Notes under the pieces: model-generated
The model's input: the letters and a program-made list of their open reading frames with translations, nothing else
Told to the model about the DNA's origin: nothing
The model's database searches: none
Virus record (IMG/VR): IMGVR_UViG_3300035698_021428
DNA length: 49,956 nucleotides
From: a virus
Reading direction: 5' to 3' (one strand)
Shown: one piece after another, positions 1-49,956 of the stretch
Numbering within the stretch: position 1 is the first letter of the stretch
Layout: every line of letters starts with the position of its first letter
Made by a program: the position numbers and the translations under genes

Positions 1-96
1 AAGCATCAAAATAAATCAGATGAATGGTGGAGAGATACATTTGGAATCTTTCCAGAAGAACTTGAATCAATTCGTAGTATTTTAGGATAAATCCAA

Positions 97-618
97 ATGC
101 CAAAGTTTGAAATAAAATCCAAAGAAATAATGTGTCGTCCTTTTGGTAAATGCGTTCGTTTGCTTGAGGATATACAAGGATGTCCTGGTAGTTTCGCCAA
201 CAGAAATACCAAGGATCTTATTTTATGCGATGGAAAAATTGAAACATCTGGAAAAGCAGATATAATCAATCTGGGGAATGTTCCTTCTGGCATATCATCA
301 GATGGTAAACAAGTTTTTATTGGTTTCTTCTACAAAATAGCACTACCAAATAACGTAATAATGTTTGTTCCTCAATATATGGTAAATATTATTGGCGGCG
401 AGCAAGATTACAAAGAAGAATATAATCGACAAAGAAACCAAATAAAACATGCGACTCCGTATGCCGAAGCTTGCAGCGATATTATTGCAGAAATCTTTAG
501 CAGAGAAATGAAAAAAGATCCAATAGGAAAGTGGGATTGCTTAAAACTACGAGCAGAAATAGAAAATGAATGTAATAAAGCCTGTGCAAAATCATGGTAT
601 CCCATAGAAAATTTGTAG
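97..618 (+). CDS. hypothetical protein (173 aa)
   Basis: Uninterrupted ORF; no recognisable motif; no clear SD. Confidence 0.4.
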   Translation: MPKFEIKSKEIMCRPFGKCVRLLEDIQGCPGSFANRNTKDLILCDGKIETSGKADIINLGNVPSGISSDGKQVFIGFFYKIALPNNVIMFVPQYMVNIIGGEQDYKEEYNRQRNQIKHATPYAEACSDIIAEIFSREMKKDPIGKWDCLKLRAEIENECNKACAKSWYPIENL

Positions 619-635
619 AAGTGAATAAGAATCTA

Positions 636-648
636 CTATAATAGCAAT
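636..648 (+). promoter_or_regulatory. CTATAATAGCAAT motif (extended -10-like TATAAT) abutting the lysS ATG; possible leaderless promoter
   Basis: Identical 13-mer recurs at 49653-49665, again immediately at an ATG; TATAAT core at 637-642; no SD between motif and ATG. Confidence 0.4.
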
Positions 649-1803
649 ATGACAACACCTAATTGGACAGAAGACGTTAGAGCAAAAGGTAACACAAAAA
701 TTACCTGGGCCAATCATCTTTGCGATGACGAGCAAGCGAACGTTGTCGGTCGCGTCGTTTTTGTTCGATCATTCGGTTCGTTGACCTTCATCGTTATCCG
801 CGATGCGGCAGATAGTATACAGATTGGACTGAAGGGCAAGATTGCTCCGCCGCCGATGTGGAGCATTATCTCCGTTCATGGCGTAACTGGTAAGACCAAG
901 AAGGGCGAGCATACTGTTTGGACAGAGAAGTTTGAGTTGCTTGCTGAATGCAACGGAAATATGCCTGACAAGTTTCATGGCATCGAAAATGCTGAATACA
1001 TTTACAACAATAGGCCAGCGCATCTTATCGCTAATCCTGATCATTCTCATAATCTAATGATGCGTAGCCGAATTATTCGGGAGCTTCGTAGACGGCTTGA
1101 AGATGTTCATGCCTTTATGGAAGTCGAAACTCCCTTATTGAACGATGAACCTACAGGTGCCAATGCTAAGCCGTTCATAACTCATCATAATGCAGAGAGC
1201 GAAGACAAGTACCTGAGAATTGCTCTTGAGGTTCCGCTGAAGAAAGCTATCATTGCAGGTTTTCCTAATGTTTTTGAAATCGGTCGTGTATTCAGGAATG
1301 AAGGCGTTGACCGAACTCACCGCCCTGAGTTTACGATGGTTGAGATGTATTCATCTCCTGGTACGCTACAGAACATGAAGGATCTGTTCATTGACCTTGT
1401 ATCTCATTTGCGTGGAGAGTATATCAAGATTCCGACCTATGAGTATGACGACCTTGTAGCTGAACATGGCGAAGATTTTGATGAGCATATGCAGGAACTT
1501 TGCTTCGTCGCTGGTCAGCCTCTTGAACAGACACCGCTTTGCAAGGCTCGTGCTGATGGAAAGGCTGATAGGTTCGAGATCTTCGGTAGAGGCTTCGAGA
1601 TCGCCAACGCTTTTCAGGAGGTTCATACCGCCGAGGAACAGAGAGAGCGTCTTAGCGGCCAAACAGAAGGCTCTGATGACGGCTTGATTGGCGCTCTTGA
1701 GTACGGAATGGCTCCAACAGGCGGAATGGGTATCGGTATTGACCGATTGGTTATGTACCTGCTTGAAATAAACAATGTAAGAGACGTAATTCTTTTTCCA
1801 TAA
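649..1803 (+). CDS. lysS: lysyl-tRNA synthetase, class II (compact, 384 aa)
   Basis: N-terminal OB-fold-like VVGRVVFVRSFG...IRD; motif 2 FRNEGVDRTHRPEFTMVEMY; motif 3 GGMGIGIDRLVMYL...RDVILFP, all matching recalled LysRS signatures; ~75 aa shorter between motifs 2 and 3 than E. coli LysS. Confidence 0.85.
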   Translation: MTTPNWTEDVRAKGNTKITWANHLCDDEQANVVGRVVFVRSFGSLTFIVIRDAADSIQIGLKGKIAPPPMWSIISVHGVTGKTKKGEHTVWTEKFELLAECNGNMPDKFHGIENAEYIYNNRPAHLIANPDHSHNLMMRSRIIRELRRRLEDVHAFMEVETPLLNDEPTGANAKPFITHHNAESEDKYLRIALEVPLKKAIIAGFPNVFEIGRVFRNEGVDRTHRPEFTMVEMYSSPGTLQNMKDLFIDLVSHLRGEYIKIPTYEYDDLVAEHGEDFDEHMQELCFVAGQPLEQTPLCKARADGKADRFEIFGRGFEIANAFQEVHTAEEQRERLSGQTEGSDDGLIGALEYGMAPTGGMGIGIDRLVMYLLEINNVRDVILFP

Positions 1804-1844
1804 AGAATTCAGTTTAATTTATACAATAAGTCGATAAAAAAGTT

Positions 1845-2036
1845 ATGGCAATCAATGATATTAAGAAACTAGGAGATCAGCTAGCAGGGCTCAAGACTCC
1901 TCAGGAAGCTCGTCAAGTTGGGCAGTCGCTTGATGCTGCTCTCAATGGACAAGAACCGCCAACAGCAGGAGAAGCCATTACAAAGGATCCTGCGCCAACT
2001 CAGCCGCCTTTATCAGCGGCAGCACGCCATCAGTGA
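1845..2036 (+). CDS. hypothetical small protein (63 aa); 3' end overlaps a tRNA gene
   Basis: ORF only; overlaps tRNA at 2026. Confidence 0.25.
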   Translation: MAINDIKKLGDQLAGLKTPQEARQVGQSLDAALNGQEPPTAGEAITKDPAPTQPPLSAAARHQ

Positions 2037-2112
2037 GCGGCAGGACGCTCACCAGCCTCCTAAGCTGGCTCCTTCGAGAGAAGGTTTCTAGGTTCGAATC
2101 CTAGTGATGGCG
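2026..2112 (+). tRNA. type II (long variable arm) tRNA, apparent anticodon CCU (reads AGG); identity uncertain
   Basis: Hand fold: acceptor gccatca/tgatggc perfect 7 bp; D-stem gagc/gctc; anticodon stem ccagc/gctgg with loop ctCCTaa; 19-nt variable arm with ccttc/gaagg stem; T-arm ctagg-ttcgaat-cctag; discriminator G. Confidence 0.6.
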
Positions 2113-2130
2113 CTTTGACTAACAGATATT

Positions 2131-5115
2131 TTATGCTTCTCTTGCGGCTAAATATATTTTGTTATCTGCAAGTTGAACAAAAGTTAGCGGCATTCCGCCT
2201 AAAGCGGCTTCATAATACGCAACTGGAGTGCCTGTAACTTGCGTAAAAATAAGTTGGTTGTTTGCATTTACTGATAATGGAACTCCATTCCATGTAGTAG
2301 AATATGCAACTTGCGTTAAATAATTTCCAAGATCTTGTTCTTCAGTTATTGGCATATATCTTCTATTTTGGCTATCTATATATGTAGCAAATCGAGTGCC
2401 TTTATAAACAAAAGTTTGCGAATGTAGGTTTGCTGATTGGTTTTCAACCCAAACTCCAAGAGAGTTTTGACCAAGAGAATTTGTAAAATAAGTTGATGAT
2501 ATTCCTCCTAGAGAGACTACTCCTCCTGTTTCTGTAAAATCAGTTGAATAAACTACATTGAGACTATGGTCTTCGCTACTATTGGCAACTATAGCAATAG
2601 GATTTCCTCCTATTCTAACTGCATGATTTGCCATAATAGTAAAATTACTTACTGTAGAAGCAGCGGGCGGTAATGGCGTTGTTATCTCTTCAGGAACAAT
2701 TAGTATGGCAGCAGCCTTTGTTCCTGCTGGTTGACCGAATATAGTAGAAAATGGATCTTGTCCGCCGCTGCCGCCTTCGCCTGCTCCGACAGCGCTCGTT
2801 GCTCCTACATGAATATATCCAGCAGGCCAAGATCCATTAATAATACCTTCTATGTTTTGGCTTCCGCTAATTAAGCCAGTTAATATCAATGCTCGGCCTC
2901 TCGGCGGCGTAGAAACAGAAACTAATCGTCTTCCTGCTGCGGCAGTTACGCTAATAGTGCTTGCAACAGAAACAGTATCATCGACATCTATTTTCCAAAC
3001 ACCGACACCTGCAAAGAGAGTTGTTGCGCTCATTGTTACTATAAGATCCCCAGTAGAAGATGCTTGGACTTTATACCATTGAGTATGAAATCGATTAGAT
3101 GCTGAACTCGCATTGTCATCAGCAAGCTCTATAGTATCAAGATCGATTTCTCCGCCTGTTGGGGTTGTGTCATATACGGTACCTGCAACATCTAAAGTAA
3201 TAACATCTTTAAGCGTTCCGTCATTCATGACAGATATAACGCCAACAATATATTCACCTGTTGCAGCAAAAGCATTTGAAATTGTTTTTGTTGTAAAGTT
3301 GACAGTAGAAGCTTCAAATGCTTTGAATGCTGTTTCTGAACCATGATCAGAATAAACGTTTCTATCTACAGAAGAAGTGTTGGTAAGAGTTGCGCTCTCA
3401 GCAGTTGAATCTATTGTGAAATCATATTCTTGACTTGGATCAATCCCGCTAAAAGATGTTCCAAAACGAGCATTATTTGCCCTGGAAAGAGCTTGAGACT
3501 GAGTTAGCTCTGTTCCGTCCCATATAGCAATTCTGTTTACCTGGCAAGGCGCAGAATCATCATAATTTGTGCCATCGAAACGAACGCCTGAGGTTGTTAT
3601 TTTTGAATTTCCTGTACCGCCATAACTGTCTGCTGTCTTTGTTCCTAATCCTCCGAGCACAACTTCGTACTGAAAATCTTTAACAAGTTTACCATTTATA
3701 TAGATAAGCCAATGGCCATTGCCATCATGTGTTAATAAAATATGATATTCTTTTCCTGGCATAAGAGGTATGCCAGAGTTGAGATTATAGCTATTGATAC
3801 TTCCGCCTGTTCTCTCGATGGAAAGATAATTAAATTGCATACATCTCAGAACTAGGCCTTTCCAACCGTTAGCATCTGGATCTACTGTTGCAATATATAA
3901 ACCTCCATTGAATTCATTTGCTACAGCAAGACCAGTTGGAGGAACTTGGGGGTCGCCTTCTCCTAGAAGAAGCAAAGGATGAAGGATGCCCTCGCTATTG
4001 CCATCTACAATTCCATCTGTATCGAGAGGATATCTAGGGATGCCATACCATTCCATTGTTGATGGGCCAGCGTCTATAGAGTTATTTGCAAGAACAATTC
4101 GACCATCAGAGTTATTTAGCTTAACAGCTTTTGTATTTCCTTGAGCTAAATTTTCTTCTTCTTGTCCTGATAATTCAGAAAAAACTAAGGCATAATAGTT
4201 TCTTCCTGAAATATTGTAATCGCTATTAACAGTTATACCAGAAGCAGAAATGCCTACTATTTGACTATCTGTTTTTATAACGAGAGTCCCCCCTCCATCG
4301 TCATCAAGTATCTTGTAGTTATTTGAAAGCATGTCTTTTGTAATAAAAGCATGCGGCTCAATATTTAGGTTTCCTGCTGTATTGGGACCATCTATAATAA
4401 AAGCGGCAGAGCCATTTGTTGCTATAGAAATAACTCTTCCGTTTGAACCATCGCCTGTCCATGAAACAACTTCAAAATCACTTACAGGAGACTGCGTTGT
4501 AAAGAAAGCTAAAGCTTCTATACCTTCACCTAGAGATATGCCGTTATTTTGATTAACCTCAACATCACCTGTTAAAGTAATAGTTCCGTTTCCCAAAGCA
4601 GAAATACGGGCAGCAATGCCTCCTCCATAATCCATATGGATGTTATTTGGCATTGCCTGCGCATAAACAATGGCAGGCTGACTGCTATCCCTCTTTACAA
4701 AAACAGCTTGAGGAGTTGCGTTCTCATTACTGAAAGAGATAGTTCTGTCTGCTGTAGCGTTGCCTATCCAGGAGGTCTCTCTGAACATTCCGGAGCCATT
4801 ATCTTTTATGGCAAGATAATAATAAGCTATTCCGTCTACATTCGCATTTTCTGAAGCTCTGAATCCTTTTCCGTTGAATGGGTCAAAAACATGTCCGCCT
4901 AAAGGACCAATAGCCTCTTCGGAAGGACTAGCATCGAATCTTTGCGATCGACCATGCCATGAAATATTCGTTTTCCAAATAACTGGCAAATCACTAGCTG
5001 GAGCTATGATAACTAAATCAGGTTCAAAATCAAGATTGATAGCAAGCGATTCAGAGGAAACACCAGTATTACGAGATCCAGTATATGTTCCGACAGCAAT
5101 TAGGGGGGATGGCAT
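2131..5115 (-). CDS. large structural protein with LamG/concanavalin-like domain (tail-fibre or receptor-binding-like), 994 aa
   Basis: 994-aa ORF, Gly/Ser/Thr/Asn-rich, no signal peptide; segment GKEYHILLTHDGNGHWLIYINGKLV resembles LamG jelly-roll; SD-like aagga upstream of ATG. Confidence 0.55.
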   Translation of the reverse strand: MPSPLIAVGTYTGSRNTGVSSESLAINLDFEPDLVIIAPASDLPVIWKTNISWHGRSQRFDASPSEEAIGPLGGHVFDPFNGKGFRASENANVDGIAYYYLAIKDNGSGMFRETSWIGNATADRTISFSNENATPQAVFVKRDSSQPAIVYAQAMPNNIHMDYGGGIAARISALGNGTITLTGDVEVNQNNGISLGEGIEALAFFTTQSPVSDFEVVSWTGDGSNGRVISIATNGSAAFIIDGPNTAGNLNIEPHAFITKDMLSNNYKILDDDGGGTLVIKTDSQIVGISASGITVNSDYNISGRNYYALVFSELSGQEEENLAQGNTKAVKLNNSDGRIVLANNSIDAGPSTMEWYGIPRYPLDTDGIVDGNSEGILHPLLLLGEGDPQVPPTGLAVANEFNGGLYIATVDPDANGWKGLVLRCMQFNYLSIERTGGSINSYNLNSGIPLMPGKEYHILLTHDGNGHWLIYINGKLVKDFQYEVVLGGLGTKTADSYGGTGNSKITTSGVRFDGTNYDDSAPCQVNRIAIWDGTELTQSQALSRANNARFGTSFSGIDPSQEYDFTIDSTAESATLTNTSSVDRNVYSDHGSETAFKAFEASTVNFTTKTISNAFAATGEYIVGVISVMNDGTLKDVITLDVAGTVYDTTPTGGEIDLDTIELADDNASSASNRFHTQWYKVQASSTGDLIVTMSATTLFAGVGVWKIDVDDTVSVASTISVTAAAGRRLVSVSTPPRGRALILTGLISGSQNIEGIINGSWPAGYIHVGATSAVGAGEGGSGGQDPFSTIFGQPAGTKAAAILIVPEEITTPLPPAASTVSNFTIMANHAVRIGGNPIAIVANSSEDHSLNVVYSTDFTETGGVVSLGGISSTYFTNSLGQNSLGVWVENQSANLHSQTFVYKGTRFATYIDSQNRRYMPITEEQDLGNYLTQVAYSTTWNGVPLSVNANNQLIFTQVTGTPVAYYEAALGGMPLTFVQLADNKIYLAAREA

Positions 5116-5250
5116 AAAATAAGTTCCTTAATAGTGATCTACTATAGTAATCGACATATTAGCTATTTTGATACACATCAGTCTTTTTCCTTTACTGGTG
5201 AGATTTTTGTGTGATAGAATATTTAAAGTCACCAAAAAAGGAAAGCGATT

Positions 5251-5457
5251 ATGGAAGAATTTATCGAACCTGAAATTGAAACCGGCATTCCCTGCTATAT
5301 CTGCGGAAAGCATTCAGGACTTGATTGCGCTGGAAGAGCGCCAGATGAAGCAACCAAATGCAAATTCTGTTTCAAGAAATGGTTGGACGAAGAACGTAGA
5401 TCACAAGAAGAACACGAAAAAGCCTATTTTAAAAAGCTCAATGACGAAAAATCCTAA
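5251..5457 (+). CDS. small zinc-ribbon-like protein (68 aa)
   Basis: CYICGK...C..C...CKFC pattern; SD aaaggaaag upstream. Confidence 0.5.
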   Translation: MEEFIEPEIETGIPCYICGKHSGLDCAGRAPDEATKCKFCFKKWLDEERRSQEEHEKAYFKKLNDEKS

Positions 5458-5590
5458 CAATATACGAACTGCGTGGAATACGATTATTTACAAAGAAATA
5501 CTCCGATGAGGAAGGAAGTGTAGATCGCAGGGGGTATACTCATCAAGCAGAGTTGAAAGCCACTGACCATCAGCGGCAAGGAATAGAACA

Positions 5591-5707
5591 ATGAAGAATG
5601 CAATGAACTCAACATGCGGGACGACAGGAACGACACAAAGCGGCGGCGGTAGCTGCGGTTTTACATCGTCCCATACCCCAACGAGGTCTTGCCCTTCAGG
5701 TTTGTAA
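5591..5707 (+). CDS. small Cys/Gly/Thr-rich peptide (38 aa) MKNAMNSTCGTTGTTQSGGGSCGFTSSHTPTRSCPSGL
   Basis: SD aagga 8 nt upstream; followed by intrinsic terminator; overlaps an antisense ORF so coding status uncertain. Confidence 0.25.
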   Translation: MKNAMNSTCGTTGTTQSGGGSCGFTSSHTPTRSCPSGL

Positions 5708-5737
5708 CATAATACAGACAATCAGAAGAGACGTAAG

Positions 5738-5762
5738 GCCTAGTTGAAAGACTAGGCTTTTT
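5738..5762 (+). terminator. rho-independent terminator
   Basis: gcctagt-tgaaag-actaggc hairpin followed by TTTTT. Confidence 0.6.
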
Positions 5763-5775
5763 CGTTTAACAGTAT

Positions 5776-5850
5776 GGCCGTCTACCAAAAATGGACAAAC
5801 GGCTCTGATTGCAAATCAGATGTGTGCGAGTTCGAGTCTCGCGGCGGCCT
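5776..5850 (+). tRNA. tRNA-Cys (GCA)
   Basis: Acceptor ggccgtc/ggcggcc (one G.U); anticodon stem tctga/tcaga with loop ttGCAaa; T-arm gcgag-ttcgagt-ctcgc; discriminator U as expected for Cys; weak D-stem. Confidence 0.65.
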
Positions 5851-5863
5851 TTGGAGAAATATC

Positions 5864-6052
5864 ATGAAAAAACCAACACTGGTTATAGGGACAATTGGAC
5901 ATGACGATCATGGAAAAACCAGCCTTACTCATGCCATGATGCTGAGAGCTAAAGCAAAAGGTAGAAACATAAACGTAGGTTGCGACATGGGCATGACTGA
6001 ACAAGGAAAATATCTGCTAGACAAAATATCTAGCATGAATAAAGATCAATAA
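5864..6052 (+). CDS. EF-Tu N-terminal (G1 P-loop) like fragment, 62 aa
   Basis: Strong SD ggagaa; KPTLVIGTIGHDDHGKTSLT matches EF-Tu VNVGTIGHVDHGKTTLT; diverges after ~30 aa; the listed ORF start at 5774 lies inside the tRNA-Cys gene and is rejected. Confidence 0.5.
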   Translation: MKKPTLVIGTIGHDDHGKTSLTHAMMLRAKAKGRNINVGCDMGMTEQGKYLLDKISSMNKDQ

Positions 6053-6071
6053 AATTAGCAGGTATGGCATA

Positions 6072-6491
6072 TTGGCTGTGCATCACTCTTCCAAGGTGAA
6101 TAAAGGAGTTCGATTCTCCTTACCTGCTTTAGAAAGGAAAATTACAAACGAGTTCCAACCAATAGATAAAAGAGAATTTGATGGATGGCTTGACCCAAAA
6201 GGAAACTTCTATCAAACCCGATGTCATATAACATGGGCATCCGAAGATATAAAATACGAGAATAAAGAACTCTACAAAGCGTACAGGAAATGGTTCAGAC
6301 AAAGAAAATGCTTATCGAGTGAAACAGCGGTTGAATTTTTGATGAAGTATCATGGTTGGTGGAAGAGATCATCGATCGCAAATAGCAAATTGTGGTTGGG
6401 AGAAATGCCAGCTACTACTGCTCAAAGAAGATACATCAACAACGACATGGGCGAAAGACAGGATAACGGATATTTTGAAAAAGGATATTAG
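6072..6491 (+). CDS. hypothetical protein (139 aa)
   Basis: ORF; ends at TAG 8 nt before tRNA-Gly. Confidence 0.45.
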   Translation: MAVHHSSKVNKGVRFSLPALERKITNEFQPIDKREFDGWLDPKGNFYQTRCHITWASEDIKYENKELYKAYRKWFRQRKCLSSETAVEFLMKYHGWWKRSSIANSKLWLGEMPATTAQRRYINNDMGERQDNGYFEKGY

Positions 6492-6498
6492 GTAAAAA

Positions 6499-6570
6499 GC
6501 GAGATTGATGTTAATGGTAGCATGACTGACTTCCACTCAGTTCGTATCAGTTCAAATCTGGTATCTCGCA
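6499..6570 (+). tRNA. tRNA-Gly (TCC)
   Basis: Acceptor gcgagat/atctcgc; D-stem atgt/gcat; anticodon stem actga/tcagt with loop ctTCCac; T-arm atcag-ttcaaat-ctggt. Confidence 0.75.
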
Positions 6571-6648
6571 TTTGGGCACAAGCTCATCGGAGACTTCGGT
6601 CTTCAACGTTTTTGACAAGTGAATAGTTAGTTTTAAGTAATTTTCATT

Positions 6649-6679
6649 CCGCGGCGAAGGTTCGCCCTGCCGCGGTTTT
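6649..6679 (+). terminator. GC-rich hairpin followed by TTTT, immediately upstream of the tRNA
   Basis: ccgcggc...gccgcgg followed by tttt. Confidence 0.4.
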
Positions 6680-6762
6680 GCTGATGTGAGCCGAATTGGT
6701 AAGGCAGCACTCTTGTAAAGTGCCGAGGAAACTCACTGCAGGTTCGAGTCCTGTCATCAGCT
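6680..6762 (+). tRNA. type II tRNA, anticodon loop cttgtaa (reads as UGU/Thr in a 7-nt loop; Tyr-like architecture); identity uncertain
   Basis: Acceptor gctgatg/catcagc perfect; anticodon stem gcact/agtgc; 14-nt variable arm with gag/ctc stem; T-arm gcagg-ttcgagt-cctgt. Confidence 0.6.
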
Positions 6763-6769
6763 TTCAAAC

Positions 6770-7010
6770 GAGAAGGAGAACAGCCAACCCATCGCTCTAC
6801 CCGTCACTGTTTCCATACGGATGAGAGGAAGGTCAGGACTGCACTTCGCAAAAACTCAGGAGGCCGTAAAATAGCCGTTCGAACTGGGGAGGCAGCAACC
6901 TCAAACAAGCCTAGCGTGGGCGAAGCGCTATAATGGTTGGGTTGGGGGCCACAAGATAAATGATGGGATAGAACAGGATCCTGCCTACGGGCACTTTCCT
7001 TCTCGTTTTT
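6770..7010 (+). ncRNA. candidate structured RNA (unassigned)
   Basis: ~240 nt with no credible ORF; 5' cgagaaggag pairs with 3' ttccttctcg (9/10) followed by TTTTT; internal GTTCGAA T-loop-like element and a gctataatgg -10-like box. Confidence 0.2.
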
Positions 7011-7031
7011 CAGTAGCATTGGTGTTAACGA

Positions 7032-7382
7032 TTAGCATTTCTGGTTATGTCTATTTTTTCTACCATTGCCTTTATTTAGATTACCGTAATTCGGCGTAAG
7101 AGAGTGACAATTAGGGCATAGTATTTCCAAATTAGTTTCTACATTATTTTTGTAGTTTCCATCTTTATGATGTATAGTAAGGGGCTTTTTGTTTGTAATT
7201 TTGTTTACTCTATCCCAATTACATTTTTCGCATTTTTCTCCTCGAATCAAATAAAGATATCTTCTAACAAAAGGTGAAATATTCTCGCCAGCTAGACCTG
7301 TTTTTTGTCCATTTTTCCATTTGCTAACATTCGTTTTAAAAACAAATTCCGAACTACATTTACGAGAGCAACATTTATTCAA
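7032..7382 (-). CDS. HNH endonuclease (116 aa)
   Basis: HHKDGNYKNNVETNLEILCPNCH HNH signature with flanking Cys pairs. Confidence 0.75.
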   Translation of the reverse strand: MNKCCSRKCSSEFVFKTNVSKWKNGQKTGLAGENISPFVRRYLYLIRGEKCEKCNWDRVNKITNKKPLTIHHKDGNYKNNVETNLEILCPNCHSLTPNYGNLNKGNGRKNRHNQKC

Positions 7383-7452
7383 ATGAAAACTGACGAGTGA
7401 AAACTGAATGGACAGAACGAGAAGCTGTCGCCGGACGCATAACCGGCATTTT

Positions 7453-7552
7453 GTCTGCGTAGCTCAACGATAGAGCGCCCAACCTGCGATACAGTGTGCC
7501 CTTGGGAGACTGTCAGCTATGGGATGTTGCTGGTTCGAATCCAGTCGCAGAC
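7453..7552 (+). tRNA. tRNA-like gene (~100 nt) with canonical acceptor, D- and T-arms but an interrupted anticodon arm (possible 12-nt insertion/intron or degenerate); anticodon undetermined
   Basis: Acceptor gtctgcg/cgcagac perfect; D-stem gctc/gagc; T-arm gctgg-ttcgaat-ccagt; cccaa...ttggg could be the anticodon stem but encloses 19 nt; additional 22 nt before the T-stem. Confidence 0.4.
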
Positions 7553-7740
7553 TTTTTGGATCGTTAGAGGTCTTCCACAGTTTTTATTCGGGCACGAATA
7601 ATGTTATTCTGGATCAAAGGAAGAGCCGGGTCTTTAGCCCTGTAGGAATCGCTGTCAAGGCGAGGAATCTCGAAATCACATTATGCGCATATGTCTTCGA
7701 GCAACGAGATCGGTGAAAGGCCGGCATAACGATCTGATAT

Positions 7741-7813
7741 TCCGTCTTAGCTCAATTGGCAGAGCAGCATACTCGTAATATGCAGGTTATCGGTTCGATG
7801 CCGGTAGACGGAT
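7741..7813 (+). tRNA. tRNA-Thr (CGT)
   Basis: Acceptor tccgtct/agacgga; D-stem gctc/gagc; anticodon stem gcata/tatgc with loop ctCGTaa; T-arm atcgg-ttcgatg-ccggt. Confidence 0.75.
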
Positions 7814-7886
7814 TTTAGTGAAAAAGAAGGAAAGCCAATATCGGATTTATTCTCAAAAATTAATGCCAAATTAAATCGATAAACTT

Positions 7887-8705
7887 TTATTCTGCATATG
7901 TTCTACGATACCAACCTTCATCTTGTTTGTGTTTAGATTCATTTAAGAACCAAGTGTAGTTACCTTTTTCTACAGATCCGTCTAACTTCTCGCTTCTAGC
8001 GGAACCATCTAAGAATCCAAAGTTGTTCTTATGATCTCCGTGCCAGTCGCCGTTGACAATATCTTTCTCGTATTTTTCTTCATCTGTATATCTACCTGAA
8101 TCCATCTGCGCCGCATCGCCGAGGACTATAAATCGAGATGGAACTGTCATGATATTGTGTATTTTCATTCGTTCGGTATAATTTCCGCCGCTACGATAAA
8201 GATTTTCAAACCCTTTTTTCGAACCTATATCACAATATAACCAGTCATTTGTAAAGTAACTTGTACCTAAAGCTCTCCCAACTGTGTGTTGATCTTGCTC
8301 ATTATGCCAAACAGTAGGCTCGCCGCTAGCGTAGTAACTTGTCCCGTTGTCTAACGGGCATGCAAAGATTTCTCCTCGTAAGCCAGTTGGGTAATATGCA
8401 TTTACTGGTCGAGCCTCTCTAAGAGTAAAGATATCTAAATCTGGATCATCAATAGCATCAAGAGATCCGCCCCACATCCATCGAACATTTCTTTCATAGT
8501 GCTCATCTGAAACAGGTACATTTTCATCATTTGAATCTGCATACATCGCCCAAGAAAGCAAATGCTGTCTTTGGTTGGATAAGCACTTAAGATTCATGGC
8601 AGTTTTTCTAGCAGAAGCAAGAGACGGAAGAAGAATAGCTATTAGAAGAGCTATGATGGATATAGAAACCAGCAACTCGATGAGGGTAAAACCTTGTTTG
8701 CGCAT
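7887..8705 (-). CDS. prepilin-type N-terminal cleavage/methylation domain protein, DUF1559 / H-X9-DG-like (272 aa)
   Basis: N-terminus MRKQGFTLIELLVSISIIALLIAILLP; C-terminal HGDHKNNFGFLDG; architecture typical of Planctomycetota. Confidence 0.75.
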   Translation of the reverse strand: MRKQGFTLIELLVSISIIALLIAILLPSLASARKTAMNLKCLSNQRQHLLSWAMYADSNDENVPVSDEHYERNVRWMWGGSLDAIDDPDLDIFTLREARPVNAYYPTGLRGEIFACPLDNGTSYYASGEPTVWHNEQDQHTVGRALGTSYFTNDWLYCDIGSKKGFENLYRSGGNYTERMKIHNIMTVPSRFIVLGDAAQMDSGRYTDEEKYEKDIVNGDWHGDHKNNFGFLDGSARSEKLDGSVEKGNYTWFLNESKHKQDEGWYRRTYAE

Positions 8706-8841
8706 ATTTTACTCCGTAAGAATTAACTATGTATATATGCTTGTTTTTCGATAAAAATCCTTCATTGCAAAATCTACTCCCCAAGTGTGGCGGTAAAAAA
8801 TTAGTGTCATACATTTTTGGTATCATATGAAGAAAGGAGTT

Positions 8842-9297
8842 ATGATGTCTAAGAAAAACGAAGATCATAAGATATATCTAACTTATGAATCTGGCGAAAG
8901 CGGCGGAGGAAATGTGCCAGGAGAATCTGGCCCATATTGCCGACAAGAAGATTCCTATGTAACATTCGAACTTCTTGGAGCATGGACAAAAGAATCAGAC
9001 TGGGTTGAAACAGTAACCGTTAACTTCTTGCCAAAAAGTAACGAAAGAATTTATGTTGTAGTAGTTCGTTATTCATCAGGACATACTTTCGGAAATTCAA
9101 GCGGGCACTGGCACATTGAGGGAGTATACAACAACCGAGACAATGCTGAAGCAATTGCCAAGACAATCGTTAATAAAACCTACAAAGAAGACGGCTACCT
9201 GCCTTGGGAAGGGTACTTCGAACGTCTCGAAGAGGTGAGTGTGGAAAGTATGGCCCCTGATGAAGGCAGGACCGTTTATAAAAATAAGAGTTACTAG
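8842..9297 (+). CDS. hypothetical protein (~151 aa)
   Basis: SD aaggag just upstream of tandem ATGs at 8842/8845; ends at TAG followed by a terminator hairpin. Confidence 0.5.
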   Translation: MMSKKNEDHKIYLTYESGESGGGNVPGESGPYCRQEDSYVTFELLGAWTKESDWVETVTVNFLPKSNERIYVVVVRYSSGHTFGNSSGHWHIEGVYNNRDNAEAIAKTIVNKTYKEDGYLPWEGYFERLEEVSVESMAPDEGRTVYKNKSY

Positions 9298-9304
9298 GTA
9301 TTCG

Positions 9305-9336
9305 CTGGTGCTGGACTAATCTTCAGCACCAGTTTT
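9305..9336 (+). terminator. rho-independent terminator
   Basis: ctggtgctg...cagcaccag 9-bp stem followed by TTTT. Confidence 0.6.
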
Positions 9337-9369
9337 CAAGTGCAATAAAAATATGATAAACTTGAGTGT

Positions 9370-9912
9370 ATGATTGATTACTCAAAAGATGATTGGTACG
9401 CCCTCGTAAGCAGAACCTACAAAGACCGCACAGAGGCTCGCTCAGGGCTTCCGCTCATGAACCATATCGATGAAGGTTTCAGGATCCTTGAGGCCATAGG
9501 AGCGAATGACGCTGCTATGAGAGCTTATTTCATCCATCCTCTTGTTCAGGATGATGAATCGCTCAAAAAATTCTTCTACGGCGAAGAACGAATAGAAAAT
9601 ATGTACGGCGCTGACTGGAACGGAGAAATCCTTCTTCTAGCCATGGAATACAGATCAGTAGCTAACGCATTTCTCTCTGACATGACTATTCTAGGAGTAG
9701 ACCAGATTCGTTTGAGCCCCCTAAAAGAAGTCAACGATATGTTGATTGCAAGCAAAGTTTTAGATCGCAAGAATTTTGAGAATCTTAAGAACATTTCTCG
9801 TGATTGTTTTGATATCCTTGACAAATATTTTAAGCTATGGCTTGAACGTTTAGGGATTTCAGAAAGGCAATATCAGAAACTTTGTAAAATATCGGTGAGA
9901 ACCTCATCATGA
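9370..9912 (+). CDS. hypothetical protein (180 aa)
   Basis: ORF; stop/start overlap (ATGA) with next gene. Confidence 0.5.
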   Translation: MIDYSKDDWYALVSRTYKDRTEARSGLPLMNHIDEGFRILEAIGANDAAMRAYFIHPLVQDDESLKKFFYGEERIENMYGADWNGEILLLAMEYRSVANAFLSDMTILGVDQIRLSPLKEVNDMLIASKVLDRKNFENLKNISRDCFDILDKYFKLWLERLGISERQYQKLCKISVRTSS

Positions 9913-10286
9913 ATAATGAAGAAGAATTGCTCAAAGCAGCTTTAGATCGTTGCGAGATCACTCATGAAGAGTTATCTTCTCACAAGATCTTTTATGAGCA
10001 GATATTCATGGGAGCAGGAGCTAGCCATAACTCTAAAGATAAAAATCGGTTCAATATGGATTTTTCAGGACAGGACTGCGCTTTACTTTACGAAAAAGTG
10101 AGAATAGCTTTATCTATGCTTTCTGGAGTCCAGCAATTAGAAACAAGCATATGTTCTTCACAAATGGAACCCGATGAGCACCTAGAAACGATTGAGTGCG
10201 AAACAGGACAATTAGAAATGATTGTTCAAGAAATAGCTATGGCTCTTACTGGAAAAGAAATAGGATTCAAAAATGAAAACGACTGA
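9909..10286 (+). CDS. hypothetical protein (125 aa)
   Basis: ORF, translationally coupled. Confidence 0.45.
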   Translation: MNNEEELLKAALDRCEITHEELSSHKIFYEQIFMGAGASHNSKDKNRFNMDFSGQDCALLYEKVRIALSMLSGVQQLETSICSSQMEPDEHLETIECETGQLEMIVQEIAMALTGKEIGFKNEND

Positions 10287-10701
10287 CAAAGTAGAACTTG
10301 TTGTTGGGGATTCTTATTGGTATGTCCAACTAGGACAAAGAATGACTGATGGGTCTTGGTTCTCTTCGCATCCAGTATATATATTTCCAGCAAAATATCT
10401 CGGACCAGAAGACAAGATGCACAAATTCGAACTAACATGCGCAATTGAAGGTAAAACTGAGCTTCTAGGCGGCTCTGATGAATATACAAGAATCAATGGT
10501 AGGATCTATGCTAATCAAATAAACGCTTGTAAAAGATCTGTGACTGTGAACAAAAAAGGTCGCAGGTTTCAGATGAGCAGAGTAAGAGAATTCAACAACG
10601 TTATTGCTGGACTCAAAACCACAATAGGAAAAATCGAAAAGCCTACCAGAAAAATGTGTTGTTGGCATTGTCACGGAACAGGCAAGCAAAATTACACCTG
10701 A
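10273..10701 (+). CDS. hypothetical protein (142 aa), C-terminal CxHCHGTG
   Basis: ORF. Confidence 0.45.
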   Translation: MKTTDKVELVVGDSYWYVQLGQRMTDGSWFSSHPVYIFPAKYLGPEDKMHKFELTCAIEGKTELLGGSDEYTRINGRIYANQINACKRSVTVNKKGRRFQMSRVREFNNVIAGLKTTIGKIEKPTRKMCCWHCHGTGKQNYT

Positions 10702-11158
10702 TAAAAGAGCGTGGAGCATTGAGCGCGCATCCACTGAACGCCGAATCACTGAGCGACATAGTAGTCTTTTTGACTACATGAGCAAGTGAAGCTCTAAAGC
10801 GAACAAGGCGTTGTAGCAGATCCAAACGGACTGTAAAATCTCAAACCTTGTATGTCCCAACCATCGCAGCCCTGTCAGCCATCGAGCATGACAAGGTTAC
10901 TTGAAGGGTAGAGGCATGGATCTGCGATAAGCAGGTTGATGATTGGGAGAAAGTATACATGTTGGTAGTATGGAACCTTTCTGCGCTTAGTTGATCAGTG
11001 AAACAGATCTATAAAAATCTAACCAGCGCATTTACTTCGGGCCGCAGGACCGAAGTATGTGCCGAGCGAAGCGAGGCTACACAGAGAAAGACGTATATAA
11101 TATCTCAAAAATGACGAAGAAGTAATAGTGAGATCTTTTCAGCAACAGATCTTTAGAT

Positions 11159-11241
11159 GGTGGCTATGGCAGATTGGTAATGCACCTGGTTGTGGACCAG
11201 GAACCGTAAGGTTTATGCGGGTTCAAATCCCGTTAGTCACC
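11159..11241 (+). tRNA. tRNA-His (GTG) with G-1 and an unusually long (15-nt) variable arm
   Basis: G-1 then acceptor gtggcta/tagtcac; anticodon stem cctgg/ccagg with loop ttGTGga; variable region aaccgtaaggtttat contains an aacc/ggtt stem; T-arm gcggg-ttcaaat-cccgt; discriminator C. Confidence 0.6.
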
Positions 11242-11249
11242 CTTTAGTT

Positions 11250-11321
11250 TGGGCTTTAGTGTAATCGGTAGCACAACAGTTTTTGATACTGTCAGTCTGG
11301 GTTCAAGTCCCAGTTGCCCAA
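11250..11321 (+). tRNA. tRNA-Gln (TTG), acceptor stem with two T-T mismatches
   Basis: Aligns closely with E. coli tRNA-Gln; anticodon stem acagt/actgt with loop ttTTGat; T-arm ctggg-ttcaagt-cccag. Confidence 0.55.
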
Positions 11322-11336
11322 TTTGAAAGGAAATAT

Positions 11337-11648
11337 ATGTCATCGCAATTTCCATCTAAAGTAAGTCAACTACTTCAAAATTTTGATGGTTGGCTTATCG
11401 GTTCTGCAGCTAATCCTGATAATCAAAACCCTAGAGACTTTGATATTCTCATCCCTTTTCATATGTGGCATAAAGCTTGTCTCTCAATACCTGAAAATGC
11501 CATTCCAAATAGCTTTGGCGGATGGAAGTTTATTGATAATAATGTTGAAATAGATATGTGGCCAGGCGATTTATCTTATCTTGCAGCAAGACCTAGATTT
11601 AAATACGCTTACCACTTAGCTAGCGATACCAGAATAAGTAAAATATAA
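11337..11648 (+). CDS. hypothetical protein (103 aa)
   Basis: SD gaaaggaaa upstream of ATG 11337; the listed ORF start at 11283 lies inside tRNA-Gln and is rejected. Confidence 0.5.
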   Translation: MSSQFPSKVSQLLQNFDGWLIGSAANPDNQNPRDFDILIPFHMWHKACLSIPENAIPNSFGGWKFIDNNVEIDMWPGDLSYLAARPRFKYAYHLASDTRISKI

Positions 11649-11672
11649 TCAAATACTTGAAAGGAAAAACAA

Positions 11673-12300
11673 ATGAGAATCGAGAAACAAGCAAAAGGCG
11701 TTAGACTACTCATGAACGACGAGGCTAAGAACCGGAGGTTGGTTCATCAATGCTTGCGTTGAAGCATCAGAAGCCGCTGGCTTCAATGAAATACTGCTTC
11801 CGCTCATTGAGCCAGAAAGTATCTATGAAGAAAAAGCGGGCACTGAGATTCTTAATCAAATGTACACCTTCAAAGACAAGGCAGGAAGAAACCTCTGTCT
11901 AAGACCCGAAGGTACTGCTACTGTCCAACTTGTTGCGCAGAAAATGCGGAACATGAAAGATGTGAAGCTATGGTATGAAACTCGTTGTTGGCGATACGAG
12001 CAGCCGCAGGCTGGGAGATACCGAGAATTCACTCAGTTCGGCGTAGAGTGGCTGAACCCCCGAAACCCTTCAGAGGCCCGAGAAAGTCTAGAAACGCTCG
12101 CCAGAGCGATTGTAGAGCGGCTGGGAGTTGATTACGAGTGGAACGGAACTGCCAAACGAGGATTGGCGTACTATATTGAAGATGGTTTTGAACTAAGCGT
12201 TCCGTCGCTTGTCGCTCAGAAGCAGGTGATTGGCGGTGGGGCTTATACTGAAGGCATCGGATTCGCCGTTGGCGTAGATCGTATTGCGTTGGCAATGTGA
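11673..12300 (+). pseudogene. minimal histidyl-tRNA synthetase-like catalytic core (~209 codons) with an apparent +1 frameshift near 11742; lacks the anticodon-binding domain
   Basis: Frame 0: MRIEKQAKGVRLLMNDEAKNRRLV (HisRS N-terminal GMNDY-like) ending at TGA; frame +1 continues FINACVEASEAAGFNEILLPLIEPESIYEEKAGTEILNQMYTFKDKAGRNLCLRPEGTA (motif 2), RYREFTQFG, GGGAYTEGIGFAVGVDRIAL (motif 3); junction in GGTTGGTT repeat. Confidence 0.6.
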
Positions 12301-12374
12301 AAGGCATCCCGTGAAGGTGCGAATCTTTTCGGGATTTTAGACGATATGCTCTCTGCCTACAATAGGAGATTTTC

Positions 12375-12608
12375 ATGCCAGAGCTAACTGAAAAACGAAA
12401 ACGAATACTTGCCCTTGTTGAAACAATAACAGACGAACAAGCAATAGAATTGGTTTCTGAAGAAGAACTTGTTCCTAAGCTTCCTGTATTTCTACCTGCA
12501 AAAATAAGCAAAGAAAAGCTTCTCGAATTAGCTTTGGATATTAGAAAAACATGGCAGCAAAAAAGATCGTTGAAAAAGACGAGGATCTTAAGTGATCGAA
12601 GAATTTAA
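12375..12608 (+). CDS. hypothetical protein (77 aa)
   Basis: SD aggag 7 nt upstream. Confidence 0.5.
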   Translation: MPELTEKRKRILALVETITDEQAIELVSEEELVPKLPVFLPAKISKEKLLELALDIRKTWQQKRSLKKTRILSDRRI

Positions 12609-12783
12609 GCTGTGCAAAGATTGCGGACGAAAAATAGCATACAAAGACGGAACTCCGATGGAGGGAGATTTTTGTACTGATGTCTGCGAATGGCATTACA
12701 ATGTTCCCCAGGAACAAAAAGATAAAATCAAAGAAATGCTTAAGAAAATAAAAGAAGAAGACAACAGAGAGAGCAGGTTCTAA
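12592..12783 (+). CDS. small zinc-ribbon protein (63 aa)
   Basis: CKDCGRK...CTDVCEWH Cys pairs. Confidence 0.45.
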   Translation: MIEEFKLCKDCGRKIAYKDGTPMEGDFCTDVCEWHYNVPQEQKDKIKEMLKKIKEEDNRESRF

Positions 12784-12788
12784 CCAGG

Positions 12789-13070
12789 ATGACGACAAAG
12801 AGACCTCTTACGACTCGGGAGAAGAATAGGGCTTTAGCTTCTTTATGTAAGAAAAAAGGATGCAAAGACTGCGGGTCTATGAAAAACCTGACTTTTCATC
12901 ACAAAGATCCAAGTCAAAAAATCATGAACATCAGCGACGGGGTGAGAAAAATGGGGGAATCTCGTTTTAGAAAAGAAATAAAGAAATGCGAAGTAGTATG
13001 TCGGGAGTGTCATGATAGGCTTCATGCTTTTGGGACTAGGTTGAATATATCAGTTAAGAGCATAACATGA
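12789..13070 (+). CDS. HNH endonuclease (93 aa)
   Basis: CKDCGS...LTFHHKDPSQ...CRECHDRLH. Confidence 0.7.
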   Translation: MTTKRPLTTREKNRALASLCKKKGCKDCGSMKNLTFHHKDPSQKIMNISDGVRKMGESRFRKEIKKCEVVCRECHDRLHAFGTRLNISVKSIT

Positions 13071-13279
13071 CTGAAAATGAGTTAAAATACGGCAAAAAAT
13101 TAAACAGACTTCTTCATAAAAAAGCAATGGGATATGAGGGCTCTATGATTTTTTCTGAAGGAGTATTATACGGATGGAAGAATGCAGGTTTAATAACTGC
13201 TGCTGAAAGCAGTAGGCTTGTCAAGGCATTTTGTACTGAAAATGATGAAATCGATATGACTTACGAATATGGAAGATAA
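13067..13279 (+). CDS. hypothetical protein (70 aa)
   Basis: ORF; TAA stop overlaps the 5' end of the tRNA. Confidence 0.4.
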   Translation: MTENELKYGKKLNRLLHKKAMGYEGSMIFSEGVLYGWKNAGLITAAESSRLVKAFCTENDEIDMTYEYGR

Positions 13280-13355
13280 TCCCGAACGGTGACGGGCACT
13301 ACTTGGAAAGTAGTTGGAGGTTAATAGCCTTGCGGTTCGATCCCGCTGTCTTCCT
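13271..13355 (+). tRNA. tRNA-Ser (GGA), type II
   Basis: Acceptor ggaagat/gtcttcc; D-stem cccg/cggg; anticodon stem actac/gtagt with loop ttGGAaa; variable arm tggaggttaatagcctt (gagg/cctt stem); T-arm ttcgatc loop. Confidence 0.7.
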
Positions 13356-13358
13356 TTT

Positions 13359-13751
13359 ATGAACGAAGAAGAAAAAGAAAAACAAGAGTTGTTAGAAATA
13401 CTCAGAAGTAGCATGAAAGATATAGAGGATAGAAAGGCCTATGTCAAAGCCAATATAGATAAGTTTAGGCTACCTGAACTTGAATATGTAGAGCATGAGG
13501 ATTTACCTGGTATGTATTGGGAAGTATGCGCAATCCCGGTAGATTCCGATCCTCTTAATAAATATGAAGGTCGAGAAGGTAAGCCTTATATTCGTCTTGA
13601 GTGGGGCTGGGATGCGGGTATGTCTGAAGAAGATTTAGCCAAGATGTCTGATGATAGCCCCAGAGGAAAAGAATGGGTGTATTTGGATCTTAGATCGGTT
13701 AAAGGATTGAGAGATAAGCTGACAAAACTTATAGATAAATACGGCGAATAA
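13359..13751 (+). CDS. hypothetical acidic protein (130 aa)
   Basis: Internal ATG after the tRNA; the listed start at 13314 is inside the tRNA. Confidence 0.45.
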   Translation: MNEEEKEKQELLEILRSSMKDIEDRKAYVKANIDKFRLPELEYVEHEDLPGMYWEVCAIPVDSDPLNKYEGREGKPYIRLEWGWDAGMSEEDLAKMSDDSPRGKEWVYLDLRSVKGLRDKLTKLIDKYGE

Positions 13752-13780
13752 ATGATGACACCAGATGAAGCAATATTAAC

Positions 13781-13865
13781 GGAAAGTAATCCAGAACGGT
13801 GACTGGCGCTCATTGCTAATGAGTTGGAGGTTAATAGCCTTGGAGTTCAACCCTCCTGCTTTCCT
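13781..13865 (+). tRNA. tRNA-Ser (GCT), type II
   Basis: Acceptor ggaaagt/gctttcc; D-stem ccag/ctgg; anticodon stem gctca/tgagt with loop ttGCTaa; variable arm identical to the other Ser tRNAs; T-loop ttcaacc. Confidence 0.65.
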
Positions 13866-13882
13866 TTTAGATAGGAATAAAA

Positions 13883-14059
13883 ATGGAATACGGTGCAGTT
13901 GAACGAAATAAAAACGGTAACGATCTTGTTGCAATCTCTGTAATCGTAGATGAAACCCAGGCGTATGAATTAAAGACTATACCTGAGTACAATGAACTCC
14001 TCAAGCAGGGTAATCTTGCCAAAAAGTGCAAAAATAAAAGCAACTGGATAAAAAAGTGA
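13883..14059 (+). CDS. hypothetical small protein (58 aa)
   Basis: ORF between two tRNAs. Confidence 0.3.
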   Translation: MEYGAVERNKNGNDLVAISVIVDETQAYELKTIPEYNELLKQGNLAKKCKNKSNWIKK

Positions 14060-14065
14060 GTAATT

Positions 14066-14149
14066 GGAAGAGCTTCCGATGGAGCGGTAGTTTGTTTTGA
14101 AAACAAATGTGGTGTAAAAGCCTTGCAGGTTCGAGTCCTGTCTCATCCG
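14066..14149 (+). tRNA. tRNA-Ser (TGA)-like, type II; acceptor A-A mismatch and irregular D-arm (possibly degenerate)
   Basis: Acceptor ggaagag/ctcatcc (6/7); anticodon stem tttgt/acaaa with loop ttTGAaa; long variable arm; T-arm gcagg-ttcgagt-cctgt. Confidence 0.45.
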
Positions 14150-14155
14150 TTTATT

Positions 14156-14641
14156 ATGAAAATTAGCTTCGCAACACTTTTAGATTTTTCTGAACTTAGG
14201 TTATTAATTGAATTTGTTCGCAATAAAAAACTTGATTACCCAGGTTATGATGATTGGATTAGCAAAACTAAATCTGAGCTAGACGCAGGTTGGAAAACAG
14301 CAATTATTGCTTGGGAAAATGACCGCATAGTCGGTAACGTTATTTTTCAACCACACAAACAATTAACTGGAATTAGAGAAATTAAAAACCTTAGAACAAT
14401 TAATAAGGTTGCGTCCCGTAAATTTGGTACATTTTTATTAAAACAAGCAGAATGGTACCAGCTAGATACCTATAATGAACTTCTTGCGGATTATCGAACA
14501 GGACAAAAAAGTATTGCGGCTCTTCTTGAAAGAGAAAGATATAAAATTGTCGGAATCAAGCCTTTATACGATGAAATAAATGATGTAATTGTTATGAAGA
14601 AAAATCCTTTCAAATCAATAAGAGATAAACATGAACATTGA
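14156..14641 (+). CDS. hypothetical protein, possibly GNAT-like acyltransferase (161 aa)
   Basis: Weak GNAT resemblance (AWENDRIVGNVIF..., ...RKFGTFLLKQ); start moved downstream of the tRNA. Confidence 0.4.
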   Translation: MKISFATLLDFSELRLLIEFVRNKKLDYPGYDDWISKTKSELDAGWKTAIIAWENDRIVGNVIFQPHKQLTGIREIKNLRTINKVASRKFGTFLLKQAEWYQLDTYNELLADYRTGQKSIAALLERERYKIVGIKPLYDEINDVIVMKKNPFKSIRDKHEH

Positions 14642-14990
14642 TTTAGATATTGTTCCTTCGACTATTGAACAGGCTATTGATATACTTGAACGGTCGCTTT
14701 CAGATGAAGAGCGAAGCATGGTTATTCGGGATAAGGATGCTACTACCACGACTCATCACGGCGATGGCCGATGGATACGAAATAACTGGTCCCTTTGGCA
14801 AAAAGATCTACCGCTTGTTTTAGACTTCAATCGCAGAGGTATCCATCATGCAGACGATATGAGCGGGATACTCCTCACCAGTACCTCTCGACAGGTGAAA
14901 AAAGAACCGTTAGACTTAGATGAGCAGATCCAGTATTATCGAGATTACTGGCAAAGATCAGGTGTTGACCCTGATAACTTGGGAGGCTAA
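14631..14990 (+). CDS. hypothetical protein (119 aa)
   Basis: ORF; coupled to upstream gene. Confidence 0.45.
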   Translation: MNIDLDIVPSTIEQAIDILERSLSDEERSMVIRDKDATTTTHHGDGRWIRNNWSLWQKDLPLVLDFNRRGIHHADDMSGILLTSTSRQVKKEPLDLDEQIQYYRDYWQRSGVDPDNLGG

Positions 14991-14991
14991 A

Positions 14992-15540
14992 ATGTGTAGC
15001 AGCGATCGCAAACGCGCAAAAAAAGACCTAAGGCTTGCTACTTTTGTCGCAATATGTTCAATCCTTGCTTTTGTTCCGATTTGGTATTTTGCAATAAATG
15101 GCAGTATTATTGCTTCAACCTCAAACGATAATGATCCATTTCTAGTTGATATAAATATGATGTATATTGGCGATTTTGGGCTTGGTATTAGCACCTACCT
15201 TGATGAGAATCCACAATCAAGCGTCAAAGAAGCCTATAATGCAGCCTTATTGGATTCTGGGGCTAATTTCCGTAAAGCAATGAGCACGTTCACTGTGTAT
15301 CTAAATCCTAATCGTGAAATGTGGAAAGATTACTCACGATCAAAGGCAAGAAATGAAGCAATAAAACTTTTGATTCTTGCTAAATCTGTAGATAAAACTG
15401 GCGAGTATCTTGACCTGGTTATACTTGAGCATAGTAGCTGGATCGTTCGTAATCAAATTCTAACAGAAGAACTTGAAAAGCGACATCCTATGACAATATT
15501 TTCACAGTCAATATTACCAAATGATTTCATAGCAAAGTGA
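14992..15540 (+). CDS. membrane-anchored hypothetical protein (182 aa)
   Basis: SD gggagg upstream of ATG 14992; one N-terminal TM segment. Confidence 0.45.
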   Translation: MCSSDRKRAKKDLRLATFVAICSILAFVPIWYFAINGSIIASTSNDNDPFLVDINMMYIGDFGLGISTYLDENPQSSVKEAYNAALLDSGANFRKAMSTFTVYLNPNREMWKDYSRSKARNEAIKLLILAKSVDKTGEYLDLVILEHSSWIVRNQILTEELEKRHPMTIFSQSILPNDFIAK

Positions 15541-15585
15541 GGAAAAAGTTGCTAGACTGTGGGTTTCTTGAATCAGGGAGACAAG

Positions 15586-16215
15586 ATGTCTGAGCAAAAA
15601 AACGTATTGCCTAATAGCGACTGCAAAACCGGCGAAGCCAGTGCAATTAGGGATAAACACCCTTGCGAAGTTCCTCGTGATTATGTCTGTTCCATTTGCG
15701 ATCACAAAGGATCACTACATAGCGTTGGCATGATTCTTGAACGAGGCGATGACAGGGAAGACGGTGAAGACCAATACGCCTGCCCTAAATGCTTCTGGGA
15801 GCGAACCCCAATAGGAAAACACACGCCAGAGCCCTGGCATTGGCACATGGAAGATAGATCCACGATGTTTATTTCGGGCCTTCGTGATTACATCAAATAT
15901 CCTATTCTGAATGCAGCAAGATGCACAGCATGTCAAGATGCATGCGTTAATAATTTTCCTTGCGGATGGCCTTCTAAAGCTAATGCTGATCGTATCTGTA
16001 GTTGTGTCAACGCATGTACAGGTATTAAAGATCCTGAAAAAACAATAATTGAACTAAAGAGCGCCTTGCAAGATACTCTAGTGTTTGTAGGCAAAATAAT
16101 GAAAAATAAAAGGGATGCCGACCCAAACTATGATGAGTTCAATAACAAAGAATCAGAGATTTATGATAAACTTCACAGCGCTAGCCTGGCACTTAATAGT
16201 AAATATGGATGGTAG
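15586..16215 (+). CDS. Cys-rich hypothetical protein (209 aa)
   Basis: SD gggaga; multiple CxxC pairs; TAG stop overlaps the next start (ATGGTAG). Confidence 0.5.
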   Translation: MSEQKNVLPNSDCKTGEASAIRDKHPCEVPRDYVCSICDHKGSLHSVGMILERGDDREDGEDQYACPKCFWERTPIGKHTPEPWHWHMEDRSTMFISGLRDYIKYPILNAARCTACQDACVNNFPCGWPSKANADRICSCVNACTGIKDPEKTIIELKSALQDTLVFVGKIMKNKRDADPNYDEFNNKESEIYDKLHSASLALNSKYGW

Positions 16216-16544
16216 AAGAAATTCAACAAGAAATTGACAAACTCCAACCGTTGTTTCGGGTTCTTGTCGAGTGGGATATAGTTGCTATCGTTGATAAGGA
16301 TTATCAATGCGAAGTTCATATCAACGAGAAAGAACGCAAAGCTTGTATCCTTCCTTGCTGTTGGGAAGGCTCAAAACCGAATGATTATGTATTTCATGAG
16401 CTAATGCATCTTTGTTGTCGAGAAATTAGTTTGGGAGAATATTCCGAACGGCGGGAAAAAGAAGAAATATTTGTTCAAGACTTAAGTAAGTTATTTAGAA
16501 GTTTTTTGGATCAATCCAACTATGAAGATTTATTGCGACATTGA
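16209..16544 (+). CDS. hypothetical protein with HExxH (HELMH) motif (111 aa)
   Basis: ORF; FHELMHLCC. Confidence 0.45.
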   Translation: MVEEIQQEIDKLQPLFRVLVEWDIVAIVDKDYQCEVHINEKERKACILPCCWEGSKPNDYVFHELMHLCCREISLGEYSERREKEEIFVQDLSKLFRSFLDQSNYEDLLRH

Positions 16545-16853
16545 CGGAACGCTTACAGACGAGCGATTCAAAACCTGGGGCAATCCTGTTATGCCTCGAA
16601 TAGACAAGCTAAAACAATTAATCAAAGATGGTAATCAGGTTGTTCTTTGGTCAGGGGAGGAACTAATTATGCTCGTAAATTTGCCAAGAAATATGGAATC
16701 AAAACTATTGCGGCTATAGGAAAACCAGATGTTGTTATTGATGACAACCCTAAGCTTCGTCCTGCAAAAAGAACAAAGTATCTATCTCCTGAACAATTTG
16801 AATCGCAAGATATTGATTCAGGACAGAAATGGTTAGATGTTTTGGGGGTTTGA
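16522..16853 (+). pseudogene. HAD-superfamily hydrolase split by a frameshift in a G-run (~16655)
   Basis: Frame 1 begins KIYCDIDGTLTD (HAD motif I DxDGT); frame 0 continues ...GKPDVVIDDNP (motif III/IV-like); junction tcaggggagg. Confidence 0.45.
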
Positions 16854-16855
16854 TT

Positions 16856-26760: not shown

Positions 26761-26994
26761 ATGCGATTCATTCAATGGTTTATGCAATTGTTTATCGTTC
26801 CTCCTAAATCAAAACAGAAAAGAGCGTGCCTGGCCTGCGGCTGCATAGGAGACTATAACGATACTTCCTGGCACTGTTCTGTCGCTTCTATTGGGAGAAA
26901 TATTATAGAAGATGATTTTTGTCCTGATTGCAAAATAATGATTATTGAAAAATATGGCGAAGATATTCTTACACCAGTCGTTACTAGCAAGTGA
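26761..26994 (+). CDS. small Cys-rich protein (77 aa)
   Basis: CLACGC...CPDC. Confidence 0.35.
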   Translation: MRFIQWFMQLFIVPPKSKQKRACLACGCIGDYNDTSWHCSVASIGRNIIEDDFCPDCKIMIIEKYGEDILTPVVTSK

Positions 26995-27337
26995 TAGTAG
27001 CTCTTGTTATAATGTATCCATGAATATCATCACTATCAACGGCAGACGATTTGAGGTCGAAGGAAATAATGTTTCCATTAGCAACGGGTGCGTGTCTGTT
27101 GATGGCAATCATGTTCTTGAGATATCAGGCGATATTAAAATCAAATGGCAAGGAGACCTGGCTAACCTGGAATGCGATAGATCAGTTAACTGCCATGATA
27201 TTAAGGGGAATGCATCTGCCGGCGGTTCTATCAATTGCGGCGATGTCAATGGCTCTGTTAAGGCCGGCGGCTCTGTCAACTGCGATGATGTAGGCAAATC
27301 TGTTAGCGCTGGCGGCTCTGTCAGAACGAATCAGTAA
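26945..27337 (+). CDS. bactofilin-like repeat protein (130 aa)
   Basis: Tandem GGS[VI]NC[GD]DV-type beta-helix-like repeats. Confidence 0.45.
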   Translation: MKNMAKIFLHQSLLASDSSSCYNVSMNIITINGRRFEVEGNNVSISNGCVSVDGNHVLEISGDIKIKWQGDLANLECDRSVNCHDIKGNASAGGSINCGDVNGSVKAGGSVNCDDVGKSVSAGGSVRTNQ

Positions 27338-27400
27338 AAGAGGTTGTTTAGGGCTGGATCAGTATTACTCTTTAGTGGATTATCGCTAAGGAGATATATT

Positions 27401-28564
27401 ATGGGTAGATTCCAAGACCTGATCGCAACTTCTGGTAGTATTGTAAATCTCAAAAATAAATTAGCATCTAAAGATGTTACTCCGAATAGAACTATTTTCT
27501 CTGCGCAGCTTCTTGCAAAACAAAAAGCCATTGTAGGTAAAGCTGTAGTTTCTATGCCTTTTACTGGCGTCAATCAACCGATTGAGCATCCAGATTTTAC
27601 TTACGACTATTTCATTAGCAATTTCTATTCTATGTGGCTCACCGGAACAAGCGATAATTTTGATAATATGAGTATGGGATGGGGAATTCCTACCAGAGGT
27701 TATCCTTACTTCTTTGATAATCTTATTCAACCGCTTATAGATAAAGGTTGTAAACGGTTTCATATCCATCTTCCTCACGGAAGACTGACGCCAGGAGTCA
27801 TGGATTTTTCTTCTTTGCTTCTTGCTATGGAAAACGGAAAGGATTTTGCTTACGAAGGTTTTTACGAAGCATTAGATGAAATTTATCTAAGCAATCCAGA
27901 TATAGTTTTTCTTTTGTACTTCGGGACAGTTCGTCTTGAGCGATATTTTCGAGATGCGCTTGACGAAAATAGGGTTGGAGATTGGATCAATAGAGCAATT
28001 GATAGCATTTTACCTGCTATTCATTCTCCGAATGTAGACATAGGGTTTGATGCTCCAATGGGAGATCCTGCTTCTTGGCCTCAAGATAATCCGGTATATC
28101 ATTTTATATCTTTAGTCAGGGCTCTTAAAGCAGAGCAAGGACGAGAAGTATATGTTGAGCCCCGACAACATGCTACAGGAACAAATTGGTTTGATTTCAA
28201 TGTTCTTAGCATAGAATCATTTTGGAACAGATCTGATCCTGATAGACATCAGGATGCTTCATGGGCAATTCATAACGGAGATATTCAAGCAAATGTTCTT
28301 CGAATGGATCTAACTCCTCTTCCGAAAGAAAACGGAGTAGTAACAGATTGGAGAACCTGGCTTCCCCAAAGAATTTCATCCATCATGATTGAAGACAAAT
28401 CCGGCAAACATCCATACATACATTCTCATGGACTTCATAGAGTTGCTGTCATGAATCCTCCTTCAACGGGTTCATATGGCCCCTTGGCAGAAAATATGAG
28501 AGAAATCTACGAAGCGACTATATCGTATGCTCAAGCCAATGGATCTTTATCTCCAATACAATAA
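27401..28564 (+). CDS. hypothetical protein (387 aa)
   Basis: SD aaggag upstream of ATG 27401. Confidence 0.5.
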   Translation: MGRFQDLIATSGSIVNLKNKLASKDVTPNRTIFSAQLLAKQKAIVGKAVVSMPFTGVNQPIEHPDFTYDYFISNFYSMWLTGTSDNFDNMSMGWGIPTRGYPYFFDNLIQPLIDKGCKRFHIHLPHGRLTPGVMDFSSLLLAMENGKDFAYEGFYEALDEIYLSNPDIVFLLYFGTVRLERYFRDALDENRVGDWINRAIDSILPAIHSPNVDIGFDAPMGDPASWPQDNPVYHFISLVRALKAEQGREVYVEPRQHATGTNWFDFNVLSIESFWNRSDPDRHQDASWAIHNGDIQANVLRMDLTPLPKENGVVTDWRTWLPQRISSIMIEDKSGKHPYIHSHGLHRVAVMNPPSTGSYGPLAENMREIYEATISYAQANGSLSPIQ

Positions 28565-28831
28565 TATATTACTTCCTGTAAGTTACAGAAGCCTAGCTGA
28601 ATACCGCCTCGAATAGGGGTTGTAGACAGTTTTTATTGGCGTGGAATAGTAGGTAGATGCCTTTTGGCTCGCCGATACATCTGAATCACTAGTAATAGCT
28701 AGCTTATTTTCAATATGGCTAGCAGGTGAATCAAATTCGACTAAACTTGTCGAACCATGAATCGTCGAACAGGGCTTGCGGCGGAGCCGCTGTTCGTATA
28801 CAAACCGACGCCGCAACAGGAGTGCGAAAGC

Positions 28832-30064
28832 ATGCGACTCAATAAGCTCAGTACGAGCATGACAATCATTGGAATGCTGTCTGCTGCATCTGCCTTTGCG
28901 CAGGATGGTGCCCAGGTCACGAATAGCGAGGACCATCAACGTATGATGTCATCTGAAATAATGAATGACGCAGTATCCCGCAGCGGTACACAATCTGGTC
29001 ATAATGGAAACGGATTCTTTTTCTCAGATCCCGATAGAGACTTCACCCTTAACATCGATGGACAGCTTCAGTTTCGCTACTATGCGAACTTTACTGACAT
29101 GGGAAAAACGGACACAACAACTGGTTTTGAGACGGCTCGAACAAAATTGAGATTTAGCGGCGATGTCAACACCTTCGATTATACAGTTGAAGGTGTTTTT
29201 GCTCCGTCAGGCGGCGGGTTTATGCTGCAAGACGCATTCTTCGGTCACTCTCTAGGTAGCAATGCCAACGTTCAGGTTGGTCAGTTTACGCTACCATTCA
29301 TGCGAGAACAGAACGTTGACAGTAGATATCAGCTTGCTGTTGAACGATCAGTTACCGATGCCGTATTTAATCAGGGCAGAGGCCAGGGTTTGCAGTTGAC
29401 GTTTACTCCTGTGGATATGGATAATGTTCGCTTTACAGCGGCATTCAGCGATGGGTTTAGCACGGCTAACACAGCGTACACATCTTCAATGGAAGCTGAT
29501 TACGCAATTACTGGTCGTTTAGATTGGCTCGCCGCAGGCGAATGGTCTCAGTTCGACGACTTTACTTCTCAACAAGATGAAGATTTTGGTTTCCTTGTAG
29601 GCCTTGCTGGTCACCTGCAGGAAGGCGGCGAAACTGGCGGAACTATGGACACTAAAATGTTCAGTTATACTGCAGATGCTAGCGTTGAGAATGGAGGGTT
29701 CAGTGCCTTTGTTTCAGGCGTTACTCGTTCTACCGAAACTACGGCAACTGAGTTCGATGATTTCGGGCTGGTCGCTCAAAGCGGTTTTAGGGTTACTGAA
29801 AAAGATGAACTATTCGCTCGATGGGATGCTGTCTACGCTGATAGCGATCGTGGTCTTACGAATGATGAGTTCAACTATCTGACCGCTGGCTACAATAGGT
29901 ATCTTGCTGGACACTCAGCTAAGTTCACAGCCGATGTTGTTTATGCTGTTGATGATACTGCTGGTATCGGAAGTCTGACCTCATCCCTTGGCGGACTTGG
30001 AATAATGAGCAGCATGGAAAGCGAAGATGTAGCCTTACGAGTACAGCTACAGCTTCTTTTCTGA
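28832..30064 (+). CDS. outer-membrane beta-barrel (porin-like) protein
   Basis: Signal peptide MRLNKLSTSMTIIGMLSAASAFAQD; alternating amphipathic strands; C-terminal ...LQLQLLF aromatic terminus. Confidence 0.6.
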   Translation: MRLNKLSTSMTIIGMLSAASAFAQDGAQVTNSEDHQRMMSSEIMNDAVSRSGTQSGHNGNGFFFSDPDRDFTLNIDGQLQFRYYANFTDMGKTDTTTGFETARTKLRFSGDVNTFDYTVEGVFAPSGGGFMLQDAFFGHSLGSNANVQVGQFTLPFMREQNVDSRYQLAVERSVTDAVFNQGRGQGLQLTFTPVDMDNVRFTAAFSDGFSTANTAYTSSMEADYAITGRLDWLAAGEWSQFDDFTSQQDEDFGFLVGLAGHLQEGGETGGTMDTKMFSYTADASVENGGFSAFVSGVTRSTETTATEFDDFGLVAQSGFRVTEKDELFARWDAVYADSDRGLTNDEFNYLTAGYNRYLAGHSAKFTADVVYAVDDTAGIGSLTSSLGGLGIMSSMESEDVALRVQLQLLF

Positions 30065-30094
30065 TCTGATAGCGACATCTAAATCGTATTTGAG

Positions 30095-30131
30095 CGACGG
30101 GCTGCACGGATTGCGGCTCGTCGTTTCTTTT
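30095..30131 (+). terminator. imperfect GC hairpin followed by a T-run
   Basis: cgacgggctgc...gcggctcgtcg followed by tttctttt. Confidence 0.4.
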
Positions 30132-30197
30132 AACTGGTGTAGCTTTTTTTTGATATGATACACGCTTGATAGCAAAGCATATAGAAAAGGAAATGAA

Positions 30198-30446
30198 ATG
30201 CCTTACGATCCTCGACATCATTCTGAAGGCGGTAATAGGTCTACGACCAATGACGATCTTCAGGCACTAACTGGAGAATACAGAGTTGTTCTGGTAGACA
30301 CTTTCGATGGTAGCGATTGTGTTATCGGGAATTATAAAGACCTTGACGAAGCTACTAAAATAGCTGATAAAAAAGGCGGGCAAATGACTATTGTATATGT
30401 CTATGATAGCGCAGGAAAGATAGTATATAGCGCAGGTAGTTTTTAA
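30198..30446 (+). CDS. hypothetical protein (82 aa)
   Basis: SD aaaggaaa. Confidence 0.45.
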   Translation: MPYDPRHHSEGGNRSTTNDDLQALTGEYRVVLVDTFDGSDCVIGNYKDLDEATKIADKKGGQMTIVYVYDSAGKIVYSAGSF

Positions 30447-30700
30447 TGTTTTCAAATAGCTTGATTCGTATTCGTCATTTACAATTAAGCGAAATTCGCG
30501 CCCGTCTCATTCGTACTCGAAAGTTACTCACTCTATCTGATTCTCCAAAGACAAACAAAGAAATCATGACACAAATGTTTCTTAACCAACAGATTATGGC
30601 CGAGATGTTCGAAGGGCTTCTTCCTGAGCTTCCTGCCTCGTCAAACAACGAAGATATCACCGAGCAATCGGAATCTTTTAAGGAAGTTATTCAGGCCTAA
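30446..30700 (+). CDS. hypothetical protein (84 aa)
   Basis: ORF, coupled. Confidence 0.4.
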   Translation: MFSNSLIRIRHLQLSEIRARLIRTRKLLTLSDSPKTNKEIMTQMFLNQQIMAEMFEGLLPELPASSNNEDITEQSESFKEVIQA

Positions 30701-30722
30701 AGACAAAAGTACAGGAGTAGTT

Positions 30723-30977
30723 ATGAATAGCGATAAAAAGAATATGCCAACAAATATGGCATATCGAGATGTAGACTGGTCTATTGTTTATGAAGTAGAG
30801 AAAATTTGCACGGTTAGCGAAACTATTGTTATCAATTTTATCAACGGCAAAAGTTTTCGTGTTGCGCTACCAGGGGTTTTAATGAAGGCTATGATTCAAC
30901 ATGGTGTAGATAAAGCCGAAAAACTCTTCATTGAACAAGACCTTGATCGGGATGATAAAGAGCACGGGCTTTACTAG
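30723..30977 (+). CDS. hypothetical protein (84 aa)
   Basis: SD aggag. Confidence 0.45.
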   Translation: MNSDKKNMPTNMAYRDVDWSIVYEVEKICTVSETIVINFINGKSFRVALPGVLMKAMIQHGVDKAEKLFIEQDLDRDDKEHGLY

Positions 30978-31079
30978 TTAATATCTGCTCAAATCGTCAA
31001 AAACAAGCCACTGACGATCATCTGGTGAAGTCTTTTTGGATAGAATAACGTTTTCGATTCCTAGATAAGAAAGACCCTA

Positions 31080-32729
31080 ATGGCAACCAAACTTGGAAAA
31101 GGCGAGTATCCCAGCGATCATTCGCCAGAAGACTTTAAATGCTTTGGCCCTCCTGCTCAGGAAGACGGTCAGTTTGACGGCATGATGATGGCTGACATGG
31201 GCTGCTTCAAGCAAGATGGTACAGATTCCAACAAATTCTACCATGGCGCAGTTGTTCAATCCAAAAAAGATGATAGCTGGTATGCCTACTATGAATGGGG
31301 CAGAACTGGGAAAGGTTCTTCTGATAAGCAATTCGTTTGTTGTTCGTCGAAAGAAGAAGCTGAACAAGTATTCTGCAAGCAGATGCACTCCAAAAATGAC
31401 AAGCGAGGCGAATGGGTCAAGATAGGCAGTAAAGACATTCTAAGAGCGAAGACAGGCAAAGACTGCTACCTTATCCGTCCGCTCGCAAAGCGATCTCATG
31501 GCCTTCCAGACGCTCAGACAATCGTCCATGACGATAGCGGCAAAGCTGGCAGCGCCGTCGCTAAGAAAACAACCAAAAAGACCGGAAAGAAAACCAGCAA
31601 AAAGATTGCTAAGAAAAAATCAAACGTTGATCCAAAGACTCTTAGTCTTATGAAGGATATGAACGTTGCAGCGGTTGAATTTACTCGCTCGCAGGTTGAT
31701 AGCGATGCAGTCCCAACTCAAGGCGTTATCGATGAAGGCAGAGATGTTCTTATCGAAGCGGAAAAAAGAGTTAAGAAAATTGGATCAAAGCTTGAAGAAC
31801 AAATTAGCGATAGAGACCTTCGAGATCTAACGTATCATCTCTATTCTCGAATCGGGAAGCCAAAGCCTCTCAATACGCTTGAATCTGCCTGGATTCTTTC
31901 TCAAGACAACATCATGCGTTGGCGAATGGACCTTGATACATTTGAGCAGGCATTATATGCTCTTGACCTAGGCATTGGCAGCGATACTCAGAATACCTTT
32001 GATCCGTTCAATGGCATGAATATTGAGATGATTCATCTCGACCCGACTAAAACGGCTGAAGGTCAATTTATTCACAATTGGATGCCTGGCGCAACGAAAA
32101 ACGTCCACGGGCACGTTGGCGACATGAGTATTGTCAACGCATGGGGCGTTCGTCAAACTGATTTTGCACCAAAATTTGAAGCAACTGCTGCAAAGATTGG
32201 TAATCGCAATTTCACCCCATCTGACAAACCTATCAAGCAGCCCCGAAAACGATCTGATATCTCGCCAGAAATGGCTAAACTATTCGATCAAGCAAATGTC
32301 AATCTCTTATTCCATGGAACAAGATCTGTCAATGTTCCTGGCATTCTTCGCACAGGGCTAAGGCTCCCCAGAGAGCTTGTTGGAGTTGTCCTTACTGGCG
32401 CAATGTTTGGACCCGGTATCTATTGGGCCGATGATTGGAAAAAATCAGACGGTTACACTTCTCGACCAGGAACTTATTGGTCAAGAGGCGGGGGACAGGT
32501 CAAAGGTCGCAAGGCTTTTATGTTTGTTGCCAATGTTGCTCTTGGCAATCCTCATATTGCTCGCGGTCCTCAAGGATATACTGCTCCGCCGAAAGGTTGC
32601 GATTGTGTTGCAGGTCTTGCTAATAAGAGCAGCGTAGCCAACAACGAATGGATTGTTTACGACAGTATGCAAAATTCTCTTACATATCTTATTGAATACG
32701 AAGTTTCAGGCAGCAGCCGTCGCTGGTAA
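31080..32729 (+). CDS. poly/mono(ADP-ribose) polymerase-like protein: WGR domain, Lys-rich linker, helical regulatory region, PARP catalytic domain (549 aa)
   Basis: WGR YYEWGRTGKGSSDKQ; catalytic H-Y-E: LFHGTRSVNVPGILRTGLR (H-G-T), GPGIYWADD (Tyr), NEWIVYDSMQNSLTYLIEY (Glu), matching PARP1 LWHGSR / GKGIYFAD / YNEYIVYD. Confidence 0.8.
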   Translation: MATKLGKGEYPSDHSPEDFKCFGPPAQEDGQFDGMMMADMGCFKQDGTDSNKFYHGAVVQSKKDDSWYAYYEWGRTGKGSSDKQFVCCSSKEEAEQVFCKQMHSKNDKRGEWVKIGSKDILRAKTGKDCYLIRPLAKRSHGLPDAQTIVHDDSGKAGSAVAKKTTKKTGKKTSKKIAKKKSNVDPKTLSLMKDMNVAAVEFTRSQVDSDAVPTQGVIDEGRDVLIEAEKRVKKIGSKLEEQISDRDLRDLTYHLYSRIGKPKPLNTLESAWILSQDNIMRWRMDLDTFEQALYALDLGIGSDTQNTFDPFNGMNIEMIHLDPTKTAEGQFIHNWMPGATKNVHGHVGDMSIVNAWGVRQTDFAPKFEATAAKIGNRNFTPSDKPIKQPRKRSDISPEMAKLFDQANVNLLFHGTRSVNVPGILRTGLRLPRELVGVVLTGAMFGPGIYWADDWKKSDGYTSRPGTYWSRGGGQVKGRKAFMFVANVALGNPHIARGPQGYTAPPKGCDCVAGLANKSSVANNEWIVYDSMQNSLTYLIEYEVSGSSRRW

Positions 32730-32743
32730 AAATTAGGAAAATT

Positions 32744-34927
32744 ATGCAAACTATTATTCGTCAAAGTCTTTCTGAATCAGAACTCCTTGATATGGCTAGA
32801 CAAGGTTGCACAGAAGACGCTATTCAAGATGATGGTAAAAAATTAACTCATTATCAAAATTCTGGCACCAATTATGCAGAGTCTCTTGGATTAAATCCTA
32901 AACGATATGAAATCGTTGCAAATGTAATCTATCCATCAAGAAACAGTAGAAATTATTTCTTCGGTCATCATAACACTCAAGAAATACCTGATAATGCAAA
33001 ATTGTTCTTAAAAGCTTCTTACAGCCGAGAACACTATAATGATAAATCAAAAGAAACAGTTCACAGATCTAAACTTTTGTTGAAAAACTTTTGTTTCAAG
33101 CATATCCAGCGACCACGGCATGACGGGTATAACTACGTTAGTCTAGACAAACAAAAATTTATTGCATGCGGAACCATTGAAATCGATGGCAAAGATATAC
33201 TCCTTCAAGGCGATTTTTCATTCTTCGTTGAAGCATTCGGCGTAACTCTAACCAAAGAACTTAAGCTTGACTGGGGCCAAGACAGTTCTCCAATGTTCGA
33301 TGATCTCCCCGCAACTATTTCCTGTATTAGTTATCTAAACGCTTGCTCTGGTCCCTATGGCTACTATGAAGAAAAACGGGATAGAAATAATTCTCAGTTC
33401 AATTTTGATTCCAGTGGCATATATGCCCTTGTTAGTAATTTCGGGTCTGACAAAACTATTATCAGCAATTTTCTTCATGGAATTCTTGCTGCAGGAATCG
33501 TTCCTCAAGCTATAGAGCCCAAAGGAATCTCCAAGATCTATAATAAAATCAGTGAGTATGCCGAATCATTGATGAAGACAGACCCGTATGCGGCATGTTG
33601 TTATCGACAGATTGCTAGGGAAGCAAAACGAACAATCAATAGCGTTAAGGTATCAGTTGTCTATAATGAACTTTTCGCTGGCGTTGACTCGGCAGAAACT
33701 CTCAAGTCTGTTCTTGAACCGTTTGAAGAATCGATGAGCGACCCAAGCAAATACAATGCGTTTGAGAATGCTCTTTCTGGTCTAGGAGCATTCAAGGATC
33801 GTCGTCGTAAAGCTCTAAAAAGTCAAGGGAACAGGGCTCTAACGAAAATCATGGAAGAGAAAGAATCTCTGACCTTTGATTTGAAAAAACACAAACGTCT
33901 TAATAAAGCTATTGAAGCTGGTGACATTCCCATCGGAACATTTTTCCGCAAAAAAGAACAGTTCTTTATTCTCAATGACAACTGGGATCTTTGGGAAAAG
34001 ATGCTCGCGCTCGATTACGATGTTACTGTCAAATTAGCTCAGGAAGTTTCTCGCAGGTCAACCTACGAGAAGGATCTGATGTCCTACTTCTATTTCGTAT
34101 TGGTCGATCTGCCAGCATACCTCAAGAAGCATACAGGATACAAATGGTCATGTATGCCAAGACTGGTTGACAGCGAAAGAGAACTCGAAGCGCCCAAAGT
34201 TGATGAGACAGGAACCGCTCGTTCTCGCTCTGCTCTAACGCCGATCGTTGACAACGATGCTAAAACCGTAACGGTTCCCTATGCGTCTCTCGCGATCGCC
34301 GGACGACAGACAACATATTGCTACAGTCATACCTATATGGCGATTCGCAAAGGTCTCATGTTCAATGGCAACGTCTCCACAGAAGATCTGGGAGAAAAGC
34401 TTAATGGTCGAGACGACTATGGGCTCATGTTCTATACATTGACTGGATCTTTCCAAGGTAGAGGATACCCGACATTTCTTATTATCTTCGAACGTCATTC
34501 TAAAAATGGCAGTAAAGATACAACTGTCCACTTTCATCGGGTTCATCCCAGCCGTTCCAAAGATGGCGACTATAACCCTATTCATAACTGGATTCGGGTC
34601 TGTTATAATTGGATGGCTGGCAATATCAACGCCAAGCGAATTAGGGCGCAGCAAGGCGATTTGTTCTTTGTTTCGACAGACAAGACTCCTGAGTTCGATA
34701 CTCGCGTTATGCAGTATGACAATCACAGGTTTGATAAGCCTGTTGGTTTCTCTCCATACGAAGGCAAGGATAAGAACATCCTTGGCTATATGAAGCTTGA
34801 CGAACCACTGACGCTAAACCATCACGAGCATGATAACGAGAATGTTCCTGCTGGGATCTTCGAGGTACGGCAATGCCGTAGCTGGGAAGCCAACCCCAAG
34901 GGCATTTGGACGATTAATATCGATTGA
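32744..34927 (+). CDS. hypothetical protein (727 aa)
   Basis: Long ORF 15 nt downstream of the PARP gene; no motif recognised. Confidence 0.5.
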   Translation: MQTIIRQSLSESELLDMARQGCTEDAIQDDGKKLTHYQNSGTNYAESLGLNPKRYEIVANVIYPSRNSRNYFFGHHNTQEIPDNAKLFLKASYSREHYNDKSKETVHRSKLLLKNFCFKHIQRPRHDGYNYVSLDKQKFIACGTIEIDGKDILLQGDFSFFVEAFGVTLTKELKLDWGQDSSPMFDDLPATISCISYLNACSGPYGYYEEKRDRNNSQFNFDSSGIYALVSNFGSDKTIISNFLHGILAAGIVPQAIEPKGISKIYNKISEYAESLMKTDPYAACCYRQIAREAKRTINSVKVSVVYNELFAGVDSAETLKSVLEPFEESMSDPSKYNAFENALSGLGAFKDRRRKALKSQGNRALTKIMEEKESLTFDLKKHKRLNKAIEAGDIPIGTFFRKKEQFFILNDNWDLWEKMLALDYDVTVKLAQEVSRRSTYEKDLMSYFYFVLVDLPAYLKKHTGYKWSCMPRLVDSERELEAPKVDETGTARSRSALTPIVDNDAKTVTVPYASLAIAGRQTTYCYSHTYMAIRKGLMFNGNVSTEDLGEKLNGRDDYGLMFYTLTGSFQGRGYPTFLIIFERHSKNGSKDTTVHFHRVHPSRSKDGDYNPIHNWIRVCYNWMAGNINAKRIRAQQGDLFFVSTDKTPEFDTRVMQYDNHRFDKPVGFSPYEGKDKNILGYMKLDEPLTLNHHEHDNENVPAGIFEVRQCRSWEANPKGIWTINID

Positions 34928-34993
34928 CATGGGGTCGCTGAAAAGTAGCAAGCGACCAACGAAAGAGGTACTTATACGAAAGAGGTACACACC

Positions 34994-35386
34994 ATGAATG
35001 GCGCAAAAGAATTTGATCAGACAATTGGAGCAGAAGGACACCGTATTCCTCGCAACGCAACGATGCTTTCCCAGCAGTTGACGAATATGGGATTCAAAAA
35101 AGTCAGGGCGCAGTGGACTGTTAAGTTCACAGCCGAGGCTCCTGACGGATCTGGCCGTTTAACCAAGAGCATCGTCGGAACGGTTGATAAACAGGTGCAT
35201 GGCAACGGTCCTCGTGCAATCGGTGGAAATGGCCAAACAGGTTTGTCTTCTGCTATCGCCAATTCAACAGGCGGAGGGAATGTATCAGCAGTTCCCAAAT
35301 CCGCTGCTAGTTCAGCAACTACTACCGCCCCTGTTCTTCCCAGCGCATTCGGCAGAGGCGGGATCGATAGAGGTTGTGGCGACTGA
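34994..35386 (+). CDS. Gly/Ser/Ala-rich hypothetical protein (130 aa)
   Basis: SD gaaagagg. Confidence 0.4.
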   Translation: MNGAKEFDQTIGAEGHRIPRNATMLSQQLTNMGFKKVRAQWTVKFTAEAPDGSGRLTKSIVGTVDKQVHGNGPRAIGGNGQTGLSSAIANSTGGGNVSAVPKSAASSATTTAPVLPSAFGRGGIDRGCGD

Positions 35387-35513
35387 TTTCAAATAAATAA
35401 TTCCTTTCTGAAATTAGCCCCTGGTCTCCGGATCAGGGGTTTTCTTATAATTTAATAACAAATTCAATCTAATAATCTAAAGGGAGACATGGTATTAAAG
35501 AGTAATACAAGGT

Positions 35514-38157
35514 ATGAGTATTCCACAAAATGCAGATCTTTCCATAGTATCTCAAGCTGAAGCCGATCGCCACAAGATGGTTACAGATAATAATGAAGTT
35601 GGAGGAACAAGGGCATTTGTTTCAAATCCTGATTCAAATTTCTCATTTTCTCATCCGAAGGTTCTTCAGCTTGGAAATACCACATCAAATAAAGACGCTG
35701 TTCTTGCGTATCGAATTCTAGTAGTAGAATCAGGCGGGAAAGCAAAGACCCCAGATTTTAATTGGCATTCTGGTATATTTTCTACAGGAGAAAATCTTCG
35801 GGTAACTCATAACGGATCATATTATTACCAGTTTAGAACAATGTGGGATGTTGGCACAAGCGGAAGCTTACCAGAAGGAACAAGTATTATTGAGCTTCTT
35901 GAAATGTATTCCACTGCTGAATCAGCAATTGCTTCAACGCAAAAAAATTGCTTTTTATATTCAAAAAAGCAGCGGCGTAAATCACTTAGTCTGCAAGCTT
36001 GCTGATCCTAATATAGGATACGAAGATCCCACAGAACTATTGCAAAATGGTGTTTGGTATGATATAAGAATGAAATATAAGCCAGAAACAGGAAGCTCAG
36101 CAGATGGAATTTTGCTTGTAGAACAAAAACTTGCGACAGCTAGCTCATGGACTACTTTGATAAATGTAACAAATCATACTCAGAATGCTGATATAATGTG
36201 GGTAGAATATCAGCACAAGGCCTCAAGCGGATTGTCTCCAGGCATAACATCTTCTAAAACCTGGATTGCTTCTAGTTATCAAAGATTAGATAGTTTTGAG
36301 GCTGACGATTATGAATATAATAGATTTAGAACGTCAACGTGCCTGGACGTATCTTCGTCTATAGCTAAAATTAGAGTTCACTGCGATGATGAAACAATTG
36401 ATACATCTTCTGGAGGGTTTATTGTTCAATACGGAACAAATTCGACTTTATCATCAGGTGTTATTGATTCATCCTATACAGCTTTTAGCGCTAGAACCCA
36501 TGACTGCGCTACCGTATCTCTAACTTCATTATCTGCTGATACAAGATATTATTACAGGTTAAAATTTCAAGATGACGAAAGTTCTCCTACCGATACTTAT
36601 ACTGTGCCAGAAATACGGTCATTCAAAACTCTAGCAACTACTACTGGCGGAACTCGAAAAATACTAATTGGAGGATGTAAGGGGCACGCAGGATGGAGAG
36701 GCGGCAATGCTGCTTTCGATCACTTAATAGCTGCTGAAGGCACTCCTGACATGATAATATTCAATGGAGACATGATATATGATACAGACCTAACGCAATT
36801 GGGTTCAGGAAATAGCGACTATGAACTATGGGACTTAACTGAGGATAATTATTCATCAGCTTATAGACTTTCATTTGGAGAATATGATTTCGCAAAAATA
36901 CTTTCTGAATGCGCTTTCTTTGGGATGTGCGAAGATCATGAATTCTTTAATTCATGTGATGGTAATATGCGAGGGCAAGCAGTCAATATGGGATTAGCAG
37001 TTGATAATGCTGGAACAGCATATCCTACTTCTCATATGAATACAACATATCTAAACGGAGGCGGCGCGCCAGTTACAGCCGATGGTATATTCACCATAGC
37101 CACTGATGTTATGGCGTCATGGTGGGGAAACGGAACAATAAACGCAGCCGACTCTGGTTCAGGACGAGATTATTATCGTTCGTTTGAGCATGGTAATGTA
37201 TTAGTTCTTATGTTAGATACCAGAACACGAAGCACTGCAACTAGCCTAATTACATCAGCACAAGAGACATGGATTCAAACAACTATAGCAGCTTCGGACG
37301 CCAAATATATTGTTATTAGTAGCCCCGCTTCATGGGGAGATTATCTTATCAATATAAGTCCAGCCGAGGCATGGGGAAGCAATGCAAATCTCAGAGCGCA
37401 ACGTGCTAGTATATTTAACTGGATAAAAAACAATGCTTCTGATAAAGTAGTTTATCTTATAGGCGGAGATAGGCATACTCCTTATGTTGCGTATCCTAGC
37501 GATTTAACCGGACCAGATGGTCCTCTCAAAAGAATTGCAATGGCATCGCCATTTAACCAAGATAACAATTTCAACACAAGCGCTATTACCGCAATGGCAT
37601 CTGACCCATCAGTCGTATCAGTTATAAGTACCGATGATTATACTGGCTTATCAATGGTCAGAACTTCTGGTTTATTAGTAGAAATTGACGAAGCAACGGA
37701 TACCGTTCGATTAGTTATGTATGATGATAATGGAAATAAATTGATAGATGAAAGCGACTCCTATGCATTATCAACCGAAACCAGTAATGAAATATCAAGG
37801 GCCATATCTATAACAACGGCTCCTACGCACATACCTTCTCCGACCTTTTCTCTAGCAGGAACAAGCTATGCAACAAGATTTATTGATCCGAACATAGAAG
37901 CTATGATAACAAAGCAAAATCTAAATGCGCCTGTTAGCGTTTCCTTTGAATCAGTAACTAATGATTATGAAATCCGCTATACCACAAATAGCAATAGAAA
38001 TCCAACAAGCAAGAGTATTCTATATTCTGGTCCTTTGAGCATAAGTAGAAACTTGACTGGCGTTGATAATACTGTTGTTAAAGCCAGGATATTCCACAAA
38101 AATAATCCTGGAATTCATAGCCGTATAACTAAGTTAGAATTCAACGTAATTATGTGA
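35514..38157 (+). CDS. PhoD-like metallophosphoesterase with FN3-like N-terminal region; two frames joined by an apparent 1-nt indel in an A7 tract (~35941-35950)
   Basis: ORF 35514-36005 and ORF 35848-38157 overlap in different frames; removing one A from caaaaaaat joins ...AIASTQK to IAFYIQKSSGVNHLVCKLADP...; downstream TRYYYRLKFQDDESSPTDTYTVPEIRSFKT (FN3/PhoD N-domain-like), GDMIYD, GGDRH. Confidence 0.5.
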
Positions 38158-38916
38158 TCATAGTCCGGTTTTTGGATTTGGAGATTTTCCTTTTAGCCGT
38201 TTGTAGCATGGTAAATATTTATGGACTTCAATGTTTTCCCAGTTATTTCGAGAGTTCCAAAAATGGACTCCGTATGTTCCTGATTTGATATTGAACTGGT
38301 TATCAATAATATTCCCAATGTCATGCGGATGAAATGTTAGCACAGAATCCATAGCTATGTTTCCAAAATATTTTTGAACCGTATCTGACCATCGGTAAGG
38401 GCCGGTGGTCCATAAGCCCAATAATATTTGCGCAGCTTTCTGTCTTTTTTCTGGCATATCATTCTTACTGCAATAGCCATCTTTATACCTGAGTCTATCG
38501 AATGATTCTCTGATGTTATCAAAGTGTTGTTTAATAAGTGGGTGACCGGGAACTATCCCTATAACATCATTATTCAGGCACTTTTTGTTTGAATAACCAA
38601 GTTGTTTTGCGAAATAATATTCTCTGTTAGCAACAAGTTTATCAATGGGTTTTACCATCATGATATCTACATCTATGTAGACTCCTCCGTATTTTTCTAG
38701 GATCTCATATCGTAAAATATCTGCTTTGAATTGAGGATATTCGAAATAATCATAAATATCAGGTATGCGATTTTTAGGTATATTACTTTCATCCCACCAT
38801 TTGTATTCCCAGTCAGGATGCAATTCTTTCAAGTGTTGAATAAAAAACTTGAATGGCTCCGGTATATGACGTTTGCCAATCCATATCTGATGAATAATTT
38901 TAGGTATCTCTGACAT
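38158..38916 (-). CDS. glycosyltransferase, GT32-like (DXD sugar-binding region)
   Basis: IHQIWIGKRHIPEPF...YIDVDI DXD motif. Confidence 0.65.
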   Translation of the reverse strand: MSEIPKIIHQIWIGKRHIPEPFKFFIQHLKELHPDWEYKWWDESNIPKNRIPDIYDYFEYPQFKADILRYEILEKYGGVYIDVDIMMVKPIDKLVANREYYFAKQLGYSNKKCLNNDVIGIVPGHPLIKQHFDNIRESFDRLRYKDGYCSKNDMPEKRQKAAQILLGLWTTGPYRWSDTVQKYFGNIAMDSVLTFHPHDIGNIIDNQFNIKSGTYGVHFWNSRNNWENIEVHKYLPCYKRLKGKSPNPKTGL

Positions 38917-39628
38917 AACAGGGTAGTTCCTTATAGAGATCGTAAAGTTCTTCTTCTGGTTTTAAATAATGCATTAGATGGAAAGCATAAGACTCTTTAG
39001 GTATGTCTTGTATTCTCTTTATATTCTTTGTTCTTTTAGAACATAAAATCATCTTGTAACCTGGGGCGGCTATACTATTGTACTCATCTTGATAAAGACG
39101 GTTTAGCATTAGTACGCCTGTTGTTTTAAGACCAAGACGCCATTCTGCATTTAGTCGAGCTTTGCGATCTTTTATTTCTCTCCAATGAAAATCAGGATCG
39201 CCTTCTCGACACTCATCAAATGACCGACGCATCTCTTTCCATATCGAAGAAAAAATACGATGTTTCGATTTAACTGCCATAAAGCAGTTGCTAACACATC
39301 TTTTTGTTTGCGAACTATCTTGCTTGCATAACATGCATTTTGTGTTCCATACCAATGAATCAAATGGTTTCAAAGAAAACAGGTCAAAATCAAAATATAT
39401 ACCTCCGTACTTCTCTAGAATACCATAACGTAACATATCTGTTTTGAATATAGGATTGTCAAAATGGTTATAGATGTCTTGGTGCGGCGTCTTGGGGCAG
39501 TTTTTATCGTCCCACAAGGTATATGACCAATCTTCGTGCATCTCTCTTGTATGCTTCGAAAAATACTGAAAAGGTTCTGGTATATTTTCTCCCAACCAGA
39601 TTTGGTGCAAATTTCGTTCTATCTTCAT
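38900..39628 (-). CDS. glycosyltransferase, GT32-like paralogue
   Basis: LHQIWLGENIPEPF...GGIYFDFD; tandem paralogue of the previous gene. Confidence 0.6.
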   Translation of the reverse strand: MKIERNLHQIWLGENIPEPFQYFSKHTREMHEDWSYTLWDDKNCPKTPHQDIYNHFDNPIFKTDMLRYGILEKYGGIYFDFDLFSLKPFDSLVWNTKCMLCKQDSSQTKRCVSNCFMAVKSKHRIFSSIWKEMRRSFDECREGDPDFHWREIKDRKARLNAEWRLGLKTTGVLMLNRLYQDEYNSIAAPGYKMILCSKRTKNIKRIQDIPKESYAFHLMHYLKPEEELYDLYKELPCYVRDT

Positions 39629-39748
39629 ACACTCTTATCGGCAAAGGAATTCGATCTCTTTAATCAGTAAAAGCTTTTATGTACATGGCGGGCAATTCAT
39701 CTAAGAAACAAAAACATAACTGGCTCGTCTCACAGGAAAGAGGTCGTT

Positions 39749-40579
39749 ATGCTCAGCGCATTTGTAGCAGCGACGGTCATACTGAGTTTATTCTTAGGAG
39801 GCTGTGTAAATCACAATAATAGAGTAGGGGTTGAAATACTAAACCCCCAGCAACTTGTTACTAGCGAACAAGAAATCTATTATTTGAGAACAAGAATTGT
39901 TGTAGAGGTCATGGGCGATGCAAACGCAAGATCTTACAGTAAAATTGTTGAAGATATTTGGTATGCGGAAAGTATCTTCGAACCGCTAGGTATCAAACTT
40001 GTTATCGTTGAAATAGCTATCGCCTTACCTAACCAATCATGGGACGGGTACAGAGATAGCGATGCTAATAAATACGAAAACACAATGTCAATTTATTATA
40101 TATTCAGCAAACCAACAATGCGGCGAGGGCCAGATATTGTAGGTATGGCAATGTTTCCGTGGTTTGAAAATCCACATGGTATTTTTATGCATGGGCCTTC
40201 CGTTGATAAAACAACTCTTTCTCACGAAATGGGTCATTACTTTGGCTTGTACCACACTTTTGGCGGCGGAGATCAGAAAGATGATTTCGTGGAAGATACT
40301 CTTACAAAAGAACAATATGCCGAAGAGACAGAAGGCAAAAAGCCGTATAATAGCTATAACAATATAATGAATTATCACTGGTTTAAAGGTAGGTCATTTA
40401 TAACAGAAGGTCAAGTCAACAGAATGAAACACTTTCTATTAACAGATAGAAAAAATATCATTATAGAAGATGTGGGAAGAACATTTCCTCCTGTTAGTAA
40501 AAGAGTAGAATCAACAAAAATAGTAGAAGATTTAAAGGAGATCAAAGATGCAGATGAGAGTATGGAAGTTAGGGAATGA
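39749..40579 (+). CDS. zinc metallopeptidase lipoprotein, M43 (pappalysin/cytophagalysin)-like
   Basis: Lipobox LFLGGC; HEMGHYFGLYHTF extended zincin motif. Confidence 0.7.
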   Translation: MLSAFVAATVILSLFLGGCVNHNNRVGVEILNPQQLVTSEQEIYYLRTRIVVEVMGDANARSYSKIVEDIWYAESIFEPLGIKLVIVEIAIALPNQSWDGYRDSDANKYENTMSIYYIFSKPTMRRGPDIVGMAMFPWFENPHGIFMHGPSVDKTTLSHEMGHYFGLYHTFGGGDQKDDFVEDTLTKEQYAEETEGKKPYNSYNNIMNYHWFKGRSFITEGQVNRMKHFLLTDRKNIIIEDVGRTFPPVSKRVESTKIVEDLKEIKDADESMEVRE

Positions 40580-40874
40580 AGGCGTGCCAGCGGAAGAATC
40601 CGATGTACCAAAATTTAAGAAAGTTTTAGAAGAAGCTCTCAAAAATCCGTCAAGCGATGGCAATATTGATATTGTATGGAAAGGAGAAGTCAGTTTACAC
40701 GAAAGCATGATACACAATGCTTCTACTTCTCAAACATTCGGCGGAGGGATCATTTCAAGCCCTGCGAGTATTGCCGTGCAGGGAGTAACATTCTCAGGTT
40801 TAAATACGCCAACACAAGAAAATACTACAAGTGAAAAACCAAAGCCTAAACTACGGATGGCAAACGAAGGCTAA
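40548..40874 (+). CDS. hypothetical protein (108 aa)
   Basis: Strong SD aaggag 7 nt upstream. Confidence 0.5.
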   Translation: MQMRVWKLGNEGVPAEESDVPKFKKVLEEALKNPSSDGNIDIVWKGEVSLHESMIHNASTSQTFGGGIISSPASIAVQGVTFSGLNTPTQENTTSEKPKPKLRMANEG

Positions 40875-40894
40875 CAACGATTGGAATTGAAGCA

Positions 40895-41428
40895 ATGGAC
40901 TGGCTTACAGCAGATCTGCATTTGGGTCATGCGAACATTATCAAATTTTGCAAACGACCATTTCGTAATGTCGGAGAAATGGATCAAGCTATAATTAATA
41001 ACATCAACGAGAAGGTTGGCAAAGATGATCGTCTAATTGTTCTCGGAGATTTTTCTATGGGCAAAGAAAGGCCTCAATATATCAGGAGAATCAACTGCGA
41101 TAATATTTGGTTGATTACAGGAAATCACGACAAACGGCCAGGCACAAGCGATGGGTTCACAAGAGTAGAAGTCTATCACGAAGAAAAGTTTCAACTATCA
41201 GACGGAACCCATAAAGATATTGTTCTTTTTCATTATCCGATTTTAGAATGGAACAAATGGCACAGAGGTTCGTGGCACCTGTTCGGACACGTTCATCGAG
41301 GACGAAACAAGCAATACAAAGAAGAACTCGCGCTTGATGTCGGAGTCGATAATCATAACTACGAACCCTTGTGTATCGCTGATATTGAAAAAATTATGTC
41401 CAAGAAAAAAGTGGAAAAGCCCTTATGA
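40895..41428 (+). CDS. calcineurin-like metallophosphoesterase (177 aa)
   Basis: DLHLGH...LGDF...GNHD...GHVHRG motif series. Confidence 0.7.
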   Translation: MDWLTADLHLGHANIIKFCKRPFRNVGEMDQAIINNINEKVGKDDRLIVLGDFSMGKERPQYIRRINCDNIWLITGNHDKRPGTSDGFTRVEVYHEEKFQLSDGTHKDIVLFHYPILEWNKWHRGSWHLFGHVHRGRNKQYKEELALDVGVDNHNYEPLCIADIEKIMSKKKVEKPL

Positions 41429-41549
41429 AAAATGGGCAAAGCAAAATGATCTTTGGGTCACCGATGAAAAAATTGAAGACCGATCTATAACTGAAGGTTA
41501 CGGAGAATCTTAGCTTGCTGGTGAATACAGATGCTTATACAGTGTAGGC

Positions 41550-42167
41550 ATGACTGTAGTCCCCCTGCTTGATATCGCTTTGACCGATTTTTGTATAGAA
41601 CGCCTCTTCGATCCCAAGAAGGCTGGTACAACTATTCTGTCTTATACTCCATTAGAGTTTACGATGGAGATCCAGGTCCATTGGGGTGAAGCTTTTTGGC
41701 GTGAGCAAGAAGGCTATGCCCCATTTTGCAAGTTGGTTTTCATGAGAAACTGGATCGATTCTGTTCGAGCAGGGGCCGTCCCTATTACTCGCGAAAATCA
41801 ACATCTTGTCAAAAGCGGATATCTAGCAAGAACCGGCAAAGAATTACCTGTACTTACGCAGTGGATTGAGTGTTCCGAGGCTCCAAGAGCAGAGTATCTT
41901 GTCCTCGTATTGTATTCAAAAGAACAAATTGAACAGGAATCCAAAGACCAAGGCCAAGAAATTGAATTTGAAGCTGATTGGGGAGTTGTTGCTGTTTTAG
42001 GGCAGGTTTCAGATTCAGAAGAGCCTATGGCTCCTATAACAATGATGAGGAATGCTCTGGGGACGGCTGAGGGCGGCTCTGGATACCCTTTAGACAGAGA
42101 AGCGTATCAGAGATCGGCTGATTTCTGGGGCTCTCACGCTGTCGTAAAAACGCCACTGACCACTTAG
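41550..42167 (+). CDS. hypothetical protein (205 aa)
   Basis: ORF. Confidence 0.45.
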   Translation: MTVVPLLDIALTDFCIERLFDPKKAGTTILSYTPLEFTMEIQVHWGEAFWREQEGYAPFCKLVFMRNWIDSVRAGAVPITRENQHLVKSGYLARTGKELPVLTQWIECSEAPRAEYLVLVLYSKEQIEQESKDQGQEIEFEADWGVVAVLGQVSDSEEPMAPITMMRNALGTAEGGSGYPLDREAYQRSADFWGSHAVVKTPLTT

Positions 42168-42233
42168 CGGGTGAAACATGGTTGCAAACAGGGAAACAGT
42201 TGTTTTTAGGCAATAGCCAGTTGAGAAGAACAT

Positions 42234-42629
42234 ATGTCCGAATCAAAATGTAATATGTCGAAACCATGCAATGATTGTCCATTTCGACAAGATTCGACAA
42301 AAGGCTGGTTGGGGGCTTATTCGCCAGAAGAAGTCATTTCTGTAATTTCAAACGACCAGCCTTTCTATTGTCATGTTGATGTTCAGAATCGTCACGGGTA
42401 TGAAAAAGATGATTGGCAAGAATGGGCTGAAAATCATGGGGAACAATGCGCTGGAGCAATGATCTTCGCCAACAATATTTGTAAACTTAGTCGAGACCCG
42501 ATGAAAATGGCAGCGCAACAAAAACTTGGAAGAGATAAGGATACGGTCTTTAGTACGCCGCAACAGTTTATTGAGCATCACTCAGTAACGATCGACGGCA
42601 AAAGAAGAAAGCAAAGAATGGCAGACTAA
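42234..42629 (+). CDS. hypothetical protein (131 aa)
   Basis: ORF. Confidence 0.45.
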   Translation: MSESKCNMSKPCNDCPFRQDSTKGWLGAYSPEEVISVISNDQPFYCHVDVQNRHGYEKDDWQEWAENHGEQCAGAMIFANNICKLSRDPMKMAAQQKLGRDKDTVFSTPQQFIEHHSVTIDGKRRKQRMAD

Positions 42630-42648
42630 TCCGCATTAGTTTTTATTA

Positions 42649-42720
42649 GCTTCGTTAGCTCAATGGTAGAGCAATAGTTTCTAAAACTACAGGTTGTCGG
42701 TTCGAGTCCGACACGAGGCA
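42649..42720 (+). tRNA. tRNA with CUA anticodon (amber suppressor), discriminator A
   Basis: Acceptor gcttcgt/acgaggc; D-arm gctc-aatggta-gagc; anticodon stem atagt/actac with loop ttCTAaa (U33, A37, A38); 5-nt variable; T-arm gtcgg-ttcgagt-ccgac. Confidence 0.7.
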
Positions 42721-42775
42721 TTGAAAGGGTTGAATTAAATGGATGGTCTTAACCGATTATAGCTAGGAGATAATC

Positions 42776-42982
42776 ATGTGTAGTAGAAATTGCAGAAGTT
42801 TGACAGTTGGAGAACAGGTTAGAGCCAAGCTTGGTACTATGTCTAGTAGAGAAGCAATGCGTCTCAATATAGACCATCGAGCGGGCCGTATCTGTGATAA
42901 AGATGTTCGAGATTCATTTGCTCTGCGAGACATTCGAAGCATTAATAACGGGACTCATCCAAGCCGTCGCAAGAATAGGTAA
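42776..42982 (+). CDS. hypothetical protein (68 aa)
   Basis: SD aggag. Confidence 0.4.
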   Translation: MCSRNCRSLTVGEQVRAKLGTMSSREAMRLNIDHRAGRICDKDVRDSFALRDIRSINNGTHPSRRKNR

Positions 42983-42987
42983 TAATT

Positions 42988-43659
42988 ATGAACGGTACAG
43001 CAGTTATTGACGGAAAGACAGTCAGTTTTGAGGCTGGCAAATCTATGAAAAACGTGGGGACCGTTCCGTCTATCGTTCTGGATAACCCCAAGTACGGTAG
43101 AAATGTATCGCAAATTATTCGTCTTGCTTCTGGCTACGGATTTAAACAAGTTTGGTACACAGGAAAACGGGTTTCGTTGACAGACCCTTCGCAAAATATT
43201 GATGGCATGGCTGGTAAAAAAGGAAAGAAAGGAAAGAATAAAGCTCGGCTACCTCGTGAAGAACGAATGAAAGGATACAAAAAAGTTGAGATAAGACAAC
43301 ATGATCGACCTTTCGATTTCTTTAATCGAGGCGTGGTTCCTATTGCTATTGAACTCAGAGAAGGCGCTCAAATGCTTCATAACTTTGAACATCCAGAAAA
43401 TGCTGTTTATGTCTTTGGCCCCGAAGACGGAAGCGTAAATAGCGAATTACTACGACAGTGCCATCACCTTCTTGTTATACCTGTTGAGCACTGTTTGAAT
43501 TTAGCAACGGCTGCATCAACAGTTCTTTGGGATCGTCAACGACAAATGATTGAACGAGGAATCGTTGAAGATAGAAGCCTTGACGATTTGATGAGAGGAG
43601 ATCGAGCAGGTCTCAGAGACTACGAAAAAGAGGACATGGTTTTTAATGGTCGCAAATAA
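42988..43659 (+). CDS. SpoU/TrmH-family (SPOUT) RNA 2'-O-methyltransferase with a Lys-rich insertion
   Basis: VLDNPKYGRNVSQIIRLASGYGF...; YVFGPEDGSVNSELLRQCHHLLVIPVEHCLNLATAASTVLWD matching SpoU motifs; insertion AGKKGKKGKNKAR. Confidence 0.65.
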   Translation: MNGTAVIDGKTVSFEAGKSMKNVGTVPSIVLDNPKYGRNVSQIIRLASGYGFKQVWYTGKRVSLTDPSQNIDGMAGKKGKKGKNKARLPREERMKGYKKVEIRQHDRPFDFFNRGVVPIAIELREGAQMLHNFEHPENAVYVFGPEDGSVNSELLRQCHHLLVIPVEHCLNLATAASTVLWDRQRQMIERGIVEDRSLDDLMRGDRAGLRDYEKEDMVFNGRK

Positions 43660-44377
43660 ACCTATAATTTATCTAGTTCGACACGGGGAATCTCAAACTA
43701 ATAATGGGCAAATTCCTCATGGCTCAATTGGGGATCATAAAATACCATTATCCAATGAAGGCAAGCTTCAATCTTCTAGAGTTGGTAAGTTTATAAAAGA
43801 CAAAGGTCTCGATTTTAGTAAAGCATTGCTCTATCGATCTCCATATCTTCGCGCTCGACAAACATTGAACGAGATGCTTGCAGCAAATAACTTATCTGAA
43901 GAGCAGGTAAAAATTTATGAAGATCCTCGACTCCGAGAAGTTGATCACGGATACAGCGATATCAATGCACAAGAGGCAATGCGCAAAGAGCATGGTTGGT
44001 TCTATTATAGATTCCTTGGCGGCGAAAGCCCAAGCGATTGCCACGATCGTTGTTGTACCTTTTTACAAAGCTTAAGAAGACAAGTTGAACGAAAAACACC
44101 AGCAAGAACCCTAAGCATAATTCCAGGAGAATTCGTAAACACATATGCTCCTCCTGTCCTTATTGTTTCGCACGGTCTAACTATTCGCTGTTTTGCAATG
44201 CGTTTTATGCATTTGACAGTTGAACAGTTTGAATCGCTAGGAAACCCGAGGAACTGCGACGTTATTACCATTGGGCCAAAATCCGAAATGGATGATCCTC
44301 AATTTGTTTTAGGCCAATGGGGAATTTCTGGCCTAAGAATCCGAACAAGCGATAAGGAAATGGATGCAAGAGTATAA
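43646..44377 (+). CDS. histidine phosphatase (phosphoglycerate-mutase family)
   Basis: IIYLVRHGESQTN (RHG motif), LIVSHG. Confidence 0.7.
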   Translation: MVANKPIIYLVRHGESQTNNGQIPHGSIGDHKIPLSNEGKLQSSRVGKFIKDKGLDFSKALLYRSPYLRARQTLNEMLAANNLSEEQVKIYEDPRLREVDHGYSDINAQEAMRKEHGWFYYRFLGGESPSDCHDRCCTFLQSLRRQVERKTPARTLSIIPGEFVNTYAPPVLIVSHGLTIRCFAMRFMHLTVEQFESLGNPRNCDVITIGPKSEMDDPQFVLGQWGISGLRIRTSDKEMDARV

Positions 44378-44684
44378 AAGGAAAATATCAATGTCAGAAC
44401 CAGGCACAATAATTATTACTTTTCCAGATGATTCTCAGTGGGAAATCCCTCAGCAAATTGTAGCGGATCATCGAGCCTATGAAATGGGCGACGAAGCGGG
44501 CACTGAGGCTCTGTTTATGCAGGATCGATGGAAAATGGAAGAATGGATTCAGCAACGCATGGGCTGGAAAGCAGATATTGCTAACCACGCAACGCTAACC
44601 ACTGACAAGGCAGAAGATAAAAGTTGTCTGTACGATGAGGAACTAAAAGACGCTTCTTGCGAAGCGAAGGGTTTTTTATATTGA
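44364..44684 (+). CDS. hypothetical protein (start 44364 or 44391)
   Basis: SD aaaaggaaa upstream of ATG 44391. Confidence 0.45.
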   Translation: MQEYKRKISMSEPGTIIITFPDDSQWEIPQQIVADHRAYEMGDEAGTEALFMQDRWKMEEWIQQRMGWKADIANHATLTTDKAEDKSCLYDEELKDASCEAKGFLY

Positions 44685-44875
44685 TAGACATAGACATCAT
44701 AACTAAAGAGGATTACCGCCGACTACGCCCCCTCTATAATCTCGGACGAAGAATTCGAACTCAAGATTTCTCTGGGCTATCGCCTAGACTAATCGAAATT
44801 GTCAAAATTAAAACCCGAGATATTGATCGGATCGATCAATTATTGAAAAAGGAAAATCATGACTGCCCAAATTAA
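44657..44875 (+). CDS. hypothetical small protein (TTG start, uncertain)
   Basis: ORF only. Confidence 0.25.
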   Translation: MRSEGFFILIDIDIITKEDYRRLRPLYNLGRRIRTQDFSGLSPRLIEIVKIKTRDIDRIDQLLKKENHDCPN

Positions 44876-45317
44876 TATCAGAGACGCTCTTGAAGAGATT
44901 AAGAGCGATGGTCCGATTCCTATGGACGAATGGGGCAAGGATCACTGGTCCCTCTTAGGTTATGTCTGGGAACGATGCATTAACTATGGAGGAAAATTAG
45001 CAGGCGATCACATGCGAGTAAATTCCGAACGAAATCCTGGCGTTCCTAAAGTTCATCCTTCTGGATCTCAATGGAAACCTGAGTGGGGAACTCGTCTCAG
45101 CGGCTACTTTCCAGATAAAGATATGTCGAAGCGGATCGACTATCATGACGATATGGATTGTCTTGATGATCTTGAGACCGCTGGTATTATCGTTCAGGGA
45201 ACTCGCGTCAACCCATTCGCTCAGCTTACTGAGAAGGGCGAGAAGTATGCGAAGGAACTGATGACCCATAAGAGTAGAGGCGGCAATTTTGCGGCCTTTG
45301 ATTACCGAACCGTATAG
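44859..45317 (+). CDS. hypothetical protein (152 aa)
   Basis: ORF. Confidence 0.45.
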   Translation: MTAQINIRDALEEIKSDGPIPMDEWGKDHWSLLGYVWERCINYGGKLAGDHMRVNSERNPGVPKVHPSGSQWKPEWGTRLSGYFPDKDMSKRIDYHDDMDCLDDLETAGIIVQGTRVNPFAQLTEKGEKYAKELMTHKSRGGNFAAFDYRTV

Positions 45318-45522
45318 GAAACCAGATATGAGCAATGAACAAAAAGCAGCTTTACCATGCGTCATTTGCGAAACGAATGAAAACTTACAACCAAAATACG
45401 ACTCTAGCACTGGCGAAAAATGGGTTCATTGCGACGAATGCGGTAAGATTTCAACGCCAACGGTCGATGAACATCCTATAGATGTTTGGAATCGAGAGAA
45501 CAAAGTCTCCGTAGTTCAATAG
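45289..45522 (+). CDS. small zinc-ribbon protein (77 aa)
   Basis: CVICE...CDECGK; TAG stop overlaps the tRNA. Confidence 0.4.
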   Translation: MRPLITEPYRKPDMSNEQKAALPCVICETNENLQPKYDSSTGEKWVHCDECGKISTPTVDEHPIDVWNRENKVSVVQ

Positions 45523-45577
45523 GTAGAACGGCAGTCTCTAAAACTGTGCGTTGCAGGTTCAAGCCCTGTCGGAGACG
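45505..45577 (+). tRNA. tRNA with CUA anticodon (second amber suppressor), discriminator G
   Basis: Acceptor gtctccg/cggagac perfect; D-arm gttc-aataggta-gaac; anticodon stem gcagt/actgt (G.U) with loop ctCTAaa; T-arm gcagg-ttcaagc-cctgt. Confidence 0.7.
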
Positions 45578-45579
45578 TT

Positions 45580-49956: not shown

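Follow-up and report, generated by a model that had tools for sequence, protein, structure and literature searches.

The 49,956-nt stretch of viral DNA analysed here (IMG/VR record IMGVR_UViG_3300035698_021428, hereafter the window) carries a histidyl-tRNA synthetase (HisRS)-like gene at positions 11673-12300, in which the opening 24 codons (11673-11744) trail the remainder by one frame. This raises the question of whether the gene is broken or whether the change of frame belongs to its expression. The original prediction placed the frameshift near 11742, which proved correct, and allowed that it might be damage or a read error, a reading that did not survive comparison with dozens of divergent homologues in which the shift is conserved together with an invariant signal.

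The zero-frame open reading frame, on the plus strand at 11673-11762, starts with the ATG at 11673 and ends after 29 codons at a TGA (11760-11762); the family's conserved N-terminus occupies its first 24 codons and is homologous to that of the in-frame members. The +1-frame body (11746-12300, plus strand) contains 184 codons and a stop (12298-12300), and encodes LRPEGT as well as motifs 1-3. Automatic gene calling divided the gene, leaving a protein (P0121) that is only its 146-aa tail. Joining of the two frames yields a protein of 208 aa, referred to below as mini-HisRS, and profile searches with this joined protein returned TIGR00442 (hisS) with an E-value of 7e-45 and PF13393 with 1.7e-22. 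The TIGR00442 score, 153.7 bits, is under the hisS equivalog cut-off of 286.75, and the score against TIGR00443 (HisZ) is 82 bits, under its cut-off of 271.65. Searches against the PDB gave HisRS at 1e-33 and HisZ at 7e-9. The AF2 model (pLDDT 83.5, pTM 0.82) has the fold of the HisRS core: the top 18 Foldseek matches are all HisRS (TMq 0.75-0.83), the best being E. coli HisRS (E-value 4e-16, TMq 0.77-0.83).

Mini-HisRS shares with canonical bacterial HisRS (~420 aa) the class II core, motifs 1-3, LRPEGT, RGLxYY and GGGxY, but is about half its size, has a shortened loop before motif 3 and aligns only to HisRS residues 4-146 and 235-317, without the insertion and C-terminal anticodon-binding domains. 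In full HisRS the insertion domain helps to clamp the acceptor stem. In the family alignments LRPEGT, motif 2 (RYExPQxGRYREFxQFG) and motif 3 (G(F/W)AxGxDR) are invariant. The GGGRYD motif is kept as GGG-x-Y; its arginine is replaced by alanine in the window and by serine, threonine or lysine in relatives of the same clade, and is present in most of the second clade described below (clade B), including Sinorhizobium phage Phosso. In HisZ, motifs 2 and 3 are not invariant and the catalytic motifs are not kept, whereas mini-HisRS keeps them. Identity as HisZ was considered and rejected, given the low TIGR00443 score, the weaker PDB match and the retained motifs 2 and 3, and the protein is classed from its sequence as HisRS-like, not HisZ-like. 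The minimal core with motifs 1-3 and lost domains that was predicted originally is thus present, but it is no one-off truncation: the family, of ~210 aa, has more than 2000 database proteins at ~60% identity. A tRNA-His gene usually lies within ~1 kb of the mini-HisRS gene, which sits inside tRNA arrays.

In the window the shift site is GTT (11742-11744) followed by CAT (11745-11747), that is, 11742-11747 on the plus strand, corresponding to the 3' end of the string GGTTGGTT originally pointed out; (C/G)TT-CAY is common to every locus found to require a +1 shift. A putative Shine-Dalgarno (SD)-like stimulator, GGAGG, is found 3 nt upstream of the shift codon (11734-11738, plus strand). The body frame contains no ATG, GTG or TTG between its upstream stop and position 11860, past motif 1.

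The same +1 requirement was found in at least 59 homologous loci, which by a conservative count of their 33-nt sites represent 41 distinct site sequences. The loci come from phage contigs of 350-600 kb, the cultured Sinorhizobium phage Phosso, Thalassospira xianhensis and several metagenome-assembled genomes (MAGs). About half of 40 IMG/VR loci need the shift, as do further IMG/VR loci, 32 of the 44 loci analysed from JGI metagenomes, and 8 of the first 39 loci analysed in GTDB genomes, T. xianhensis among them. A 477-kb Tara contig (L003) needs the same shift and its protein has 71% amino acid identity. In Phosso, where the shift is also needed, the annotated coding sequence begins at an internal ATG.

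The T-T-C-A core is invariant in all 41 distinct sites. The P-site codon is CTT in 24 and GTT in 17 of them, and the A-site codon, always histidine, is CAT in 31 and CAC in 10. A GGRGG element with a 3-nt spacer (positions -8 to -4) precedes 29 sites and an SD-like G-rich tract is present in 37, while a clear tract is missing at ~10% of sites (for example, L034 and L063). In 39 of the 41 sites a zero-frame stop follows within 0-5 codons of the histidine codon, some sites reading AGG GGG TTG GTT CAC TGA. At two loci (L026 and L061) a +1-frame TAG stop stands immediately before TTC. Any shift upstream of the NTT codon region is thereby ruled out, which confines the event to NUU-CAY.

Two clades carry this cassette at different positions. 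In clade A the site precedes an E(I/V)(L/I)LP motif by 15-16 codons and in clade B by 7, the two positions being 8 codons apart; overall, the N-terminus is equally long in both. The clades are parted by in-frame genes on the tree, and the two cassette positions are, on this phylogeny, independent. Many family members are in-frame, which makes the switch optional. These in-frame homologues have neither the histidine codon nor the G-rich tract, and encode valine, isoleucine or leucine where the shifted genes have TTC. The landing codon is always TTC and never TTT. Differences per codon position in the N-terminal frame are 0.43, 0.30 and 0.59, the third position being highest, a pattern that marks this frame as under coding selection. 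Taken at the level of sequence, a conserved shift with an invariant signal is the signature of programmed recoding. Conservation of CAY could in part reflect the coding of Phe-Ile/Thr in the +1 frame; against this stand the absence of phenylalanine at this position in the in-frame homologues, the avoidance of TTT and the pinning of the shift by the L026 and L061 stops.

The arrangement resembles that of prfB, the gene for release factor 2 (RF2). The E. coli prfB site, AGGGGG-UAU-CUU-UGA-C, has a P-site CUU preceded at a 3-nt spacing by an SD-like tract and followed by a slow A-site codon. The mini-HisRS site likewise has an SD-like G-rich tract 3 nt upstream of an NUU P-site codon, would allow +1 re-pairing on UUN, and has a short dead-end peptide as its zero-frame product; in both cases the codon governing the shift should be decoded faster once the product is present, so that the loop would be one of negative feedback. 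It differs in that the A site of prfB holds a stop codon recognised by the release factor which prfB itself encodes, whereas mini-HisRS has the sense codon CAY at all sites and the controlled product is an aminoacyl-tRNA synthetase-like enzyme. In addition, GUU is used as well as CUU, and not all family members have the cassette, which occurs at two positions. Judged by these features, the mini-HisRS cassette is a distinct variant of the prfB architecture with a histidine sense codon. Re-pairing from GUU to UUC is weaker than from CUU to UUC owing to a first-position mismatch.

Based on these observations, a programmed +1 ribosomal frameshift probably governs production of mini-HisRS and serves as a gauge of charged tRNA-His, so that the HisRS-like gene probably senses the supply of charged histidine tRNA. 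Ribosomes would start at the ATG at 11673 and read 24 codons, bringing GUU (11742-11744) into the P site and CAU (11745-11747) into the A site. With His-tRNAHis plentiful, CAU would be read and translation would terminate four codons further on, at the UGA at 11760, releasing a 29-aa peptide. With His-tRNAHis scarce, the A site would stay vacant and the peptidyl-tRNA could re-pair one base forward on UUC (11743-11745). The GGAGG 3 nt upstream may pair with 16S rRNA and aid the slip as in prfB. After the slip, the +1 frame would be read to 12300, giving the 208-aa enzyme. Its catalytic core, with motifs 1-3 and the histidine pocket, could then charge tRNA-His through the acceptor-end identity element G-1:C73, and this charging would close a negative feedback loop, as RF2 and UGA do in prfB. 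The slippage itself, its dependence on His-tRNAHis and the aminoacylation activity are the parts that we infer. Aminoacylation by mini-HisRS is not assured on sequence grounds, with the insertion domain absent and the GGGRYD arginine lost in the clade of the window. The tRNA-His(GUG) gene adjacent to mini-HisRS (11159-11242, plus strand; 11160-11242 in ARAGORN, also matched by Rfam) has a long variable arm and a genome-encoded G-1 (11159) opposite C73, and thus carries the G-1:C73 element.

The proposed gauge can be compared with other systems that respond to tRNA charging. Attenuation of the his operon (hisL), other amino acid attenuators and the T-box control of synthetase genes also sense the charging of specific tRNAs (His-tRNAHis for hisL), by way of ribosome behaviour or tRNA binding, and adjust supply genes. 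Those systems, however, use RNA structures ahead of the gene to control whether transcription terminates, whereas here the proposed sensor is one histidine codon within the gene itself and what would change is the reading frame. For a hungry codon to provoke a rightward shift, the P-site tRNA must be able to re-pair at +1. Yeast Ty1 (CUU-AGG-C) and laboratory starvation frameshifts of E. coli share with mini-HisRS a slow A-site sense codon and a re-pairing P-site tRNA, and the Ty1 P-site codon is CUU, as at some mini-HisRS sites. In Ty1, however, a constitutively rare tRNA sets the Gag:Pol ratio, and the E. coli starvation frameshifts are errors; in mini-HisRS the hungry codon stands for the very amino acid to which the encoded enzyme is specific, and this would imply homeostatic control. 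Sensor-type programmed +1 frameshifts are very few, RF2 and antizyme being the textbook cases. We know of no +1 frameshift in which the charging level of one particular tRNA is read so as to govern the synthetase for that tRNA, and no prior report of a histidine-codon frameshift controlling HisRS was found in the literature searched, reviews included.

Several other explanations of the frame change were considered. A single window cannot exclude a 1-nt error, and the splitting of the reading frame by the gene caller would fit a pseudogene or an assembly or sequencing indel; this explanation is nevertheless close to negligible, since an independently assembled ENA contig (k141_193105) is identical across the site, no homopolymer run occurs there, the shift recurs in the loci enumerated above from different assemblies, finished cultured genomes included, and both frames are open and conserved at 45-70% amino acid identity with third-position-biased variation. 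Decoding of a four-base codon (AGGU or NUUC, for example) by a phage tRNA with an enlarged anticodon loop might be suggested by the unusual tRNAs of the element, including a tRNA-Arg(CCU) alongside AGG-containing sites, and by odd tRNA-??? calls in related loci. It is highly improbable, as the anticodon loops of all window tRNAs drawn or scored by ARAGORN have 7 nt, the +1-frame stops in L026 and L061 exclude the AGG position, a separate suppressor tRNA would be needed for each of the P-site codons CUU and GUU, and bacterial hosts such as Thalassospira also have the site. Only slightly less improbable is a split gene, in which an N-terminal peptide and an internally started body assemble non-covalently. 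In L003, L012 and Phosso there is a +1-frame ATG 8-9 codons upstream of the site, which annotators have used, but the ATG of L003 falls out of zero-frame GAT-GAA (Asp-Glu) codons, 12 of 32 loci, the window among them, have no ATG, GTG or TTG in the +1 frame near the site, and in L026 and L061 this frame opens only at the landing codon.

The two remaining alternatives accept the frameshift and question its role or its product. A genuine programmed +1 shift could set a fixed low level of enzyme or a fixed ratio of peptide to enzyme with no sensing of His-tRNAHis, the histidine codon being merely one workable slow codon. Many programmed frameshifts set fixed ratios, and some sites have no SD-like tract. 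If any slow codon sufficed, however, a variety of codons would be expected, whereas the A site holds histidine in 41 of 41 sites, at two independent positions and in the gene for a histidine-specific enzyme; moreover, a mechanism that relies on a vacant A site is governed by how much cognate aminoacyl-tRNA is available. Such constitutive recoding is therefore considered unlikely. Somewhat greater weight, though still well short of an even chance, is given to the possibility that the product is not a synthetase and is instead a histidine-binding or His-AMP-forming protein, such as a HisZ-like regulator or a ligase for another acceptor, in which case the frameshift may still sense His-tRNA. The missing domains, the sub-cut-off hisS score, the loss of the GGGRYD arginine in the clade of the window and the labelling of some members as HisZ by NCBI point in this direction. 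Against it are a profile much closer to HisRS than to HisZ, the invariance of motifs 2 and 3, the consistent linkage to tRNA-His and a histidine-codon feedback logic that fits a charging enzyme; no hisG was noted nearby among the ORFs scanned. On balance, the sequences lean towards the view that a sense-codon counterpart of the RF2 switch has arisen repeatedly in huge phages and in some bacteria, with a vacant histidine codon triggering synthesis of mini-HisRS only when His-tRNAHis is short.

If the charged-tRNA gauge is confirmed, it would be the first case in nature of a synthetase controlled by a frameshift that senses aminoacyl-tRNA, and a 208-aa HisRS core devoid of the anticodon-binding domain would be a working synthetase. 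This widespread enzyme of ~210 aa may define a minimal unit for charging tRNA-His. The proposal is also relevant to the control that huge phages exert over their own tRNA pools in infected cells, and the cassette, at 30 nt, could act as a compact in-frame sensor of amino acid or tRNA status in synthetic biology. The gene is mis-annotated wherever it is found, either as an N-terminally truncated coding sequence or as a split ORF. The occurrence of the site in the cultured phage Phosso and in cultured T. xianhensis makes the hypothesis directly testable.

The window appears to be a section of a huge phage genome. Both of its synthetases have their closest relatives on IMG/VR or Tara viral contigs of 350-600 kb that are rich in tRNA arrays, which bears out the original suggestion of an element with its own translation parts; no capsid or terminase gene was seen among the window ORFs scanned, and GenBank phages gave no nucleotide match to the window. 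Its RNA genes comprise 10 ARAGORN-called tRNAs for standard amino acids and one extra Rfam tRNA match, in addition to a tmRNA and two suppressor tRNAs. All the following are on the plus strand. ARAGORN and Rfam both identified tRNA-Cys(GCA) at 5776-5850, two copies of tRNA-Gly(UCC) at 6057-6129 and 6499-6570, tRNA-Thr(UGU) at 6680-6762 (83 nt, with a long variable arm), tRNA-Thr(CGU) at 7741-7813 and tRNA-Gln(UUG) at 11249-11322. The tRNA-Arg(CCU) mentioned above, at 2026-2113 (88 nt, with a long variable arm and a 7-nt anticodon loop), was called by ARAGORN and is absent from the Rfam matches at gathering score. Large viral genomes with tRNA arrays, tmRNA and synthetases are a feature shared with huge phages and giant viruses; the set described here differs in having a proposed recoding switch in one gene and in that both synthetases come from conserved miniaturised clades.

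The second synthetase is a compact class IIb lysyl-tRNA synthetase (LysRS) of 384 aa, encoded by an intact ORF at 649-1803 on the plus strand. It matches Pfam tRNA-synt_2 (PF00152) with an E-value of 9.7e-60 across a catalytic domain with motifs 1-3 and the lysine-site residues. The class II motifs claimed originally are therefore present, and so is the OB fold, whose PF01336 match is weak (20.5 bits, under the cut-off of 27) yet aligns to LysRS residues 59-150. Against Geobacillus stearothermophilus LysRS (3a74), residues 59-305 and 369-488 align with motifs 2 and 3 intact, from which it follows that ~30 residues are missing at the N-terminus, that an insertion of ~60 aa separating motifs 2 and 3 is absent, and that some loops are lost as well. 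These deletions account for its score against NCBIfam lysS_bact (TIGR00499), 314.5 bits, being below the full-length equivalog cut-off of 427.6. Similarly compact proteins of 366-405 aa (P0001-P0014), with 80-46% identity, are encoded on phage-like contigs. The LysRS gene is thus judged an ordinary intact member of a conserved, compact phage-borne clade; the domain losses noted at the outset are real, but the gene is neither a fragment nor a decayed copy.

All three observations behind the description of the cluster as reduced or fragmentary were confirmed, but for two of the three that description itself does not hold. Full-length chromosomal genes, next to which the window copies would appear decayed, are not the closest homologues of either synthetase; these are equally compact.

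The third observation concerned a 62-aa ORF at 5864-6052 (plus strand), located between tRNA-Cys and the first tRNA-Gly and taken for an N-terminal fragment of EF-Tu in a setting reminiscent of the tRNA-tufB arrangement. The P-loop similarity, the ribosome-binding site (GGAG ~8 nt upstream of the ATG) and the tRNA neighbours are all there; the protein shares with EF-Tu beta1, the P-loop GHxxHGKT and the start of helix A. The similarity is restricted to positions 2-36 of the GTP_EFTU profile (E-value 4.6e-5), and hhalign matched only residues 2-27, 26 residues in total, to EF-Tu residues 9-34. EF-Tu has G1-G5 and domains 2 and 3, whereas the small protein has only G1 of these and so cannot act as a GTPase. 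An EF-Tu fragment or tufB relic was ruled out, as only those 26 residues align and end-to-end homologues of 66-108 aa exist on other phage-like contigs, some without a nearby tRNA. By these homologues, the ORF belongs to a rare family of small conserved proteins found in a phage context, in which the EF-Tu-like stretch is followed by a conserved GCDxGMTxEG(K/R) motif.

The HisRS-like gene of the window (mini-HisRS) is encoded in two frames: 24 N-terminal codons from the ATG at 11673 are followed by a body ending at 12300, and a +1 shift is needed to join them, as originally predicted. The joined frames match hisS profiles at 7e-45. A database search with the joined product returned more than 2000 proteins, most of them 208-216 aa long and uninterrupted, with about 60% identity. 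The closest relatives are only 194-197 aa long and cover just 88-89% of the query, since their conserved N-terminus is encoded one frame behind the body. This is seen in the DNA of L003, a 477-kb Tara contig carrying the closest relative (71% amino acid identity), where the N-terminal segment is displaced from the body exactly as in the window. The same contig encodes a 200-aa shortened release factor with PCRF and RF-1 domains (L003:15055-15657).

Homologous loci from IMG/VR, GenBank phages, GTDB genomes and JGI metagenomes were scored for the frame of the N-terminus relative to the body. A +1 shift is needed in about half of the viral loci, in 8 of the first 39 genomic loci and in 32 of the 44 metagenomic loci analysed, and the junction of every +1 locus, with no exception, contains the hexanucleotide (C/G)TT-CAY. 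A conservative recount gave 41 distinct 33-nt sites from 59 loci, in which T-T-C-A is invariant, the P-site codon begins with C (24 sites) or G (17), and the His codon is CAT (31) or CAC (10). In 29 of the 41 sites GGRGG occupies -8 to -4, leaving 3 nt to the NTT codon, and a Shine-Dalgarno (SD)-like tract of some kind is present in 37; past the His codon, the zero frame stops within 0-5 codons in 39 of them, with no codon intervening in 17. The window site reads CGG AGG TTG GTT CAT CAA TGC TTG CGT TGA, and that of some relatives, AGG GGG TTG GTT CAC TGA, nearly equals the E. coli prfB site, AGG GGG UAU CUU UGA C. In the cultured Sinorhizobium phage Phosso, the annotated "histidyl-tRNA synthetase" CDS (PV764938.1 4096-4686; L047:2965-3555) begins at an internal +1-frame ATG and thereby omits 25 conserved N-terminal codons, which are encoded upstream in the zero frame; the predicted junction peptide is ...NAIDTLRGCL/IEADYEEVILPSIWEQQTFIDK, the slash marking the shift. 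Gene callers made the same start error in metagenomic relatives (e.g. proteins P0121-P0128).

The zero and +1 frames overlap by 8-215 nt, depending on the locus. Judged from the aligned sites, their common denominator is NUU followed by CAY, predicted to occupy the P and A sites respectively. A shift at AGG-N, the initial candidate, was dropped in favour of NUU-CAY on comparison of the sites: in loci L026 and L061 a +1-frame TAG directly precedes TTC, and therefore any shift farther upstream, for instance at AGG, would terminate. An upstream shift would also always place Phe at a position where the in-frame homologues never have it. With a shift at NUU-CAY, the junction of the window protein would read RR-L-V before and I-N after the shift, which fits the x-[VIL]-[LI]-N of in-frame homologues. 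Since all sites have TTC and none has TTT, this triplet fits better as a landing codon that pairs with G34 than as a codon translated into Phe.

Several other explanations of the interrupted gene were considered. A sequencing error is contradicted by an independent ENA contig that is identical across the site, by the lack of a homopolymer run, and by the occurrence of the site in finished genomes of cultured organisms. Against a decaying pseudogene, both frames remain open even among homologues with only about 45% identity, and the N-terminal frame varies most at the third codon position (0.59, versus 0.43 at the first and 0.30 at the second). Separate initiation of the body would require a start codon near the site, and in 12 of 32 loci, the window included, there is no +1-frame ATG, GTG or TTG there.

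Reading of a quadruplet codon by a specialised tRNA is opposed by the 7-nt anticodon loops of the window tRNAs; this applies also to tRNA-Arg(CCU), for which the AGG position is in addition excluded by the +1-frame TAG of L026 and L061. Recoding of TAG as a cause of the "broken" genes was suggested by the pair of tRNA(CUA) genes in the window, but the HisRS junction contains no TAG, and ORFs are lengthened less under TAG than under TGA or TAA, with no TAG-specific gain. An Rfam scan of the window detected no cis-regulatory RNA of a known type close to the synthetase genes. The mini-HisRS frameshift is very probably programmed recoding. A prfB-like cassette with a His codon as its predicted trigger appears to be previously undescribed: the literature searched, including a 2016 recoding review (PMC5009743) and a 2021 comparative paper on jumbo phages (PMC7824862), contained no frameshifted or miniature phage HisRS and no aminoacyl-tRNA synthetase controlled by +1 frameshifting, although coverage was incomplete and such absence is not proof. 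The signal is strong and recurrent, and is directly testable in cultured systems.

The frameshifted genes fall into two groups, clade A (the window, L003, L012, L013, L180, L185, L187 and L189) and clade B (Phosso, Thalassospira and most contigs of 400-600 kb). Counted from the conserved KG-x-R motif, the site follows 15 residues in clade A and 23 in clade B, and the distance from the site to the E(I/V)(L/I)LP motif, 15-16 codons versus 7, compensates so that the total length is the same. In-frame genes separate the two clades on a neighbour-joining tree, where clade A is nested among in-frame relatives. Another shifted mini-HisRS (L191; Ga0187766_10112627) has its cassette, TTG GAG TGT CTT CAT, 11 codons upstream of the E(I/V)LP motif; this spacing is that of neither clade and may represent a third independent placement. 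From these comparisons, the recurrence of one cassette, with an unchanged A-site codon, at separate positions of a gene specific for histidine appears hard to explain except by selection for the signal.

A mechanism can be proposed in which peptidyl-tRNA Leu or Val on (C/G)UU would slip to UUC when the A-site His codon is not filled promptly. The SD-like tract, at prfB spacing, would help the slip, and the fraction of shifting ribosomes would rise as His-tRNAHis falls. We lean towards the view that the frameshift reports the level of His-tRNAHis; if mini-HisRS charges tRNA-His, a homeostatic loop would result. A charging role fits the genomic setting, since the gene is nearly always located within a tRNA array with a tRNA-His gene nearby, and the window tRNA-His has an encoded G-1 opposite C73. 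The G-1:C73 pair is the dominant identity element of HisRS; because its recognition falls to the catalytic domain, an enzyme devoid of an anticodon-binding domain is plausible. Mini-HisRS is probably a true synthetase.

The mini-HisRS family matches only the HisRS catalytic core, namely residues 4-146 and 235-317 of S. aureus HisRS, skipping the insertion domain, the loop before motif 3 and the entire anticodon-binding domain. Its alignments show an invariant LRPEGT motif, motif 2 (RYExPQxGRYREFxQFG) and motif 3 (G(F/W)AxGxDR), while the catalytic Arg of GGGRYD is replaced by Ala in the window protein and kept in another clade. An AlphaFold model (pLDDT 83.5, pTM 0.82) had E. coli HisRS as its best Foldseek match (E 4e-16, TMq about 0.8), with HisZ ranked clearly lower. 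Mini-HisRS is a HisRS-like active-site core, yet it lies outside canonical HisRS because its domain architecture and equivalog score fall short; it represents a conserved miniaturised synthetase clade, not a fragment. In-frame members are carried by Pseudomonas megaplasmids of about 1 Mb (P. fluorescens plasmid pMPCFBP13716, 971 kb, L100; a P. serbica plasmid, 1.06 Mb, L113) and, among loci L105-L125, by chromosomes or contigs of Undibacterium, Massilia, Hahella, Pleionea and Cellvibrionaceae, so that the family extends beyond phages.

The compact LysRS (649-1803, 384 aa; tRNA-synt_2 at 9.7e-60) is present as first described, but it is intact and conserved rather than fragmentary. It shares the OB fold and catalytic motifs with the LysRS of G. 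stearothermophilus, but its N-terminus is shorter by about 30 residues, and it has neither several of the loops nor the insertion of some 60 residues that separates motifs 2 and 3 in that enzyme. An exact look-up found no record of this protein. It belongs to a clade of 14 database proteins of 366-405 aa with 46-80% identity, found on phage-like contigs; ordinary LysRS proteins (475-505 aa) have at most 40% identity to it. In L003, a 384-aa LysRS copy is located two genes downstream of mini-HisRS. The closest relative, protein P0001 (80% identity), shares the L003 layout with a 4HBT thioesterase upstream. The thioesterase gene of L003 (10751-11041) ends where the compact LysRS starts, and the pair is present in loci L097 and L098 too. 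The compact LysRS belongs among the already known phage-borne aminoacyl-tRNA synthetases.

The 62-aa ORF (5864-6052) does open with a P-loop matching EF-Tu. A phmmer search of the full library gave only 13 hits, the best of which, 66-108 aa long, align end to end at 37-50% identity and share the motifs M..K...G.(L/I)G(H)..HGKT(S/T)L..A and GCDxGMTxEG(K/R). A profile search with this family found 15 members, all metagenomic, and tblastn of the family against the fetched loci gave no match. In profile comparison, only residues 2-27 align to EF-Tu, at its residues 9-34. Three homologues have phage-like surroundings: the first belongs to a tRNA array, the second neighbours Mu Gam and a UvrD gene that contains an intein, and the third is carried by a 402-kb contig. 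For two of them, no tRNAs are close by. Compared with its counterpart in locus L093, the 139-aa ORF that follows the EF-Tu-like gene proved unrelated. The end-to-end small homologues outside tRNA arrays argue against a relic of the tufB operon, so that the EF-Tu fragment and tRNA-tufB arrangement of the original prediction do not stand. The ORF encodes a conserved small protein copying the P-loop region of EF-Tu, being neither a truncated tuf gene nor evidence of tRNA-tufB capture; conceivably, it might mimic the N-terminus of EF-Tu or act as a decoy for it. The notion of fragmentary translation genes gives way to two synthetase clades that are miniaturised but conserved, a small protein that is likewise conserved, and a prfB-like His-codon frameshift cassette.

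The window (50 kb) is about 41% GC, with the majority of its genes on the plus strand. The nearest relatives of the studied genes are on viral contigs of 350-600 kb dense with tRNA arrays, and therefore the window is most likely part of a huge phage. Megablast of 12.5 kb of the window against GenBank phages gave no nucleotide match, and no structural phage gene was seen inside the window. Its other genes encode a PAS histidine kinase followed by a response-regulator receiver (20070-22302), an HD_4 hydrolase resembling the RelA/SpoT type (45580-46179), a porin-like protein, a PhoD-like phosphatase, glycosyltransferases and a radical-SAM protein. A 778-aa protein with major-vault-protein repeat and shoulder domains (23791-26127) and a 549-aa protein with WGR and PARP catalytic domains (31080-32729) are both unusual on a phage-like element. 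A 272-aa protein encoded on the minus strand (7887-8705) matches the prepilin-type N-terminal methylation motif (PF07963, 6e-8); in style, the sequence presumably resembles the abundant pseudopilins of Planctomycetota and Verrucomicrobiota, and may hint at the host.

ARAGORN predicted ten tRNA genes for standard amino acids, a tmRNA (26303-26655, its end also given as 26658; tag peptide ANSNPLRIAA) and two tRNAs with the amber-suppressor anticodon CUA (42649-42720 and 45505-45577). Between the latter lie a SpoU-type RNA methylase gene (42988-43659) and a gene of the histidine-phosphatase family (43646-44377); the window ORFs give no indication that TAG is recoded. Loci L028 and L031 likewise have suppressor tRNAs(CUA) near mini-HisRS. 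Bacterial tRNAs with long variable arms are normally limited to those for Leu, Ser and Tyr. In the window, class II-like arms of this kind are present in tRNAs of 83-88 nt, namely tRNA-His (11160-11242), tRNA-Arg(CCU) (2026-2113) and tRNA-Thr(UGU) (6680-6762). Long tRNAs are also found at L009:5892-5978 and L010:1870-1957, with many in L003 and L008-L013, and pairs of normal and long tRNAs are frequent in related huge-phage loci (Asn, Ile, Lys, Gln, His, Arg). A 101-nt tRNA-like match (7453-7553; Rfam 46.9 bits) was detected by ARAGORN only with introns allowed, as a tRNA-Ala(UGC)-like gene whose anticodon is followed by a 12-nt insert and whose extra arm is long. Within the tRNA arrays of related huge phages, ARAGORN also made tRNA-??? 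calls with two-base "anticodons", reflecting non-standard anticodon loops, at L012:259-337, L013:8385-8452, L027:4176-4248 and L028:5188-5270.

Follow-up and report, generated by a model that had tools for sequence, protein, structure and literature searches.

A probable PARP1/2/3-type ADP-ribosyltransferase with a lysine-rich linker in a huge-phage genome fragment

The gene at positions 31080 to 32729 of the window, i.e. of the whole 49,956-nt stretch of viral DNA analysed here (IMG/VR record IMGVR_UViG_3300035698_021428), probably specifies a functional ADP-ribosyltransferase of the PARP1/2/3 type that uses NAD+, is borne by a huge phage and is activated by nucleic acid. This explanation draws on sequence comparisons and on a predicted structure. 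Taken on its own, the gene is a credible phage PARP of an already recognised kind, whose product is probably active. It belongs to a large family that is common to huge phages and Planctomycetota and hence not phage-only. More than 800 homologues were retrieved at E<=1e-5, which puts the match to the family far above chance, and the best 120 of these are full length. PARP homologues are found on viral contigs of 0.2-0.6 Mb, and an exact-sequence look-up of the window protein in an assembly index gave no match.

Gene structure and domain architecture

The open reading frame starts with ATG and specifies a product of 549 amino acids, in agreement with the gene call of a preceding sequence-only reading of the same DNA. 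All motifs quoted in that reading could be located in the protein, namely YYEWGRTGKG (aa 70-79; nt 31287-31316), the poly-Lys tract KKTTKKTGKKTSKKIAKKKSN (aa 162-182; nt 31563-31625), LFHGTRS (aa 410-416), GPGIYWADD (aa 444-452) and NEWIVYD (aa 522-528). The gene and its predicted domains are as follows, with the supporting evidence in brackets:

31080..32729, forward strand: complete gene for a WGR / Lys-linker / helical-domain / ART (PARP-type) ADP-ribosyltransferase (ORF, Pfam, homologues, AlphaFold, Foldseek)
31080..31535, forward strand: WGR domain, aa ~1-152, with W73-G74-R75 and an N-terminal extension (Pfam, PARP1 alignment, pLDDT)
31536..31628, forward strand: Lys-rich disordered linker, aa 153-183, with poly-Lys at aa 162-182 (pLDDT, composition of homologues)
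31629..32114, forward strand: helical regulatory (HD or PARP_reg-like) domain, aa ~184-345 (predicted helices, profile, Foldseek)
32115..32708, forward strand: ART (PARP catalytic) domain, aa ~346-543 (Pfam, PARP1 residue alignment, family invariance)

The WGR domain, which had been proposed from its signature motif, is recognised by Pfam over aa 45-108 (2.8e-7; 31 bits versus a cutoff of 22). Residues 48-106 align to the WGR domain of PARP1, with W73-G74-R75 on W589-G590-R591, and the AlphaFold model reaches a pLDDT of 80-96 over this region. The N-terminal extension of about 35 aa is family-specific (DFxCFGPPAxxDGxF...GCFxQD); a Cys/His metal site at this place (C21, C42, C129, H55) was considered and set aside, as C21 and C129 are not invariant.

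The Pfam check suggested by the earlier reading succeeded for WGR and PARP (8.7e-21), but PARP_reg had no match in the window protein. The helical domain between WGR and ART is recognised at the level of fold and profile only: helices are predicted at aa 185-205, 214-234, 245-257, 278-296 and 326-337, and the family profile aligns over aa ~214-355 to the helical domain of PARP1 with a domain i-Evalue of 0.0067. The AlphaFold (AF2) model as a whole has a mean pLDDT of 84.4 and a pTM of 0.83. Its best Foldseek matches in the PDB are WGR-HD-ART chains of PARP1 and PARP2 on DNA breaks (E 1e-21 to 7.7e-23), with TM scores of 0.64-0.70 normalised on the target; about 410 columns align to the HD+ART catalytic fragment of PARP1 at a TM of 0.70. 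Sensing of nucleic acids through the WGR domain is a reasonable inference by analogy, because the order WGR / helical domain / ART is the layout of the break-activated PARP1/2/3 group.

The Lys tract exists as described in the earlier reading, and it lies in a predicted disordered segment (pLDDT <50 at aa 153-180). Its composition is conserved: in 111 homologues the linker has a median length of 32 aa and a Lys content of 24%, versus 7.5% over the remaining protein, and its net charge is at least +4 in all but one of them (110/111). The linker uses Lys and not Arg even in Planctomycetota genes of 60-67% GC. The earlier reading had proposed the tract as a plausible site of automodification or DNA binding; its preference for Lys would suit a segment that binds DNA like a histone tail, or else a function as acceptor or regulator that is specific to Lys.

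With the C-terminal module of PARP1 and PARP2 (PDB 4dqy, 7s6h, 8g0h, 6x0l), the window PARP shares the domain order, the predicted fold, H-Y-E, the nicotinamide pocket and the WGR motif. However, it is only 17-19% identical to human PARP1 and PARP2 and lacks their zinc fingers and BRCT domain, whereas it adds the 31-aa Lys linker between the WGR and helical domains, the N-terminal extension and a Gly-rich insertion. It further differs in being phage-encoded, in occurring without HPF1 or PARG, and in the replacement of Tyr986 by Asn.

Catalytic site and nature of the product

Pfam PARP matches aa 345-517 at 8.7e-21 (74.8 bits versus a cutoff of 26.7). The earlier reading had seen the H-Y-E signature of PARP1 in this region and had staked that claim on the placement of the triad by a domain search; the triad falls inside the PARP catalytic fold. 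H412 (nt 32313-32315), Y448 (nt 32421-32423) and E523 (nt 32646-32648) align to H862, Y896 and E988 of PARP1. HMMER comparison with PARP1 chains puts H412-G413 on ‘WHGSR’, Y448 on ‘GIYFAD’ and K455, S456 and Y459 on ‘SKSANY’, and the family profile brings ‘NNEWIVFD’ onto ‘YNEYIVYD’ at the E988 position. The nicotinamide-pocket residues are G413, which follows the His, and then K455, S456 and Y459. In an alignment of 39 family members with a mean column identity of ~48%, the triad is invariant, as are K455, S456, Y459 and, in the WGR domain, R75.

A capacity for poly-ADP-ribosylation had also been deduced from the conserved Glu. This claim stands in part: the Glu is present and is required for elongation, but alone it does not establish polymer synthesis. 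PARP3 and PARP4 have kept H-Y-E and yet are mono-transferases, and PARP4 is named ‘Protein mono-ADP-ribosyltransferase’ by its PDB depositors, so the triad of the window PARP is no guarantee of polymerase activity. It is conceivable, if somewhat doubtful, that the enzyme resembles PARP3 and PARP4 in placing a single ADP-ribose on proteins when bound to nucleic acid, without forming a polymer. Several features would fit. The position of PARP1 Tyr986, a residue implicated in polymer elongation and branching, is taken by Asn521 next to the catalytic Glu, and Y459 is followed by a family-specific Gly-rich insertion of 12 residues, in which G472 and R477 are invariant and which could alter acceptor specificity. 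The erasers linked to the gene in relatives are moreover ARH and Macro proteins and no canonical PARG; both families include mono-ADP-ribose hydrolases, although ARH3 and several macrodomains degrade poly(ADP-ribose) too. On the other side, the donor loop GLRLPRELVGVVLTGAMFGPG is close to the PARP1 loop in length, with a 2-residue gap in the alignment, and the best matches in sequence and fold are PARP1 and PARP2, not PARP3 or PARP4. In the preferred PARP1/2/3-type enzyme, the Glu and a donor loop of PARP1 length would together allow chains to be elongated.

Genomic setting and relatives

The window is a fragment of a huge-phage genome. It carries 12 tRNAs, a tmRNA (129.6 bits) and a class II aminoacyl-tRNA synthetase. 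Its closest public record is LR756511.1, a sequence of 595 kb designated ‘uncultured phage’, and a megablast search of phage records with 20 kb of window sequence gave no match. The surroundings of the PARP gene comprise the following features:

30092..30126, forward strand: terminator-like hairpin with a 15-bp stem, after a porin gene (consensus scan only)
30198..30977, forward strand: three small ORFs of 82, 84 and 84 aa upstream of PARP, without family (ORF list, no Pfam match)
32744..34927, forward strand: 727-aa orphan gene of a conserved family with a His-rich C-terminal half, starting 15 nt past the PARP stop codon
34994..35386, forward strand: 130-aa ORF without Pfam or PHROG match, with homologues in relatives
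35416..35441, forward strand: terminator-like hairpin with an 11-bp stem and a T-run (consensus scan only)

The two hairpins likely mark the upstream and the downstream limit of the PARP transcription unit, respectively; they come from a consensus scan in which the number of sites was not above that in shuffled sequence. The three small ORFs are probably co-transcribed with PARP, and the first and third also lie upstream of it in the closest relatives (L001, L002 and L006). A homologue of the 130-aa ORF is found directly 3' of PARP with 72% identity in L001, L002, L003 and L006 and with 41% in L008. The most persistent neighbour of PARP, in 16-17 loci, is a calcineurin-like phosphoesterase (40895-41428 in the window). 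Its candidacy as a PAR- or ADP-ribose-processing enzyme was rejected, as it is a member of a family widespread in phages (phrog_547, 2.3e-48), lies at a variable distance and matches no PDB sequence; its persistence is more simply explained by conserved gene order.

The gene neighbourhood of PARP differs between phage lineages. An ARH gene (PF03747, 7e-51) is located downstream of PARP in eight phage loci and in LR756511.1, at a distance of 3-9 kb in sister phage lineages, and an AbrB-like protein, termed X, is encoded downstream in ~13 phage loci. In the scanned ORFs of the window, Pfam found no match for Macro, PARG, ADP_ribosyl_GH (ARH), NADAR or NUDIX, and tblastn of the window with the linked ARH and Macro proteins was equally empty, in line with the initial impression that no PARG or macrodomain gene lies nearby. 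Nor did the window yield RT (RVT_1), SWIM, HEAT/ARM or X genes (Pfam on ORFs; tblastn with three retron proteins of locus L243). ARH, X, Macro and retron genes were not detected by limited, pattern-based scans in the closest relative, a near-complete genome of 498 kb, and neither this genome nor its near relatives were among the at most 80 loci listed by a pattern-seeded search of IMG/VR with two ARH profiles and an X profile. The absence of an eraser appears specific to the lineage of the window, as other lineages carry ARH or Macro. Since no hydrolase or regulator gene is present in the 50 kb, the enzyme would be either a solo writer or one whose partners are encoded elsewhere in the ~0.5-Mb genome, and with ARH, X, Macro and retron missing from the window, its role in this lineage may differ from that in relatives with partners.

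WGR-PARPs of phages have already been annotated and reviewed (PMC7824862, PMC9503650), so that the kind as such is known. The protein QQV91759.1 of Klebsiella phage vB_KpM_FBKp34 is annotated with WGR, PARP_reg and PARP, and BBA65562.1 of Xanthomonas jumbo phage XacN1 is a cited example of a jumbo-phage PARP (PMC7824862). Both have H-Y-E and, behind the second Tyr, the Gly-rich loop in common with the window PARP, but they are only 24% identical to it and shorter (423-428 versus 549 aa), and they have no counterpart of its N-terminal extension, of its Lys linker or of an insertion of ~20 aa that precedes the ART core. Compared with these cultured-phage proteins, the window PARP represents a distinct subfamily, which is new; the pairing with ARH and the AbrB-like protein in sister phages and the retron-Macro setting in Planctomycetota also seem to be new. 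The literature searched contained no experimental work on any phage PARP. The bacterial WGR-PARPs of Herpetosiphon aurantiacus and Clostridioides difficile CD160 are active in vitro, HaPARP needs DNA, and in many bacterial WGR-PARPs the regulatory domain is missed by Pfam but helical in models (PMC8120803, PMC5966428). According to the published descriptions, they have the same compact WGR / (helical) / ART organization as the window PARP, but theirs occur together with PARG in cellular genomes. The bacterial survey covered six phyla, with Planctomycetes not among them (PMC8120803). Alt, ModA and ModB of phage T4 are likewise encoded by a phage and use NAD+ to modify host proteins as the phage takes over the cell, but they are R-S-E (cholera-toxin-type) mono-transferases without a WGR or helical regulatory domain (PMC8120803), whereas the window PARP lacks the R-S-E motif and combines H-Y-E (diphtheria-toxin/PARP-type) with a putative nucleic-acid-sensing module.

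The Planctomycetota homologues are 44-50% identical to the window PARP and reside in a type XIII retron cassette with the order HEAT-ARM_XIII, SWIM_XIII, RT_XIII, PARP, Macro; the Macro gene was found in nine Planctomycetota loci. The sole non-planctomycete bacterial match of the genome scan is Bacillus sp. M6-12 (29-31% identity). Type XIII retrons (Mx162 / Mx65 class) consist of an RT, a SWIM/DEDE protein and a WGR-like HEAT/ARM protein (Mestre et al. 2020, PMC7736814). PARP is not mentioned in that paper, and no description of a retron-PARP-Macro link was found in the literature searched. The cassettes include a WGR-like accessory protein and have the PARP homologue directly after HEAT-ARM_XIII, SWIM_XIII and RT_XIII; in the window, by contrast, genes for RT, SWIM, HEAT/ARM and Macro proteins are all missing.

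These cassettes raise the question whether the phage could carry, in the window gene, a copy of an effector of abortive infection or immunity that serves superinfection exclusion or interference with a host retron-PARP and not the phage's own DNA metabolism. The occurrence of such similar homologues beside Macro in retron cassettes speaks for this, as does the pairing in other phage lineages with a hydrolase and an AbrB-like protein, whose fold is characteristic of antitoxins. We nevertheless regard it as improbable: all 200 bootstrap trees place the window PARP outside the retron-linked Planctomycetota clade, this clade is nested among viral sequences, the window is devoid of retron, Macro and X genes, its GC content is ~41% versus 51-70% in the Planctomycetota PARP loci, and no PADLOC model matches the protein. 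The nested position of the Planctomycetota clade points, if anything, to a transfer from phage to bacterium.

PARP1-3 can ADP-ribosylate phosphorylated DNA ends in vitro, and nucleic acid might be the main substrate of the window PARP, with ADP-ribose capping DNA or RNA ends and, for example, shielding phage ends or blocking host exonucleases and repair. Its nucleic-acid-binding parts are the WGR domain and the basic tail only, and its cellular homologues adjoin a retron, the maker of a branched RNA-DNA product. But protein targets would suit this architecture just as well, and the DNA-targeting ARTs of phage conflict, DarT and pierisin-like enzymes, belong to other ART families (PMC9503650), which leaves end capping as the main activity quite improbable.

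A vault connection is suggested by a second gene of the window (23791-26127; MVP_shoulder at 5.3e-25, Vault_3 and Vault repeat domains), an MVP homologue 5 kb upstream of PARP, as vertebrate vaults house PARP4 (PMC12280208); the window PARP might then be an enzymatic passenger of a phage vault-like particle. The distribution of both genes argues strongly against this. A scan of IMG/VR with an MVP alignment identified 35 MVP contigs, and only one of the 26 PARP contigs carries both genes; the closest relative has no MVP within 10 kb of PARP, and LR756511.1 contains PARP without an MVP match, while LR756500/501 show the reverse. The architecture is that of PARP1 with WGR and PARP as the only domains found, and not that of PARP4 (BRCT, VIT, vWA, MVP-interaction domain), and the vault hypothesis was rejected as highly improbable. 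It is just as improbable that the protein is without catalytic activity and serves only to bind nucleic acid or as a structural component, because all NAD+-binding and catalytic residues are invariant in a family of ~48% mean column identity, which is the signature of selection on catalysis.

Proposed mode of action and implications

The biological role that we infer for the nucleic-acid-activated ADP-ribosyltransferase follows from homology. The WGR domain would dock on a nucleic-acid end or nick, and the basic linker would add non-specific affinity for polyanions in the manner of the basic N-terminal region of PARP2. Binding would relieve autoinhibition by the helical domain and admit NAD+ to the active site, whereupon the enzyme would attach ADP-ribose to itself and to DNA-bound proteins in its vicinity. 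Possible triggers in the infected cell are DNA ends from the breakdown of the host chromosome, from phage replication and packaging, or from host nucleases. Proteins associated with the nucleoid or with phage DNA would then be modified solely at places with such ends, by an enzyme that works alone or with partners from other parts of the genome.

The settings in sister phages (AbrB-like protein and ARH) and in Planctomycetota (retron and Macro) fit a nucleic-acid-gated, reversible ADP-ribosylation module in phage-host conflict. A bolder scenario, which we consider unlikely to hold in full, is that the whole family is an ancient module of phage-bacterium conflict gated by nucleic-acid ends, kept by phages either solo or with an AbrB-like regulator and ARH, and taken up once by Planctomycetota, where it was wired together with Macro to a type XIII retron whose msDNA, or damage to it, is the WGR ligand.

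PARP1-type enzymes have a central place in eukaryotic DNA-damage signalling, and little beyond the sequence is known of their relatives in prokaryotes and viruses. If the bolder scenario is true, bacteria and their viruses would employ PARP1-style break sensing coupled to ADP-ribose signalling, and the window gene would provide a minimal version amenable to study, with a WGR domain, a histone-tail-like Lys linker and no zinc fingers; its product might also act on DNA ends besides proteins. With a WGR domain and a Lys-rich tail as the only additions to a catalytic module like that of PARP1, this large and well-conserved subfamily would offer a compact model for the opening of the helical gate by nucleic acid. 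The distribution of the gene, solo, with ARH and the AbrB-like protein, or with retron and Macro, leads to testable hypotheses on ADP-ribosylation in phage infection and bacterial immunity, and the retron-PARP-Macro association, if real, would represent a new effector type in retron biology.

Domain architecture and catalytic residues of the window PARP

The PARP gene of the window (31080-32729, plus strand) starts with ATG and was called as an open reading frame of 549 codons. All motifs quoted in the sequence-only reading, which took the protein for a catalytically intact WGR-PARP with a poly-Lys linker, are found in its translation:

aa 70-79, YYEWGRTGKG
aa 162-182, Lys tract
aa 410-416, LFHGTRS
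aa 444-452, GPGIYWADD
aa 522-528, NEWIVYD

Pfam recognizes the PARP catalytic domain (8.7e-21) and the WGR domain (2.8e-7), both above the curated cutoffs, as that reading had anticipated, but the PARP_reg domain that it also named has no Pfam match in the window PARP. PARP1 is the top phmmer match among PDB sequences, and the alignment places H412-G413 on 'HGS', Y448 on 'GIYFAD' and K455-S456...Y459 on 'KSANY'. Four collinear matches with PARP1 were obtained with a profile of 39 family members: one in the WGR domain, one in the helical domain (profile positions 214-355), one in the ART core and a last one in the segment 'NNEWIVFD', which is aligned to 'YNEYIVYD' of PARP1 and thereby brings E523 onto E988. 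The residues H412, Y448 and E523, together with G413, K455, S456, Y459 and R75, are invariant in the family alignment, and the catalytic and NAD+-pocket residues of the window PARP are intact. The AlphaFold model computed from the family alignment has a mean pLDDT of 84.4 and a single long disordered stretch (aa 153-180). The top Foldseek ranks are occupied by break-bound WGR-HD-ART chains of PARP1 and PARP2 (E 7.7e-23 to 1e-20; TM 0.64-0.70 on target), and the alignment with catalytic fragments comprising the helical and ART domains extends over about 410 columns. The H-Y-E residues thus fall within a PARP catalytic fold, which confirms the initial observation.

Polymer formation is plausible from the sequence, given the glutamate and a donor loop of PARP1 length. 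It is not established, because H-Y-E enzymes can also act as mono-transferases, the position of PARP1 Tyr986 is occupied by Asn521, and the protein has a Gly-rich segment inserted, in which G472 and R477 are invariant.

A distinct subfamily of phages and Planctomycetota

Phage PARPs, including WGR-containing ones, have already been annotated and discussed (PMC7824862, PMC9503650) and bacterial WGR-PARPs have been characterized, so this kind of protein is known as such. The window PARP falls into a large and distinct subfamily that has structural additions of its own and a notable distribution. It shares only 24% identity with each of two annotated PARPs of cultured phages, those of Klebsiella phage FBKp34 (QQV91759.1; WGR, PARP_reg and PARP) and Xanthomonas jumbo phage XacN1 (BBA65562.1), and both lack its N-terminal extension of about 35 aa, its Lys linker and some 20 aa that are inserted ahead of its ART core. 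A search of 50,697 phage records gave a single full-length match, the 595-kb 'uncultured phage' LR756511.1 (50% identity). The family comprises more than 800 members in large protein collections; the best 120 of them are all full length with 47-71% identity, and many are located on contigs of 0.2-0.6 Mb. After clustering at 50%, some 65 representatives reach E<1e-30, and beyond them there is a steep fall to proteins that share the ART domain alone. IMG/VR contributes 26 family loci on viral contigs of up to 572 kb.

The basic linker is conserved in composition and variable in sequence. Across 111 homologues it has a median length of 32 aa and a Lys content of 24%, compared with 7.5% in the rest of the protein, and all but one (110/111) have a net linker charge of +4 or more. 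Planctomycetota linkers have a median of nine Lys and one Arg even in genes with a GC content of 60-67%, and this preference for Lys over Arg suggests that Lys itself is under selection. One homologue of 663 aa (P0087) has, besides the internal Lys linker, an additional histone H1-like N-terminal tail of about 140 aa that is rich in Lys, Ala and Pro.

When the family profile was run against GTDB genomes, one for each species, it retrieved 39 cellular loci, 36 of which belong to Planctomycetota (Pirellulaceae, Gemmataceae, Planctomycetaceae and Isosphaeraceae). The gene occurs in the isolate Neorhodopirellula pilleata Pla100 as well as on a complete 7.8-Mb chromosome and on a 4.0-Mb contig. The planctomycete matches share 39-56% identity with the window PARP, most of them being full length at 44-50%, and their loci (GC 51-70%) contain none of the phage neighbours. 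We calculated a neighbour-joining tree (Poisson distances, 200 bootstraps) of 52 full-length family sequences and the two cultured-phage PARPs as outgroups (54 in total). All 23 chromosomal sequences from planctomycetes group in a single clade (197/200) that never includes the window PARP (0/200); its sister group contains viral sequences, again without the window PARP (184/200), which pairs with its 498-kb closest relative L006 in all replicates (200/200). With the bacterial clade nested within the viral diversity, huge phages and Planctomycetota seem to have exchanged the gene only once. The direction of transfer is tentative, given the distance of the outgroups (24-25% identity) and the simplicity of the tree method. 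L242 and L245, two contigs with a length of about 107 kb and a GC content of 60%, were binned as 'Candidatus Woesearchaeota archaeon'; their PARP genes cluster with viral sequences and they are probably mis-binned phage contigs.

Genomic setting of the window

The window represents one fragment of a huge-phage genome. Its genes are short and mostly located on one strand, and it encodes 12 tRNAs, two of them with a CUA anticodon. The features apart from the PARP gene are:

649-1803, plus: class II (Asp/Lys/Asn-type) aminoacyl-tRNA synthetase
2026-14150, plus: ten-tRNA cluster (Arg, Cys, Gly x2, Thr x2, His, Gln, Ser x2)
7887-8705, minus: type IV pilin-like protein (N_methyl motif)
18579-19538, plus: PHO4-like transporter, weak match (phosphate acquisition)
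20070-21881, plus: PAS-PAS-HisKA-HATPase sensor histidine kinase
23791-26127, plus: major vault protein (MVP) homologue, 778 aa (MVP_shoulder 5.3e-25, Vault_3, Vault repeat)
26303-26658, plus: tmRNA (Rfam RF00023, 129.6 bits; tag peptide ANSNPLRIAA)
28757-30064, plus: phosphate-selective porin O/P homologue (phosphate acquisition)
35848-38157, plus: PhoD-like phosphatase, 769 aa, with C-terminal Fn3-associated and CHB_HEX domains (phosphate acquisition)
38158-39628, minus: two DXD glycosyltransferases
40895-41428, plus: small calcineurin-like phosphoesterase (phrog_547, 2.3e-48)
41550-42167, plus: DUF3228 protein (1.4e-62)
42649-42720 and 45505-45577, plus: two CUA-anticodon tRNAs (amber suppressors; ARAGORN label 'Pyl')
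45580-46179, plus: HD_4 (RelA/SpoT-type) hydrolase domain protein

The small ORFs include a His-tRNA-synthetase-like one and, near the histidine kinase, two response-regulator receiver domains that complete a phage-encoded two-component system. TAG still serves as the stop codon in 9 of the 42 ORFs checked, and any stop-codon recoding would thus be regional or stage-specific. Two strong terminator-like hairpins (30092-30126 and 35416-35441; consensus scan, no statistical enrichment) flank a same-strand run in which the PARP gene is preceded by three small ORFs and followed by a 727-aa gene, beginning 15 nt past the PARP stop codon, and a 130-aa gene. The porin gene keeps its place roughly 3 kb 5' of the PARP gene in 9-10 related loci.

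The vault protein was considered as a partner since vertebrate vaults contain PARP4 (PMC12280208). However, only one IMG/VR contig carries both genes (26 with PARP, 35 with MVP), and the architecture of the window PARP is of the PARP1 type and not of the PARP4 type. The huge phages LR756500.1 and LR756501.1 possess MVP homologues and no PARP match, LR756511 the PARP gene and no MVP match; the two genes are independent, unlinked cargo. Phage MVPs were reported in a 2023 preprint (10.1101/2023.11.10.566534), and the tmRNA of the window lies directly 3' of its MVP gene. The most persistent same-strand neighbour is the calcineurin-like phosphoesterase, which is found at a distance of 1-9 kb in 16 of 27 non-redundant phage loci. 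It may have a role in ADP-ribose or pyrophosphate processing, but it belongs to a common phage family, so that conserved gene order is the simpler and probable explanation, and we did not retain it as a partner.

The statement that no PARG or macrodomain gene is evident nearby holds for the window: Pfam detected no Macro, PARG, ARH (ADP-ribosylglycohydrolase), NADAR or Nudix domain in the ORFs of the 50 kb, and tblastn found no match to the hydrolases linked to PARP in relatives. Within the window the PARP is a solo copy without the partners seen in relatives.

Partner genes in relatives and proposed function

The most interesting results lie outside the window, namely the link of PARP and Macro to type XIII retrons and the ARH/X pairing in sister phages; both associations are those of gene neighbourhood alone. 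In Planctomycetota the PARP gene is located near the 3' end of a conserved same-strand cassette, adjoined by Macro where the latter is found. One example is L243 of N. pilleata Pla100 (NZ_SJPM01000010.1, 14-8123), where the stop codon of PARP falls within the Macro ORF as called:

14-1867: HEAT-ARM_XIII (PADLOC 3e-160)
2200-3906: SWIM_XIII (PADLOC 1e-183)
3914-5845: RT_XIII (PADLOC 2e-154; Pfam RVT_1 1.6e-22)
6001-7590: WGR-PARP
7587-8123: Macro-domain protein (Pfam 1.2e-45)

The cassette is also present in L237, L240, L244, L246, L251, L252, L257, L261, L262 and others. Across the planctomycete loci tblastn detected the RT in 21, SWIM in 18 and HEAT/ARM in 14, and Macro adjoins the PARP gene in nine (Pfam). 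The cassette corresponds to the type XIII retron described by Mestre et al. 2020 (PMC7736814), which includes a WGR-like HEAT/ARM accessory protein; PARP is not mentioned in that paper, and we found no published retron-PARP or retron-PARP/Macro link in the searchable literature.

Clustering of the ORFs within 10 kb on either side of the PARP gene revealed two recurrent downstream genes in more distant phage lineages. ARH (PF03747, 7e-51) lies 3-9 kb downstream in eight phage loci (L015:14380-15423, L016, L017, L018, L020, L025, L026 and L029) and 4 kb downstream in LR756511.1 (181249-182211). Its profile matches the MJ1187, DraG and ARH3 structures, and it forms a writer-eraser pair with PARP in this sister group of huge phages. 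The second protein, X (about 240 aa), is encoded directly downstream of PARP in about 13 phage loci and in some loci of Planctomycetota (L020:11808-12656, L025:11581-12294, L029:12922-13653, L254:7647-8360 and others). It has a conserved N-terminal domain with a G.MFTA.D motif, and its C-terminal segment (D.RG.L.IP..L...G..PG..V) looks, by eye, like an AbrB/MazE-type DNA-binding hairpin; X is a probable DNA-binding regulator. The N-domain of X has a homologous counterpart in the first 90 or so residues of the planctomycete RT protein (L243:3914-5845). In some planctomycete loci a separate X gene, in place of the RT fusion, lies downstream of PARP, so that PARP with X has the look of an old two-gene unit. 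Neither ARH nor X is present in the window or near the PARP gene of its closest relatives, and limited scans of the collections did not find them elsewhere in the 498-kb one.

By analogy with the PARP1/2 paradigm and the published activity of the WGR-PARPs of Herpetosiphon (DNA-dependent) and C. difficile (PMC8120803, PMC5966428), the WGR domain would dock on a nucleic-acid end or nick, with the Lys linker contributing electrostatic affinity. Binding would free the helical gate, and NAD+ would be consumed to put ADP-ribose on the enzyme itself and on nearby proteins. That relatives are encoded beside erasers (ARH, Macro), beside X and beside a retron speaks for a nucleic-acid-gated, reversible modification used in phage-host conflict.

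Follow-up and report, generated by a model that had tools for sequence, protein, structure and literature searches.

Two tRNA genes with CUA anticodons in a fragment of a huge phage genome appear to have a local client, a gene for a PTH2-like hydrolase that is interrupted by two in-frame TAG codons and lies 2.6 kb downstream of them. On the sequence evidence, these suppressor tRNAs probably act as a translational gate on the hydrolase gene, with no switch of genetic code involved. Jumbo and huge phages that otherwise keep the standard code often encode suppressor tRNAs, and what these tRNAs serve has been an acknowledged puzzle; the presence of one in a phage is, by itself, no evidence of an altered code. 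The PTH2-like gene, apparently opened by a neighboring tRNA, provides a concrete and conserved client in at least 42 non-redundant uncultured lineages and in phages ME3 and CBB. Judging from the loci compared, the pairing of a suppressor tRNA with a stop-gated PTH2-like gene recurs widely, in dozens of jumbo phages.

The window (the whole stretch of 49,956 nucleotides that was analyzed) is assigned by sequence comparison to a huge phage of the ~0.5-Mb class, of which it is a fragment. It has PHROG matches and proteins with ~40% identity to those of XacN1 and Atu_ph07, its syntenic relatives lie on contigs of 498-502 kb (one of them an IMG/VR UViG), and its PARP is 50% identical to that of LR756511, a complete 595-kb genome of an uncultured phage. 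No capsid or terminase gene was found in the window. Its tRNA set comprises 13 tRNAs plus a phage tmRNA with the tag ANSNPLRIAA (26303-26658, plus strand; ARAGORN; Rfam RF00023, 129.6 bits), and LR756511 also encodes a tmRNA. In both the window and LR756511, the CUA tRNAs are well separated from the main tRNA arrays and lie close to the PTH2-like gene.

The initial annotation described two CUA tRNAs that fold as cloverleaves of 72-73 nt, and ARAGORN and Rfam agree on both at the same coordinates. Type A (42649-42720, plus strand) is 72 nt long and type B (45505-45577, plus strand) is 73 nt, with ends as given by ARAGORN; their Rfam RF00005 scores of 68.6 and 63.9 bits (gathering score 29) are the top two tRNA scores in the window. 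The anticodon start called by ARAGORN is gene position 33/34, the correct register for CUA, and the program assigns CTA in both genes and no other register. Cloverleaf folding likewise matched the acceptor stems, loops and discriminators first described. All seven acceptor pairs form in both tRNAs, with one U3.G70 wobble in type A; U33 and A37-A38 are present, the anticodon stems are 5 bp, the variable loops are 5 nt, the D-loops contain GG, and the T-loops read TTCGA/TTCAA. Type A has A73, G1-C72, C2-G71, the anticodon loop TTCTAAA and a single A.C mismatch at 27:43, and type B has G73, G1-C72, U2-A71, C3-G70 and the loop CTCTAAA. An encoded CCA was looked for at the 3' end of both genes and is absent. 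RF00005 score, cloverleaf and U33 place both among class I elongator tRNAs, and the anticodon, its register and the purine at 37 identify them as amber suppressor-type tRNAs.

The backbones of the two tRNAs differ and both are genuine, as originally claimed, each having its own set of orthologues with compensatory stem changes. Syntenic orthologues were found at L008:8321-8392 and L011:8581-8652 for type A, and at L011:12671-12746, L013:3300-3375 and L014:3385-3460 for type B. The CTA anticodon is invariant in 9 orthologues, and all four stems differ among them by compensatory substitutions, including changes from GCTTCGT/ACGAGGC to GCCTCAA/TTGAGGC in the acceptor stem, from ATAGT/ACTAC to GCGGG/CCCGC in the anticodon stem and from GTCGG/CCGAC to GGGGG/CCCCC in the T stem. 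Because syntenic orthologues keep CTA with covarying stems, the CUA tRNAs are not chance matches.

How these tRNAs are charged and modified is a matter of candidates. ARAGORN labels them tRNA-Pyl from the anticodon only. That identity calls for a 6-bp anticodon stem, a 3-nt variable loop, a small D-loop without GG, and the genes pylS and pylBCD; it was rejected on the anticodon stem, variable loop and D-loop GG given above. No Pyl genes were found among the 30 window proteins scanned. The sole PylS-related match, a class II one of a trivial 19 bits, is that of a lysyl-tRNA synthetase (LysRS). This LysRS (649-1803, plus strand) is a divergent, short class II enzyme that matches Pfam tRNA-synt_2 at 9.7e-60 and scores 329 bits against the NCBIfam lysine--tRNA ligase cut-off of 468; since type A has A73 and U35, the enzyme is, speculatively, a candidate charger of that tRNA. 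Comparison with other tRNAs did not yield a parent isoacceptor, BLAST and nearest-neighbor searches giving mixed isotypes. The initial annotation correctly placed the tRNAs beside a gene for a SpoU-family RNA 2'-O-methyltransferase (42988-43659, plus strand; Pfam PF00588, 1.7e-15), which lies between the two; they are not near synthetase genes, the LysRS being the only one in the window and 41 kb away. The SpoU-family gene has weak TrmJ/TrmL NCBIfam matches, and its homologues are called TrmL by JGI. It was seen only in L028, L029 and L046 among 70 related loci and is thus specific to the window clade; the enzyme is a candidate modifier of the CUA tRNA anticodon loops.

The PTH2-like gene occupies 48233-48622 on the plus strand, and homology spans both of its in-frame TAG codons. 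A Shine-Dalgarno sequence read from the DNA (AAGGAG, 48221-48226) ends 6 nt 5' of the ATG, and the frame opens ATG-GGA-TTC-ACA-TAG. The first TAG is codon 5 (48245-48247) and the second is codon 47 (48371-48373), in a variable loop of the PTH2 fold; the next base is G in each case. The layout is MGFT-UAG-(41 codons)-UAG-(82 codons)-TAA, which would give 129 residues if both UAGs are decoded. No ATG, GTG or TTG occurs between the first TAG and the conserved domain, nor is there any start between the TAGs, arguing that full translation is possible only if both UAGs are read. An equivalent Shine-Dalgarno sequence precedes the ATG in L015, L008, LR756511 and L040. The first TAG is at the same position in L015/L028, L029, L031, L008 and LR756511, and the second is at the corresponding loop site in L028, L029, L031 and L008, in the identical column in L028 and shifted by one residue in L008. 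Two TAGs at equivalent sites are thus found in the window, in L008, in IMG/VR contigs of 498 and 488 kb, and in L031. In LR756511, homology crosses the first TAG, and the aligned stretch of the loop that holds the second TAG elsewhere consists of sense codons only.

In the 41-codon stretch that separates the TAGs, conserved residues show synonymous codon changes; relative to L008, for instance, the codon differs at 14 of the 17 identical residues. From this codon comparison, the stretch is under purifying selection. The initial annotation had argued that UAG is decoded as sense at least part of the time, and a test set in advance, the search for a gene with conserved in-frame TAGs, was positive for the PTH2-like gene. 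Because its two TAGs are conserved in relatives, UAG must be read as sense at least in this gene, and to that extent the original proposal holds. The gene is followed by a conserved neighbor (48661-49599, plus strand; tblastn in relatives) whose product has no Pfam or PHROG match. A homologue of this neighbor lies directly 3' of the PTH2-like gene in L028, L029, L033 and L040 and ~1.6 kb 3' in L032, and is also present in LR756511.

Profile and structure comparisons predict a hydrolase with the peptidyl-tRNA hydrolase 2 fold. The window protein scores 21.0 bits and its LR756511 homologue 27.8 bits against Pfam PF01981 (gathering score 23). Positions 1-97 of the family profile A3 align with chain residues 2-113 of the PDB structure 2zv3_A at 1.4e-7, and the profile also matches the Pth2 structures 24bt_A (1.8e-7), 1rzw, 1q7s, 1rlk and 1wn2; the second TAG falls in a gap or variable region of the aligned structures. 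In the phage family alignment, the GKGK motif of characterized archaeal Pth2 enzymes is replaced, which makes peptidyl-tRNA only a presumed substrate, and R7, D9, V17, Q18, H21, A22, L51 and T78 are invariant.

The generality of the arrangement is apparent from a survey of 80 IMG/VR phage loci with a PTH2-like gene, 70 of which are non-redundant at 90% identity. In 42 of the 70, the gene opens with ATG, one to seven codons and TAG, and the stretch from there to the domain lacks ATG, GTG and TTG. TAG provides 42 of the 44 leader stops, compared with 19% of ordinary stops (binomial p = 1e-28), and TAA was not found as a leader stop in any of the 70 loci; the leader TAG is followed by A 30 times, by G 10 times and by C twice. 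A suppressor tRNA is located within 10 kb of the PTH2-like gene in 57 of the 70 loci, at a median distance of 120 nt, and in all but one of these 57 it is co-oriented with the gene. It is the closest tRNA in 34 of the 42 TAG-leader loci against an expectation of 11.1, a value reached in 0 of 200,000 simulations; in 7 TAG-leader loci, a suppressor tRNA was absent from the locus sequence examined. The discriminators of the suppressor tRNAs are A in 45, G in 13, T in 9 and C in 4. Two TGA-leader loci lie next to UCA tRNAs. In the clear case, L040, the UCA tRNA is followed by GGAGG-ATG GTC TTC ACG TGA, which mirrors the MGFT-TAG opening of the window; L039 is ambiguous because GTG follows its TGA. 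The apparent covariation of stop and anticodon is drawn from these two TGA cases, the ambiguous one included.

According to the gating model, a ribosome that meets the first UAG when no charged CUA tRNA is available would release a 4-residue peptide, and the full 129-residue protein would be made if the suppressor prevails over RF1 at each of the two UAGs, in the manner of an AND gate. An early stop would be the cheapest site for such a gate, since the cost is no more than a very short peptide and ribosomes terminate poorly on nascent chains of that size. As both UAGs are at tolerant sites, it probably matters little which amino acid is inserted. The gate would tie the making of an enzyme that recycles peptidyl-tRNA to the extent of stop-codon suppression at that moment, so that the by-products of read-through (dropped-off peptidyl-tRNA and non-stop complexes) would be cleared only during active suppression, with the phage tmRNA working beside the gated hydrolase. 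Confirmation would establish it as a logic gate of natural origin, built on amber suppression and linked to ribosome rescue. The pairing of tRNA and interrupted gene may also account for the suppressor tRNAs described as "orphan" in standard-code phages.

A broader proposal is plausible but is held with less than even confidence, namely that the suppressor tRNA and the PTH2-like hydrolase form a self-contained, mobile "termination-override" module of jumbo phages. For a time during infection, the tRNA would force ribosomes in the cell past one stop codon, perhaps to extend or disable host proteins (defence factors, for instance) or to generate extended phage isoforms. The hydrolase, often behind the same stop, would be a dedicated partner acting either on the suppressor tRNA or on what it produces, and would keep the override tolerable. 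If true, the module would be an AND gate or homeostat of natural origin at the level of translation and would account for the orphan suppressor tRNAs in many standard-code jumbo phages.

Gating is in any case not the whole of the relationship between tRNA and gene, because a CUA tRNA also adjoins the gene in 18 of the 26 loci that have no leader stop, often within 60 nt. This co-oriented adjacency could reflect a negative-feedback homeostat in which the PTH2-like enzyme hydrolyzes the aminoacyl or peptidyl ester of the suppressor tRNA itself: more suppression would yield more hydrolase and hence less suppression, holding read-through at a set level, comparable to the control that RF2 exerts on its own synthesis by means of an early in-frame UGA, with the early in-frame stop as a sensor of decoding efficiency. 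The family's own invariant residues and the loss of the canonical GKGK are compatible with a special substrate. A general peptidyl-tRNA hydrolase would explain the same data, however, and the heterogeneity of the suppressor tRNAs, evident in their discriminators, makes a tRNA-specific enzyme less obvious, so that a feedback loop of this kind is unlikely.

The likeness to recoded phages and bacteria that the initial annotation drew from the two tRNAs was not borne out. TAG is the ordinary stop of 17 of the 73 window genes, and the sequence past these stops has a non-coding appearance. The standard code covers 86% of the window, and the gain from reading TAG as sense is no greater than that from reading TGA or TAA as sense. 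Apart from the PTH2-like gene, no window gene has a homology-supported internal TAG. None of the 70 related loci has a TAG-recoding signature, and TAG ends 227 of their 1219 long ORFs. One might still suppose that the window is a standard-code early region and that the tRNAs serve TAG-bearing structural or lysis genes elsewhere; code-change genes that are themselves in standard code are a well-described pattern (10.1101/2021.08.26.457843), and the 50 kb tested represent just ~10% of the ~0.5-Mb genome size of the closest relatives. Such a late-gene code switch is nevertheless improbable, given that TAG stops are undepleted, that the complete LR756511 has the CUA tRNA and the gated gene with no recoding signal anywhere, and that ME3 and CBB are annotated in code 11 with normal gene density. 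Late genes outside the window could hold further TAGs.

It is very improbable that the leader is a separate mini-ORF ending at TAG, with ribosomes re-initiating at a non-canonical start to make the hydrolase and the suppressor tRNAs unrelated (sabotaging host termination, for example, or rescuing nonsense mutations): mini-ORFs are known regulators and the rare start codon ATT follows the leader TAG more often than any other codon (18 of 42), but the window clade has GGC, GAC or AAC there, none of them a start codon, the second TAG lies within the domain, and the strong bias to TAG leader stops, the UCA tRNA beside the TGA leader of L040 and the proximity of the suppressor far above chance all argue otherwise.

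The gate on the PTH2-like gene shares features with several known systems. RF2 (prfB) autoregulates through an early in-frame UGA and a +1 frameshift, thereby sensing its own product. As in RF2, an early in-frame stop here interrupts a termination-related gene whose synthesis depends on decoding efficiency; unlike in RF2, a dedicated tRNA would read the stop, and the product is a predicted hydrolase and not a release factor. The bar minigenes of phage lambda promote drop-off of peptidyl-tRNA, the substrate of peptidyl-tRNA hydrolase (Pth). The leader here resembles them in consisting of a Shine-Dalgarno sequence, an ATG, one to three codons and a stop, but it is fused in frame to the hydrolase gene and would be opened by the suppressor tRNA. 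As with pyrrolysine (pylT with a CUA anticodon, UAG in methylamine methyltransferase genes) and selenocysteine, a stop-reading tRNA lies near few clients and the rest of the genome keeps the codon as a stop. In contrast to pyrrolysine, the tRNAs are canonical, no pylS or pylBCD was seen in the proteins scanned, and nothing points to a special amino acid; in contrast to both systems, the UAGs are at tolerant rather than catalytic positions, and the discriminators vary between phages.

Recoding of TAG to Gln (code 15) occurs in Lak, crAss-like and other gut phages (Borges et al., 10.1101/2021.08.26.457843). The phages described here resemble these in that a phage CUA tRNA would compete with host RF1, with the stop codon as a regulatory device and the code-change machinery in standard code. 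They differ in lacking genome-scale recoding, TAG still being the stop of about one-fifth of genes, and their in-frame TAGs are confined, as far as seen, to one gene beside the tRNA; the carriers, moreover, are not restricted to the gut and include jumbo phages from marine or environmental sources as well as cultured phages of proteobacteria. Synthetic amber-suppressor AND gates (PMC11669171) similarly make an output protein that needs both its mRNA and a suppressor tRNA, and the phage gate would be a natural and widely conserved example. Both components were already known individually from jumbo phages: those who described XacN1 could not identify target genes for its CUA tRNAs (PMC5852040), orphan suppressor tRNAs were likewise reported in the standard-code jumbo phage Atu_ph07 (PMC6102473), and PTH2 was noted in jumbo phages by Iyer et al. 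(PMC7824862). No description of the link between tRNA and PTH2 (early stop, adjacency and stop-anticodon match) was found in the searchable literature.

Two of the carriers, ME3 and CBB, are cultured, and the gate is therefore directly testable by genetics and proteomics. In Acinetobacter phage ME3, a tRNA-CTA lies ~450 nt 5' of ATG ACT TAG ATT, and in Pectobacterium phage CBB the gene opens ATG GCA CAA TAG AAT with a tRNA-CTA 3.7 kb 3'. XacN1 has CUA tRNAs, and its PTH2-like domain is fused and uninterrupted, with no TAG. Gene callers systematically truncate or overlook the stop-interrupted gene, which is annotated in GenBank as "none", as a fragment or as two ORFs.

The main result of this analysis is a conserved module, testable in cultured phages, that consists of a suppressor tRNA and an apparently stop-gated gene for a hydrolase of the peptidyl-tRNA hydrolase 2 (PTH2) type. 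ARAGORN finds 12 tRNAs and one tmRNA in the window. Two of the tRNAs, both on the + strand, have the anticodon CTA: tRNA-1 at 42649-42720 and tRNA-2 at 45505-45577, the same coordinates and anticodon as in the initial annotation. They are also the two best-scoring tRNAs of the window with the Rfam tRNA model (68.6 and 63.9 bits; the gathering score is 29). The canonical folds that had been claimed for them hold up on inspection: each cloverleaf has a seven-pair acceptor stem (with one U.G wobble in tRNA-1), GG in the D-loop, a T-loop of TTCGA or TTCAA, a variable loop of 5 bases, and U33 and A37-A38 around the anticodon. The anticodon loops are TTCTAAA in tRNA-1 and CTCTAAA in tRNA-2, the discriminators are A and G, and CCA is not encoded in either gene.

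CTA tRNAs occur in the same neighbourhood of related phages, and their alignment resolves two orthologous types. Type A (tRNA-1, with counterparts in the related loci L008 and L011) has A73, G1-C72 and C2-G71, while type B (tRNA-2 and a second L011 tRNA) has G73, G1-C72, U2-A71 and C3-G70. Within each type, compensatory substitutions are found in all four stems while the CTA and its loop stay unchanged, which argues that tRNA-1 and tRNA-2 are working genes rather than decayed copies. The "Pyl" label that ARAGORN attaches to them derives from the anticodon alone, and the structural peculiarities of tRNA-Pyl are all absent.

The likely client of these tRNAs emerged when the window and its relatives were translated with one stop codon at a time read as sense and the products were compared by BLASTP. 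The standout + strand alignment, between window positions 48188-48622 and a 498-kb relative, shows 70% identity over 129 residues, and both sequences contain TAGs within the aligned stretch. The window gene (48233-48622, + strand) reads AAGGAG-N6-ATG GGA TTC ACA TAG GGC ... CCT CCA TAG GAC ... TAA, and the 498-kb relative reads ATG GGA TTC ACA TAG GAC ... CCT CCG TAG GAC. Both TAGs are also present in L008 (ATG ACA TAG AAC ... GAC CCA TAG ACT), L029 and L031; the 595-kb uncultured phage LR756511 starts with ATG ACT CAC TAG GTT and, where the second TAG would stand, has a sense codon. The in-frame stop is TAG every time, and in none of these genes does an ATG, GTG or TTG lie between the first TAG and the conserved domain. 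Across the 41 codons between the TAGs the protein is kept while the codons drift; of 17 residues identical to L008, 14 have changed codons. This conservation excludes a pseudogene and an assembly error, as well as an independent start further downstream, and the gene cannot be translated in full unless UAG is decoded. The initial annotation had claimed that the two tRNAs are suppressors and that UAG is sometimes read as sense; this gene, whose conserved in-frame TAGs lie just outside the region then described, bears that claim out.

The LR756511 orthologue matches Pfam PTH2 (PF01981) with 27.8 bits, above the threshold of 23. The window protein falls just under that threshold (21.0 bits, E = 4e-4), with a match that crosses the second TAG. 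A profile built from 26 family members matches solved Pth2 structures over the whole domain (2zv3, 1.4e-7; 24bt, 1.8e-7), and also 1rzw, human Bit1 (1q7s), 1rlk and 1wn2. The first TAG belongs to the N-terminal leader; the second sits in a loop that varies in sequence and aligns with gaps against the Pth2 structures. Any residue should be tolerated at both sites. Because the GKGK motif of archaeal Pth2 enzymes is missing from the family, which has invariant residues of its own, the name peptidyl-tRNA hydrolase is inferred from the fold family. Downstream, at 48661-49599 (+ strand), lies a gene for a 312-aa protein with no family match. This neighbour is kept in L028, L029, L032, L033, L040 and LR756511, and in this lineage it may belong to the module as a third component.

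The association extends well beyond the window. A scan of IMG/VR with a four-sequence alignment yielded 80 loci, many on contigs of 100-500 kb. At each locus the gene was located by tblastn and translated with the three stop codons marked, and tRNAs were called with ARAGORN; clustering at 90% identity left 70 loci. The PTH2-like gene begins with a TAG leader in 42 of these, namely an ATG or other start, 1-7 codons (mostly one to three) and TAG, and in none of the 42 is there a canonical start between the leader TAG and the domain. Other leader stops are nearly absent (TGA 2, TAA 0). TAG thus makes up 42 of 44 leader stops, with p = 1e-28 if stops were used as they ordinarily are in these loci (TAG 19%). 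A loose pattern scan for an ATG, a short leader, a stop and a long ORF gives 267 background matches in 1.2 Mb and is unspecific alone. What carries the signal is that this one gene uses TAG exclusively. The leader TAG is followed by A in 30 cases, by G in 10 and by C in 2, and never by T; a purine after UAG is a favourable context for amber suppression.

A suppressor tRNA lies within 10 kb of the gene in 57 of the 70 loci, at a median distance of 120 nt and on the same strand in 56 of the 57. Among 42 loci with several tRNAs, the suppressor is the one nearest the gene in 34 (chance would give 11.1, and 200,000 simulations never yielded as many as 34). The CTA tRNAs of the window and of LR756511 are close to the PTH2-like gene, with the main tRNA arrays tens of kilobases away. 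The anticodon also follows the stop: the visible suppressor is CTA in 35 of 35 TAG-leader loci and TCA in both TGA-leader loci (Fisher p = 0.0015). The clear TGA case, L040, has a tRNA(UCA), then GGAGG, then ATG GTC TTC ACG TGA, mirroring the MGFT-TAG leader of the window; the other, L039, is ambiguous, with a GTG after the TGA. Three PTH2-like genes without a leader stop have long-variable-arm tRNAs of 91-92 nt beside them (L074:11510-11601, L101:10610-10700 and L085:10317-10408), two with the ochre anticodon TTA and one with CTA.

Other genes surround the suppressors in the window, all on the + strand: an HD_4 RelA/SpoT-hydrolase-like protein directly after tRNA-2 (45580-46179), a histidine phosphatase (43646-44377) and a radical SAM protein (46815-47693). 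Only in L028 and L029, the closest clade, do they stay together with the tRNAs, and SpoU, the histidine phosphatase and HD_4 do not belong to the module that is widely conserved. The HD_4 protein could undo the pyrophosphorylation of tRNA CCA ends by toxic alarmone synthetases.

By tblastn, the PTH2-like family is found in about 40 GenBank phage records, often annotated as nothing, as a truncated ORF or as two ORFs. In Acinetobacter phage vB_AbaM_ME3 a "tRNA-OTHER, anticodon CTA" lies about 450 nt upstream of ATG ACT TAG ATT CAT ..., which is followed by the domain. Pectobacterium phage CBB has AAAGAGG-N8-ATG GCA CAA TAG AAT ... and, 3.7 kb downstream on the same strand, a "tRNA-Pyl, anticodon CTA". 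The gene is left out, truncated to an internal start or split in KU935715.1 (ME3_195/196), KU574722.1 (CBB_406) and Serratia phage BF, and likewise in Yersinia fHe-Yen9-03/04, the Erwinia pEa_SNUABM phages and K64-1. In ME3 and CBB, whose sequences were checked, the in-frame TAG is the likely cause. In XacN1 the domain is the C-terminal part of a longer protein with no TAG, RaK2 has a plain ATG start, and a search of Atu_ph07, which carries a UCA suppressor, gave no match to the family.

The decoding of UAG does not extend to the window at large, and the recoded genome implied by the initial annotation was not borne out. Standard-code ORFs of 100 codons or more already account for 86% of the window, and treating TAG as a sense codon brings no greater gain than doing so for TGA or TAA. 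The stops of 73 window genes (a greedy gene set) are TGA 29, TAA 27 and TAG 17, and in-frame sequence past the 17 TAGs looks non-coding. LR756511 has high standard-code coding density throughout, with TAG ending 100 of 545 long ORFs; over the whole record there is no excess, relative to TGA and TAA, of TAG-joined ORF pairs or of TAGs in coding-like flanks. None of the 70 loci bears the mark of TAG recoding, and 227 of their 1219 long ORFs end in TAG. TAG stays an ordinary stop in all three sets, and the window does not belong with recoded genomes. Other candidates for in-frame TAGs in the window were rejected: TAG 46376 would join ORFs of 70 and 146 aa, but a PHROG profile shows the 146-aa protein to be already complete; the extension beyond TAG 19536, after a PHO4-like gene, looks non-coding; and TAG 45520 falls within tRNA-2. 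Most alignments that appear to span a stop are off-frame or antisense shadows, just as common for TGA and TAA. A candidate for a second TAG-gated gene, of RNA-repair type, was found in LR756511, a relative with a single CUA tRNA. This 2H-phosphoesterase-like ORF (LR756511.1, - strand, about 43.7-44.1 kb; reverse-complement offsets 551092-551497) has the motifs HITV ... HVSI with an in-frame TAG (record coordinate 43822) between the two HxT motifs, and its Pfam 2H-SAK match (22.6 bits, threshold 27) spans the TAG.

tRNA-1 and tRNA-2 are probably processed, supplied with CCA and charged by some synthetase. Isotype matches are mixed, and any firm amino-acid assignment was rejected. With blastn against phage tRNAs, tRNA-1 matches a mixture of Arg, Asn, Thr and Lys, and tRNA-2 matches Asn and Trp; nearest neighbours among 470 labelled tRNAs are 0.65-0.77 identical and again of mixed isotype. 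G3:U70 was looked for in the suppressor tRNAs and not found, and their discriminators vary. In E. coli, GlnRS or LysRS commonly charges CUA suppressors, and A73 with U35 are LysRS-type determinants in that organism. Both are present in tRNA-1. The window has no tRNA-Lys gene, but at 649-1803 (+ strand) it has a gene for a class II lysyl-tRNA synthetase that is divergent and, at 384 aa, short (NCBIfam 329 bits against a cut-off of 468, in two stretches). This synthetase may be relevant to the charging of tRNA-1. tRNA-2 has G73 and Trp/Asn/Glu-like features.

The conservation of the suppressor tRNAs, and the wide recurrence of their association with the gene and of the match between stop and anticodon, are established by sequence comparison. 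In the mechanism we propose, charged CUA tRNAs would compete with RF1 at the leader UAG, and the hydrolase would be made only while suppression is active. Failure at that codon would waste only a four-residue peptide, and termination is slow on very short nascent chains, as in minigenes; for both reasons a gate at the leader UAG would be efficiently placed. Peptidyl-tRNA and non-stop complexes that arise from read-through would then be cleared by the hydrolase in concert with the tmRNA of the phage. The ultimate use of suppression could be read-through of host or phage UAG stops, the production of extended isoforms, or the expression of further gated genes. The main rival for the purpose of the module is a homeostat, with the PTH2-like enzyme acting on the suppressor tRNA itself. 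In its favour, 18 of the 26 loci without a leader stop still have a CTA tRNA right beside the gene, so the partnership is broader than the gate, and on that account we retain this alternative, though we consider it improbable.

The proposed gate resembles the Pyl and Sec systems in having a dedicated tRNA and few client genes, RF2 autoregulation in using an early in-frame stop as a sensor, and synthetic amber AND gates in its logic. The recoding of stop codons by phages is well documented, and with it the idea that relatives with the standard code gain suppressor tRNAs first (10.1101/2021.08.26.457843). PTH2 has already been noted in jumbo phages (PMC7824862), and suppressor tRNAs without identifiable targets were reported in XacN1 (PMC5852040) and Atu_ph07 (PMC6102473). 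A link between PTH2 and suppressors is not mentioned in the papers on CBB, phage G or in large jumbo-phage surveys, and full-text searches outside subscription-only sources turned up no account of a PTH2-like gene whose early in-frame stop is paired with a suppressor tRNA beside it.

At 41% G+C, the window holds short, densely packed genes, mostly on one strand, with a tRNA array at 2-14 kb and the tmRNA at 26303-26658. Besides the divergent LysRS, annotated genes include those for a vault-like protein, a PARP-WGR protein, a PAS histidine kinase, PhoD, glycosyltransferases, SpoU, a histidine phosphatase, HD_4 (small alarmone hydrolase-like) and a radical SAM protein. Some of the proteins match PHROGs of unknown function, with about 40% identity to XacN1 and Atu_ph07 jumbo-phage proteins. 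SpoU homologues are found on a 47-kb contig (80% identity) and on contigs of 498,610 and 502,461 bp (63%), one of them an IMG/VR viral genome, and the order PARP, glycosyltransferases, M43 peptidase, metallophosphatase, SpoU, His_Phos, HD_4 is kept. The jumbo-phage homologues and the gene order shared with the contigs of about 500 kb mark the window as a piece of a huge phage. Megablast of 18 kb of it against GenBank phages gave no match, exact strings of the tRNAs do not occur in IMG/VR, and the last gene of the window had no match in a scan of JGI metagenomes; identical proteins turned up only on a 1.45-kb ENA contig. A search of IMG/VR with the window SpoU gave as its sole lead an unrelated high-GC phage, and SpoU relatives are present in Tara Oceans data. 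The sole GenBank relative found is LR756511.1 (595,163 bp), which has a tmRNA and 63 tRNAs, including a single CTA tRNA.

Two window proteins are eukaryote-like. One is an MVP-like protein (23791-26127, + strand; MVP shoulder 5e-25, Vault repeats) whose gene closes with two consecutive stops, TAG TAA; the second has PARP catalytic and WGR domains (31080-32729, + strand), and its PARP is kept in the 47-kb and roughly 500-kb relatives and in LR756511 (50% identity). A protein at 7887-8705 (- strand) has a prepilin-type N-terminal methylation motif, and the nearest genomic homologues of the radical SAM protein in a GTDB protein scan are in Thermoguttaceae MAGs (37-39% identity), which have no CTA tRNAs. 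The motif and these homologues hint faintly at a planctomycete host.

Several other tRNAs of the window, all on the + strand, are unusual. Two tRNA-Ser-like genes, at 13782-13866 (loop ttGCTaa, Ser-GCT) and 17216-17300 (loop ttCGAaa, Ser-CGA), are reported neither by ARAGORN at default settings nor by Rfam at its gathering threshold, and share the 19-nt variable-arm string TTGGAGGTTAATAGCCTTG with tRNA-Ser(GGA) at 13271-13355. A 101-nt tRNA at 7453-7553, found by Rfam only (46.9 bits), becomes tRNA-Ala(TGC) when ARAGORN allows introns, with an odd structure in which 12 nt are inserted after the anticodon and the extra arm is long. Long variable arms are also drawn for tRNA-Arg(CCT) (2026-2113, 88 nt), tRNA-Thr(TGT) (6680-6762, 83 nt) and tRNA-His(GTG) (11160-11242, 83 nt). 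Such arms are unusual for these isotypes, and LR756511 likewise has an 83-nt tRNA-Thr(TGT).
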